Origin: Marsupella aquatica
Taxonomy: Eukaryota > Plantae > Marchantiophyta
Assembly: GCA_973895155.1 (NCBI GenBank)
Contig: OZ316894.1
Coordinates: forward strand, 25,294,709-25,358,708
DNA length: 64,000 nt
Direction of reading: 5' to 3'
Made by a program: the position numbers and the translations under genes. The notes beneath the pieces were generated by a model. It searched no databases and had not been told where the DNA came from. It saw only the letters and a program-made list of their open reading frames with translations. Positions 1 through 64,000 of the stretch are shown piece by piece. Each line of letters begins with the position of its first letter. The stretch's first letter is position 1.

Positions 1-1613
1 GTAGTGGTGTAAAAAAGCTTACTTCAGCAATCGACGCCCCCGGACAATGCCCTCGAGGCCTCGACCGCCATGGCTCGATCGATCATTCGAATCGGCTCGG
101 GGAGAGTCAGGTACTCAGGTCCAGTTCATGCCTCGAGGGGGACACTTATTATTGTACCGCACAGATCATGCAATGATGGTTGCTGACATCGCCAGCACCT
201 TCGCGCTACGTTGCTGGCCTACTACTACTACTACGGGACTACTGCGAGTCTGCGACGACCACGACTGTGACGAAACTTGAGCAGTTGGGTCATGACTCAT
301 TGGCAGACGAGGCCGTTCAGGTTTGGGGAGAATGAGAGATGCCTTCGTTTCTGGGAGGTGTGATTCCCCTCATGCTGTGTGCAAATTGGACTGTAGTGGG
401 ATTATTTCGTTCTCAGGAGAGATCACTCTTTTGTGCACCGAAGACTCAGACGGTCCAGCGAAGCAGAGCAAATGCAGGAGGGCTTGATCGGGAAGGCTGT
501 GCTGTTCTTTGCTGCGGCGCCACCCACAGCCTGCCTGTGTGCAAAAAACAAAAGAACAGAAACAAAAGCAACCAAAAACAGTCGCAGTCAAAGGAATGAG
601 AGGTGGCCCTCTTGCTCCCTCAAAATGTTCCTCGTGGCGGTCTGTTCTGCTCTGGTTCTTCTGTTCGCTGTTCTGATCTGTTCCTTCTTAGAGTGCTGTT
701 CTCTGTCGTCCAGACGGGCATGGTTTCTGCATTAGGGCCCTCAGGTTTTGGAGGACAAACGCCCGATCCATCCCACGACGGCTACTGCCCGAAGGACTTT
801 GCGAATGTACGGAGAATCGGATGATTCCAACGGATTGTTCGGACCATTTGAAGTCCAACTTGTCGCTACGGTATACGTGCCATCTTCGCAATCAGCCGTT
901 GTGGTTGTGTGGCACGAGCTTACATCCAACTTTGGGCACACGCGAACGTAGAGTTGCGGAGAGTTCGTTTGTCAAGAACCTGAATGAATCACGTAAAAGA
1001 ACTCGAGAAACGAAGCCCGATTTGCTGGCGACAGTTGATGACGAGGTCCGGTAGATTCCAAGACTCCTCCGTATTGTCCCAGGTTTTGTTGTGTCCTCGT
1101 CTATCTGTTTGATCGACTCGTCGGTTCTCATTTGGAGTCATTCATACGCTACGGACGGTCAATTCGATCCCCGTTGACAACAAACATGGTTGCACTTTCC
1201 ATGGATAAGGACTGAGAGTGGATAGGATTTAGACAGTCAGTCACACTTCGCTTCACTTCCCATTCCATCCAACTTCACTATCTCCACTCAGGCCGACGAC
1301 GCAGTTCATGAACTACTGCACGTGGTCCTGAGTCCACATACTTCAACTATATAGCTCTTTCTGCCGTTTCAAGGACTGTTTTCGATATTAAGGTCCCATG
1401 ATCCCATCAAACAATATTTATTAGACATCAGACAGTGTAACATTGAGAACCCTGATCGTAGGCGAGGGCGAGCCTTGGGGTTGCTGGCAACATACTTCCA
1501 AAAATAGTACGTAGTAAGTTTGGGAGGATAAAGTTGAATGGGAACTAACGACAGATGGTCAGATGCGCTTTGGCTGGAGTTACATGAGGTGGTTTGCTCA
1601 ATCTAGGGCAAGA

Positions 1614-1776
1614 AGTTAATGACTGAGGTCATTCGATGACTCCTGTCTCGGGTCAATTTAGGGCGGTTCATGATTTCGCAGGGTTGATCAATTCCCAAGG
1701 AAAAAAGTTAATGACTGAGGTCATTCGATGACTCCTGTGTCTCGGGTCAATTTAGGCGGTTCACGATTTTCGTAGG
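1614..1776. repeat. Direct tandem duplication of about 70 bp
   Basis: agttaatgactgaggtcattcgatgactcctgt..ctcgggtcaatttag.gcggttca occurs at about 1614 and about 1707. Confidence 0.9.
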
Positions 1777-4518
1777 GAAAGGAGTTAATAATGATGCTGT
1801 ACGTCAGCAAATCGATTGTTCAGCGGATGAGATATCCTATTCTGTCCAGAGAATCAGAGATGGTAAACGAAGGCTTACAACAAAAGCGGGCATCGGAATG
1901 CTGATTTGTGACTCAACGGGAAGCTTTCCGCGGATTTCGCTGACGAGATAGACGGCCATTCAGGGTGAAATGTCACAAACCCTGGCGGGAATTGCAATTC
2001 GGTGAAGAGAAGTGAGTATTTACTGCACTGGACAAGACGTACCCTGAACATTCCATGTAAAACAGCCAGAAGGATGAGGGAAATCCGCAAAGACCGGGTG
2101 GTCAGCTCATTTGAGCTGGCTGCCCAGGGGTGAAGAATAGTTACACTAATGGGTCCACCGCAAGGGACGAAGATGAGGAGGAAGCCGGATAACTAAACTG
2201 CAGCAGACTATGTACGTTCTTTTGAACCAATATTTGTTCTCCAAAAATTCGACGTCTCGCTGGTTCAGTGCTGTACTCTAAAAAAAATTTTAAAAATTGA
2301 TTCTAGTGACATCACATTGGTAATATTGACTTGCACATAAGTTTTAGATGTCAAGGTCCTCAAGTTTGTCGCTGGAAACAGTAGCGTAGAGTAAAGAATC
2401 GAAAATTTCCAGAACGGGTGCTTACTTGTGACGGCTGACCCCCACTAGAAGATACAGAGGATCCCAGGGCACGGCTTTTTCGAAAGCAAAGCAGAGAAGA
2501 GGAAAGTAAAGACCATGGTCGTTGCTGGGAACGGCTCCTTCGTCTGACAGAGGACGACGGGGAGAAAAAGGAATTCCGGGTCAAGGAATTGAACCCAGTT
2601 CGGACAGAATTTCAGAGAAGAAGAAAAAATCCTCAGGTGAAATTAAACGTCCCAAAAATGATTGTCATCCGGTGTGAATGGAGGAATTAAATTAATCATA
2701 GATGAGAATTAAATTAATCGTAGATAGGACAAACAAACTTTCCGTTGTCGGCGACTTCCCAGAGAAGAAAGGAATTTCCCTTCCCCTGCTAGAAGTTAAG
2801 ACCTACACGTCCAATCCGCGAGCAGTGCCAGGGAGGGTAGAAACAAACACTAAGCAGTTGTCAATCATTCCGCTCATTCTTCTACATTGCGGTTTTGAAA
2901 ATGGTAATGGACAAATTAGAATCCTAGTTTCAAACTGAAAAAATACGCATTTCCACGTGCCTCAAACTCTCAAAGAGTTTTATTTACCAGAACGTTTCCT
3001 GTCGTGCCAATTGTGGGCTTCGATAAAGAAGCATGCTTTCAGGTTTCTATCATTCTAAAATGGTGGCACTTCAATCGAACTGAATTAATTATAGTGATCA
3101 CGTTACGTCATAAAAGAAGAGAACAAAGAGAGAAATTTCACCAGGAATTCGGGTCTGTATCGAAAGTTCACAACAGCACGGTGGATCCATTCGCAGCTCT
3201 TAACGAACACACGTAGCTTGTGGTTAGCACTCGTTTCGAACAACCCACACGATAGAGGGCGTCCTGGTTATGGGGATAGTTCACAATTTATTAAACTGAA
3301 ATGCCCCAATTCAAACATCTTTCGGTCAGTGTTTCATGTAAATTTGAGGTTTTCTGTTTCCCCTGAACCAACAACAAATGGAGTGGTAAACTCTGAACAC
3401 GGGAGCTCTAGTTCCAGAAGATTTTGGCATCCTTGAGAATGACCACGAAGAGCTCAAGGACAAATTTTTGCAGAGTCGTCTAAGGTCTTCAAGCCAATTC
3501 TTTAGCATTCCCAGTATGAACCACATTGATCACAATCTCCTGTTTGAGCATACAAATACAAGTGTCCCAAATCCAGCAGAACTACAAAAGCCTCTATTCA
3601 ACAGATCCGCAATTCCAATCTCAGCTCTTCGACCATTCTCCTCCTCAACCCCACAAACAAGAAGGCTGCCACTCATGCTTCGAGGCATAAAATTTCATTA
3701 CGAACTTGTAACTCACAAATCAATGAAGGGCAAGCAATAGAGGATTTGTATCTTACAAGGAAAGAATAAAAATATGCCCTAAGAAGTAAATACCTTTCTT
3801 CTTGTCTTTCCCTAGCAGTTGCCTTTTGATGATCAGCGCATTGGCCCGGCGCCTTCTACCTCCCAAATGATGCTATTCGTTACTTGTCCCTTTCTATCAT
3901 GAAATGAAGAAACCTCGTAATCACATACGAAGGCAAAATGCTCATGATCCTAATTCTACAAAACCCTGTTTCGAGAAACTCAAGGCCATGGACGTGCTAA
4001 ACCGACCACCTTCGTCGAGAAAGTGCGTGATGTACGAAATTTCCCTTGGCCTACGACTTCGAAAGTTCTATGACTATACAGTTGACCAGGATGAGAATGG
4101 AGGAGTTGAATTCCATCTCAATTTTGTCAATCTGACAGAAGGGCAACAGAAGTAACCGTGAGGACTTCATGGACTAGGACGAGAACAGAGTTTTGCATTG
4201 AATTCCTCTTCCAAAGGTACCCGCTCCGTGCGAGGTACCTAAAAGCCTGCGTACCGGAAATTTCCTGCAAAAGAACTGGATTGCGCGGCAAAAAGAGGAC
4301 TGCGAAACTCGTTGGAACAAGTCATGCTCTGAAATTGGGGCTTCTAATCGACTCGGATTTGAATCGACTGATTGATCCCCCAACGGCATCAATCGACATC
4401 GTTCGTTCTTGGGCTCTCAACCTCTCAGCTGGAAGGTCAAAGTTCAAAAGGAGTGTACACGCTGCTGAATAAATTGGTGGATAAAATAAAATCCAACTAG
4501 GTATTTCAGTATTTGTCA

Positions 4519-6444
4519 TTATTCTACTTCCTGCGTTAGCCCTTGATGGTACATACTGCTCAATGGCCACGGCATACAGTTGTTTCCGTTCGTCGCCCAC
4601 GGCATACAACTATATCTCGCCCCCTTCCCATCCGACTTTCCATTGCTTGCCCATGGCATACAACTATATCTGTACCCCTTCTCCTCCTTCTTGTCCTCCT
4701 CCGACTTTCCGACCAGCTCCTGCTCGCTTTCAGACCCCTTCCTCCCACCATTCGCCTGCCTCTCTTCATTTCCTGGCCCCTTCCTACCATTCGCCTGTTT
4801 ATGATTCTGCCCGCCTTGGTGCCCCGACCCCTTCCTCCCGTTCACCTGCTTCTGCTCCGGAGCACCTCCCTCCTTCCCGTTCTTCCCATTCAAAACCGCC
4901 CCGCTTTTCCCCAGCACGTCCTTCAGCCGAATGTGCGTAACCCCACACAGCGCCCGAGTAACGGCAACATATCCCGTCACCCCCGCGGGCGGAAAGATGA
5001 GCCAATTCCCCTCGCTCCTCTCCGGCCTCCACTTCTCGTGCCAGATCTTCTTCCCGCCCAGCCCCAGGTGCTCCTGCAGCTTCGCGTACGCCACCCTCGC
5101 CGGCTTCTCCACCAGCGCCGGTACGTTCAGAATCGACCCCAAATTCATCAGCGGCGCAAACCCGAAGGTCAGGTACGTCGCGCCCTCCTCTTGCAGCAGG
5201 GCCAGCGCCTGCGTCGTTAGGATCTCCGTCACCCCTCTCGGCGACCCCGCGACGGCCAGCAGCGGGTCGAGCAGGTACCCGTCCACCCCCCCGCACCGGA
5301 TCATCGTCGCCAGCCCGGCCACCTTGCCGGAATCCGGCGCCCGGACATACAGGTGCCTACACGCGCCCGGGAATAACCACGGCTCCAGCACCGTCGAGTA
5401 CGTCTGCGGGATCCCACGCGCGTTCCTCTCCTCCCTCCACTCCTTGTACAGCGCGCTCAGCTCCGCCTCCAGATCCAGCGACCGGCTCCCCGCCCGAGTC
5501 GGGTCATACACCTCCACTTTCCAACCCGCACTGGCTAACCGCCGGTTATCCCGGCGAATCGTCTGAAACCCCTTCCCTACCGCGATGACGTCGGTGGTCG
5601 GGTTAAGCACGGACGCGACCGCGAACTCCATCGCGCCCCACCCCGCCCGGTTCACTGCGTGGTCCACGAGCCGTGCGGTCGCGCCGATGACAGTCACCCG
5701 CCACTTTCGCCGTTTCGCATAAGCGCAGAAGGAATCGAAGATTTGGCCCACCTGGTTCGCGTCGCAGAGCGGGTCCCCGTACATGACTGCCACGCCGTAG
5801 CAGGGCTTGAAGCTGATCGCGTACTCAGGCATGGACGAGGGAGAGGTGGGAGGAAGGTATATAGAGAACGAGGGGTCGATGAAGCCGGCATGTGACGGTA
5901 ACCCGTAATTGTTCAAGAGGGTTGTAATTATTTCCGGAATTCCTTCCGAGAGAATGTTTTCAATCCGCGGTTGGGGGGTGGGTGAGGGACCTGACCCGTT
6001 CGAGGAAATAAGTTTATCGGTGACAGACGGAGTACTAGGAGGGGAGGGTTTGGAGCCCTTCAACATTAGTTGTTTAGTGGGGAGACCATCGCTCGAGGAA
6101 TCCGAGGAATTGGCACTGGTGTCACTCTTCTGAGACGGAGAGACCGAGGAGTGGGAAGGTGGGCGGATGTGCAGCATTTTCTTAGTGACGAGTTGGTAAG
6201 TGTTGGGTCGTCTTCCATTCTTCGGCCGCTGATGATTGGAATCGTCCAGTCGGACCTCCTTCAATCCGTTGACACCATTCTCCAAAACTCCCCCGTTTAC
6301 GCCGTTCACTCCATGATGATCCGTAACTCCGTTAACACCATGATCCATTACTCCGTTCACACCATGATCCATCACTCCGTTCACACCATGATCCATGAAT
6401 CCGTTCACTCCATTCTCCATGTCCTGAGAGTATGTGCCGTTCAT
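4519..6444 (-). CDS. Free-standing DUF2156 (phosphatidylglycerol lysyltransferase C-terminal-like / aminoacyl-tRNA transferase) protein, ErgS-like, about 641 aa, with low-complexity N- and C-terminal extensions
   Basis: Uninterrupted ORF with first ATG at 6444; the track's TTG start at 6480 overlaps a likely acceptor, ttgccag|. Core motifs YGLPSHAGFIDPSF, VAVMYGDPLC, SVLNPTT, LEAELSALYKEWREERN, PQTYSTVLEP, GYLLDPLLAVAGSPRGVTEIL, YLTFGFAPL and GGKKIWHEKWRP follow the order and spacing I recall for fungal free-standing DUF2156 proteins. Probable 5'UTR intron at 6474-6596 (GT..AG). Confidence 0.85.
   Translation of the reverse strand: MNGTYSQDMENGVNGFMDHGVNGVMDHGVNGVMDHGVNGVTDHHGVNGVNGGVLENGVNGLKEVRLDDSNHQRPKNGRRPNTYQLVTKKMLHIRPPSHSSVSPSQKSDTSANSSDSSSDGLPTKQLMLKGSKPSPPSTPSVTDKLISSNGSGPSPTPQPRIENILSEGIPEIITTLLNNYGLPSHAGFIDPSFSIYLPPTSPSSMPEYAISFKPCYGVAVMYGDPLCDANQVGQIFDSFCAYAKRRKWRVTVIGATARLVDHAVNRAGWGAMEFAVASVLNPTTDVIAVGKGFQTIRRDNRRLASAGWKVEVYDPTRAGSRSLDLEAELSALYKEWREERNARGIPQTYSTVLEPWLFPGACRHLYVRAPDSGKVAGLATMIRCGGVDGYLLDPLLAVAGSPRGVTEILTTQALALLQEEGATYLTFGFAPLMNLGSILNVPALVEKPARVAYAKLQEHLGLGGKKIWHEKWRPERSEGNWLIFPPAGVTGYVAVTRALCGVTHIRLKDVLGKSGAVLNGKNGKEGGAPEQKQVNGRKGSGHQGGQNHKQANGRKGPGNEERQANGGRKGSESEQELVGKSEEDKKEEKGYRYSCMPWASNGKSDGKGARYSCMPWATNGNNCMPWPLSSMYHQGLTQEVE
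6265..6420 (-). repeat. Coding tandem repeat, 24-nt unit encoding (NGVMDHGV)n, in the N-terminus of the DUF2156 protein
   Basis: About 5-6 copies of ccatgatccat(c/t)actccgtt(c/a)aca on the + strand; the protein reads GVNGVMDHGVNGVMDHGVNGVTDHHGVNGVNG. Confidence 0.9.
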
Positions 6445-9400
6445 GTCACCACCAACCAAGACCACGTTTTCACCTGGCAAACAGACTCTGTGCGAACTGG
6501 CGATCGCGATCTCTCCCCCTTTCAGTCACGCCGCAGTCGTAGGTTCCAACGCAGGTCTCTCGAGGAGAGCTACGATGACAAGGTGACGCTAGCTACCTGC
6601 ACAATCATATCCCCCACCACTTTTAAAAACACCATCCAGCTACAGCAACTCTCGTCTGCGTTGGCCAACTCCTTCACTCTGCCCTCAGTGCGCTACCGCT
6701 GGAACGCTGGCCTCGAGTAAAAATTTCAGATGAAAAGCAAACTTAACCTGCGAAACCTGTCCACCAACCCACCACCGTCTTTTCACCGTCTAACTGGAGA
6801 AACTGGAGTTTGCCACGGCCTACACGATCACTCCACTAAGTCGCCCTACAGTTCGAACGTAGGCCTCCAGAAGATCTACGAGTAAACGCAGACTAAAATC
6901 TGCACAAAGCATCCATGAGCAGGAAATTAATAACAACGACTTCACCCGAAAAAACCTGAGAAAGGTAAACCGATCCTAAGCACACACTCAATCGATGGCA
7001 ATCTCCCGTAGGCAAAATTCAACCGAGCAGTTCGTCTTCTCCTGATCGCAATCAACAGGTGACACCCTAGATCGTGATCTGGTAACATCCACACATCCCA
7101 AACTGGCGCTTTTTGTCCCATTTCTGAACGAGTTCTCCCACCGACTATCTTCTACAGAGCCAGCTCGCCAAAGAAATCTTCGGAACGACAGTGAGACCTC
7201 ATCCCCGTGCAACTCCTCCTACCAGCTAATCCACAGTACCCACTTGCCGCGGATGCCTTCCGCACGCCCATGAGACTGCTCCTCCAGGAGATCGGCATGC
7301 TAATCAACTATTCGCAGCCTGCTTCTCGAGAAAGACTCCACAACTTTACTCCAGTCAATGAAACTGTTAACTTCCTGCCTGATCGCAAAAGGCGACATGC
7401 ACAAATGAATGTTCACGACGGTGAATCGCCACCGACAAGTTATATCCTGCATCGTGATCTGCTCTCTCCATCGCACACGGCCCTTCACGTCCTCATTTCC
7501 AAGCAAGTTTTCCTCAATCACCTATCATCTGCCGCACCCCTGCTTCCGGACGAAATCTTCGGAAGGACCTTGAGACAGTACTACTCAAGGAGCTCAACGT
7601 GCACTGTTATTCCCACCTCCTTCTCAAGACCGCTCTCCACTTATATGTGTCCACTCACTGAAAATGGGAGTGACCTCACTCGTAGCAAAAGGCGACATGC
7701 AAGGTCGAACGTTTGGGATTGGTGGATAGTTCGCAATCTTACCAAATCAGCTGAAATCTTCAAACTTGGCTCGGGGTCCTGGGGGAATCGATCTAGATTG
7801 CGAGCGCCCGTCCATCAAAACTACGACCCAGCGCGCCCCCCGAACAGGACATCAAACAGCAGCAGGATTTCGTCGCTCGCCCCACTCGACAGACAGGTCA
7901 TCACCGTTCCGTAGCTATTGGTTTGGAGAGAGAGAGGCTGCGGGTGACGAAGGAGAGCTTAAAATTTACGAACGAACAACCGTAAGACAGGGATAAGAGA
8001 GTGTCAACAGACAGACAGTAGGACACTAAGAAATGTTCACTTAACGCAGACACTACCAAAGCTCAAACAAAAACATCTGGAAACGTTCGGCAAACCAGCC
8101 GAACGCTAGAAGTCTATTGCCCGGATTGTGGTACACCATGACCACCAATCAAGTAAATCAATCAACGCCATCTGGAATGAAATCGAGCAATCTATCGGAA
8201 ATCATGGCGATCAGTCAACTATATATCCGGAAAACACGATTACAAGTAGAACACATCTAACCTAACAATCACCTTAGTGCGCTCTGTTCGCTTTCTCAGC
8301 CGTCCCATTGTTCGCTGAATTCACTCATCCACAGACGACATCACGACTCACATAAATTAGATGCGCATGAACTAACAAGATCAGAGGACACAGCGTCGAT
8401 GGTTACTTGCGCAGGTCGGCGGCTCCTTCGCTGACGGCTGCTACTTGCCGACGATGCTGACCGGACGTCGGGCTCCGCTAGTCGCCAGGACCAGAGACGG
8501 AGAGATTTCCCTCACATGGTCCGGAACACGGAACGCTTGAGCTGCGAAGTGACCGTTCGTTGTGGCTTCTTCAAATTGCTGAAACAGAGAAAACAGGAAC
8601 GTCAAGCACTGGGTTACCAAGCTGCTATCGGCCATGTTCCAAAGCGCAAGATCTCAAGAAGCTTCCAGTCATGACGGTGCCTGGCCATGTCCAACGGTGC
8701 AAGCTTCAGAACAAGTTACATCATCTGCATTCGCAAGAATGATGCTAAGACGGATTCATTGAAGTCAAACACACGATCGAGCACGAATAGAAAAGCAGCA
8801 GCGAGTGTCAAAGAGTACGGCCATAGTACACCTCCTCTCTCTCTCGTCGAGATTGTCTTGTCTACTTGAGGTCCATTCGCAAGATGCTAAGACGGATCCA
8901 TTGAAGCCACCACACACGCACAAAGGAGTGTGAGCGCGTATACAACACGGGCAGCAAGTTGTCATAGGAATATGGTCTTCTTATTAGACGACTGTCATCG
9001 AGGTTCTCTTCTCTAGATGTACCTTTCGGGATTGCCTTTGTCTAGATCCCACCTCTCGAGAGATTGTCTCGTCTGGTTGTACCTCTTTAGTGCCCCCGGA
9101 TAGGAGTCTTACGTAGGCTGGACCAACCCTGTCAAACTTTTCTGGGCCGGGTGAGCAGCACCATCATCGGGCCTTTGGCAGGAGGGACGAACCTGTTAAA
9201 CCGGCTTCCATCCCCAGCACCACCTTCGCAACTACACTAGCTTTTTACGAGGTGCCTCGGAAATTCAACAAAATCTGCGTTAACTTGTCAGCTTACAGCA
9301 ACGGGCCCACGGAAGCGCAACAAGTTGGGCATATTTGCCAACTTGTGTGCGGCTGTTCCCGTTTCCAGAAATTCCTGTCACTTTTTGGAAGCTCGGTGGA

Positions 9401-12400
9401 AGTTCACGCGGGAGAAGCATGTGGGCTGGAAAAAAACCCTCACCCAGTTCTTATATCATTCTGTGATATTTACGAGGCCTCTGTTGCATGGGTGTTGAGC
9501 ATAAGTGAGATGGTCCAAGGGGAGTAGGCGGTAGGCCTGGCAACTGAAATGGCTTGGAAAAAAAACCTCAGCAAATTCTGATATTTAGTAGCGCTGGGTT
9601 GCATAGGTCTGCGCATAAGTGAGATAGTGAGATGGTCAAGGGGAGTGGGAGAGTAAGCCTGGCAATTGGATTTCAAGGAGTGTGGATTTCAAGGAGTGTG
9701 AAGGTTAAGAGGAGAGTGAGAAATTCAACATGGAAAAGGTGCATAGTGACACCTTTACATCCATCTAATGGTTAGAAAAAAATGTCAACATAATCTAACA
9801 GCTAGAGAGATTTCCCACCAGAACAAAGGTTTGTCAAAATTCACATAAGACAATAAGAACGAGATCAGTGTTGAGATGTATAAAATTTTCACTGAGAGTC
9901 TATTGTACATGACCCACTTTGTAAAGTCAAGCCATGGGCCATAATTTCTCTGGTAATAACAAAAGTGATAATTAGACTATGCTTGTGAGTAGGAAGGGCA
10001 TGGGATAGCAACCCGTCTTGTGCATACGCATGGGTAGTAGGGCTAGTGATTCATAATATAGAGCAGTCTTGCTTGTGAGATGTCTGTTTTGGAAATTAGG
10101 TCCATGATTTTGACAGTGGCAGCACCTAAATAGTCAAGTGAGTCCCCCATAAATATCAGTCCTGGAGGCTTTTTATTCTTTCCCAGTCCTTGAGGCTTTT
10201 TCCAGGAAGTCCAAACATAGGTGCACATAGTTCCCCACAAGAGTTGGCCTTACAATATAAAGACAATAGTAACAAGCCTTATTTGCAGAAGTTAATTAAG
10301 GGAAAGCTCGTCTGTTGTCCACCCAAGTCTTTTGGGAGGACTTAGGGCTGTTTCTAGCACATGAAAGACGGCTCATGATAGTCCCTGGCACTGGCCTTCT
10401 TATGAGCCTTCTTGAGTGACAAGTTTTGGTCATGCAGGATCAGGGAAATTTTACAGTTAATGATCGTGATCTAAAGGAATGCAGAATCACTTAAACACAC
10501 ACTTCAGACTCTGGTTTGAGTTAGTGCAAGCCCATGAAAGTAACATCGAATAGAATAGGTGTATAAATACTAAAATTACAAGTTATTTGTTTACAGGTCA
10601 CATGAAAATAAAAGAAAATAAAGTATGCATGATTGGATAAGTACGCATTCCCTCCAAAATCCAAAGTAAGTGCTTTAACCGCCACTAGCACTAGAAAAGG
10701 GGAAAAGTCCGAACCTTCCCCCTTTCCCACATTTCCTCCTGGCGATGCCATTCTGCTCCACAATTTTAGGAAAAATATGTATATTGCATCGAAATCTGGT
10801 ATTACCCAGGCTTGACCAGGCAGAGGGGTGGTTCTTAATAGATCAGTGACCATCGGTGGCATATCAGTGGGGGGCATTTTGACATAGGGAGAGGGTCGTC
10901 ATGTGTTGAACAACCAGGCTAGATATGGAGTGAATGCTCAAGTGGCACCGAATATCATTGTAGCAAGTCAACCTTTACATTGAAAGACTACTTTAATGCA
11001 AATACTAACGAGGGAGGTCAGGTAGGAGATAATAAAAACCCTGATGACATTACACTCCTCGTGGAAATATAGAGAAATTTCTCACTTCAGGCTTTAAACA
11101 CTTCACATTCTCCTCATCTCTTCCAAATTGAATTTTGGAAAGCTAAATGCTAAAGTAAGGCAGGTCGATCTGAAGCGGAGGAAAACAAGACGATGCCATG
11201 TTGAATTCTCATATCCGCAATTCACACAGCTCGCCAGCAAGAGTGAAGCTGACCTAAACAGCAACACTTAAAAAGTTGTACCCTTGGATGAGAGAATGGC
11301 CAGGAGAATTAAATCACCACTGTCCATTTCCAAAGCCTCATGGATCCCCCTCACCATAATGAATCAATGATATCTTAAACCACCAGTCCACCTATAAAGT
11401 GTTGTGGGTTACCCGCAGCTCTTGTTATAAAGATCAGAGTTTCAGCAACTCACTTGAGCTCCACAAAAGATGGCGAGTGCATAACCTTTTATTGGCAAGT
11501 GCTCCACCTGTTATGGGGAAACACTATTCACCACAGGACATGAATGAGGGAATGAAGCTTTTATATGGGCAGGTGTGGTTTAACAAAATAGATGTCACTA
11601 TATTGTACTCCCACAGCTTAGGGGACAATGACAGCTTAAGCCCTACCTTGCTAAGACAGAATTTGTAATGTCAAGGCAGAATAGCAACTTCCCCAGCCAA
11701 TTAACTCAGAATTACCATTTCCAGACAAAACTCAGTGCCCAGCAGGTAACCAATAAAGCCAATAACTCCTTAATTGGCATCCTGCACAGCAATATTGCAA
11801 CCTCCCACAACCTTGTGTACATGATCCAAATGAATTAAAAATGTTTTGTCAATAATCATCATCAAAGTCTGAGCAGCTGGATCAGATCAACCTTCATGGC
11901 AAAAGTCCATCATCGAAAAGTGAACTGCACGAGCAGCAAGAGATAATCTCAAGGTTGCCATTTTTTTGGTCCAAATGCCTATGTTGCCACTGTTTTTGTT
12001 TGTTTAATTCGTGCTTTGGCATCTTTTCCACAATGGGTAAGGTAGACTAAGTCAGGTTAGCTTACAATGATCTGGTGGTGGTCATCTGAACTCCCCTCAA
12101 CCCTGGCTGTCTGTCCAGCTACACCGTCCACCTTGAGGGCGAGTCCCTTGCTGTATTCGTCATACTATCCCAACCCATCCAGCTCCTGGTCACCACTAAT
12201 TTGTGATTGAAAGAGACCCACCCAAGTTTGAGGAAGGCTGGAATTATTTGTGCATTATTTGCAAAACTTGGAAAAACTCTTCCTTTACTCCTGATGTAAG
12301 GAAAAACCATGGACATTGATCACTATGTGGTCACTAGAATGGTTGGAAACAATTCAATAGAGCAGCACCCATTCCATGGTCGTAGTAATGCCAGAGAAAA

Positions 12401-12896
12401 CCTTCAAGACAAAGCCGCCCTGCGAAATACATGCGTCCAGGGGCCTGGCCTCTTGATTAGCTTTGGAGAAATTATTTTATTTGTCTTGGTGCCCTTGGGT
12501 AAGGAGGTGGATGCCCCAGGTGTCATAACGGGGCCCTGGCCAGCACCTAGGTTCAGTGCACACCAAATATTACTTTTGAAGATGGCAAAGATATGCATGG
12601 CCTAGATGGGAGGCAAATGTCTCTCTAATTTTATGCTAAACTATAATCATGAAGAACCTTACAACATTCCTAACCTCCCTGGGTGACAATGTTCTTACAA
12701 GATTAGAAACTATAAGGTCTGTATTTGCGCCAACAATCCTGCCAAACATGTACTCCTCAAATGTCATGGGATGATGTAGATCTTAATCTACAGTATCAAG
12801 ATTTCTAGTTATCCCAAGCCCAGGCTGGCTAGGGGGTTATGGTCTAGAGCCTTCAATGAAATAAAATTATAACACTGAGGGTTTATCAACATAAAC

Positions 12897-12997
12897 TTAG
12901 GTTACACTCTTTGAAAAATCTTGTAACGTGGCTACAAACTGCATTTGCTCCATGTACAGATATTCTTTCGAGTTCTCAATAACAGGCGATGAGGTAC
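12897..12997 (-). pseudogene. Diverged second copy of the 3' end of the putative YR gene
   Basis: ttacactc...cttgtaacgtggctacaaactgc...ctcaataacaggcgatg aligns with 13925-14035 (ttacactc...cttgtataacgtggctacagaccgc...cttgacaacaggtgatg). Confidence 0.6.
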
Positions 12998-13924
12998 AAG
13001 GTAACCCATCCCCTACAGGACGTTATTGCTTTAATTCTAGAAGGCAGTCAGCCCAAGCTGGTCAGAGGCTATGACCCCCAAAGAGGAGACGGGTTACCTT
13101 GTCTAAGCCTATGAGTGCATATTGGAAAAAAACTATGCTTGGGAGGAGTTGCCATGCCAAATCCATGCCAGTAACAGACATTTAAATCAGAGAATCTCAA
13201 CCCCATGCTGGCAAGGAGGTTACTGTCCATATCCTTCAATGAAAACATAAGGGAGTATTCAAAGAGGTTATTGTTTGTAATCTTCTACAACTATAATAAG
13301 TGATCCCATCTTTTTTTGTCTTTCGTCCCTTTATGAAATTCAGAATCGACTGAAATCAAAACTGGCCATTAGATATTTTAGACTATTTTCGTATCCGTTT
13401 GATTAGCACTTGCCCTCTCTGGCAAGGCCTCCCACGCTCGTGCCTTCATTATGGACCCCCCTTGCAATATATGTATACGGACATCAATGCTTGCGATGCC
13501 TCATCAGCCCTCACGATGCCTCGCCCTGACGCCTGCCTCGCCCTCCCCTCGGTCCCGATGCGCTCGCCCATATCTCCCTCATTGCGCCGTGCAAAACAGA
13601 GGCATAGGGCTAGAAGAAACACTATAATATGCAATCATGCTGCATGTTACAAGGAGGAAGTCTCCTTGGCTCTTGGATTATGGTGACATGTTTTCCTAAG
13701 CATGAGATTCCTTTTCCATTCCCTACTTTTCACTCTTTCCCCAGCTCGCACACTCAAAATCCAATCCAATTGCCAGGCCGACTCTCTAATTCCTCATAAT
13801 CTTTGACTGGCTGCCATCTCCACATGCTTGATCTCACATATACTTTGCTAGACTAGACAACGTTTCCATTCAACATCACTAACAAGCACTAGACTAGTGA
13901 AGGAATATTCAGAGGACCTAAACT

Positions 13925-16900
13925 TTACACTCGCTGGTAACTCTTGTATAACGTGGCTACAGACCGCGTCGTCTCCCTGTACTCTCTGTGGTCTGTGTAG
14001 ATGTGCTCTTTTTGGGTCTTGACAACAGGTGATGCTACTGTCGACTTTTGCTTTCTAGTACACGACAGATCTCACCTGCGTTGTGACAGCCGTAAGGAAC
14101 AGGCATCTTATGATGTAGGCCTTTCGCAGGGAACAAAGCGGTTCGATCTGGATCCTCGAAAGCCATCGAGAACAAAGGTGACATTCTTGACAATTTCTTT
14201 TTAAAGTTTGATCAGTGCTGTAGTTAGAGTTCGATTGTATTGGGAGTTTCATTCGCAGCCATTTTCTTTTCCAACAAGATTATGACAAGCAGAGTCCGAC
14301 GTCTCATGGCGGGGCTGGCCTTCAGAGGTGTATCCCTAGTTAAGGACAAATCTTCAGTCATTTCGGAAGACATGGGAAACCCAAAAGTGCCAATTTTCTC
14401 GAAGAAAACACTGTTTTCGGTGGGATCGATTTCGACCAGCTGTCAACGCGCGAATGAGAATTTCGTCTGGAGCTTGAGTTCGGATTTCCAGGCTCTTGAT
14501 CAGTGTTCCTTAAATCAGTGGCGTGCAGGACTTTGTAGGAGAAGCAGCATACTGGGCGTTATTCCTGTGGGTGTGATCAGGTTGGCTAGACAGGTAGACG
14601 GTGCATTGGCTAGACAGGTAGACGGTGCATTACAGTTGAGTCGATTGGTCTCACATGGGTTCTAATCGGACGGCATGATCAAACGGCCTTTACATTAACC
14701 ACTGTATATGGGCCCTGGACGGGTGTGGCCCTTTTCCCACAGTTTCGCTGGTTGTGGTGGACGGTTCCATCTCCCATGGCATGGGTGATGAAGCTCGAGT
14801 TCTCTTCGAACGAGCCCGAATCATATCAATGTAGGCGAATGGCACAAACAGGTCATGCTATGCTAGTTTAGAAACGCGAGATTTGGTTTTCTCTCGCTAA
14901 CTGCCATCCAAGGGGTATATTTAATTCTACCTTCTATCATTTCACTTCACGTTCTACAGACTATTCTTAATGTCTTAACTTTCCGAACCCGGTGTTGGTC
15001 AAGGCAGTGATGTGATCATCTTCCTCGTTCAAGCTTGAGTTGAGCTGCATTGCAATTGGGGACTTGCATCACAGCTGAGAAGAGCTCTTGAGGAGGTGAA
15101 CCGTGGAAGAGTCTTGTCCTCTGATGCATGATTGAACTGGATTGAAGATCGGAGAATTGCAACCTGGAGTAAAGAGAAAGGGCGCAGCAGTGGAAGAGGT
15201 CGCTCCCCAGGCAATTTCGGAGTTGAAGACCGTTTGACTCGTTGCGTTGTAATAACTATCCTTTGTCTCCAAGCATCGTCGCGCCTGATAGATAACCTGA
15301 TAAGGCGCCAGATTAGTGTTGGCCCTATTTCAAGTCATGTTGGAAGTTTGCCTTGCGGCCCAGCAGACAGTCGAAACACAACACACAGCAATTGTATTGT
15401 CCGTAGGTGATGGAAGCAAATAGAGTGCGGTATTGTAGGAATGCTGCCGGTGGAGCGGTAAGAGAACTTATGGAGGACAGTGGAAAATGGATTCGGGATC
15501 GTCAACATTACCCAATCTTGTTTTTGTCATGTCTGAATGTTCAAAATTTTGTGTGACTTTGCTGTCCAGGCAGTGAGAAGTGGAATGAGAGGTTGCACGA
15601 TAGACGCATCCGTAGCTTCCCTCATATTATGCTGTTCACGTGTACATTCCTGGTAACTAAGCTTTTTATCTTTGGGCCCTTTGCTCACTTGCTTGCCTGT
15701 GGACTTTTAGGTTCCTTTGGACTTTCTTCCTCTCCATTCTCTAAGGTGGGAGGATATTTCGAAAGGTGGAGCTGTAACTTTCGGGGAACTATTTCAAAAC
15801 ACAGCCATGGACAATTTTTGCCCAGGCCGTCGGATTAAGTCTCCTGGATAGGATGAGAACCGAAAAGGGACAGTTACTATAAACTTCCGTCTCAGTATCG
15901 TCGTCAGTTTGAGTCTTAGCGCTCTTGTAAAGTGCTGCAAACTTATGGAACGCAGGAGGGAGGTTGGGCAATTCATTGACAAGGCCTTACAAGCCTATAC
16001 TGGGCTTCGGATATTGGAGGAAGATTTAGCAGAACCGTCAGGTGGGAATTACGGAGGGATGGGAGTGCACCCTGGGAGCTCGCATGGAGTACCATATCAG
16101 TCTCTCACGAACAGTGCCGATTCGCATACATCAAATTCAGAGCATCACTTCCATGCTTCGTCGCAAATTCTCTTCTCACAAGAGGTAAATTTATGGTTTC
16201 TGTACCAAGGTTTCAAATCCATGATACCATTAACGAGTAGCCGTAGTACTTGGGCTTGGTAGATATCTAGCAGGTTTCGACTCTTGGAAGGTGTTCACGA
16301 ATGATGAAAAGACAAGTACTTTTCTCCTTAGAAATCACCACAGCGGGCCTTGTTGAGGTAAACAACTCTATTGGCATTACAGATCTACTGGAAATATTTT
16401 CTGGAGTTGGTACAGCGAGATTTTGAAGAAGAGTAATTTTGGGCTTTGCAGATACAAAAGCAAGTCGCACTCGTTGACGATGTTTTCAGACTCCTTAATC
16501 TGCCCACTTTGTAAAAGGTACATTCTGCAACGAACATGCGTGATTTTGAACTCTCCTTCCAGATAAAGACGATGTCCGGATATTCTTAAGCTTTCATCGG
16601 TTCTAGATTGGATTCAGTTTGCTTTTCGATGCTTGATATTCTGCTTCATTGAGTCACCTATTTTACCCGCTGGTTCAGTTCATGCATCCTTTCAATTCTG
16701 CGCAAGAGCCTTCGGGATCGTCTCCCTCCCACTGCTTTCACAGAAGTAGCGGCTGGTCTATCCAAACTCGAAGTTTTGAACTGAATATCCTTTGGCAGGA
16801 ACCGCGATCTCAACTTGCATGGGCCTTAGGAGAGGTTAACCTTCCCTACAAGGGTGGCCACCGAAGTGAATAAAGTCAATGCAAGCTTGAACGCTGTATG

Positions 16901-17440
16901 GTCAGAGGAAACAAGGAATGTCATCACAGGTCTTAAAAATGGGTTGTGAGATAGGACAGCGAATATGCAGGATATGGATATCGCCCTCGATAATTATCAG
17001 TGTCCAACAGATTTCTGTCGCCCATGGGTATAATGAATTTCCTCAAAAGAGAAAGTTGGCATTTACGCGAAGAATAGATATGATAAGTGCGAATGCTTTT
17101 CATGGACCTCAATCACCGGCTCATCAACGATCAAATGTGATGAAGTAGTGTACATCGTCGAGTATGATGTGAGTCTCGTCTTAGCGCTCAAACCTCCGAT
17201 CCACAAGACTCCCTTCTTTGTGGCAATTTTGCTACTCCACTTGAAGGGCCCCACAAAATGCCCATACACTGCACATTTATCTAGTGGAACTTGGGTAAGT
17301 TCTGAAGAAGCTTTCAACGACCGAACTAGATCTGCTAAGTGCAAATCTTTTAGGATGGAAACAGTCTGGAGCTCGTTATTTCGAATGCCGATTATCTGCC
17401 CTGAAAGGTTTTGGGCTGCCATCAAAGGTCATGTGGGCAG
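13925..17440 (-). mobile_element. Decayed DIRS-type (tyrosine recombinase) retrotransposon with RT, RNase H, methyltransferase-like and YR remnants
   Basis: Minus-strand fragments occur in DIRS order. RT: GPFKWSSKIATK...TRLTSY/LDDV, with YLDD broken by a 1-nt frameshift at about 17154-17164. RNase H: KHGSDALNL...DMVLHAS/LPG at about 16065-16160. MT-like: HKFAA...EVYSNCPFSVLI...IVP at about 15780-15950. YR: LCSLRKAYIIRCLFLTAVTTQ..KAKVDS and SVATLYKSYQRV* at about 13925-14140. Many stops and frameshifts. Confidence 0.6.
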
Positions 17441-20129
17441 TGTTCTCGGATCAGGTTACTTCACAATGTGTTGTTGTTGAAGGCGGAAGTGTGACGTGTG
17501 TTAGATAATAGGGCGCCTCAAAGCTTAGAGATTAAAGGTGTTTGGCATTCAGCCATAAAAGAATGGTCATAAGTTTTCACAAGGTTATGGAGAAGATTTT
17601 TCTTTTTTCACCAGCCTCTAGAGCAACTAATGGTAATGGCATAAGACCAGAAAAGTTATGGACTAAAAAAATTTCGACTATAACTTTTTGCTTTGACCCA
17701 TAACTAGGGAGTTAAGGTACATGAGACTCCCTTATGTGCTTGTGAGTTTGATTTGACTGCCAAACCCTCACAGACAGCATGGAAATGTTTAAATGTGCTC
17801 TGACAGTGTTGTGACCTGTAAATGAAAAATCAAGTCATAGCCGGTTTTCAGGTGTTGGTAGCCGATACCTCGTTGTGGGGTTGGGTGAGGTACCTACCCC
17901 AAGAATGCAATAGGGACTCAAATGGACAATGTCATCCATGCACGCAGGCAGTATGGCAGCAATTCCTGATGGTACTCTCCAGTCACAAGCAAGGCATTGT
18001 AACAATAACTATGGTATCTTATCTAAATATGGGATTCAATTACTTTTTCTGCACTTTTCAGTGACCTTGTGAGGAAGCTTACAGGCATTCCATCAAAGTC
18101 TTTCTGGCCACGGTGGCATGCTTGAAGGGTTTTTTTTATTTCAAACACATAAACTAATTTCAAGGTTTTGTTCTTTGCATACTAGTTTTGGAACTCAATG
18201 ATTGAGGACCCAGGTCTCACAAAGATTCCACTTTGGCCGCACTAATGGTAAACTATAATACACAGTTGCGCCACTTTTTAGAGTGATCGTCATTCAAATT
18301 TGCAGGGCAAAAAAATTAAAAAATCTGGTCAAAGGTAAGTAATAATGACAAAGTGTGAATTGTTTAGTGTGACTCACAAAAAGTTACACCATTGTCGAAG
18401 AAAAGCCAGAATAATCACACAAGACACCAACAGAAAATGAAAGACTTTAACAAAATGCACAAGGATCAAGGAGGATACTCACTCCATGATCCATGCAGGA
18501 TTATTATGAAGATACTATATTATGAAGATACTATATGGGGAATCCACCTTTCAGATTTTGTCTTATTCAGATTTTGTGTTCAGTATTTTTATTTTAATGT
18601 GCCTTAACTAGGTGAATCATTTGTATTAATTTGATTTTGAATTAGCTTTTGGACCCCTTTTAATTTTAGTGAACTTAGAGTATTTTGAATGTATTTGGCT
18701 CCCTCCTAAATGTTTAATCTTTACTTTTCAATCACTCAGTGAATTATCTTTTTTCTCATGAGAGAAATGAGTTTGAACTATGTGCACATTTGGTGTACTA
18801 AGTTCCCCTTGTGGTTTCTTTTACAAAACTTATGGTTTTAATTGAGTTGATTGTCATTACCTAGAAGCAAGTGAAAATCTGTATTGTATGTGCACAACTC
18901 TTTAGTATCTTTGTATTTGGTCATAATGTGTTCTTCTTTGCAGGTGTCACTCACTCTTTAATTAACAAATATGAATTTCTTGGAATATACTTTACATGTA
19001 CTTCTTTAATCATAAAATAAATTATATGAATTACATATCAATACAAGACAAAAAAAAAAGAGTCATGTTCTAGGATGAACATGCTATATCACTCCATGAT
19101 CCATGCAAGTAAATATTGTACATACTCACATGCAAGTAAGTATTGTACATGTTCAATATTGTGTGCATAGTTTTGTATAATACCAGTAAGAGGAGTTTAA
19201 TTGCTAATAACATTTTAGTCACTAGATCAATAAAAAACTGTTCTCCCAATATTTGTGGTGACTTTTACAGTCATTTGCACTGTCATTTTCAATGTCAAAA
19301 AACAAAAGTAATAAGGCCCACATAGTGAAGCGCATGGTACGGGCGTTGATGGCAAGGTGTCGGGCGAGGGGCACACTCACAATGTAGGGCAGCCCCTCGA
19401 AGCGCTCCAGTCTCGCATGGATGGGGACGGGGGCGGCAAACGAGTGAAGTGATGGTGAATGAGAAAAAGAGAATCGTCTGCGGTACCGGGTGCACGATCG
19501 TATGTGCTAGATCGGGCAAGTTTTGGATTATTTCTAAACTCCTAGAGCGATCGCGAACTTCGCCCCCTGAGTCTCAAAAACTGGAAAAGGGCCCCGCCTG
19601 TCAAACGTAACGAAGTAAAAAAACTGACAAAAAGGAGACCAAAAATACGGAAATGGGGAAAAGGGGGAGATTAAGGTTTAAAAGGAACATAAGAGAAAAA
19701 GGGTTAAAAAGGAAAAAACCACCTCTCATTTTGTTATACTTTTGTGGTTGTCATAGCCAGTCTTTTGTGCAATGACATATTTATTCAAGAATTTTTTTGT
19801 GCAAGGAGAAAAAAGAAAAGGGAACTTTTCTCGCTGCCATAGCCAGTATTTTGCACAATGATATCTGTATTGTAACAAAAAATATTTCTTCAACAACATC
19901 TTTTGCACCATTATCAACATCTTCAACCAAACAATATCTTTTATGCAATGCACAGGGATTGAAAGGATATCGACAGAATGGTCATCTTTGCTAAACCATA
20001 AACCCTAAAACACTAAACCTGAAACTGATAATATAACGTTGCACCAATTTATAGAGTGATCGCCATTCAAATGCAGGGGCATTTTGGGTAAAAAAAACAA
20101 AACAAAGAAAAAGACTTGCTCCTTCTTTC

Positions 20130-20760
20130 CTTGACTTTTTACTTCATAACATCTTTCGAAAGCTTGCCTGAAATGAAACCATTTTTCTTATAACATCTTT
20201 TAGTTCAAGATATCTTTGGCAAAATGACACCTTTTTCTTAGCAACATCTTTCACATAATGGCATCTTTGGCAAAATGATTTTTTTTCTTAACGACATCTT
20301 TTACTTTGTGACTTTTTCACATAACAACATCTTGGGCGACACGACATCTTTTTTCTTAACAACATCTTTTGTGCAACGCACGGGTATTTTCCCTGAACGA
20401 TGTCTTGGCCGACACTAAATATTTTCCCTCAACGACATCCTTGCCGACATGACATCTTTTTTCTTAACAACATCTTGGCCGACATGATTTTTTTTTTTTC
20501 AACGACTTCTTGGCCGACACAACATATTTTTTATCAATGACCTCTTGGCTGACATGACATCTTTTTTTCTTGACGACTTCTTTTCTCTCAATGACCTTTT
20601 GGTCAACACGACATCTTTTCTCTCGACGACCTCTTGGCTGACACCACATCTTTTCTCTCCATGGCCTCTTGGGTGACACGACATCTTCTCTCTCCACAAC
20701 CTCTTGGCGCGCCGACATGACATCTTTTTTCTGAACGACATCTTGGCCGACACAACTAGT
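20130..20760. repeat. Degenerate minisatellite with a unit of about 35-40 bp, likely TE-internal
   Basis: More than 10 diverged copies of aacgacatcttggccgacacgacatcttttttctc in tandem, with no unique spacers. Confidence 0.85.
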
Positions 20761-21986
20761 TCTTTTGTGCAATGCACGGGTATTGAGCTAGTATTGTATA
20801 TAAGTTTGTTGTGAGCTCCTATGGCCATCACCTTGAGGCCAAGACACCCTCACTTTTGCTTGTGCATGGGTGTGACCAAGCAACCCTGATTGCTTTCCAA
20901 TGACTAGGGCCCTATTATGCATTGCGTGGACATGTACTTTGGGTGCATGTTTATGATGTGTTATGCCACAATGCAAGACATTCTGACCACCCTAGTTCCC
21001 TCCTTTGCTCCATAAAACCTTTATTGCTGGCCCCATCCACTTGACAAGCACCCGGCCTTGCTCTTCCACACCCTCAGTGCTACCATGGAACCTCATTCTT
21101 GATCCCTATTGCAGCCTTTAATTTCCCTACTCACATACTCAAATTATCCTTCTTCTACCTTACATAAAGGTAGAATGTTATTTTTTCCTCACAATTGCAC
21201 TTGCTTCTTTTCCATGTGTCCTCTTTGGACTTCTTTTGTTTGCTCTTCATTGTACTTTGTTTGGCCCTTTGTGTGTAATATATTTTTCTTTCCTTTGTCT
21301 CACACAAAGTTTTAAATCTTGCAATCTTCTTTCCAACAGGCCTGTGTACACAACAATTTCTTCCAGCTATTATCTTTCTCTCTATTCTTTTTCAGTATGT
21401 TATAGTAGTTAACTTAGAATTTTAAGTCCGGATAGCCCTCAACACATTTCCAATGGCTCCCTCTTCTATGGATGAGTCCTTTGGTTTGCTTAGAATGACT
21501 ATTAAACATTTTGGAAAGAGCTTTCCAATAAACCTAAATTGGCAGATTCTGTTGAGTACAAAGGAGATTACAAGTCAGGAACCATGGGGAGCATGCACTC
21601 TACTAAGAAATAAGATGACTGATTCTGTTCCCTTGGTTACTATGATTGTCATGTGCATAACTTCATACACTTCCATGTTATGACACTAAAGTTTTTGAGA
21701 GAAAGGTTACATTATAAAGTTCTTGCACTATGGTACATTTTATTAAAAGGAAGTTTTTGTGTGCTTAAGGGTGGCTTTACAAGATGTCAGGGACAGGACT
21801 GTAATCTTTTTGTTCCTATGTGATATTGAATCTACACATTTAATCCTGGAAAAATCAGGAAACACACTGAACACTGTCCTGTAAAGCACCTTCTTGGAAA
21901 GCCCTGCTGACTTTTGCCCGTTAGTCAGCACTATGACAAAATAGTCATCATCTTACTAATAAATCCCAGAATAAATCACAAATAGA

Positions 21987-22081
21987 AGTAGAGTTGGGGC
22001 CTAGGCTTCTACTGTCGAGTGAAGCATCTAGACGTGACTCTAGGGCCCCACCAAAAATTGCAGATGGAAAGAACCATGGGA
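21987..22081 (+). repeat. Dispersed repeat family, with other copies at about 42140-42212 (-), about 55062-55153 (+) and a fragment at about 12828-12858
   Basis: Shared core gtagagt(t/c)gggg(t/c)ctaggcttct...gagtgaag. The 22.0 and 55.1 kb copies also share ...gactcta...caccaaa...gatggaaagaaccatg. Confidence 0.7.
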
Positions 22082-23814
22082 CAGAGTATTTTTTAAGGTT
22101 TTTAATTTTTGCCAGTGTGGCCAATGTCAATCGCTCTATGAATATTCTTTGTCAATTTTTCATGGATTCCATCCTGACCGTCAAATAACCCCTGATTTAC
22201 GGATGACTGTTGGATTCTGGTGAATGGGGTCCATAACTAGGTGGAAAAGTGATGAATGGCACTTAAAAAATCTAGCCAATGTTAAGGCCAAAAGTGGCAA
22301 AACACTTTGTGGGGAGGTGGAATTTGGCTAAACCTGGCACCTAAAACATAAAAGCTGCCATGGGATATATCTATGTCAAAATGAATAATGATTTTTGTCA
22401 TCATTCCTATTCAAGTATAACGTTAATTAACGAAAGCTGCAATCTTTACGAAAGCTGCAATCTTTACTCAGCTTCGACGCGTTCTACAAAGTCATTTGAC
22501 CGAATGCTCCCTCTGCAGGTTCCTCGTGGCTGCTCGACCCTCCAACGAACACAGGAGGAGCGATGCAGGCCGAGCAGAGCTTCACTGCCTTCGACGAACT
22601 ACAATTACAGGAAAAGCGGGCCGGCACCAAATTTCGGGTTAGGCAAGCTTAAAAGAGAAGAAGAAAGGAAGAAAGGAAACGAATTTGAGGAAGCCCAGGC
22701 ACGGCGAGTGGAGTGGAGTCAACGACGAAACTCATCAGTCCTCCTGCTGAAGAAGAGGCTCCATGCGAAGGTTCTACTGAAGCACGAGAGCAGCCATCCA
22801 AGCACGAGACCGCAGTCCCAACTCACACGTCTCAGTAGCATGGCCTCCAACAGTAGTGTAACCTGGTAATTTACTCTACAATGTCCAGAACTGAGCCGTC
22901 TATTTCTATAACAGAGGGACCGATTTGTCCAGAGCGTTACCGTGTAAATACAGGAGAGAGTGTCAAGCTCGATTACTACAGTGTAAATAAAGAAGTGAGT
23001 GTCACTCTCGATTACTACGACGATCTGTGTAGTTGATTGATACTGGAATAAATTGGGAATGATGCGAAGTAGTGGCGATTTGAGTCAACTACGGACGGAG
23101 AAGGATGGGAGCACGCCGGCATACGAATCAGCCGAGGAACGATCCACCTCTTGCTTCAGAATTCGAGATTGATCTCATAGAGCTCTCTCCGGTTGAGAGA
23201 TTTTGTGGGACAAGGGAGGACGAAGAAATGGACGGACTGGACTGCACTGCACTGCACTGCACTGCACTGGACTGAATGGAATGGACTGAATATGGACAAT
23301 TTTTGCTGTGAACGAATAGGCAATCAGGAATGACGTAGGGTCGGATTAGGGTGGTTTTGATCCGTTGCCGTTGATTGTTGCACTTTGAGTTGGGCAGCAG
23401 AAGTGGGCAAACGGGTTCAATCAGACTCGGCTAGATGTCTCAGAGATCAGTTGTTGAGGAAGAAGAGGACGTGTTCGAGGAGGAAGGCAGGAGTGGGCTT
23501 TGTTTGTTGGAGGAAGACATTTCAGGGGACGGAAGAGGATTGGTATCTTTTCTAGGGCAAGTATTGTAACGAGGTTCAGCATAAGTAGATTGTGGTGACG
23601 TAGGTGAGGTGTATGGTGTGCCATGGCACTGGTAGGTCGAGGTCTCGGACAACCCTGGGTTCACGCGGGGATTATCTGCAGTGTCTGCCAAGTCTCGCCT
23701 ATAGAAGGCTACCGCTACAAATGTGAAATGTATGTGTTGTGCCACCCTTCTGGTGCGTCAATTTGAAGTTTTGTGCATACAGGAACTTCAAAGATTACCT
23801 CAACTAAGTTCTCC

Positions 23815-26800
23815 ATGGAGCAATTCACAGTTCATGATTTGGCCATGGTTTGATATCTCCCCTTTGGAAGTGGTCCAGTGAGAGTGGAGGGTCAGCCACG
23901 GGCAAATGGTGAAATAAATCAACACTTCAGGAACTAGAATGTCTTTCAAATTTCTCATTTCAAAAGTAGGCCCTGCGGCTTCTAGATTCAGGATTTTGAC
24001 TATTAACCACTGCTGATTTGGTGTGATATGATTGCAGCTGCACTGATCACGACTTGTGCGAGAAATGTTATCGTCAGGGCCAGCCACATTTGGGGCACAG
24101 GTTTCTACAGGTTGCTAGAGACAGTAGTGAATATCACCCTCCTTTTCAGGTTTACTACCTTGTGTGCCATGACTGTGGAGAAGCACCTATAGAGGGACGA
24201 TGCCATCGCCATAGATGGTATCTAATCTAAACCCTCAATGTATGCTGCAGTGCGTAATCATAGGCCAAAGGATTCTTCTCATTGACAGCTATTCGCACTC
24301 AGATCGTTATGTTGACTTACCAGAACGCTCTTAAATGTTCACAGTTTTGTGGTCTTGGGGGACTACTTTTAAAAACATATTTCAGAAGATGTATTCTTGA
24401 TAAATAGCTCCTGAATTGACCACACCCCGTTATTCCAATAGATTTTTGTGAAAGGATATAGTTATTAATTTGTGAATGGATTTGTGTTCCAGGCGCCCAA
24501 ACCTCCACCTCTGTAATGACTGTTATAATACCCGGCCAAAGCCTGGAAATCCTGCCGCGGAATGGGAAGTACTGGACGAGCCTAAAATACAGACAATCTA
24601 CCGAACACACAGCCCAACTTACCACTTCCACAAACAGTGTGGAGCGTGTGGTATTACACCTATTGTGGGGCCTAGATTCGATGCTATCTCGTAATTCTCT
24701 TCATTTGTCCTTCACATTTTTGCTCTTTCAGAAGTCTGCCATTTAATGCGCTTGTGTGTCTGTCAAAGCGGGTTCAATACATTTGGCGGCTTTAAAGGAT
24801 TAAATAATAAATTCTCTCTTTTCTGATTGTGCAGGTATCCTGAGTACTCCCTGTGCCTTATATGCTTTGACTCAAAGTTCGTCAAGGGATTAGTGCAAAA
24901 TGCAGAATATCGCCGGATTGAGCGGCCGGAAGCACATAAAGTTAGACATGTATTTATGTATGACTGTCGTAATTGTGGAGAGGTACCTATTGACGGCCCT
25001 GCATATGTCAATAAAAGGTTGGTGAAGTCTCCTTTCTCACATCGTGTCCCTGTTTTTCTAGTGCATGAGTAAATGCTGAAATGTCAAGATTGTCGTTAAG
25101 GTCAGACGTTTTATGACTCAAGGCTCTTCATACATGATTACTTGGACGCACATTTCAGGACACATTCTAATTCCTATGTTGCTGTAAACAGAGTGTCGGA
25201 TAAGGTCTTATGCCTCCTGTGTTATATGAACATAGGATCTCAGGTGCAGCTTGAGTACACCAGAGTGGACGCCCCTGCTCAATATGGTGAACCCCCTCCC
25301 CCAACTTTACCTCGATTAACGGCAGGAACAGTGAGTGCTGAGGAGTACTCGAACCTTGTCGAAGAGTTTGAACGATTCAGGGAAGAGAAGGAAGCCGCAG
25401 CAAGAGTGGTTGCCAGCAATCTCCTGAATCGCGCTCATGAAGTTGAGAAGCTGAGAAATGATTTGCAGGAAGCGCAGAGAGTGGCTGCAGAACACTCAAG
25501 TGTAGGCCGAGATATAATAGGATCGAATGCCGAAAAAAAGGAATTGGTTAGAGTGCGAAACGATTATGCAAGTCTTTTTGAAGCCTTTGAGACACTAAAG
25601 GTGGAGAAGGAAGAAGCAGCCAGGGCAAGTGCTGATTTAGTAGTTCTTTCTGCAGAATTAGAGAAACTCAAGGTAGACAGGGAGGCAGAGACGAGAGTCA
25701 TTGCGGATTACGTGCAAGACCTGGAGAGACTGAAGGCCGAGAAAGAAGAGGTGGTCAGATTGAGCGCAGAGTATGCCTTAGAGTTGGAACAAATGAAGCA
25801 AGGGAAAGGCGAAGAAGCCAAACCCAGAGCAGAGTACCAATTGCTTGCTGAAGAAAACACGAAACTGAAGAAAGAGAGGGAAGAAGCGGCCAGAATATCG
25901 CAGGAGCACTCGACTCTTATGAATGACTTTGAGAAGTTTAGGCGAGAGTTGGAAGCAGCAGCAGAAAGGAATGCGACCCTCATCCAAGAATGTGAGCAAC
26001 TGAAGGCAGAGAAGGAGGAATTAGCAGAATACGCCAGCTTGGCCAAAGAGTTGGAAACATTGGATGGAGCAGAAGAAGAGCGCTTCACGAAGACTTCAGA
26101 CGAATACTTGATTCTGGTCAAAGAAGTTGAGAAATTGAAGGAATTAAATGCTGATCTTACCCAAGAACTAGAATTGTTAAAGGTGGAGTCAGAGTCTGCT
26201 AGAGTTAGAGCAGAGCAGAAATACTTGAGCCTCATCAAAGAATATGAGATGTATAAGATAGAGAACGAACAGGCAGAAGGTGTGCCAGCCGCAGATCATC
26301 TGAAAGTAGTGGAAGAATTGGAAGCGTTACGCGAAGAGAAAGAGCTGGAGTTGAGATCAAAAGCAGGAGAATATGCAAATCTCAGCAGAGATTATGATGC
26401 GTTGCACGAAGAGAAAGAGCTGGAGTTGAGATCAAAAGCAGGAGAATATGCAAATCTCAGCAGAGATTTTGATGCGTTGCGGGAAGAGAAAGAGCTGGAA
26501 TTGAGATCAAAAGCAGAAGAATGTGCAAATCTCAGCAGAGAATTTGATACTCACAAGCAACTGAAACAAAATTTAGAGCGTTCCACTGCACAAGAACTTG
26601 CAGATCTTGCCCAAAAGTGTGAAAAACTAATAGAAGATAAGGGCTGGCTTGTTCAGGAAGTGGAGAATGTGTATAAGGAAAGTGAAGCGACTCTTGTCAA
26701 CGAACTGACGAAATTGAAGGAAGAGATGGGTGAGATAATTAGTGCACAGGCTGCAAAGCACGAAAACCTCTTACAGGAATTTGAGAAACTGACAGTGGAA

Positions 26801-28255
26801 AAGGAGGAAATATCGGCACTACATGGCAGTCTCACGCGCAGATTTGAAAAGTTGGCGAACGAGAAGGAAGAAGCACTGAAACTGAGTGCTGCAGATTACT
26901 CTAGTCTTCTTGTAGAAGTTGAGAAGTTGAAGAGTGAGAAGGAAGAAGCGTTCAGAATTAGTGCAGCTGATTACTCTGAATTCATCGAAGCAGCTGAAAG
27001 AGTGAAACAAGAAAAAGACGAGATGATCAGAGCAAGCACAGCTGAGTCTTCGACCCTCAAGGAGGAAGTTGAGAGATTAAAGAATGAAAACGAAGAAGCA
27101 GTGAGAGTAAGGGAAGCCAGGCACTCTAAACTCCTTGAGGAGTTTGAGAGATTTAAGGAAGAGAAGGAAGAAGAAAGGAGACTTTTGGAAGAAACTCATT
27201 TGAGACTCAAGGATGAACATGGGCAACTCAAGGCAGAGAAAGAAGACACAGCATATTCATACTCAGACCTGCTTTCGAAGTTTGGGGAGCTGGAGTCGGA
27301 GATGAAAGCGGCAAGGGTGAAGGCAGAGGATGACTCACGTCTTCTGGATGAACTCGAAAAACTACAAGAAGAAAAGGACGCAGCAACTGCACTATCTTCC
27401 AGCCTGACCCTTGAATTGGAGAAGCTGGAAGCGGAAATGACAGCAGAGTACTCCAGCCTGTTGCGAGAATATGAGGCATACAAGCAAGAGAAAGGGGAAA
27501 TAGAGATAGTGAATACCCCTGAGTACAAACACCTTGTCACGGAATTCGAGAAATTAAGGAAACAGAAGGCGCAGGAATATGAACTGGTCTACGTAGATTT
27601 GGTAAAATCGGAGGACGAGCTTGGAGAATTAAGGAAGACGAGCGCAGAACAGCATAAGCACTCTCTCCAAGCGATCGAGAAATTGAAAGCAGAGAAAGTG
27701 GAAGCTGTGAGACAAACTGAAGAAGAGTGCTCAAGGCTCACTGAAGAACTTCGGAAATGTAAATCAACATTTGCATTCGATATGTCTGGTCTTGGCAAGT
27801 GTGCTCAGGTTGCTATCTGCACATATGGTGCACTGGTATTAAAAAAGAAGATCGATCTCGAGAAAGGGTATGCGAGGTCCACTCTGTCTGATTCCAAAAC
27901 TCTCCATGAGGCCGAAAGATTTATGGCTGACACAGCACGTGTACTCAATGATGAATACGAAGACTTCAAACGTGAGGTTCAGGAAATTACAGATGAAGAG
28001 GCCCGACATTACTATCTAACCAGTGCTTTACCAGCCCATATCAAGAAGGTAAGGGTTTCTGCCAGTTGATGTTATCTGGAGACTAGATGACACAAAATTA
28101 ATTTCTTTGCTTTGTCCAAAGCTGGTGCAATGTATATTTCAATTCCAGAATGATGAAGTCCTTGTTATTCCGTGTTCCATCAGATGAACCTAAAAGCAGG
28201 TGTGAGCAACATATCGGATGAACTTTTGGCTGCAAAGAAAACGTTTGGCAGATGA
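23815..28255 (+). CDS. Protein with three tandem ZZ-type (NBR1-like) zinc fingers and a long coiled coil, about 1147 aa
   Basis: Phase-consistent GT-AG model: 23815-23847, 24150-24217, 24493-24690, 24835-25017, 25159-28048, 28184-28255 (3444 nt). Fingers: CHDCGEAPIEGR...LHLCNDCY, CGACGITPIVGPRF...YSLCLICF, CRNCGEVPIDGPAY...VLCLLCY. These are followed by E/K-rich heptads. The first exon is the least certain (weak gtttga donor). Confidence 0.85.
26324..26548 (+). repeat. Coding tandem triplication, 75 nt / 25 aa (ALREEKELELRSKAGEYANLSRDYD)
   Basis: Near-identical units start at 26324, 26399 and 26474. Confidence 0.95.
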
Positions 28256-29748
28256 GGCCCGCCCATTTTCCTTCTCTTGTATTTGGAAGAGGTTAGATTA
28301 CTTTCGAAACTTCTCAGCCCGTTGTTTTGCTTATCTAATGTGCTAATACTCTCCCTGTTATTCTCTCTGGATTTACCTTTGCAGCGGAGAATCAAATGTA
28401 GATTAGTTTTAAGTTTTCCCCTGATTGATGATATGTCGTTCAACTGTGTAATGCAAGATGCGTACTGACCAGTACTTCTGAAATCTAATGTCTCGCGCCA
28501 TCTAAACGACACTCAGTATGCTTGTTAATTCGGATGATTTTGAAATCTTAGAACTAAGCTCTTCCGAGGATGGCTAGCTTCAATTCATCCAAACGCCTTC
28601 GTAGACTGAGGAACGACTTGACCAATTGATATTGCTTGAGTAAAAGTTGCAACTCTTGTGAGGTGTGAGTTATCTGTCGCAATCGTGATTTCTGTGCTTG
28701 TCTGGTCTAGCAGCAAGTTGAATGCTCTGGTCGTGTTGTAGAGTGACGGAGCTGTTGGTTTCAACGTTTGACGGTTTGGAAAGCTTTTGTGCTTTAGACT
28801 GATCCATTTTCGCGTCTTCTTGAAAACAGATTTGTATAATAGCGGTCGCCACTATCAGTGTCTGCCGAAGCAGGTAACTACATGAAATTGTGAAAAGCAT
28901 CACCTAGGATATCTCTAGGAATCCCGGGGAAACCTCTGCAGGCATTTTGTGTTGCATAATCTTGTACATCAATTGGAGACTCCCAACATCAGCAGTTTCT
29001 CTACGAGACAGGCTTTATCGACTTCAACTCAAGGCTACTTTCTGGTACAACAAGAAGCCAAATGTTGAATTTAGGCTAAGTTGCAATAGCTGGGGATCTT
29101 TCTCTAACGATTTAGCCCCCACAGGTTCAAAAACTTCATGTTTGTCAGACGTCTCCTCTGCAGTTGTGTTTCTAAAAAAGGGGTGCAATAGAGAGACGAC
29201 TGGACATGTAATCAAATTAGACGCTCCTTTGTACTGTGGATCGCTTCTGCAGTTGCCATATCTCCATTTAATTTGTTCTTGCAGTGAGAAAGTCAACTGA
29301 GACTTGTTAACATCATTCTTTGGATCATTTTACCCAATAAAATATTGAGCAGAATGGTCCCCATTATATTTGAAGAGCAATGTGAATTCCCCTTCAGTTC
29401 AAGATTGATTATCTGCAGTATTCTTTTACCCAAAATGCTTTTCTTCAGTTTATGTGCTTCGTCGATTCTGCTGGTAATTCCGAGCTCCAATGGTAACTCT
29501 TGTCTTCATCTCCAGAGTTTATTGTCGTGGTCTCTACTAAGGAGCACTGCACAAAACCACCGAGGCAATATGAGGCAGAATTTCTTGACGTCTTATAGCA
29601 CTACCTTTAGATATCAAAATTAGGGTTTTGGTTGGGCTTTATTTCATTCCCAGCAGTTCTCATCAAATCCACACTTCTCCCGTGGTCCTGATACAAAATT
29701 GAAAGTTGGGCGGGAATCATTTCAGACCATCAAACTTAAATGGAGATT

Positions 29749-29888
29749 TTCCAGTGCCCGGCACTTGGGAATAAAGGTGTGAGGGGGATCTGGATTCAGC
29801 CGGGAGGCCATGCTGTGAAGATAGGGTGTTTTCCAGTGCCCTGCAATTGGGAATAAAGGTGTGAGGGGGATCTGGATTCAGCCAGGAG
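29749..29888. repeat. Direct duplication of about 60 bp
   Basis: ttccagtgccc.gca.ttgggaataaaggtgtgagggggatctggattcagcc.ggagg occurs twice, about 81 bp apart. Confidence 0.9.
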
Positions 29889-30266
29889 GTAGATCGGGTG
29901 TGACGGGTGAAGTAGAGATAGAGGGTGATGTGCAAATGCAGGCCATTTGGGGGTGGAATATTTCCTTTCCCTGCAAGCACGAGGAGGTGAGGTGAGTAAG
30001 CAAAGGGAAGGGAAAAGGGAAGTGGGTAGGAGGAAAACTAGGGGAGAGAGAGAGGGGACATTTACTCTTAAAAATGTTCTTTCATTGCTCTCAAGAACGT
30101 GAGGAAAAATGAAAAAATTAAATTAAAAAAACAATAAAATAATTGTGAGTAATAATACATCAAAATGTGATAATATAAGATGTGCATTCATTAATTTTAG
30201 AAAAAATAATTAGATTTATATCATATTAAAGTATGTCATACACCGTATATGTCACCTCAAAATGTT

Positions 30267-30438
30267 TTCATTCTTGACCTCTCCACTGAAATGTGCATTC
30301 TCATCCATAAAATCTTAGCAGATAAATGAGCATAGGGTGGACACATCGCTCTTTCATTCTTGACCTCTCCACTGAAATGTGCATTCTCATCCATAAAGTC
30401 TTAGCAGATAAATGAGCATAGGGTGGACACATCGCTTT
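30267..30438. repeat. Near-perfect tandem duplication of about 86 bp
   Basis: tttcattcttgacctctccactgaaatgtgcattctcatccataaa.tcttagcagataaatgagcatagggtggacacatcgct occurs twice. Confidence 0.95.
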
Positions 30439-31797
30439 CAGTAGTTTTGTTCTCATATTTGTACTCAATGCAGGGACTCTTAATTGAATCATCAATGGTA
30501 GGTGAGTTGTCTAAAGCAAGCTCTCAATTACAGTACTGTACTTCACACATGTAGAGTATCGAAGTGAGACAGGTGCTCAAGTTTAACTCACACTACTTCA
30601 TCGAGGGCTGTGGTGAGCAAGCTCTCAAGTGCCATTGAGATTAAAGACGTTACGTACAAGCCAGCTCTCACACGTAATTCAGCTTACTGAGGTGAGGTGA
30701 GGTGAGGTGTAACTGTGTAAGCATGCTGTCAATGAATAATGATAATAATAAAGCTGTCAACATGTACATGCCCACTATCACTGTATACACTATTGTCACC
30801 ACCTGTATGCTGATGCAAATGAATTTTAAGGCAAACTTTTGCTAGTTTTTTTTCCAAATTCTTACCCACCCCCCACAAACAAAATAAATAAATCGTAGGC
30901 AAATGTAGGCAGGAGTTGATCGGCCAGATGTGCCGGAACTTTGGACGTGAGGGTGTTCTGTATAGGCTGAAGGATGGCCTGTTTTTGTAAAATTGTCATT
31001 TCATCACTGTGGACTTTTGATCCACCTTGAATTCTTGGCGTTTGGTTTCACTTATTTTCTGTGATCCAAGTCTGGTAGGCTTAGTTTACTTTTATCTGCT
31101 AGAAGAAGGTGAATACTTTTGGTTTTCACCCTGGGCCTGCTGTTCACATCTTAGTGTTTGCTAAATTTCTCTCTGTTCTTCAGACTGAGGAAGTCCTCAT
31201 ATTTTCGATTATGGGTAGTTTTTTGTTCGTGAGTAATCTTTGGTAAATTTTCACTGTTCCTCCTGTTTTTGCCTTCATCCTGGAGATTGAATGGGTTTGG
31301 TCTTTGAGTTGTTGTTGGTCCTTGACTTTTCTTTGGTCTGGCAGGTTACTCCCTGTTTTATTGAGTTTTACTTTCCTCATAAATGAAATGCTCCTTTCAA
31401 GGATTAAAGATGAAAAAGTAGCCACCAATACAAACCAATAATTAAGTGAAACATTCAGCCCTCCTTCGCCAATACTTATTACGTCAATAGCACAGCTACT
31501 TGCCAGATCTAACATCCCTCCTAAAATAAAGGAATATTTGATACTTGAGAAACACCTATAGATAAAATCAATAAGAGTATCTACCTCCTGGGCGCGGGTA
31601 AAGAGATTGGCACTCTCAGCTTGTTTTTTAAGGTTTTTACTTTTTTTCCAGAGTGTCAAATGTCCAGTGTGTGAAGGAGAAGATTCTCAAAATATTCATT
31701 ATCTTAATATTTTACTCAACTTCAAATCTTTAAGGATGACTATTAGATTCTGGCTAGTGGTACCTGTGATTAGGTGAGACACTGGCTAAAGAGACAG

Positions 31798-32212
31798 CAA
31801 TATATTAGCAAAAAGCTTTTGGGGGAGGTGTAATTTTGCCAATTTTCGCCACTAGAAAAAAACGCTGGTCACTCTATCTCCAAAATTTAATGAATAAAAA
31901 GGCTGGATGGGACCATGCCAGAGTTCAGGACTTCAGGATTAATTAAAGCCAATGTCAAGATCCATTATTGAGCCTCGAGCTTTGTTGCTGCACCGCCTGT
32001 TTAATCCAATATACTAGCAAAAGGCTTTTTGGGGAGGTGGAATTTTGCAACTTTCGCCACTAAAAAAAACGCTGGTCACTCTATCTCCAAAATTTAAGGA
32101 ATAGAAAGGCTTGATGGGACCATGCCAGAGTTCAGGACTTCAGGATTAATTAAAGCCAATGTCAAAGTCCATTATTGATTGAGCCTCGAGCTTTGATGCT
32201 GCACCGCCTGTT
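31798..32212. repeat. Tandem duplication of about 210 bp containing a possible DNA-transposon end
   Basis: Two copies of ...ggggaggtg.aattttgc.a.tttcgccacta.aaaaaaacgctggtcactctatctcc...gcaccgcctgtt. A related diverged copy of the left part lies at about 22305-22358. Confidence 0.85.
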
Positions 32213-32318
32213 GCATCCTGTCGTAATGGTTTTGTAAGGTACCAAGTAGTCTGGGTGTTCTCCACTCGGGAACAGTCTGTGCTTATAAATTTGAACGCAA
32301 AATCCAAGCCGAACAGGT

Positions 32319-32611
32319 TTCGGGCAATAGTCACTGACCCAGCTAAGCAAATGTCGCGAAGCATTAATTAGCCTCCATACTGGCTTTGATCATTGAGTCC
32401 ATTGACCTTTGATCTTTGATCCCCACTACGGCAGATGAGACTCTCCTGCTACTCCTTGCACCAAAATTGCAGCGATGCGGGCAACAGTCACTGATCCAGC
32501 TAAACAAATGTCGCGAAGCATTAATTAGCCTCCACACTAGCTTTGATCATTGACCTTTGATCCCCACTACGGCAGATAAGACTCTCCTGCTACTCCTTGC
32601 ACCAAAATTGC
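32319..32611. repeat. Tandem duplication of about 140-150 bp
   Basis: cgggcaa.agtcactga.ccagctaa.caaatgtcgcgaagcattaattagcctcca...ctactccttgcaccaaaattgca occurs twice. Confidence 0.9.
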
Positions 32612-32925
32612 AAAAGGCGATGTTGTTAGGTTTCCTTACTGTAGTTGACACACCAGTGGCTTGCCATGGCCTCGCAGTTAGTCTTGGGTGGCCTCCAGTG
32701 AGGACAACTGATATGATTTGAGGTTCATTCCAGATTGGGCAGAGCTCGTCTACCTAGCTCAGAACTGTTTCTGTCTTGCATTGCCTCGAGACCATAGACC
32801 TCCCTCAGAACTGTTGCCCAGATCTGGACAGCTGAATCAGACGTAGATGATCAAGCTTGCTTTGAAGGTTGACTTTTCTATGGCATTGAAAGAATGATTC
32901 CAATCCTGGGCATTTCCAGATTGCT

Positions 32926-35057
32926 GTGCTCTGGAAATGTGGAGCTGACAGTACTATTACGGTACTTCCTAGTCCTTCGTTGGTCAGCTTTGAATGTTGC
33001 CAACGTACTGCAATCCCGGGCTACCATAGTGCGATGGCAACGGCTACTACCGCAACAGGCATGTCCCGAATCCCGACCTTTCGTAACTTGGCATTGACAA
33101 CTTTGTCATGGATAATGCCCACCGTAACTGGGGCTCGTACCTTCACTGCTTGGCAATCTGGACTTTTGGACGTACTGCACTGTACTTTACTGCAAGTGCT
33201 CTGCGAAATCCACTGCTGGAGTGGGACATGGAACTATGGCGGTGCACTTATCACGACAAAGGGTAGCAAGGAAATTAACATGCTCAGCAATCCACTGCTT
33301 AGCAACACTGCGAGGGAACAATAAGGTGCTGGAGGTGCAATAAGTTATCAGAACAAAGGCTACGGAAATATGGCCCAAACTCTAGGTCTGCAGGCCTGTT
33401 TCTCAGGGCCTCAACATTGGAAAGGTAAGATACTGGAACTGGACCTCTGGGATAATCGGAACCTGGACTGTGACACAACTTACTCAAAACTTTATGCACC
33501 AGCCCTGAGCGTGTCTAGATTGTTTCGTTGCTCACCGAGGAAAACAACGTACACAAATGAAGAAACTCACCTCCTGAAGAGACAACGCACATAAATGAAG
33601 AGCCTGTACGGGAGAGCCGGAGATGAAAATGCGGGCCACCCGCTGAGAAAGAGTGCATGGGAATTCAGGAGACAGTTGAAGGAGCCCAACAGTTGAAGGA
33701 GCCCAACTTGAACGTCCACCAACGACGAACGTGAGGATGGAAGGCCCATCCAGGAGTCGAGGAGAGCCAAACTCCGACTACTGCATAAAGTACATCGATA
33801 ACAACGGTGAAGACGGGAAACCATCTAATCAAGAGAGTGGAAGCGTTTAAGAAAATGGTACGACGATGAGGAAAATGTGAACGGAAACCTAATCAATTAG
33901 TAGAGCCCAGAAATTGAAGAGAAAGGTCCAACCACAGGAAAGACCAAAAGCCCACCGGTAAATCAGTGCCTGAAGGAGACCAATTTCAACCAACTAGGTG
34001 ACCGAGCAAATAGACGACAGCCGGTTCAGGCTGCTGAGTTTACTGCTTAGGAAAATCCATGATAGTGTTCACCATTGAGGGCGTTTGTTGTGGAGATCTC
34101 GTCTTGATGCACTTTTTGTAAACCCAGACCAGTGTATTTTGAATGTCGCTGTCTTAGCAATAGTTTGTTCAACGACAAACGGGAGAAGCTGGTCTGCAGA
34201 TGGCTCTGTTCAGGTCTACCAGGGACCAATTCAAGACGAAGGAGGTCGTTCTGGAAAGACACTAGGTTCCCCACCCACAGTGATGCTGCACAAGCGACCT
34301 GAATTTGTATACCGCGAAGCCTGCTAGCAGGGGACAAGAATGGCTGTAGGCGCGTTGGTAGATAAACCACTTGACTGGAAACATCCCTAAACTGACTGAC
34401 TTCTGTCACAGCAAAAGGAGTAAAGTTGGTATGCTTACAGCGGTTTGACTCAGCTTTACGACGAACTATCATGACCTCTGAGAGGCGAACATGCCTGAAT
34501 TGAAAGCGGCAGTGACAATCGGCGGCCGTTGGCGGATTGATTGGAAACAATATTCGGTAACCTGTCTCTCATATCAGTGAGAGGATCGTCAGCATTCAAG
34601 TTCCGTTTTACCTTAGCAGCTGGAGACGAGACCAAGAATGAGGTTTAAAGCTTGAGAGGTAATTTGGAAGGGGACCGTAATCCCAGAATAATTGAAGATT
34701 AATTTGGAATGCTAGATAGATAACCCAGCTTTCAGCCAGGATTGTGTCATGGCGAACAGTAAAAGGGAGAAACTGAGGTTTGAGTATGACTTGTCTGCAG
34801 TTCGGTGGCTGGCGACTTTATCTAGACGGGAGCTAAAAGTGACCTTTGAGATAGACTTGAAAGACGCTACAACTCTACCATGCCTAGATGTAGGATGGCT
34901 GATTACCGGTATGGTGGTACGATTGCCCAGATTGCCTTTTGCACGTACAGACAGCTTTTGTCGACGTGAAGCGTTTTTTACGACCAGCCTTTTTGACTAC
35001 CCGGCGGGGACATTTCGAGAATGGATGGGAGTAGCATTATGCTTACCACACGCATAG
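32926..35057 (+). mobile_element. Decayed retroelement relic: gag-like region, degenerate zinc knuckle and RT N-terminal half, possibly DIRS-like
   Basis: Same-frame ORF pieces at 32926-33324 and 33370-33594 are interrupted by stops. CTFCK...EC at about 34108-34146. KLRFEYDLSAVRWL...FEIDLKDA...RLPFA at 34749-35057 resembles the RT motifs IDLKDAY and LPFG. Confidence 0.45.
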
Positions 35058-36631
35058 ACTCACGCAAGGAATCGCGCACCAGAATTCACACACAGAGCTG
35101 TCCACAACAACGATCATAATCGACGGAAGCCTTTTGACTAGACCGGCTGCATGAGCTTTGTAGAGATAAAGGTTCTGGGCCCATGCAAAACTGGTGATGA
35201 GTTCCCGTATCGAAAGCTGAATGATTTTCCCTTCAAGTTCGGCAGCAGACCTCGATAATTCGATGCTTGAATATTCCTGCGACGGAGGCGTCTAGGTTTT
35301 AGAGAAGAATTTGCGACCCTATTACGCCAAGGAGGTCACGTACAAGACGCTAGACAGAACACAACTTCCAAAGTGCGAATTGTAGAATCGTTCCTGTTCG
35401 ACTCACGCTCACACTGTACTGTACGACTTAGTTAGAGAATCTGGACAGATGATTTTCACATTACCAAATTGATTTCTCTACAGCTTTTCGTGTCAATCAG
35501 AGTGCACTTTAGAACTTGCCTCTAATTAACAACTAGAGTGAATGTGCAACGGAAATGTGATCCAATGTCTCATGAAGTCTTCCAGGTAGTCGATGATGTT
35601 TCAGCAGTATGATTCTAGCTCTTCCATAGAATTAAGCAAGGACCTAGACCAGTCGAGAATTTTGCATGAGCACGACACTTGTGGTTCGGAGTTCGAAACC
35701 GCAACGCATGTACTTTCAACACCCGGGACGGTTTGCAAAACATCCTGCCTCGAGATCGTATTATTGAAGAGTACTCTACGTCTTGCAATGATCTGCGTGA
35801 AGTCGTCGTACAAAACTATCATCGAGCTGCCACTTACATGTAGGAATCTTGGTCTAGCGATGATCTGCATCAAGTCAAAATAATACAAGATAGGTTCGAA
35901 CGGCCTGAATCGTTGGGACAAAACAAATTCAGAAATTCAGTGATCCACATCGTGCACTTCACGACGACCAGTACGCAGACTCGGGATACTCGGCGTCAAG
36001 AAACTTCGCAACGAGGTATTCCTAAAATTAATTATCGAACTGCCTGAATGGTTAAGGAGCAAACATGTGGGATCAAGAGAAGGAGTGCAATGCAATGCGG
36101 ATTTCGCTTCGCACTTCTTCTACTACTCCATTCCACAGCCGAGTCTATATTTCTATAGCAGGATAACTCTGCAGCTATGTAGTTACTACACTTCGGCTGA
36201 AAGTCTCCGTTCTAAGCAAAAGCTATTTGTGGTCACCGCTAATATGTGACTGGAATGACATGGTCTCCTTCGGTTTGCTGGAGATAAGTACAGCAACTCC
36301 GCGTCTCCAGCATCAATTTCTATATCTACTGGACAACTTAAGCAAATACTTTGCTCTCTTCGAATCTTCGACTTCATGCCGATGCAGTCGAAGCTCTTTG
36401 GTTAAGTATACAACAGCGTCCACGGACATCAATACTGCATATCAAAATTAGAGTATCCAACGATGTGATATTAGCAAATCACCGGATTCGTCGTGAAGCC
36501 TGATCTGCAGCGACGGTAGGAAGCTCAGTCAGGAGCCTTCACGTTCATGGTTGAGGTGCGCAGGAGAAAACTGGACGGGAAATAGGTTGCAACAGTTGTA
36601 GAGCGTTTGTTGACAGTCAGCTACATTCCTT

Positions 36632-37659
36632 TCACGGAGCGGGGGGAGTCGTTTGATCTGAGGAACCAGGTCTATTGCTTCGAGGATCTTCGTAGTCCAT
36701 GGCGTTGAAATTGTTGGCAGCAGCCTTGTTGGAGAACTCGACGTCGACCGACGGCACTTCACCGACTTCTTCTGCCTTGCGGCTGGTTCCCAAACCCAAC
36801 AGCAGGCGGTGATAACTTGCGGCCTGCAAACAAAGTAACGATGAGATTGAGTTCCATTCGAAAGACTCGTTTCTTGGTTAGGGCGTAGCCTCTCAAACGT
36901 GATTACCCTCGAGACTACTTTTGCTCTTCTGCCACTTCGGTCCACACAGACTTCTCGCTAATATCATGTAGAAAAGATTCACTCCTTCCAGAGGCGCCAA
37001 TTTCTTGACACAAAAATAAGGGGTGTTCACTAAGTGAACTTCCAAGAAGAATATTAACTTCTCGAAGTAGGTATCGGGCGCGACGACGATATCGCTTCGG
37101 CTAGATTTCAACACAAATTTCGTCACGAATCACGAATTGGCTATGGTTTCTTTCTTCAGTCCACGACTCATTCGACAGAACTAGTCGCAAATCAAATGTG
37201 AGGAGAGACTTTCAAACTTGGGGCTGAATGCACTGTACCTGTCCTGGAGTGGTAAACTTTCGCCATAACGTCGAGTCCGACGAGCCCGTGGACAACGATA
37301 CATCCCAACCTGCATCGAAACATCCGACCATGAATTTTAATACACAGCAAAGTAAATTGATGCATGGGAACGACAAGACCGTGATATATTACTACTGCAA
37401 CTAGCATTGCAACTCAAAGACTGCATAGTGAATGGACACTCACTCCGACAAGACATACATGCAGCGAGCGAAGCTATCCAACTGAAAACAATTCTATCAT
37501 GGCTGCATACGGGCTGCTCCAAGATTTAGGTGTCCAAGATGTTGTACCTGAGACAACTGATCGAGCGGCCGCTACAGGGGAGAATACGAGGACGGCCACG
37601 ACGAGAAGGGCGAGGAAGGCACAAGGGCACCCCATCTCGGATTTGATCCGAGCTGCCAT
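36632..37659 (-). CDS. PSY: Secreted small-peptide precursor, PSY (plant peptide containing sulfated tyrosine)-like, 124 aa
   Basis: Exons 37659-37548, 37309-37239 and 36823-36632 are phase-consistent GT-AG. Translation: MAARIKSEMGCPCAFLALLVVAVLVFSPVAAARSVVSGWDVSLSTGSSDSTLWRKFTTPGQAASYHRLLLGLGTSRKAEEVGEVPSVDVEFSNKAAANNFNAMDYEDPRSNRPGSSDQTTPPAP*. It has a signal peptide, an RLLL processing-like motif, and a C-terminal DY-x5-N...PP domain as in AtPSY1 (DYGDPSANPKHDPGVPPS). Confidence 0.8.
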
Positions 37660-38272
37660 GACGCTTGGAAGCTGGGCGTGGAGAAGTCCAAGGAACTAGC
37701 TAGGAGGATATATTGAGAGAAAGTGCGCTCGAAAGTTGAGAGCGAAGGAGGCCGAGGAGAGCTAGACTGGAGCAAACCAGCCTGAGCAGAAGAAGCGATC
37801 TAATGGTACCGCAGCAACAAGGAACAAGATGAGAAGGCTCGTCGGGGATTGGATAAATCGATGGTCAGTCTCTGATGTAATCCCACAGTCCACTCCTATC
37901 TGACGACGCGGTGGAGCGAGCGAGCGTGCGTCTCCAGGTCTCAACGAGACAACGATACCACTAGTGATGGAAGATTGCGCCTCACACTCGGTATTATTTT
38001 GACCCAACTCGCACTCTCTAGCCGGCTGGCCTCGTGTGACTATCAAAAGCAGTAAGTTGCTGCGGGTGGCGCAATGAAGGGAATTTTGAACTCCAAGGTC
38101 TGCTGAAGAAGAAAGGAGAAGACGGTGAGAGAGGGAACTAGAAAGAGAGTGCAGACTGCAGAGCGAGAGGGAAAAGCTGGCATTCAAGCGCAAGTGCACG
38201 AGGAGCCGGCGGCATTCACCAACTCACGGATACGTTCAGATGAGTGTGATGATGATTGAGGTGGAACTGTAA

Positions 38273-38282
38273 TATATATATA
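38273..38282 (-). promoter_or_regulatory. Probable TATA box of the PSY-like gene
   Basis: TATATATATA lies about 600 bp upstream of the ATG and is followed on the minus strand by a CT-rich leader (38120-38175). Confidence 0.5.
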
Positions 38283-41200
38283 ACGTCTAGCTCCACGCCT
38301 GCGGGGCAATGGGGAAGGGTAACGGAGTGATCGAGCTCGGGCTTCTCGCAAATTTTCCTGGCCCTCTCACGGATCGACAGCCCACCCCATTATCTTTTCG
38401 AACAGACGTTAATGGTGCATTGGGATTTGGGAAGAGCAAAACGAATCCTTGAAAATATTATAACCTTCATCAGCATAATCATCGAATGAGAACGGTGACT
38501 GAAAGACACTGTTTGTACAGTAACACAGTTCTTTTCCCCTACTCTGTCATAATTAGCTACAGACAACATATATCACTGCGCATTTAAGGCTTCCGAGAAA
38601 GCGGGGACGGCATTGCCTTTCTGAGCCTTTGGCTCACTGTATCTCCTGCGTCACACGATAAGTCCACATGAGACAGAAGACGCCCCCGGAACCCAAACAG
38701 CCACACGACTGTGTTCACTGTAATGTGCGACGAATTTCTTAGAGAAGGGCGTACACTCTCACGTGAGGCGCAATAAAAATGGAACTGATGAGAACATACA
38801 ATTTCTAGCACGAGTTTTGAAGTGCCCTCGATCATTCACGCTTCTCGTTCACCGAACTTCGGCCTCTTCACAATCCTGTGCACCAAAGCCTGCTGTATGC
38901 CATAATTTGAAACTTGTATTCAACATATCAAAACTTGCACGTCTACTCTTTTCAGACACCACTTCCCTTAGCTCTGCGAAACTATAATACGAAATGAAAG
39001 GCTGGGATTTCAGTTATGTTCCCCAACGTTCAGGGCATATCAGATTTCGTTTGCCATTTACGCCTTCTCATTTCCTCAAGTCAGAATCAACGCCACAGTA
39101 GTAATTGAAAGAGGGAGCTTGAACCGATATCGTGAGGGCGTGGCCTTTGCAATTTTGGGATAACTTTGAAACCCGTAGCATAAGCGCATCAATAATGTGT
39201 ACAGAGTTTTTCCTTCACTAGAGAGTAGAGAGGACTTCGAGATTGGTTTGCGTGAGAATCTGCAAAATTCATTCGTTTGCCCCACTACAGCGAAGTACAG
39301 CACGCGGCAATTTATGACGTCCATTTGGTCTTGTGCAGCAAATAATAATCTGGAGCTTCACCATATTTGTGCAGAACTTACGTCCTCACCCCTCGCCATG
39401 CCTTCGTCAGAGTCTCGTTACCCGAAAAAACATACGGAAGCTACAGTTCTCGAATCCCGAAATAGTGTCCTTCCTTTTGCAAATTCGTTGAGCAGCCCCC
39501 AAAAACCAAAAGTGGGAGTGAGATGTGATAAAGCCTCCACCGTCCTGAATCGGTACTGCAATCGTAGTACAATGGAAGTGCTTCCGTGGCTCCGTCAGTC
39601 AGTCCGTCTCATTCGTACGTGCACCGACTGATGCGACCTCACAGCAGGAAGTTGCAGCAGCAGCAGAAGTAGCTCCATTCCATTTACTATTCATGAATGA
39701 ATGCAAAGCTCCTGTTGCTGTGGACTGTTCTCCGTGAAATTAAATGTTCAGAGAAAACGATTTATGAAACTTCGATGGAATTTATTAACAAAATAGTATC
39801 TTAGGCAGAGAGATTGCTGAACTGCTGAACAGGCTCACACCGTGTTAGAAATCCCTCGTATAACGGATACTCCTAAAACCTTCCGGTCTTCACCCTCAAA
39901 TTTCCTACATCAAAGATTATAATTGAGGGGGGCTTTACAAGAACTTGGGGGCAGCCATTCCATTTTTTCTAAGTGAAAGATGCAATCTTAGCCATTCATA
40001 TGTGGGAACTGGCCACACTTCACTTTACATGAACTTGGGGGCACAATGAACAAAAACATTACCTAACCTAGTCATCTGTCAGTGGGCCCCTTGTGGGTCC
40101 CTTTTTTTGGTGAGGTATGCAAGCTTTTTTGTCAAAAACTTAGACCTCCTCTTGAGGTGGTCTAAAAACTTGGAGCAAATGGCCGCTTGTTTTAAGGGAA
40201 TTGCATTGATTACTTCCAGACCTGACACATTTGGCTCAGGCATTTTAACTTTTGTGGAATGAAATGGCCATCAGCTTTGCTTTGGATGAAGAGAGGGTGA
40301 ACGGCCCCCACCGTCTTGTAAAGCCCCCCTGACATGGTGGATTTGCTTAGTTGTATTTAAGTGGTATATTAAGTCGCATATTAAGTGGTATATTTAGAAG
40401 CCCTCCCCTTTTTAGCTTCATGTATATAGAGGTCGTGGCCAGATCAACAACTAACCGGATTGTTTTCTACACAAAATGTGAATTGACACCTGGGGTATCC
40501 ATCTTTCAAAAGCCAGCTGGTCAAGTAGAAAATCAATATGCCGATCCAATGAAGTCCTACAATCCAGTAAAGGGATGAACATGGGTATTTGAGCCTCTGC
40601 TTATTAGATTGATCAGCATAGCGTTCCCATATGTATGAAATCTTTCAACTGAGGCCTTCCATCAAATAGGCAATTATAGGCAGTTAGTTCATAAGATTTG
40701 ATTATGTGATTTGATACAGGATACAAATAATCAATCCAGTAACAAGAGGATAGGAAGCCGAATTGGGCTCGATATATTCGAACAAGGACAGGTCCTAAAG
40801 CACATGGAAGAAAGCTACCGGTTGGTTTTGGCATCATTCTAGATGTCCAGCCAACCTGGAAAGTAAAAATTCAATGATTGAAAGATCAGCGACGAGTGTA
40901 ATTGTACAACATGTTTGTTAACAACCTTGGTGTGTGAGTATTAACTTTCACTTTAGATCATCAAACAAAAGGCTCTGATGATTGTAATGATGTAATGCAA
41001 GGCAACCTGAGGAGCTCCTCGCCTTGCCCTCGGGGGGGTCACTATATGGAGGGCCATACATTGCGTGCGATGTTTTAGGGTTTGACCCCCTAAACTTATA
41101 AGTGAAAATATATTTTTACAACACCCTTTCTTTCTTTAAATTTGGCCATTTTTACTAAAAACCACAAAAACTTTAAAGAAAGTATTTTTTACAATTAACT

Positions 41201-42578
41201 AGGCCTATGTGTTCGTTAAAGCTAACCAGTCAATAAAACATGCCCATTGTATTCTCCTACAAAACTTTGGAAGTTTTCTGCCACACCCATTTAAATGGAC
41301 TTATATTTCGTTGCACAAGATGTGTCACTTCTGTGAAAGTGACCCCCCCCCCCCAGGCCTCGCCTGTCACTGCTATTCAAGCTTTAATTTTTGCACGAGT
41401 GAGTTGGCAATTCAGCACGAGAGGGCTAAACACCACAAAACAACCAGCACCCTTCTCTGTACTGTACTGTGACATACTACATGAGCAAGAACACTGGCTA
41501 TCATTATGCTCATACTAAGCGAATTGAACTCCTTCGCAGAATACTTAAACAGTGTTCCAGATGTCCAGGGAGAAAAAGTAAAATTCCAACGCGGGGTTGT
41601 CTATTCAGTGCCTTCACTGTCAAGAATTCAGAATCATAGTTCCTCCAAGCACATGTTCAATCAACTGGAGACTTTTCTCCACAATAATGCTGCAGAGACT
41701 CTTACACACCAGCGGTACCATTACACCTGGTGTTTATTAAGTGATGGATGCAATTCATTCACAGTTTGGACTCAAAGCTTGGAACGTCTGTACATTATGG
41801 TCAAATATTGATCAAGGTATATGTGTTCGTTTTCATTTTCAAACGTCAATCGACACTTTTGGACATTTAGTTGTGATATATGGGCTTGGGGTACTGTGTA
41901 AGTTCAGATGTGAAGTATAATTATGCCTCATCAGATCAGAAGTCACAAGAGGGCCATCCACCAAAGTACACACATGTACCTGGGTTGAATATAGACTTCA
42001 ATGTAATCCCTTACATTTGGTGTGGGAAAATTTTATCACTGCATAGGAGTTGTTTTGATCTTACAAATCATGAGCCTGAATGCCCATTATTTCAATAGGA
42101 TGACTTGTTTTTTGAGATAATAATATCCCATCCTGTTTTCCATGGACATCAGTGGGCTATAGGGGTTATGGTTTGGAGTCTTCACTCTAGAAGCCTAGAC
42201 CCCGACTCTACGTTCTGTTCACAACTTAGTAGTAAAACTTTACATAATAGAAAGAGAATAGTTAGCCATGTGTAAATTTCCCTATATGTATGTCAGTATT
42301 GGGATGGAGAATGACCTAAGTGACCATCCTCATTTGCTTTAGAGACAAACAAAGAATAGTCACCTATCCCTTGATGAAGAAAGGGTAACCCTGCCTGAGA
42401 AACTACATTGCAGCTGGCTTGCACTCTTGGGTGAGGGAAGACTACCCTTCCAATGTTTTACTAATGGAGTATAGTACAACTCAATCTCAAACTCAAGGAC
42501 CCTGACAGGCAACAAAGTCAGGAAAACCAACAAGGCCCTGAATGACAGACAAGTAAGAAGCAGCTACAAAACCAACTT

Positions 42579-42810
42579 GCTTTGGTCAGTTGGCCAGAGG
42601 ATGAGCCTAGAACGAAGAGGTCCCAAGTTCAATCCTCCCTCCCCACATAAGGGGTGTGGAGGGTATGTGTGTGGGTCCCTGTAGTGGTGGGAGTATTGAT
42701 TATCTCCTCAGCCCTGGTTGCCCACTTTGGGTCCTGGTTTAATACTCTCTCCCTCCTGGTCTGGGTCCCTGTCGGATCCTTGGGTATTGTCCCCTTGTGG
42801 CTGTCCTACA
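42579..42810 (+). mobile_element. tRNA-derived SINE-like element (Pol III A/B boxes)
   Basis: A-box-like TGGTCAGTTGG (42583-42593) and B-box-like AAGTTCAATCC (42625-42635) at tRNA-like spacing, followed by a GC-richer body. No intact cloverleaf or acceptor stem. Confidence 0.5.
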
Positions 42811-45800
42811 TAGAAATGCATGCTCCAAAGCAAGACGTCTATCTTCTGTTAGATGGGCCTGCTTTCGGTTTTCAAGGCAAAGAAAAAGAGCTAGCTACAA
42901 AACATAACATGACATGCAACTAATTAAGACAAGCATAGTCTGAAGGTACTAGACGGCATGTGGTCAGGCCATTTTACTTTAGTTTTTTATTCGGTTATTC
43001 TTTTCACATAAGTAAAGTGTTCCTTTCAATAAAGTGAAAAAAAGGATATTTGTCAATTTTGATGAGTTGTTTTGGTATCAAAACTTCTGTTACAGGATAC
43101 ACATAGAGTACTCACCCATTGATCTGGCCCTGTTCCCTGTGGAATTCAATTATGATGAATCATATATTGCCCAAAATATGTGGGGTGTACCTTGTGTTGG
43201 CATCGCCACCAATATTTGGAAAGCAAACAACTAGGTGGTAGATCTTTTTTTTCATCTTGTAAGGTTAGTGGGGTTTGATTCTCCCCTCTTCAATTGATTT
43301 TGGTGTTTGTCCTCTCTGCCCCTCTTTTGTTTGTACTCAATAATGCTTTGTTTGGCATTTTTTTTTGTAAATTGGTCATTTCTCTTCCAAAGAATAACTG
43401 GCTAGTAGGGAGTTGTTTGTATCCAAACTCACCAGAGATAGCAACTAGTAAGATCTAGCACACATTGAAATTTTTTAAATGAAAACATAATCCAGCCCAG
43501 GGCCTAGACAGAATATTTCCATAAGCCTGTCCATTAAGCAAGGGCCATGCTCGGTCAGCTGGGAGAATGCTTGGGTACTTCAGTGTCCTTGGTGTGCCTT
43601 TCATTGTGAAAATTTCCAATTGCACCCTATGCAAAGGAGGAATGTGCATGTGATATGTGCAACGGAGACCCATGACAATCTCATGTTTCTAAAACTCATG
43701 AAATATTGTGATTGTGAGTGGAGACTACTCACCAGGTGTCACTATTAAGGAAAATTTGAGAACACATGGAAACATCTACAGTACATTGTGCAATTCTCTC
43801 CCTCACACAGGGAAGAAACCTCCCACATTAGTTGTTCGTTCTAGTGGTTTCTTGTTGGGTCTGAATATTCCATGGTTTGACTTCATCCTCGGTGTGTTTG
43901 TCCTTTACCTAATAAGTTCCGGTGACTGGCTAATGTACACCCTTTTTACCTTTTAATACTCAAATAAACAGCCCACCCAGCAAAACTAGACTTCATAGGA
44001 CTTCATCCCCATGGATAGCAGCCTTCAATGATGAGTACGTCCTGACTCTGATCCTCGTTGGCGGTGTGGGTGACCGCCCACCAAAAATTGACAACATGTT
44101 CCATCAATGCAAATCATAGGCCACTGTATATAGGGTAGTGAAGCTGGTCAACCCTCAGATCCTCACTAGATCGAGGCCATGTTCTCACTACCGTTGGAAC
44201 TTTTCCTGAAGGAGATTACATATATATATATATATAATATATATGTCAAACTATCACTAGAGCATCAACTCAGCAAACATATCTGTGAATGACTATTTTA
44301 CATAGGATAGTTACCTTTGTACAATAAAAGATTGAAATGTCAAAGGGTCCAGCTGTACAATTGGATCCTGGGTGGTAGGTATAATCCTTGCCAGCTTCGC
44401 CTTACATACATTGACCTATCGGTTTTTTAGCAGTACTTTTTGCTTCCTTTTACATGCTGTATACCTTCTCATTTCTCTCTCGTAGTTCGCCTACTACTGC
44501 ACTTGTGAGAGGTTTCCTCCAAGAAGACCTTGCATGGTAAACAGTGAGTACAGTAGTGGGTGCCTTGCATGTCAAATAGTAGCACTACAGGATGACTAAG
44601 GCCACTGCTTGGAGGGACAGCAGTAGCTTTGTGGGTTAGGGCTCCAAAAAGAGATACGTAAGCTAGAGCCCTAGTGGGACTAGTTACCTAACTAGTTAAC
44701 GACCCTTTGACAAAGTTTGTTATTTAGACTAAATCTGAGGCGTCATGGGGTGCCAACCACACACCGTTACTGTGACAATCATTGCCTTTTCAGTGCCGGG
44801 GAAGAACTGGATTATTCTAAAATTGGCTTATATCTTGTCCTTTCTGAGATAGGTTACAATCCTTAGACTTTAGGCCAATGACCCACGTGAAGTTTGACCA
44901 AACTACTCGTGCATCTTTGGCTGCTGTATAAGATGCATTAATTGACTTTGGAGGATCGTAGATCATGGGAGCTCTAACAGTGGATCTGGACGCTCTAGAC
45001 GAAAAATGCTTATCACGTTTGAAGTTTGAACCCTAAATGAAGACATTGTCCACCATTTCTCAAAGGCTTGCAGGTCTTGAGCTACACCTATTTCACCTTC
45101 AGAATCCAGTTTTATAACCATACAAAAGAGGAGAGCAGAGAGCGGCGAGACCCATCACGGGTAGACTACTGTAGTATCTGTCTCTATGTCTTAGTATCAC
45201 TGTTGTCCTTGTAGAACCTTAGCTGTATTCTTTAGAAATTCTATTAGGATATTAGAAAACCGCTTAGAGCAAGCTCCCGAATATAGCATGGAACTTGGCT
45301 AAGTTTTTGTCTTGTACCATTAATGAATTTTACATTATCTTATAAGTGGCTTGAGAAAGGTTCGAAAAGTGAATGGGTGGAGTGAGGGGAAGTTAAAGTC
45401 AAGTATGGTACATCACTTGTCGTGATCCTATCATTAAACAATTTAGTTTCATTGTCATTAATATGATCTGTGCAATCAAATAATCTATGCACTGTCTAAT
45501 GTATAAAACATTAACATGTAGGTATCATTTGTAGAGATATATTTAGATGTTTATCTAAATATTTGTTACTAACATTTGTTATGATTGTGGTCTTCTGTAG
45601 GATACTGTTTAAGACACAATCATTGGATAGTGAAGTCAACCTCTGCCATGCCGTGTTTGTGAGTGATTTTTTTACAGGATTAGGTTGTGGGCCTTATACC
45701 AAAGAACCCATAAAAGCATGTCGTTTGTGAAAAATGTAGTGATAAAGATTAGAATAAGAGGAGATTTAAAAGAGGATAATATCTTTGTTATTAAAAAAAT

Positions 45801-48800
45801 AGAGGGGTTTAAGAAAATACAAAGTCACAGAAAAACAAAATTGCAAACCTCACTAAAATACAATTCATGTTTAATTAGTGTTAAACCAACAAAAAAAACG
45901 CTTGAGCATGTCAGGTGGGTTAGCCATTATAGCAGCATCAGAATTTTGGTCAACTAGCAGCACCTCAATGTTTAGAGTCATTACCACTGATAAATAAAAA
46001 ATTCAAAAATCATGCACTAGCGGTGATGGTACTTTTTTTTCTTGTCAATGTAGCCATGTAGGTCAATTCTCAATTAGCACACGTGGAACAAGCATGTACA
46101 TCACACTTAAGTCAAACACCCTATTCACTTAGACTAGGGACTTATTTTATGGATCTGCGGCCTTTCCAATTGATTTGATTTTTGCCATCCACCCCTTCCC
46201 CCTCTATAGAGTAGCCCACAACTGCAAGAATGATAAAGAACACGGACGGACCTCCCTTGTCAAGCTATGTGGAAATGCTTTCTTTTGTGGTTTTCTCATG
46301 CCTTGGGAAGATGGCCAGCAGCCTGTGTAGGGGAATAGGGGACTGTTGCTGCCAGGGAACAGCAACCTGGGAAAGATAGAATCCTAGTTTCCAAACATGC
46401 ATGAAGCAGCCACAGAGCTGCAAAGGCACACACACGAAGGGACGGGGACTCACGTGCAAACTGAAGAAAGGCCACTTCCCAAACACCCAGTAGGGTTTTA
46501 GTTTTGTCTTCTACGTTGTGACGTTTTACTTCTTTTTGTTGTTGGGGGATACTTAGGGTTTATTTGCCCATTTGGTCAATTTGGAAGTTTTAGCTTCTTG
46601 CACCCCTTTGTTGGGTCTCTTGCTTTCAGATCCTGTCTCCCCCTTTGGTGCCTTCGGTTTTTGGCGGTGTAACATATACTGAGGAGCACAGACATATCAA
46701 CCATGGGACATTGGAATGTGAGCTGAGAAAGCCACTCAACAAACAAACTGAGCACCCGCAACCCTCTCACTCTCTCCCTCCGGCTGCTGAGTCCTCCACA
46801 CCCCCTTGCAGGATGCATTCCACGGCTTTACAGGGTGTTTCATCAACTTCTCTTCAGCACTCGTCTTTCAACTTTATGACCCTCCTATGTGGTGTACTCC
46901 TGAGCTTTACCAAGGTTTTTCAGTTTACTACTCAAAACTTTAATTCCTTTGAGGTTGACTGTGGGGACTAGGGTAGGGCTTTTTGGATCCTTGGATTTCT
47001 TGGGCTTTCACCTTGTTTTCCTTTATTTTGTCTCTTGCTCATGGGATCATATCTCCTTGGTTTGGCGCTTCCTCTTCTTAAGGGAACTCTAAGGAGTCAA
47101 CAGCTCCCAAACAAACAAACTCAGCAGCCACACAGCTATGCACGAATAGAATCTAGTGAAAAGGACCCCGATACAGAAAACTCCGCAGCCGAGCTCTTAC
47201 TCACACATGGGAACCGTGGGAGAGGTGCAGGCCCCAACAAACAAAGTGAGCACTGAACACTAGCACAATATCTTCACGGACAGGGACTGTTGGGTGCGAA
47301 ATCCTATGTCCCGTACATCAAGAAAACGGCCTCTACCAACAGTAGAAACTCAGCACAAGGCAATAGTACGAGCGAGATCACACTTTCATTGAGAGCAATC
47401 CCGTTTAAATTATGCAGAAATGGTATGCTATGGTATGGTATCAAGCACTATCGTCACCTGGTAGTCCCAGCCCATCAATTCAAAACGTATGCCCAAGAGA
47501 ATCATGCTGATAGTGCTGAGTCAGTCAGGCCTGGGTAACGAAAAAGGGAAAAAAAACCGAAGACTGTTTCCAGTTGATTTTACAGGCGTTCGTGCTGATC
47601 GAAATTCCTTGTTATGTCCTTTCATTGCATCCTTTCCCTCCAAGCATCTTTAGATATTACAAAGTGCTCGAGTTAGCTGTTTAATGGGATCCCAATATGA
47701 AAAGTTTTACTTGATAGACCCCTGAGTAATCCAGACCATCCATTGACCTTGAATCAACCTACCTAAAACGTGTTCCATCAAGCAACCCAAAGTGCTCAGC
47801 TAAAGCGTCGTTCGTTAGTTGGAAAGAACCATTACCTCTTTTCCTTCAGGCTCCATAAGTTCTTCTGTCCTAATGCCACACAACTCCACAGAGACTTACG
47901 ATGCGAGGGAGGCTCAACATTTCTAGCAAGATGAGGCCGCCACACCACCAAACAGAATTAAATGTACAACAGGAGAATGAGTCACTATGTGAGCACGTCA
48001 CACGAGAGGAAGCACGGGAACCATCGAAAGCGTACTACCACCACCTAATAATAATAGCCCCCCAAGCCCTGAACTTCGTGAACAACAAAGCATCACCCTC
48101 TTTTTTTCTGCTGTTAACCGTTTGCCCTCTCTTCCCAGAATTCTCTGTTCTCCGCATCATTTCTGTGTCACATTTGGAATCGAAGATTGGCTCGAGTGCA
48201 TTGCTAGTCGAACTAGGCTACAGTCTATTGCAGCAGCACATGCGCAGAATGGTGACAGAAAATAGTCATCGACAAACTGAAAGATTTTAGCTAGAATCCA
48301 ATTTCATTCGTACGTGACATCAGCTTCGTGCCTATGCCACAAACATGCGATCAGCCAAAATCATGCTCGGATCGCGTGGTGAGTACTGCTGGTGTCGTAA
48401 CACGTACAATGGCTGAATGGCTGTTCCACAGCTGCCAACAAATTGTTCTAGTACTTTGGTCCGTGGAACGCCAACGCGAGTTATTCGTATTTGCCTTCAG
48501 GCTACTGCGCGTGGTCGTTTTAATTATTCCAGACCAACAAGTTTCCCAGTAGGCTTTTTGCTGACACACACTGTAGTCAACCCGTGTGTTGAAGGCTTGT
48601 TTCAATCGAAAACGCCATTTCCCGGGGCAGTTCGCCTTGGGTAAATACTTTCAGGCATTCTTCCCCATTTCTCTAACCAGGCCACAGATTCTTCGAGCCC
48701 ACCAATTTTGGGGAATCAGATTTAGACATACAATGGGAGCCAAATGTTTTCTAAGTTATTTATCCTGAGAACGATACCCGTGTGTGTTGCACGATTATTA

Positions 48801-51800
48801 GCGAAGGCGAGGGCACGGATGTGAGGGGAGGCACGGATCATGAGGCGGGCAGGGAGAGCACACAGCGAGAAATGATGTTGGCCGATTGAATGATGCCGAA
48901 AAACTATTTGTTCAGCAAACAGCCAAGATTTCTGCCCCGCGAATGAATGACATGTAGTAAAACACACAAATGCCCGAATGTGCAGGATCCTATATTGTTT
49001 GATTTGATTGCACGAACCAAGTTAACACTGTGTTGATTCGAATGTTTCTACTGTACAGTATTCATTACTTTGTGCGAACCGAGTAAGGGGAATACTGTAA
49101 CTCGACGTCACTCCCTCGGCTCCAATCTACACTGTCTACAGCACTTTGGAGGTCCTCATTATTATTTTGAGAATCGAGGGAGCTGTACTGAGAGAGTGAG
49201 AGAGTGAGAGACTGAGAGTCCCTTCCCGTCAAGCTGTCACGGTGTATTTCACGGCAATATGTGGGAACCGTCGACCGGCGGGACCTGACGGTAAACTGGG
49301 CCGCGAAAAGGGCGAAGTAATGATTGGATTGATCCACGCGGCAGGTTCAATCTCCGAGGGTGGACGTGCTCACTTTCCAGCCGTCAGATTCGCATGCCCC
49401 CGACGGGAACGGAAAACCCCCCTGTAACCCTGTAACACGGGGAGCAGAACCCGGCCAAAAGGACCCCGACCAAGCAAGCGACTCCCGCAAAGTCACGCTA
49501 GAGACAACCCACCAGCTAGTCCGCATGGAGGGAATTCGCCCAACTGCATCGCATGGAACCCGGTTCTTCAGCCCACGACGTTAATGGCCCCGAGTTTGAC
49601 AAACTAGGCGTCAACGGCTCTTCTGTCGCCCCCCCGTCGCCAGACGGCGATACGCAGGAGCAGCATGGCGACAAAGTCGACCGGCTCTGGCCTCTGGGAT
49701 TTACAGGGCCCACTATCCACCACCGCAGTCTTCCACCGGAATCCCCTGAAGATTGGAACAGCAATACGACCTTCTCTCAACGATTTATGCATATTTTAAA
49801 CTTGGCGTGCCAAACAATTTAATTGCAATATATTTTAAATCCTTCATTCTGTAGCAAAACCTGCCCCATTTCTTTTGCATTTCCAAATTGAAATGAGACA
49901 GGGAAGTCCTTGCTTACGACTGACTGTTGCCACTGCCAGCGGCGCAACTGGCATAGTCCTGGACTGAACTTGTTTTCAACCTTGCCAAAAGTTTAGAAGA
50001 CTGCAACTAACTTAGTTTTATTTAATTTTGCAGTTTATGCATCTACTTTGTGTACCATGTTATTGTCCACTTAGTACCCTAAAACTTTCCGACATATTCG
50101 GACCTATTTCAAACTCCGGGCCAACCAGTTCCAGCTCTCAAAGTTGTTACGCATGAAATGAGTTCAAATATGAATTTTAGATGAGCACAGCATGGTTCTA
50201 TATGCTTTTTGCAGTAGTCCACGTAGCATGGTTCCTGTCTGAGAAAAACCTTCAAGGTAGCCAAGAGCACCCTCAACATTTAGCTAAGAAATGCAATATG
50301 TCTAATATAAGAGTGGAGGAGAGAGTTGTTGAGTTGTTTTCCTAAAGAACCGGTCATCAAGAAGGATGTGTTCAATGTATGTCACCACTAGGATAGGGAC
50401 GCCTGGAGACTGCTTCCAAGACTAAACAAAGATGGAAGTGCTCAAGCTGGCATCCTGGTAATTGCACATTCAAAACCAGCAATCAAGTACCTATTTTGAA
50501 CAACACTGATTTAAACAGAATATTTGGATTTATCATGGTATGGAGCATTGTGGTACACCACATAGTCATACACTGTCACATTTTCATGTGCAATTATTGA
50601 GACTCTAACAGGGTCTGTTATCTTGCTTGCAAACCTGATCTACTTCTGATACTTCTCTGATCTGTGGAGGAGTAGGACTCTTCAGCTTTTTGGCTCTTTG
50701 ATTTTCCAGATTTTTTTGGTTGCTTTCTTGCCTTTATTGGTTTTTGGCCTTTGATCCTGTCTCCTGGGAAAGTACTTTTTGTTTTCTTGCAGTGCTTTAG
50801 AAAGTGGAGACCAGCTTCCTTTAGGAGACAAGGAAATAACTCAATTGGTAATTTCTAGATAGATTTATGATTGTTATTTTTAGCCTATCATCAATGTTAT
50901 CAGTGTGTCAAATGTTCATCAACACTTGCCGTCTTGACGAATGCAATTTCATTTTTAGCCTACGATCATCATCGATTCTTAACAAATGGAATTTCAATGC
51001 ATGTCAAGCCTCCAGCAACAGTTCATATTAGTTGCCATGGATTTACGTGCCGTCTATCTGGGTTCCTTTTGAGTTTCCACCAACAAAAACACGGGGAATG
51101 AAAGAATCAATAATAAAATATCTATTTTGAAATTCGGGTCCACTCGTCCACCATCCTTGCAATCATATTGTCTAAGTTTCGAAATTCATATCCTCGAAGA
51201 CTGTGAGACGCAAGTAATGATGGTGAGCAAGGGTTAGGGGCAGTTTTCCATCTACACCTCCCATCTCAGAATTTCCAACGGCCAACATCACTTTGCGAAA
51301 TAGTTATGCCCTATCATCTTGACAGGTGCAAACAAAGCGTTCGACGTAATATGAACCCAATTATTGTGCGAATCTCGAGACGCCAGGTTTTCCAATAGAG
51401 CCCTGACTCGTCGATTTTCCAGCACGTGCCATACCCTATGGCTAAGGCCTAAGGCCCAGCACCCAGGAATTCAGGACTTCAGGTGTCGTCCAGGCCACGA
51501 ATCACATCCAGTCCCTAACCAGAGGTGTTTTCGTCGTCACAGAAACAAGGATACGACCGACTTCGGCAAATCCGAATCAGGGTTAAGCCTCTGGTATACA
51601 GTCGAGGAAAACCCAAGCGCCGCTATGGAAACTACCCCAAGGTGAGAATAATATTCGTCGCCAAGTGATTGCGCCGCCAGAGCTGTAACGGTAAATGTTA
51701 CTGTGCGGTAAAGTGTAACCTCAAGGCCCACGCGCGCGAACAAAGCATCAGATTGCCTGACACTTTGGTGACACATGCACGTGCCGGGTATTTTTGGGCA

Positions 51801-54800
51801 CTCGGAAATTATTTACTATTATTTATTCATTATCCATCTTCTGGCTACATTAAAGCTCTCATAGCCCACAACGTTTAAGAAGATGCTTGGATAGAATGAT
51901 TTCTACCAGTCCCTGCCAGCAATCACACATCAAAATGTGTTTGGGCTAATATAAGATGTGCACTCATTTGTTGAAAGAAAATAACTAGTATATTTATCAT
52001 GGTATGAAATGATGTCTTACATCATATATATCATATTTTGATGAGAAGTTACCAATACCCCTCTAAATCTAATGATTAATTTTATTCAAATACCAACGTG
52101 TGTTTTGTATGCATGTTCACTTTCTTGTGTGTCAAAAAGTATTTGATCCATTCTAGTATTTAATTGAAACCATGTGGCGCATTAGAGTTTTTTGTAACGT
52201 AGTGGAAGCTGTCATTTTTACTCGGGCTCAGGGTGAATAAAGTTTCCAACACAATATCAACTTCTGCATGTTAGAATAAGGGTTGACGTTGCACAAACAC
52301 TTCCTATAGTGGCTTTACCCAAAGGTACCCAAAGTTCTTGTGTCCAACTTCAAGTGATGCAATTGAGACTTCAAGACTGGGGTAAACTAAGTGTATTATT
52401 TGAGATAGCATGTCCCATCCTTCACTAATTTTGATTTCCCCATCTCTCATTAGGGCCAGGTTCCATGGGCCAGGGGTAGGGAGTAGGGTCACTCCCTCTG
52501 ACATCCCCTGGGGCCCAAATACATCGCCTGCCACAGTGTACATAATATTTCAAATGTATGAATTTTGACTTAGGAGCCAATGAGAATGTCCTATACTATT
52601 TTTATACAGGGGCAGGGGTTACCCCTGAAGTTTAACAGGGAGTGTCAGGGAAAATCATACTCCTTGATACAGTATTTGTATAACCCTCAGTCCCTGGAAA
52701 AACTGCAATCTTATTAGCTTAAAAATTCTGTCACCATCTGTACTCCTTACTCCCAGCCTCATGGAACCTAGCTCTAAGGTAAGGCAATGACTCCTTTGCC
52801 CGATTCTCTATTCCTTAGCTTGTCAGTTTCAAGCCAAGCTGCATAATGACATCTCACCTGAGATTTTGTGGGTAAGCACCTCCTTGGGGAGTTTTTAAGG
52901 TTGCTCGTTTTCTGAGTTTCACCCTTATTCTACATTACGTGGAACTCTATTATATTGGAGCATGATTTGCCCCAATAAAATTTTGAGTCTTGAAGGCATA
53001 TTGTTGGAGGATCCCTCAGGATTATCCCCTTGAGATTTACCCCTATTGGGTTAAATGGTACTCGTAACTAATGTTTTCAGCCAACCCTGGCTGAAAACCT
53101 AGTGTAGGCCGTACTTTTGCATTAGATTCTGTCCATTAGGCGTTTGATATGTGTTTCTTTTTGTTTTATCTGAGGAGCCTTCAGGCCCAATCATTGGGTT
53201 CATCATTACCAAGGGTGATGGTATTGTGGGCCATGATACGGTCCAATCCAACCCTATACTGTCATATACTGTACTATACTGTATTTAACCGCACTGTACT
53301 ACCGAGATCTGCAACAGAGGGCCGCTTCCCATCCAATCCCGGTTCCATGCAGAAGTACTCCAGTACGTGACATTCCATTTCTGCATGATCTTCAACTTTA
53401 CAGGCTTTACAAAACGAAGGGTGGGCATAGTTGTCCTTTATTATTCCCATTCACTACTACCAGATGGATTCCGCCCTTGTAGCCGTCGATCTGCATAATA
53501 GCCAACGATCATTGAATATGTGAATAATGTATACAGCTGTATGTTGATTCCAATACGTATATTAGTACGTCTTCGTAATTATACGTGTATTACTACGTAT
53601 ACGAAATCGATCATGAAGCCTATACCATGAGTTTGATCACCTTAATTTGGTGATGGGAGAGGAGTCCATGTGGTCTGAGGCAAGGTACTTGAGAGCAGTC
53701 CTTGGTCACGTTGAACTTGGGGCTGATTCATTCCTCCGAAATAAGTGTTTTCTTATTATGGGGAGAGTCGCTTGTTTCTTAGTTTAAGTTGAGGTGATTG
53801 TGCGTCCTATTGGAGATTTTCCCTTTTGCTTGTGTTTTGTACATTTTGTGTACCGCCATTTCCCATAAAAACTATTCAGGCTAACTCATACTATTCTTTT
53901 AACAGGACAATCATGTGAGAGCATATCTTTTCGTGAAGATTTTAGTATCATCTCATAAGCTCACAAGGAGGTAATCTAGGGCTCAAAACACTGCATCTAG
54001 AAATAGTTAAACATGACCAAGGATAAGAGTTCTTTGAAGGGTGAGTGGGAGAGCTGCAGGGTAAGTCTATTGTTCAATTTGGCAAATGAACAGTGACATG
54101 TTGGGGTCAGGGTCCCTTTTACGGGGGCTGTGGTTTAAGTAAAGTGGTTGAGTAGTTTCACTTTGCTTCTTCCCAGGCCCTCAGCGTAAGCAGGGCTGGG
54201 GTAACATCATCCATGGTGCATGCTGTTTATCCTCATAAGGTAACATCAATGCTTTTTGGTATCCAAATGAATGCTTTACTTATGAGCAAAATTCCTTTCA
54301 TGAGCCCTGATATTGTCAACAGTCTAGTACAAGGTAGCATCATTTTAGGACAAACTTTGCCTCCATAGTCCATATAGTGTAGGAGCCACCTTGCAGTAAG
54401 CATCCTTAACGAATTGACCCTAAAACTCCCTAACTATATGCCTACAAACCAGTGGACTACCTTTGGATAAAATGCAGACAATTTGTTGCTCAGGTTCTTG
54501 GCCCTTCTGAAAATTTCAGGTCTGAAGTTTCAGTAGGATTAGTCTTGCAGAGGTTGGCTTCTCGAAGATGCTCAGGATCAGCAAAAAGCGATAAACCTCC
54601 ATTTCCACACAAAGCTGCCACTTTCTCAAAATCCAGATCATGGGAGATTTTACACATTGGACCTAACTGTTACCGTCATGACTTTTCTAGTGCAATCTTA
54701 CACTGAAGCTTTCAAACAGGAACCTATCTGCAAACTTGCTGTACTAGGCATGACTGGTGACTAGTTCTTGACAAAAAGTGGCACGACATGACAAAAGTAG

Positions 54801-55357
54801 CATGACAACAAAAGGTTTGCATGAGCTTTTTCTTGGAAATAAAATCAATGTAAAACGTTTTGTAAAGTTTTTCAAAACAAGCACTAACACAAACAGAGAT
54901 GTCTACTAAGGTATATTAAGGTACATCTTTCACATTGAAACCTTGTCCATTAGGTAAAATTAGTATTTTTTGTACTCTTTATGATCATCTCGGGCAACGT
55001 GAACCTCATTCAGCAAGACCAACCAGTTTCCCAATCTATATTTCTAATCACAATGAAAAGCTAGAGTTGGGTCTAGGCTTATAGAGTGAAGACTCCAGAC
55101 AGTGACTCTACCTAGCCACCCACACCAAATTTATGTGGATGGAAAGAACCATGAAATATTATATATGTCAAAACTATTATCACATATGATAAAGTTTGTC
55201 CCTGTTTTGACATCATTTCTATTAATGTTCAAATAATGGGCAGGCTCGTTGCTCTTGCTTTTGAATGGGGAAGAGTACTAAACATTTTTTTACAAGTTTA
55301 GGTGAATTAGCCCCTCTTTTGGAAAAGACATCTCGTGTTAGTGACATGAGGTAATAA

Positions 55358-55562
55358 TTGAAAGCCTGGTGGAAAGGATACGTTCGGCCTTAGTGAAATA
55401 TTTGACAACGTAATTGTTGTATGAATACTCTGGCATCGTACAATACGTATTAATTCCGTGAGTATTCGTGTAGCATTAATAGTTGGAAGCCTAGTGGAAA
55501 GGATGGGTTTGGCCTTTTCTTGGCGCAATAATCGAAAACGTAATTGTGGCAGGAATACTCTA
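55358..55562. repeat. Diverged tandem duplication with a period of about 125 bp
   Basis: ttg.aagcct.gtggaaaggat...ggcctt...aacgtaattgt...gaatactct occurs twice. Confidence 0.7.
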
Positions 55563-58500
55563 TACTCCGAAATAAAACAATACACATACAATGCGCTTCA
55601 TACACTGAAATAATACTGTATAGTACAATACTCGTAAGATACGGGTGATTGTCGTGGTCTCGTACTGTATAAGTATTCGTATATTTATTGATACAACCTA
55701 CCATTCCGTATCCAGTAGTACGTGCTTTGATTTGCCTGCTGTATCATGTGAGGTAGCTGTCCAAGGAGGAAAACGGATCCTTAAAGTTTATTTATTGTCT
55801 CAATTAATTGTGCCCAGTTGGCTTTTATGATTCTTAACATCTATTGCTGCTCTGCAATTTTTTAATGCTTGAGTCGCTCGGAATTAATCTTCTAGGATGC
55901 TCATCACCCCAATATCGAGGCTCACTAATGCTATAATTATGTCCCTGCGATTAGGGAGCCTTGTGCAATTGCTCGATCCTTGTGTTGAAATAAATGCTAG
56001 AGATGACAGGAACCAAAAGTTAACCAAACCGTGCATCAATGATAGACCAGTCAAGTGGGCAGGCCAGCTGCAAGGATCGAATCTCATTAGAGACATTCTA
56101 CTCATCCTACTCTTTGCAGTTTAGAAAAATTGGCCAAAATTCTGTTCGTCTAAGCAGCACAGAGAGAGAGGTCATGGGCAGTGACTGCTTCATGCTCATT
56201 AATGAGACTCGATCATAGCCACTGACCTCAATAATTGCTCACTGTGATTGTAATGCATGGTGCTTAAGTTGTTTTGATTATGTAAGTTTTTAAATAGCAT
56301 TAAAAATCTCAGGGAAGGGTAACTCAATTAGGAATGGAGGGGAAGATAGACCTTGAATCGGTACGCCAAACTTATCCCTGCCTGAGTAACTGCTTCACAC
56401 TCTCTCTTGCTATCAGCTAGCACTAGGCTCCTGCCATCTTCTTAGAAGTATTCACTCTGCGGGTATGAATTTCCATCCCTTGGGTTCACTCTACCTGGCC
56501 CCATTGTTTGTTAAGTGAAGTGTCCATTTTGGGACCAAAAACAAATGGCACCAATGAGGGCTAGCTATGAAGCAGTGACTCTCGATTTCTGGATTGTATA
56601 TTAGTGAGCAGCTCAACTCTCGAGTGTTGAGGAGTTGACAATCTTTCCTCTAAGATGAGAATGAGGGTAATGCTGGAATCGTGGTGAAAGTCACCATTGT
56701 GCAACGGGCCTAGAATTGCACTATTGTCCCAAATCCCCTAATTGTACCGTGAGTGCACATATGTGCGACCATGCAACGAGCTTGAGCACAATGAGAGCGC
56801 CAGGACTGCAATCACATGGCGTGGAGTCATTTTTCAGAGTGGCAATTGCTTTTCCCTACGCATGGATTTTCTTACCAGTTCCATGCACCTTCAGTCATAG
56901 TGGGGTTCGAACCATCTCACTCTGAGTGGCAGGAGGCAGGTTGCATGGCCGACCGGGTCCCCACTTATGGTATCATTGACCGGGGTACGAGCAATGATAC
57001 CATCTTAATGATGCGATCTTGGAAAGAGGAACATTGTACCAAGTATGGTTCATTCTTTAACACCTGGCCAAACCACACTAACAATCAGGTGTTAACAACT
57101 GTCTTTCAGCCCACCATTTCTGGAATGCCACACTTTTGCATTGGGCAATAAATTTGGTTTGGCACACACGAGTACCGTATCTAAGAACTTGTCCAATGCC
57201 TGTAACACACAAAGGATTCATATAACACCTCAAACCGCGTTAACCCGGTACACAATTAACCTGAATGTGTCTTCCCCCTTCGGTTTGCACAGGTCCGGAG
57301 ACACATGGTCTCAGATACAGCACATTTTTATGTACATACTAATGCCCAGCTAACAGGACATGGTGGACCACATTCCACAACCCCCCCCCCCCCCCCCCCC
57401 GCCCCTGCCCCCCCACACACACACAAGATAAGGCTTTAGCTTGAGTTTCCATAACACCCTTGTAACAAGTATTGACACATCCAAAGGCCAATTAAATTTG
57501 CGTTGTTACTATTTTATAGTGAAGTAGAGGAGAAGTTCGATAATTCTCCTATTCCAAATATTGAATGTGCTTGCTTGTTCATAAAAGCACTGCAATTACA
57601 AAGCGAAAATACAAGAAAGGCATTAAGCATAGGATAACTCGCCCCTCCAGGAGACCGTGGCCAGTAATTCCTGAGAGCGGTGCAAATGGGATAGGAAGGG
57701 GGAAGATGATTTGCCATCAATTATCCATAGTACATACCAGATCCTGGGTCCAGCAAGCAACCGTGGAAGCATACAAACCCTTCCGATGAGTGATCAAACT
57801 CATTGCTCTTCAGTCTGCACATAGCTCACAGCTTAGTGTGCAGACGCCAAATCGTCCAGAACATTCATCTGTTCCAATTGCGCATAGATTATTCAAAATC
57901 CTTTGAAGATGAAGCTATGCCTTCTGCAATCACGAGGACCATCGACATTAATCAGCAACGACAGATTCTCGTCGCACTTGTGTTGGGCCTTAGGTTCACT
58001 CGTGAGACGAACCATGCTGTGATTCAAATCACTTGGTCCGGACTAGGGAATCTGTTTTGTAACATGGTGGGTCATATTATCATATTATCAATGATCATAC
58101 TATAGAACCGTCAAACTGCTCCTCAACGTTACATGTAACTAATATTCATTTTGTGCGAAGGAATGCCAGGCAGCACATGTCCTTGTCTCGTGGAGGTCCG
58201 ATCCCAAACAAGTCCAATTAGTTGATGAGTTAATATATATATGAGCCCAAAACTTACTCGACTTGGACTGCAATGATGTGTTCTTCTTCGTGCCGTGGAA
58301 ACCAGACTCATGAATGACAATGAATTCCATAATTGGGTTTTCATGCCTCAAATAACTTCCGGAAAAAATGGGTTGCCATGTACGATTGATGGGAGTCTGA
58401 TGTGGCCAAAGGCTGGGCCAAAACACGCAACTATAATGCACACTATCTTCAACTCTGTACTCTAACTCGGAAGCCACCAGACCGTCCTAAGGGTTCTAGA

Positions 58501-58816
58501 TAGCCCAGCAGACAAAATCGAAGTCATCATCATCAAGTTCCGCTTGAGTAAACCTACAAAAACAATGTGGAAAAGTTACTTCACAGGAACATTCGGGGGG
58601 AGACTAGCAAATAGTATTTCCAGACAGGTGCTCCCATACCTTTTCTAAACTCCACGATCGATGGATGGCGACTTTTGGCTCCAGACATGCCTTCTTCAAG
58701 CACATATCAGATATCAGAGTGCATCGAGGGCATCCAGGCAGAGTAGCACTGACCACCAGAATCCAGATTAAAAACAACATAGCATGGCTCCCCGTTACGT
58801 TCCCAATCCCACAGAA

Positions 58817-61800
58817 TCCTGCAGATTGAAAATTGAGGTATAAGTTCACGATACAGAAACCGCCTAGAGCGTAACTGTCAAACTCAGCCCAGAAACCTGC
58901 CATGCGCAAGTTTTTTGGGGACCAAACAAAAAAAGTGGGACGAGTAACCATCACTAAAGTAGGATCTGGTTACTCCAATGACCCTCAATGAAGTCTAGAC
59001 ATTCTGTAAGCTCAAAGGAAAGGGCAAAGGGAACGTACATCCTCGAGTTGCACAAATTGCACCTGTTCGTCATTCAAAAACCGTACAATACAATCTCAGA
59101 ATTAAGTTTTCTTACAACAATGCTGTATAGAAAAAACTGATTGATTTAACACAAAATGTATGATACCTGTTGTTGATTGAAATATACAAGCACTTGCATT
59201 GAATGTACAATGGGCCACCTACCGTCAATAGAAACAGGACAGCACATCCGCCTTTCATCCACGTGCTCAACGTCAAGGCCAATCATCCATGATCCAACTG
59301 TAACATCCTCGTTGCGGTATTCATGCAGAATAGGGCTGATATCGAAATCCTGCAAACCATTAGATGCCTTTCCAAAGAGGAACAACATGATGTACGCCGC
59401 ACACAATTCCTTGATATAGCCGAGTCTTCCTCTAATTACAATTGAACTAATATCCAATGCTTTGACAGACGACTAGTTTGGTGCATTATTGTTCGAAAAC
59501 AGCAGGAAAGCTTAACCAGAGTAAGTTTCTCTCTTGTCCTCCACGTACACATCGTCCTCTGATCATTACATATAATTCATACACGTTAGCAGATGCTGAA
59601 AGACCCTGACCTGTTAATCGCAATGTATTGGGCCACTGCACGAGATATACCATAAATTTGGCCCATGGCATGACGAAAATATCTGCAAAGGTGATATCAG
59701 GCCATTACCTTAGAAACTATGTAGATTAAATTAAAAAGATGAAGTTCGTGGTGGATACAAAAAATTGAACTTTAGATTGATTGTATCAAGAGTGAATATA
59801 TCCAGAAGGGAATACAACCAAGAGAGATCACATGTAGACACCTACAAGACCAGTGCTCTGAAAATTCCTTCTAGAGTAATGGCTTTAAGATCTTACGATT
59901 TCTCATCTCCAAATTTCCAAAACTCTGGCTCATACCATCTTTGATCTCTACAATATGAAAACAATAGTAGAGTAGTCAGAGCTCTGAGACAGGAGCTAGC
60001 AAACAAGTAGAGCAGTCAGAGCTCAAGTTTGTATGTCAGACAATTGTTTCTAAGAACCAAGCACCGGAAGAGAGTCATTCCAAAAGTCAACGCTGTTCTC
60101 CGTCCAAACTACTGCTAGCAACTTTGAAGAATGACATCACTGACCAACAGTGACGGAAAGAAAAGACGAGAACAGGATCATCAGTAAACCGACTAATCTT
60201 TGAGCTGACAGTTTAGCTTCGAGACAATGAATCAGCAGTTGGTCTTTGGAATAGAAGCTACTTACTCTTCACTGATCACCTCCCCTGATTTCATACATCC
60301 TACATAAACACGCGGCTTATCCCAGTGACTCGCGAGCATCGCCCCCAACATTTCTGCACAATTTTGAAGTAGAAGTTAACGACAGTGATCATCCTAAAAT
60401 ACGTCATCTTCCTTAAAAACGATGTCACATACTTCAAACCCTAAACTACTCTCAACTATGACTGAGACAGGACAGATGAAATGACGTCAAGTACAATAAA
60501 ACAAAGTGATATATTTCCCACATAGATCAGATTCACATAGATTCCATAACATTAGCATTCTCAGTACTTCTTACACTTCGAAAAGAAAGTCCCTCATTTA
60601 GCACTAAAAGATTTGACCAGCTACCAATGTTATGGCTTTTTTTATGTCCACAAGCTGTTATGCGAGAAGAGTATTACCAACATTGACGAAAACGTTATCA
60701 TCAACCTTGATATAATAGTCAGCATCCCAGGTTTCGAAGGCAGAAGCGAAAAAAGTTTTCGTTTTCCTCGCTACTTCATCCTCACCCTCGACGTGGTTTT
60801 CCTGACGTGGCAAAACACACTAGCCTTCATGCTTTTGCACTTGCGACGCAAGCTAATTCCATATTCAACGCGCATTACAGCTTGAAGATACACATAAGTA
60901 GAAGCATGTAGCCAAGATACGAAATAAAAAACCTAACAGCCTTGGACTAAGATCAAGATGTACCAACCAGAATCATAAAATCTTTCATTTCAGTATTTTC
61001 CTCATCAATTGCACGGTCAGAACTGTCCCCCTTATTGGCACTGCAAACAAGGACATGAAAGACACAAACAACCTTGAGATCCGTGAAATCACAGCTGCAG
61101 ACTGACGACCGAGATAAAACTACTGACCAGCAATCGTTTCAATGGAGTTTCAACTGAAGCAAGGTAAGAATGTCTGGCTGCTATAAACCGCAGGCTAGGT
61201 GTTTGACATGCGGCAAAAGAATGGTGCGCCACAACTAGAAGAGTACCATAAGGGGGCAATTTAGGTGTACCTCCGTCCCACCACAAACCGGATGATAATA
61301 CCCTTCTCTGACTCGAGTTTCTTGAGTTGTTCCCCTGCAACACAGGTTTGATATATTAACCATGCAATCACTTCCGGCGAACATGTTTCAAGTCATGACC
61401 TGGAAAGGCAGAGAGGGTTTGACTTGGATGATGTACTCCATGAAGACGGGACAACCCGCCTAAACCGAGCCGACAACACGACTGCAGATCAGATGGATTC
61501 AAGAAGGTAACACACCTGTTGGCATCCAAGTCCGACGAATGGAATCCCTCCTGGCTTGGTTTCCAAAAGTAGTGTATATCCCGATGACAGAATGCCATCT
61601 TCCACCGTTATCAGAGGTGTTCGGGGAAACAGGATGCTTTGACAAGTATCCTTGACTTTTTGCCGCCGCAATCTCCATCTCCATGGCTGCCAGTCGCCTC
61701 TGCTGTTCCCTACACGGGCAAATATTCAAAATCATTATATACATAAAGCTACCACGTCATAAGCAAACCAGAAAGCAGTTTCTCCAAAACCGAGATTAAT

Positions 61801-62979
61801 ACGAAATGCTTACGCACTTGCACTCCAGCATCTTAAATGTATCATCGACAGACATGAGGCTGGATTCCTGCATCAAAAATACATAACGTTACATTAAAGA
61901 TGTCATCAAGTCCAAGAACAATTAAATTTTGTTAGCTTTCTTGTTCTGGTCTTAATATACGCATGGAACTTAAAGATTAAACTTCGTCATCATTTCCATA
62001 ACAAAAATATCATCGTGCAGATATGTCCGTCATGACCAGTGTAGTTTTCAGCCATTCTGTCAGTCTGGACAATCCGGACGTCAATCGAACTTTCTACCAA
62101 ATCTTCATTGTTTCCTCCGTTCTCATGTTCTCTGTGCTTTCCTTTGGCCTCACTACTTCCAGGTGTTCCCTGTTGCAGCATTGGCAAATCACATGTGAAC
62201 TCAACTATTCACTGGCTTTTGTAGTCTTTTTTGCTTCTACTTGCCTTTTATTTGTCCATCCGGGGGAGCTGATCCAACGATATTATTGCTGCGTCCACTA
62301 GACCTATCCCGAGCTCAAGAAAATTGTTGGCAAAGGAAATCCAAGTACCTGTAGGTTTTGCTTTTCAGAAAGCCCAGCAAGATAAGATCTCGCCTGTGAG
62401 TCCTCCCATAACCTGAAACGCAGAAAAAGAAAAAACAAAGAATACAAGGACTTTTACACCCAGTCATCAATGAAATAAAGGATATACAGTGAGGCCAAAT
62501 TTTGACAATTTTAAGAACATTACCCAAAGATAGAAGGGAAAACATCAATTTTGAAACGCCAATTATGGAGGAGATTTGACAATTTCATTCTTTCTTCGGA
62601 AATGTAAGTTTCAAGGCAAAAACGGGATTCAACGATGGAGGAAGCCCAAACTCTGAAATAATCTTGGCCAAAGTTTGTAATAAGGGAATTAGACATCGCT
62701 AACTCCTACACAGTCTGCGGAGCAACAATGGACGCTACCACTTCAAGAATATCAAACAAAAAAGTCTATGAAAATCATAGAATGCTCGTCAAACAAGACG
62801 CTCGTCACCTGCCCTGAACAAAATGAAACCTACTAGTGTAGACGAGCATGGGTGAGCGCACTGTACCGCCCGGCAGTGTAGAAACAGGCCAGAAAGGATA
62901 TCATGATCATGATCAGAGTTGTCATGCTGGTCTTTCTTCCTGACGCTGGCGGGCCCCTACTCCTCAATCCGCTCCTCAT
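58817..62979 (-). CDS. HPGT: Hydroxyproline O-galactosyltransferase (glycosyltransferase family GT31, HPGT / B3GALT9-11 clade), about 343 aa
   Basis: Phase-consistent exons: 62979-62867, 62412-62349, 61867-61818, 61709-61516, 61334-61271, 61040-60968, 60801-60678, 60353-60266, 59947-59897, 59682-59611, 59335-59223, 59062-59039, 58818-58817 (split stop; alternatively read-through to TAG at 58995). Motifs [82 protein letters not shown] and [19 protein letters not shown] match Arabidopsis HPGT1. 5'UTR intron at about 63041-63524. Confidence 0.93.
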
Positions 62980-64000
62980 GTTTACCCTTCGTCAAGCACC
63001 AGGATATAAAATAATAGGAATGGCTAGGTCTTCTGTTATCCTGCAAATATGTATGTCGCTAAACTACAGTAAGCGGGCGCAACCTTCACTCGTTCTTCCC
63101 GGCATTTCGCGCTCCTGTGTGACAAGGTGGGAAGCTCCCCGAGCAAGAGATCACGATGCCATCGTATCTGCACACGGATGATCTGATGATTTAGACAAGG
63201 CTCTGCGGAACTCAACATGCCCTAACACACCCAACAAAGCCCGAATTGCAAACCCTCAGTCTTATACTCAATGAGAGCAAAACATATCGAGAAGGACCGC
63301 TTACATATTCTACTTGAAACGATAAATTTCAATACAACACTCTCCAATTCAATCGGCAATGAACGCTCGTGCGCGTCCTACGCAATTCGGGTGAACGGGG
63401 CTGCTTTGCATTCCAACCGTTGACATCCCGATAGCTTGTACAATACTCAACGATCTACCGACTAGACTTTTTCAAATCCGTGATCCAGATAAACTATTTG
63501 AGCAAAGTGGATGTCGTCACTTACCTTCAGATTTTAATTTAATTGAAAATGAATGATTGTAGTACAATGATCCACACTCACTCCTGCAGTCGTCCACGTC
63601 CTTCAACCACCGCCATCGTCAAAAATCCTGAAATCAATGTAGGGCCTGCTTCGCAATCTCGTGTTCTGGGGTCTCCACTCCCGCCAAAACTGAAAAACAA
63701 GGGACTGTAAAATGGAGAAAATTAATTACTCCACGGATTGGACACCTACTGGAGTGCCTCCCAAGCTCTACCGGTAATCCACATTCTCTTGCCTAGAGTG
63801 TTATAATCCTTCTCTCTCGTTGTCTCCGAGTACGCCAATCCTCGAGAGTAAGTATGGATTTTGTTTCAGTCGTCCTGATGCCTCTTGCATCTCTCGAACA
63901 TACTGACGGTGAAAGCACGCCAGTCGCTTCGAAAGGCATTCACTCATTTAAAGGCATTAGTTCATTTTCTCCGTCCCCTCCCTAAAGTCGACGATGACCC

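What the first reader, a model, noticed from the sequence alone, without database searches (positions are those of the whole stretch)
4519..6444. Fungal ErgS-type tRNA-dependent sterol aminoacyl-transferase (DUF2156) in a land-plant genome: candidate new plant lipid-aminoacylation system acquired by HGT
Seen: an intact, intronless ORF of about 641 aa, in a window whose other genes (HPGT, PSY-like) are plant genes with several introns. The core (about 4950-5910) is much more GC-rich than its surroundings; line 5281-5340 is 45/60 G+C. Established: DUF2156 domains transfer amino acids from aminoacyl-tRNA to membrane lipids. Bacterial MprF/LysX act on phosphatidylglycerol; fungal ErdS makes ergosteryl-aspartate and ErgS makes ergosteryl-glycine, the latter known from ascomycetes. 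I know of no such activity described in plants. Inference: the motifs (YG..SH.G..DPS, GDPLC, VLNP.T, W...RN...PQ.Y.TV, GY.LDP..A..G.PRG.T, GGKK..H.K.RP) match my recollection of the free-standing ascomycete ErgS group rather than MprF. This plant may therefore make aminoacyl-phytosterols, or modify the ergosterol of fungal partners or pathogens, using a gene taken from fungi and domesticated (plant-style 5'UTR intron, new terminal extensions).
Basis: partly seen in the sequence, partly recalled or inferred. Interest (0 to 1): 0.9.

Follow-up and report, generated by a model that had tools for sequence, protein, structure and literature searches.

The report
Fungal sterol-glycine enzyme in a liverwort
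This genome, likely a leafy liverwort's, carries an intact gene of a family so far reported only in fungi, probably taken from a fungus, whose product is predicted to move glycine from charged tRNA onto membrane sterols, which would be a lipid chemistry not yet described in plants.

Summary
Confirmed. The 641-aa ORF (4519-6444, minus strand) holds one free-standing DUF2156 domain (E 4e-26) with the MprF-type double-GNAT fold. Its only close relatives found are two copies in the liverwort Calypogeia fissa (core 91% identical, 14-15 Mb contigs). Next come fungal ErgS proteins at 46% or less, including the biochemically proven Yarrowia glycyl-sterol synthase (35%). All bootstrapped trees put it in the ErgS clade at 100%; grouping with bacteria-type proteins is rejected. 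Nesting inside the fungi is not settled: 24-52% of bootstraps make it sister to all fungal ErgS. It is not a contaminant: DNA runs of separate studies hold it, introns included. A relative's probable RNA run shows it spliced across three GT-AG 5'UTR introns and reveals a second, diverged copy. tRNA-end and helix residues are largely kept. Best reading: a fungus-derived, domesticated enzyme making glycyl-phytosterols (0.62). Activity and amino acid are untested. Modifying a fungal partner's ergosterol is unlikely for a soluble, tRNA-dependent enzyme. No report in plants was found, but one large HGT supplement could not be read.

The parts
4519..6444 (-). ErgS-like ORF, 641 aa, single coding exon
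   Evidence: orthologs P0002/P0004 of C. fissa
4915..5955 (-). Catalytic core aa 164-510: GNAT I - alpha(+) helix - GNAT II (DUF2156; Pfam stretch aa 207-482 = 4999-5826)
   Evidence: Pfam; AlphaFold2 pLDDT 92.6; MprF soluble domains TM 0.72-0.74, Z 26-28, rmsd 3.1-3.5 over 305-313 residues; 316 of 347 identical to C. fissa P0004
5530..5565 (-). alpha(+) helix aa 294-305 (R297, R298, R301, R302; K291 just before), predicted to bind the tRNA acceptor stem
   Evidence: helix H131-142 of the model; aligns with the Yarrowia ErgS helix whose Arg/Lys were shown to be needed
6070..6219 (-). Conserved N-terminal segment aa 76-125, function unknown
   Evidence: 48 of 50 identical to C. fissa P0004, against 20 of 38 in the linker after it; also matched by the second, diverged transcript at 6087-6198
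6316..6421 (-). 24-bp coding tandem repeat, 4.4 copies, in the Gly/Asn-rich N-terminus
4561..4671 (-). C-terminal tail with three C-[MVI]-P-W motifs (aa 595, 613, 623); a possible S-acylation membrane anchor (inference)
   Evidence: kept in all 4 C. fissa-cluster proteins, in none of the other stored proteins; no usable Atlas hit
3555..4518 (-). 3' UTR, about 960 nt as seen in a relative's contig
   Evidence: run X6 contig 3555-6484, 208 differences and 70 gaps over 2945 nt
6445..6899 (-). 5'UTR part of the coding exon, with 2 upstream ATGs
   Evidence: X6 contig 6529-6874, depth 355
6900..7742 (-). 5'UTR intron 3, 843 nt, GT..AG
   Evidence: matching loose ends at 6874 and 7745 in X6 (table 7); splice sites in the window
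7743..7937 (-). 5'UTR exon, 3 upstream ATGs
   Evidence: X6 record 28
7938..8406 (-). 5'UTR intron 2, 469 nt, GT..AG
   Evidence: X6 joint 7931->8407, depth 250, absent from the DNA-type runs laid
8407..8578 (-). 5'UTR exon
   Evidence: X6 record 28
8579..8831 (-). 5'UTR intron 1, 253 nt, GT..AG; also seen unspliced
   Evidence: X6 joint 8580->8836, depth 135; unspliced contig 8551-8863, depth 40

Best explanation
The gene is an intact, free-standing DUF2156 protein of the fungal ErgS clade, probably acquired from an ascomycete by an ancestor of Calypogeia-like leafy liverworts, and it is predicted to transfer glycine from Gly-tRNA(Gly) onto the 3-beta-OH of the plant's own sterols. Steps. (1) The host's cytosolic GlyRS would supply Gly-tRNA, as shown for fungal ErgS; inferred here. 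(2) The alpha(+) helix and GNAT II pocket would hold the tRNA acceptor end; the residues are shown to be largely kept. (3) A pocket at the GNAT I/II interface would hold a C4-unmethylated sterol such as sitosterol, stigmasterol or campesterol; inferred from the paralog ErdS, which accepts sitosterol and stigmasterol in vitro. (4) Transesterification would give a steryl-glycine ester, masking the free OH and adding an amine, so altering membrane domains or sensitivity to sterol-binding compounds; inferred. The C-terminal Cys-Pro-Trp repeats may tether it to a membrane (speculative). Shown: integration, splicing in a relative, sequence constraint, clade membership. Not shown: activity, amino acid, sterol, role.
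For: Family: PF09924 only. In an exhaustive phmmer of 1.84 billion representatives, C. fissa (91%) is followed by a gap to 46%. The 8th-ranked hit's cluster holds YALI0E00330p, proven to make Erg-Gly (PMC8913301); 150 of 431 residues identical, E 9e-74. ErgS clade including the liverwort: 100/100 and 1000 of 1000 bootstraps; union with six bacteria-type rows rejected, p-AU 4.4e-5. All four tested fungal members across the clade make the same lipid. Of 8 ErdS tRNA-end positions shown to matter, 5 are identical (W336, R340, G344, Q347, K471), 2 conservative (R343, W468) and 1 changed as in Yarrowia ErgS (Y349); ErdS R914 is His in both. Real gene: two C. fissa copies on 15.2 and 14.0 Mb contigs, fitting its whole-genome duplication (bioRxiv 2025.04.01.646537); four runs of two studies hold 86-100% of its words; contig 1709-11504 matches exactly at a depth like its flanks. 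Spliced contigs and frame-keeping indels in the ORF of a relative. Core 316 of 347 identical against 20 of 38 and 45 of 75 in the linkers.
Against: No biochemistry, and DUF2156 specificity cannot be read from sequence (PMC8913301). The liverwort branch is long (0.8-1.3 changes per site). Two pocket positions differ from the ErgS consensus: W356 (F in 65 of 75) and W468 (Y or F in 63 of 75). Only 2 of the 4 Yarrowia helix residues are identical. Nesting in fungi is unresolved: the liverwort is sister to all fungal ErgS in 518, 457 and 237 of 1000 bootstraps, and both LG+G4 best trees had that shape at support 52/35 and 46/21. The run showing splicing is from a relative (about 93% identical) and its RNA label is a guess; no RNA of this organism was seen. 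ErgS itself was not seen tested on plant sterols in the parts I read.
Confidence: 0.62

Rival explanations
1. Same origin and chemistry but changed specificity: another amino acid (for example Ala or Ser) or another alcohol acceptor (triterpenol, oil-body terpenol, diacylglycerol).
For: Long stem branch; W356 and W468 differ from the ErgS consensus; a second diverged copy is transcribed in a relative, leaving room for divergence; specificity is not predictable from sequence.
Against: All four tested ErgS from across the clade make the same lipid; the nearest tested enzyme shares Y349, H469, D190, D224, H185; paralog ErdS is promiscuous for sterol side chains, so plant sterols need no change.
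Confidence: 0.22
2. Not a transfer from a crown ascomycete: an independent acquisition from an unsampled donor, or an old eukaryotic gene lost almost everywhere, branching as sister to all fungal ErgS.
For: Sister-to-all-fungi placement in 24-52% of bootstraps and in the LG+G4 best trees; no fungal sequence above 46% identity.
Against: No named plant or algal hit other than C. fissa among 20 clusters looked up; a published all-eukaryote search found the family mostly in Ascomycota; bacterial union rejected; the mixture model, less prone to long-branch pull, lowers the sister placement to 237 of 1000; intronless coding region with GC3 0.82 against about 0.5 in other exons.
Confidence: 0.08
3. 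The protein has lost catalysis and is kept as a sterol- or tRNA-binding protein.
For: The proposed ErdS base H795 is Tyr, and R914 is His.
Against: The same two changes stand in the active Yarrowia enzyme; tRNA-end residues are kept.
Confidence: 0.06
4. Fungal contamination or an assembly chimera from a rhizoid-dwelling ascomycete.
For: C. fissa hosts the ascomycete Hyaloscypha hepaticicola in its rhizoids; GC-rich core; no whole genome was available.
Against: Same gene with the same flanks and introns in runs of three organism labels at 93-100%; two copies in the C. fissa assembly; depth 15.5 against 17-19 on flanking contigs of run X1; tails unlike any fungal hit.
Confidence: 0.02

Closest known systems
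[quoted passage not shown]
   Same: Free-standing DUF2156, no synthetase or flippase fused, intronless coding region, low-complexity N-terminal extension, basic alpha(+) helix, same clade at 100% support, 35% identity to the Yarrowia enzyme.
   Different: In a land plant, which by established knowledge makes phytosterols rather than ergosterol; about 130-aa C-terminal tail with three C-x-P-W motifs; three 5'UTR introns; W356 and W468 in place of F and Y/F; activity untested.
ErdS, ergosteryl-aspartate synthase (PDB 9w9e/f/g; PMC13219428)
   Same: Best solved-structure sequence match, E 6.5e-10; 5 of 8 tRNA-end residues identical; Y637 and D647 of the sterol cavity kept.
   Different: No AspRS domain; H795, R914, Q836 and K838 differ (Y349, H469, L391, D393); separate clade.
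Bacterial MprF / LysX aminoacyl-phosphatidylglycerol synthases (4v35, 4v36, 5vrv, 7duw)
   Same: Same double-GNAT fold: TM 0.72-0.74, Z 26-28.
   Different: 13-18% identity; no transmembrane flippase or LysRS domain; far below NCBIfam cut-offs, 38/742 and 18/600 bits.
Fungus-to-bryophyte transferred genes in general (PMC12513842)
   Same: Intron-poor accessory gene of microbial origin in a bryophyte; such transfers are reported as frequent.
   Different: No tRNA-dependent lipid-modifying enzyme is named in the passages read; the HGT tables could not be opened.

Membership tests
ErgS (fungal free-standing DUF2156) | DUF2156/PF09924 domain as the only domain | tested here: met
   highest 19-residue hydropathy mean 1.44, no membrane span
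ErgS (fungal free-standing DUF2156) | GNAT I - alpha(+) helix - GNAT II fold | tested here: met
   model pLDDT 92.6; Z 27.8, rmsd 3.2, 313 aligned to 7duw
ErgS (fungal free-standing DUF2156) | Basic alpha(+) helix | tested here: met
   K291, R297, R298, R301, R302 against one Asp; 2 of the 4 Yarrowia positions identical
ErgS (fungal free-standing DUF2156) | Falls in the ErgS clade, apart from ErdS and bacterial proteins | tested here: met
   100/100, 1000 of 1000; AU rejects bacterial union
ErgS (fungal free-standing DUF2156) | Nested inside ascomycete sequences | tested here: inconclusive
   with the Yarrowia/Phylliscum group in 470-530 of 1000; sister to all fungal ErgS in 237-518 of 1000
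ErgS (fungal free-standing DUF2156) | Transfers Gly from Gly-tRNA to the sterol 3-beta-OH | not testable with these tools
   needs yeast expression or in vitro assay
ErdS | N-terminal AspRS domain fused to DUF2156 | tested here: not met
   no tRNA-synt domain; no upstream coding exon in the spliced 5' region
MprF / LysX | Transmembrane flippase domain (with LysRS in LysX) | tested here: not met
Domesticated horizontally acquired plant gene | In host DNA, shared with sister taxa, not a contaminant | tested here: met
Domesticated horizontally acquired plant gene | Transcribed and spliced | tested here: met
   in a relative's run only (X6, RNA label guessed): joints at GT..AG sites not seen in the DNA-type runs
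Domesticated horizontally acquired plant gene | Absent from other plant lineages | tested here: inconclusive
   no other named plant hit, but only 20 of 149 further hits were looked up, homologs above 50% would hide under the C. fissa representative, and the word search is insensitive

The most novel reading that the evidence does not exclude
Leafy liverworts make steryl-amino acids, the first tRNA-dependent lipid aminoacylation in plants. They do so with a small, fungus-derived gene family (two diverged, transcribed copies, possibly of different specificity) that remodels sterols at the rhizoid interface with their ascomycete symbionts.
Probability: 0.2. Interest if true: 0.92.

Novelty: new variant of a known kind. 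Interest (0 to 1): 0.76.

Why it matters
[quoted passage not shown] A kept, spliced and duplicated plant copy predicts an unreported class of plant lipids (glycyl-phytosterols) and a use of charged tRNA outside translation. It also gives a way into an open question, what steryl-amino acids are for: C. fissa grows axenically, has a long-read genome and a reconstituted symbiosis. The key test is cheap, since yeast lacks the pathway. Fungus-to-bryophyte transfer as such is common; the surprise is the chemistry.

Tried and rejected
No whole genome was held, so synteny and copy number in this organism were not tested. No run on record as RNA holds the stretch: no evidence either way. Word-index protein searches found only C. 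fissa or nothing; with an alignment the tool returned only 2 of the 9 clusters its own rows belong to, so these blanks say little about other plants. Two metagenome scans found no locus. A short N-terminal Tyr-x-x-Val motif looked shared with the nearest fungal group, but 48 of 200 shuffles scored as high and the profile did not pick it up: rejected as evidence of kinship. The careful mixture tree on 60 rows did not finish; a 30-row version did. Rows left out: 136 of 154 proteins covered 220 or more query columns; 60 and 30 were then chosen by hand, dropping long-branch rows such as P0054, P0120 and P0113. No full-length ErdS was among the tree rows; P0139 (AspRS fragment plus DUF2156) and its clade stood in. 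Only 1 of the 6 'bacterial' rows in the AU test is named. ErdS structures 9w9e-g did not appear in the fold searches, probably released after the library date. Pfam on 272 other window ORFs of 55 aa or more gave no hit. The C-terminal tail has no usable Atlas hit. Earlier findings of this scan: none on this gene; eight on unrelated bacterial or phage DUF2156 genes. Literature searches that found no plant report: (also 30, 48, 94 on bryophyte HGT).

Full report
OBSERVATION. The ORF is as described: 4519..6444, minus strand, 641 aa, one coding exon. Its only Pfam family is PF09924 (DUF2156), aa 207-482, E 4.2e-26. It scores far below the LysX and MprF cut-offs and has no membrane span. The core has GC3 0.82; four other clean exons of the window have 0.47-0.52. 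An AlphaFold2 model of aa 164-510 (78 sequences, pLDDT 92.6) matches the soluble domains of MprF at TM 0.72-0.74 and Z 26-28, rmsd 3.1-3.5.

WHOSE GENE. The nearest protein is from the leafy liverwort Calypogeia fissa, which has two full copies on contigs of 15.2 and 14.0 Mb and an 80-aa tail fragment on a third. Two copies fit the whole-genome duplication reported for C. fissa (bioRxiv 2025.04.01.646537, parts 1-2 of 4 read); that these proteins come from that assembly is my inference. The window is therefore probably a Calypogeia or a close relative (inference). Four runs from two studies hold 86-100% of the ORF's words. In X1, which may be the source sample, one contig matches 1709-11504 exactly at depth 15.5 against 17-19 on neighbouring contigs. 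X2, from another study, covers 3349-6324 with 4 differences and 3 gaps. X8, under another organism label, holds coding pieces (35 differences in 553 nt) and intron pieces. Contamination is very unlikely.

EXPRESSION AND DOMESTICATION. Run X6 (a relative, about 93% identical; its RNA label is the tool's guess) gives a contig over 3555-6484 at depth 494 and joints at 7931->8407 and 8580->8836, plus matching loose ends at 6874 and 7745. The DNA-type runs do not show these joints. In the window they fall on three GT..AG introns of 253, 469 and 843 nt, all in the 5'UTR, which has 6 upstream ATGs in the three exons checked. Of the 12 X6 indels shown (103 more not shown), the six in the 3'UTR are 1-2 nt and the six in the ORF sum locally to 3. 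Constraint is strongest where expected: 316 of 347 core residues and 48 of 50 in aa 76-125 match C. fissa, against 20 of 38 and 45 of 75 in the linkers. X6 shares one checked residue (452) with C. fissa. No RNA from the window's own organism was seen. X6 also holds a second contig, 3887 nt at depth 122, matching 5016-5129 and 6087-6198 at about 80% with 945 letters between them against 957 here. Its loose end reads in register as EALFLLFPP where this protein has EGNWLIFPP, closer to the fungal form. It is either an older paralog or a second liverwort in that sample.

KINSHIP. An exhaustive phmmer of 1.84 billion 50%-cluster representatives gave 661 hits at E up to 0.001; after C. fissa (91%) identity drops to 46%. 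Named near hits are Phylliscum (a Lichinomycete), Cladophialophora and Yarrowia YALI0E00330p. The last is a proven Erg-Gly synthase (PMC8913301: parts 1-2 of 10, the distribution section, passages and part 1 of 4 of the supplement read). Pairwise identity is 150 of 431, E 9e-74. The ErgS clade including the liverwort has support 100/100 in both 30-row trees and 1000 of 1000 bootstraps with 60 rows. Union with six bacteria-type rows is rejected (p-AU 4.4e-5).

The position inside the clade is not settled. With the Yarrowia/Phylliscum group: 470, 530 and 504 of 1000 bootstraps, and SH-aLRT 87 in the quick mixture tree. Sister to all fungal ErgS: 518, 457 and 237 of 1000. Both LG+G4 best trees had the sister shape at low support. 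The direction fungus-to-plant therefore rests on distribution (a fungal family with a fungal paralog, one plant genus seen), the intronless GC3-rich core, and the known intracellular ascomycete partner of C. fissa, more than on nesting. I put it at about 0.88.

MECHANISM. I mapped ErdS residues (PMC13219428: outline, introduction, sections 12 and 13, passages) through the alignment to 9w9g. Of 8 tRNA-end positions whose mutation cut ErdS activity, W785, R789, G791, Q793 and K916 are identical (W336, R340, G344, Q347, K471), K790 and F913 are conservative (R343, W468), and H795 is Tyr as in Yarrowia ErgS. R914 is His in both. The near-invariant ErgS residues H185, D190, D224 and K465 are present. 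The alpha(+) helix keeps two of four Yarrowia residues and has five basic residues in aa 291-302. Four fungal members spread over the clade made the same lipid in yeast, and ErdS accepts sitosterol and stigmasterol. The simplest reading is glycine transfer from cytosolic Gly-tRNA to the plant's own C4-unmethylated sterols (0.62). A changed amino acid or acceptor is the main rival (0.22): the branch is long, W356 and W468 depart from the consensus, and specificity cannot be read from sequence. The liverwort-only tail carries three C-x-P-W motifs kept in all four proteins of the C. fissa cluster; S-acylation as a membrane anchor is a guess.

NOVELTY. The describing paper searched eukaryotes and found these synthases only in Dikarya. 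My searches for a plant report found none. The library lacks most subscription papers. The HGT tables of the 123-bryophyte-genome paper (PMC12513842, passages read) were too large to open, and the one readable file held none of the terms, so the family may already sit unnamed in such a list. Fungus-to-bryophyte transfer is common; tRNA-dependent sterol aminoacylation in a plant would be new.

VERDICT. A real, conserved and, in a relative, spliced ErgS-clade gene in a leafy liverwort; a new variant of a known kind; interest 0.76. One yeast expression experiment would decide it.

Noticed in passing
window 5016-5129 and 6087-6198, run X6 record 10: A second contig of 3887 nt, depth 122, matches two parts of the gene at about 80%: a diverged paralog or another liverwort's ortholog, with a more fungus-like motif near the domain's end.
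   Followed up: partly
window about 14400-17300 (+): A multi-exon gene 5.5 kb upstream, spliced in run X6 at depth 40; no Pfam or PDB identification.
   Followed up: partly
window 25100-28066 (+): 989-codon open frame, Glu/Lys-rich and coiled-coil-like, with three 75-bp repeats at 26324-26548; no Pfam hit.
   Followed up: no
window about 59200-61750 (-): Small exons of a GT31 galactosyltransferase (HPGT-like by recalled motifs; weak Pfam hit E 0.044).
   Followed up: partly
Recall only.
   Followed up: no
proteins P0115, P0181, P0182: Saitoella has a DUF2156 outside both the ErgS clade and the AspRS-linked group, annotated in two species as fused to a dual-specificity phosphatase; possibly a third fungal type or a gene-model merge.
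   Followed up: no
protein P0094: An ErgS-clade protein in the basidiomycete Naganishia friedmannii, beyond the single basidiomycete exception in the describing paper.
   Followed up: no
protein P0005: C. fissa has an 80-aa annotated protein identical in kind to the C-terminal tail alone, on a third, 21.9-Mb contig.
   Followed up: no
window 5043-5718, run X7: An air metagenome holds pieces of the gene at 92-96% identity, presumably airborne liverwort material.
   Followed up: no
window 11453-11583, 9512-9765, 18300-21300: Dispersed high-copy repeats with summed depth tens of times the unique level and degenerate 18/35-bp arrays at 20171-20707.
   Followed up: no
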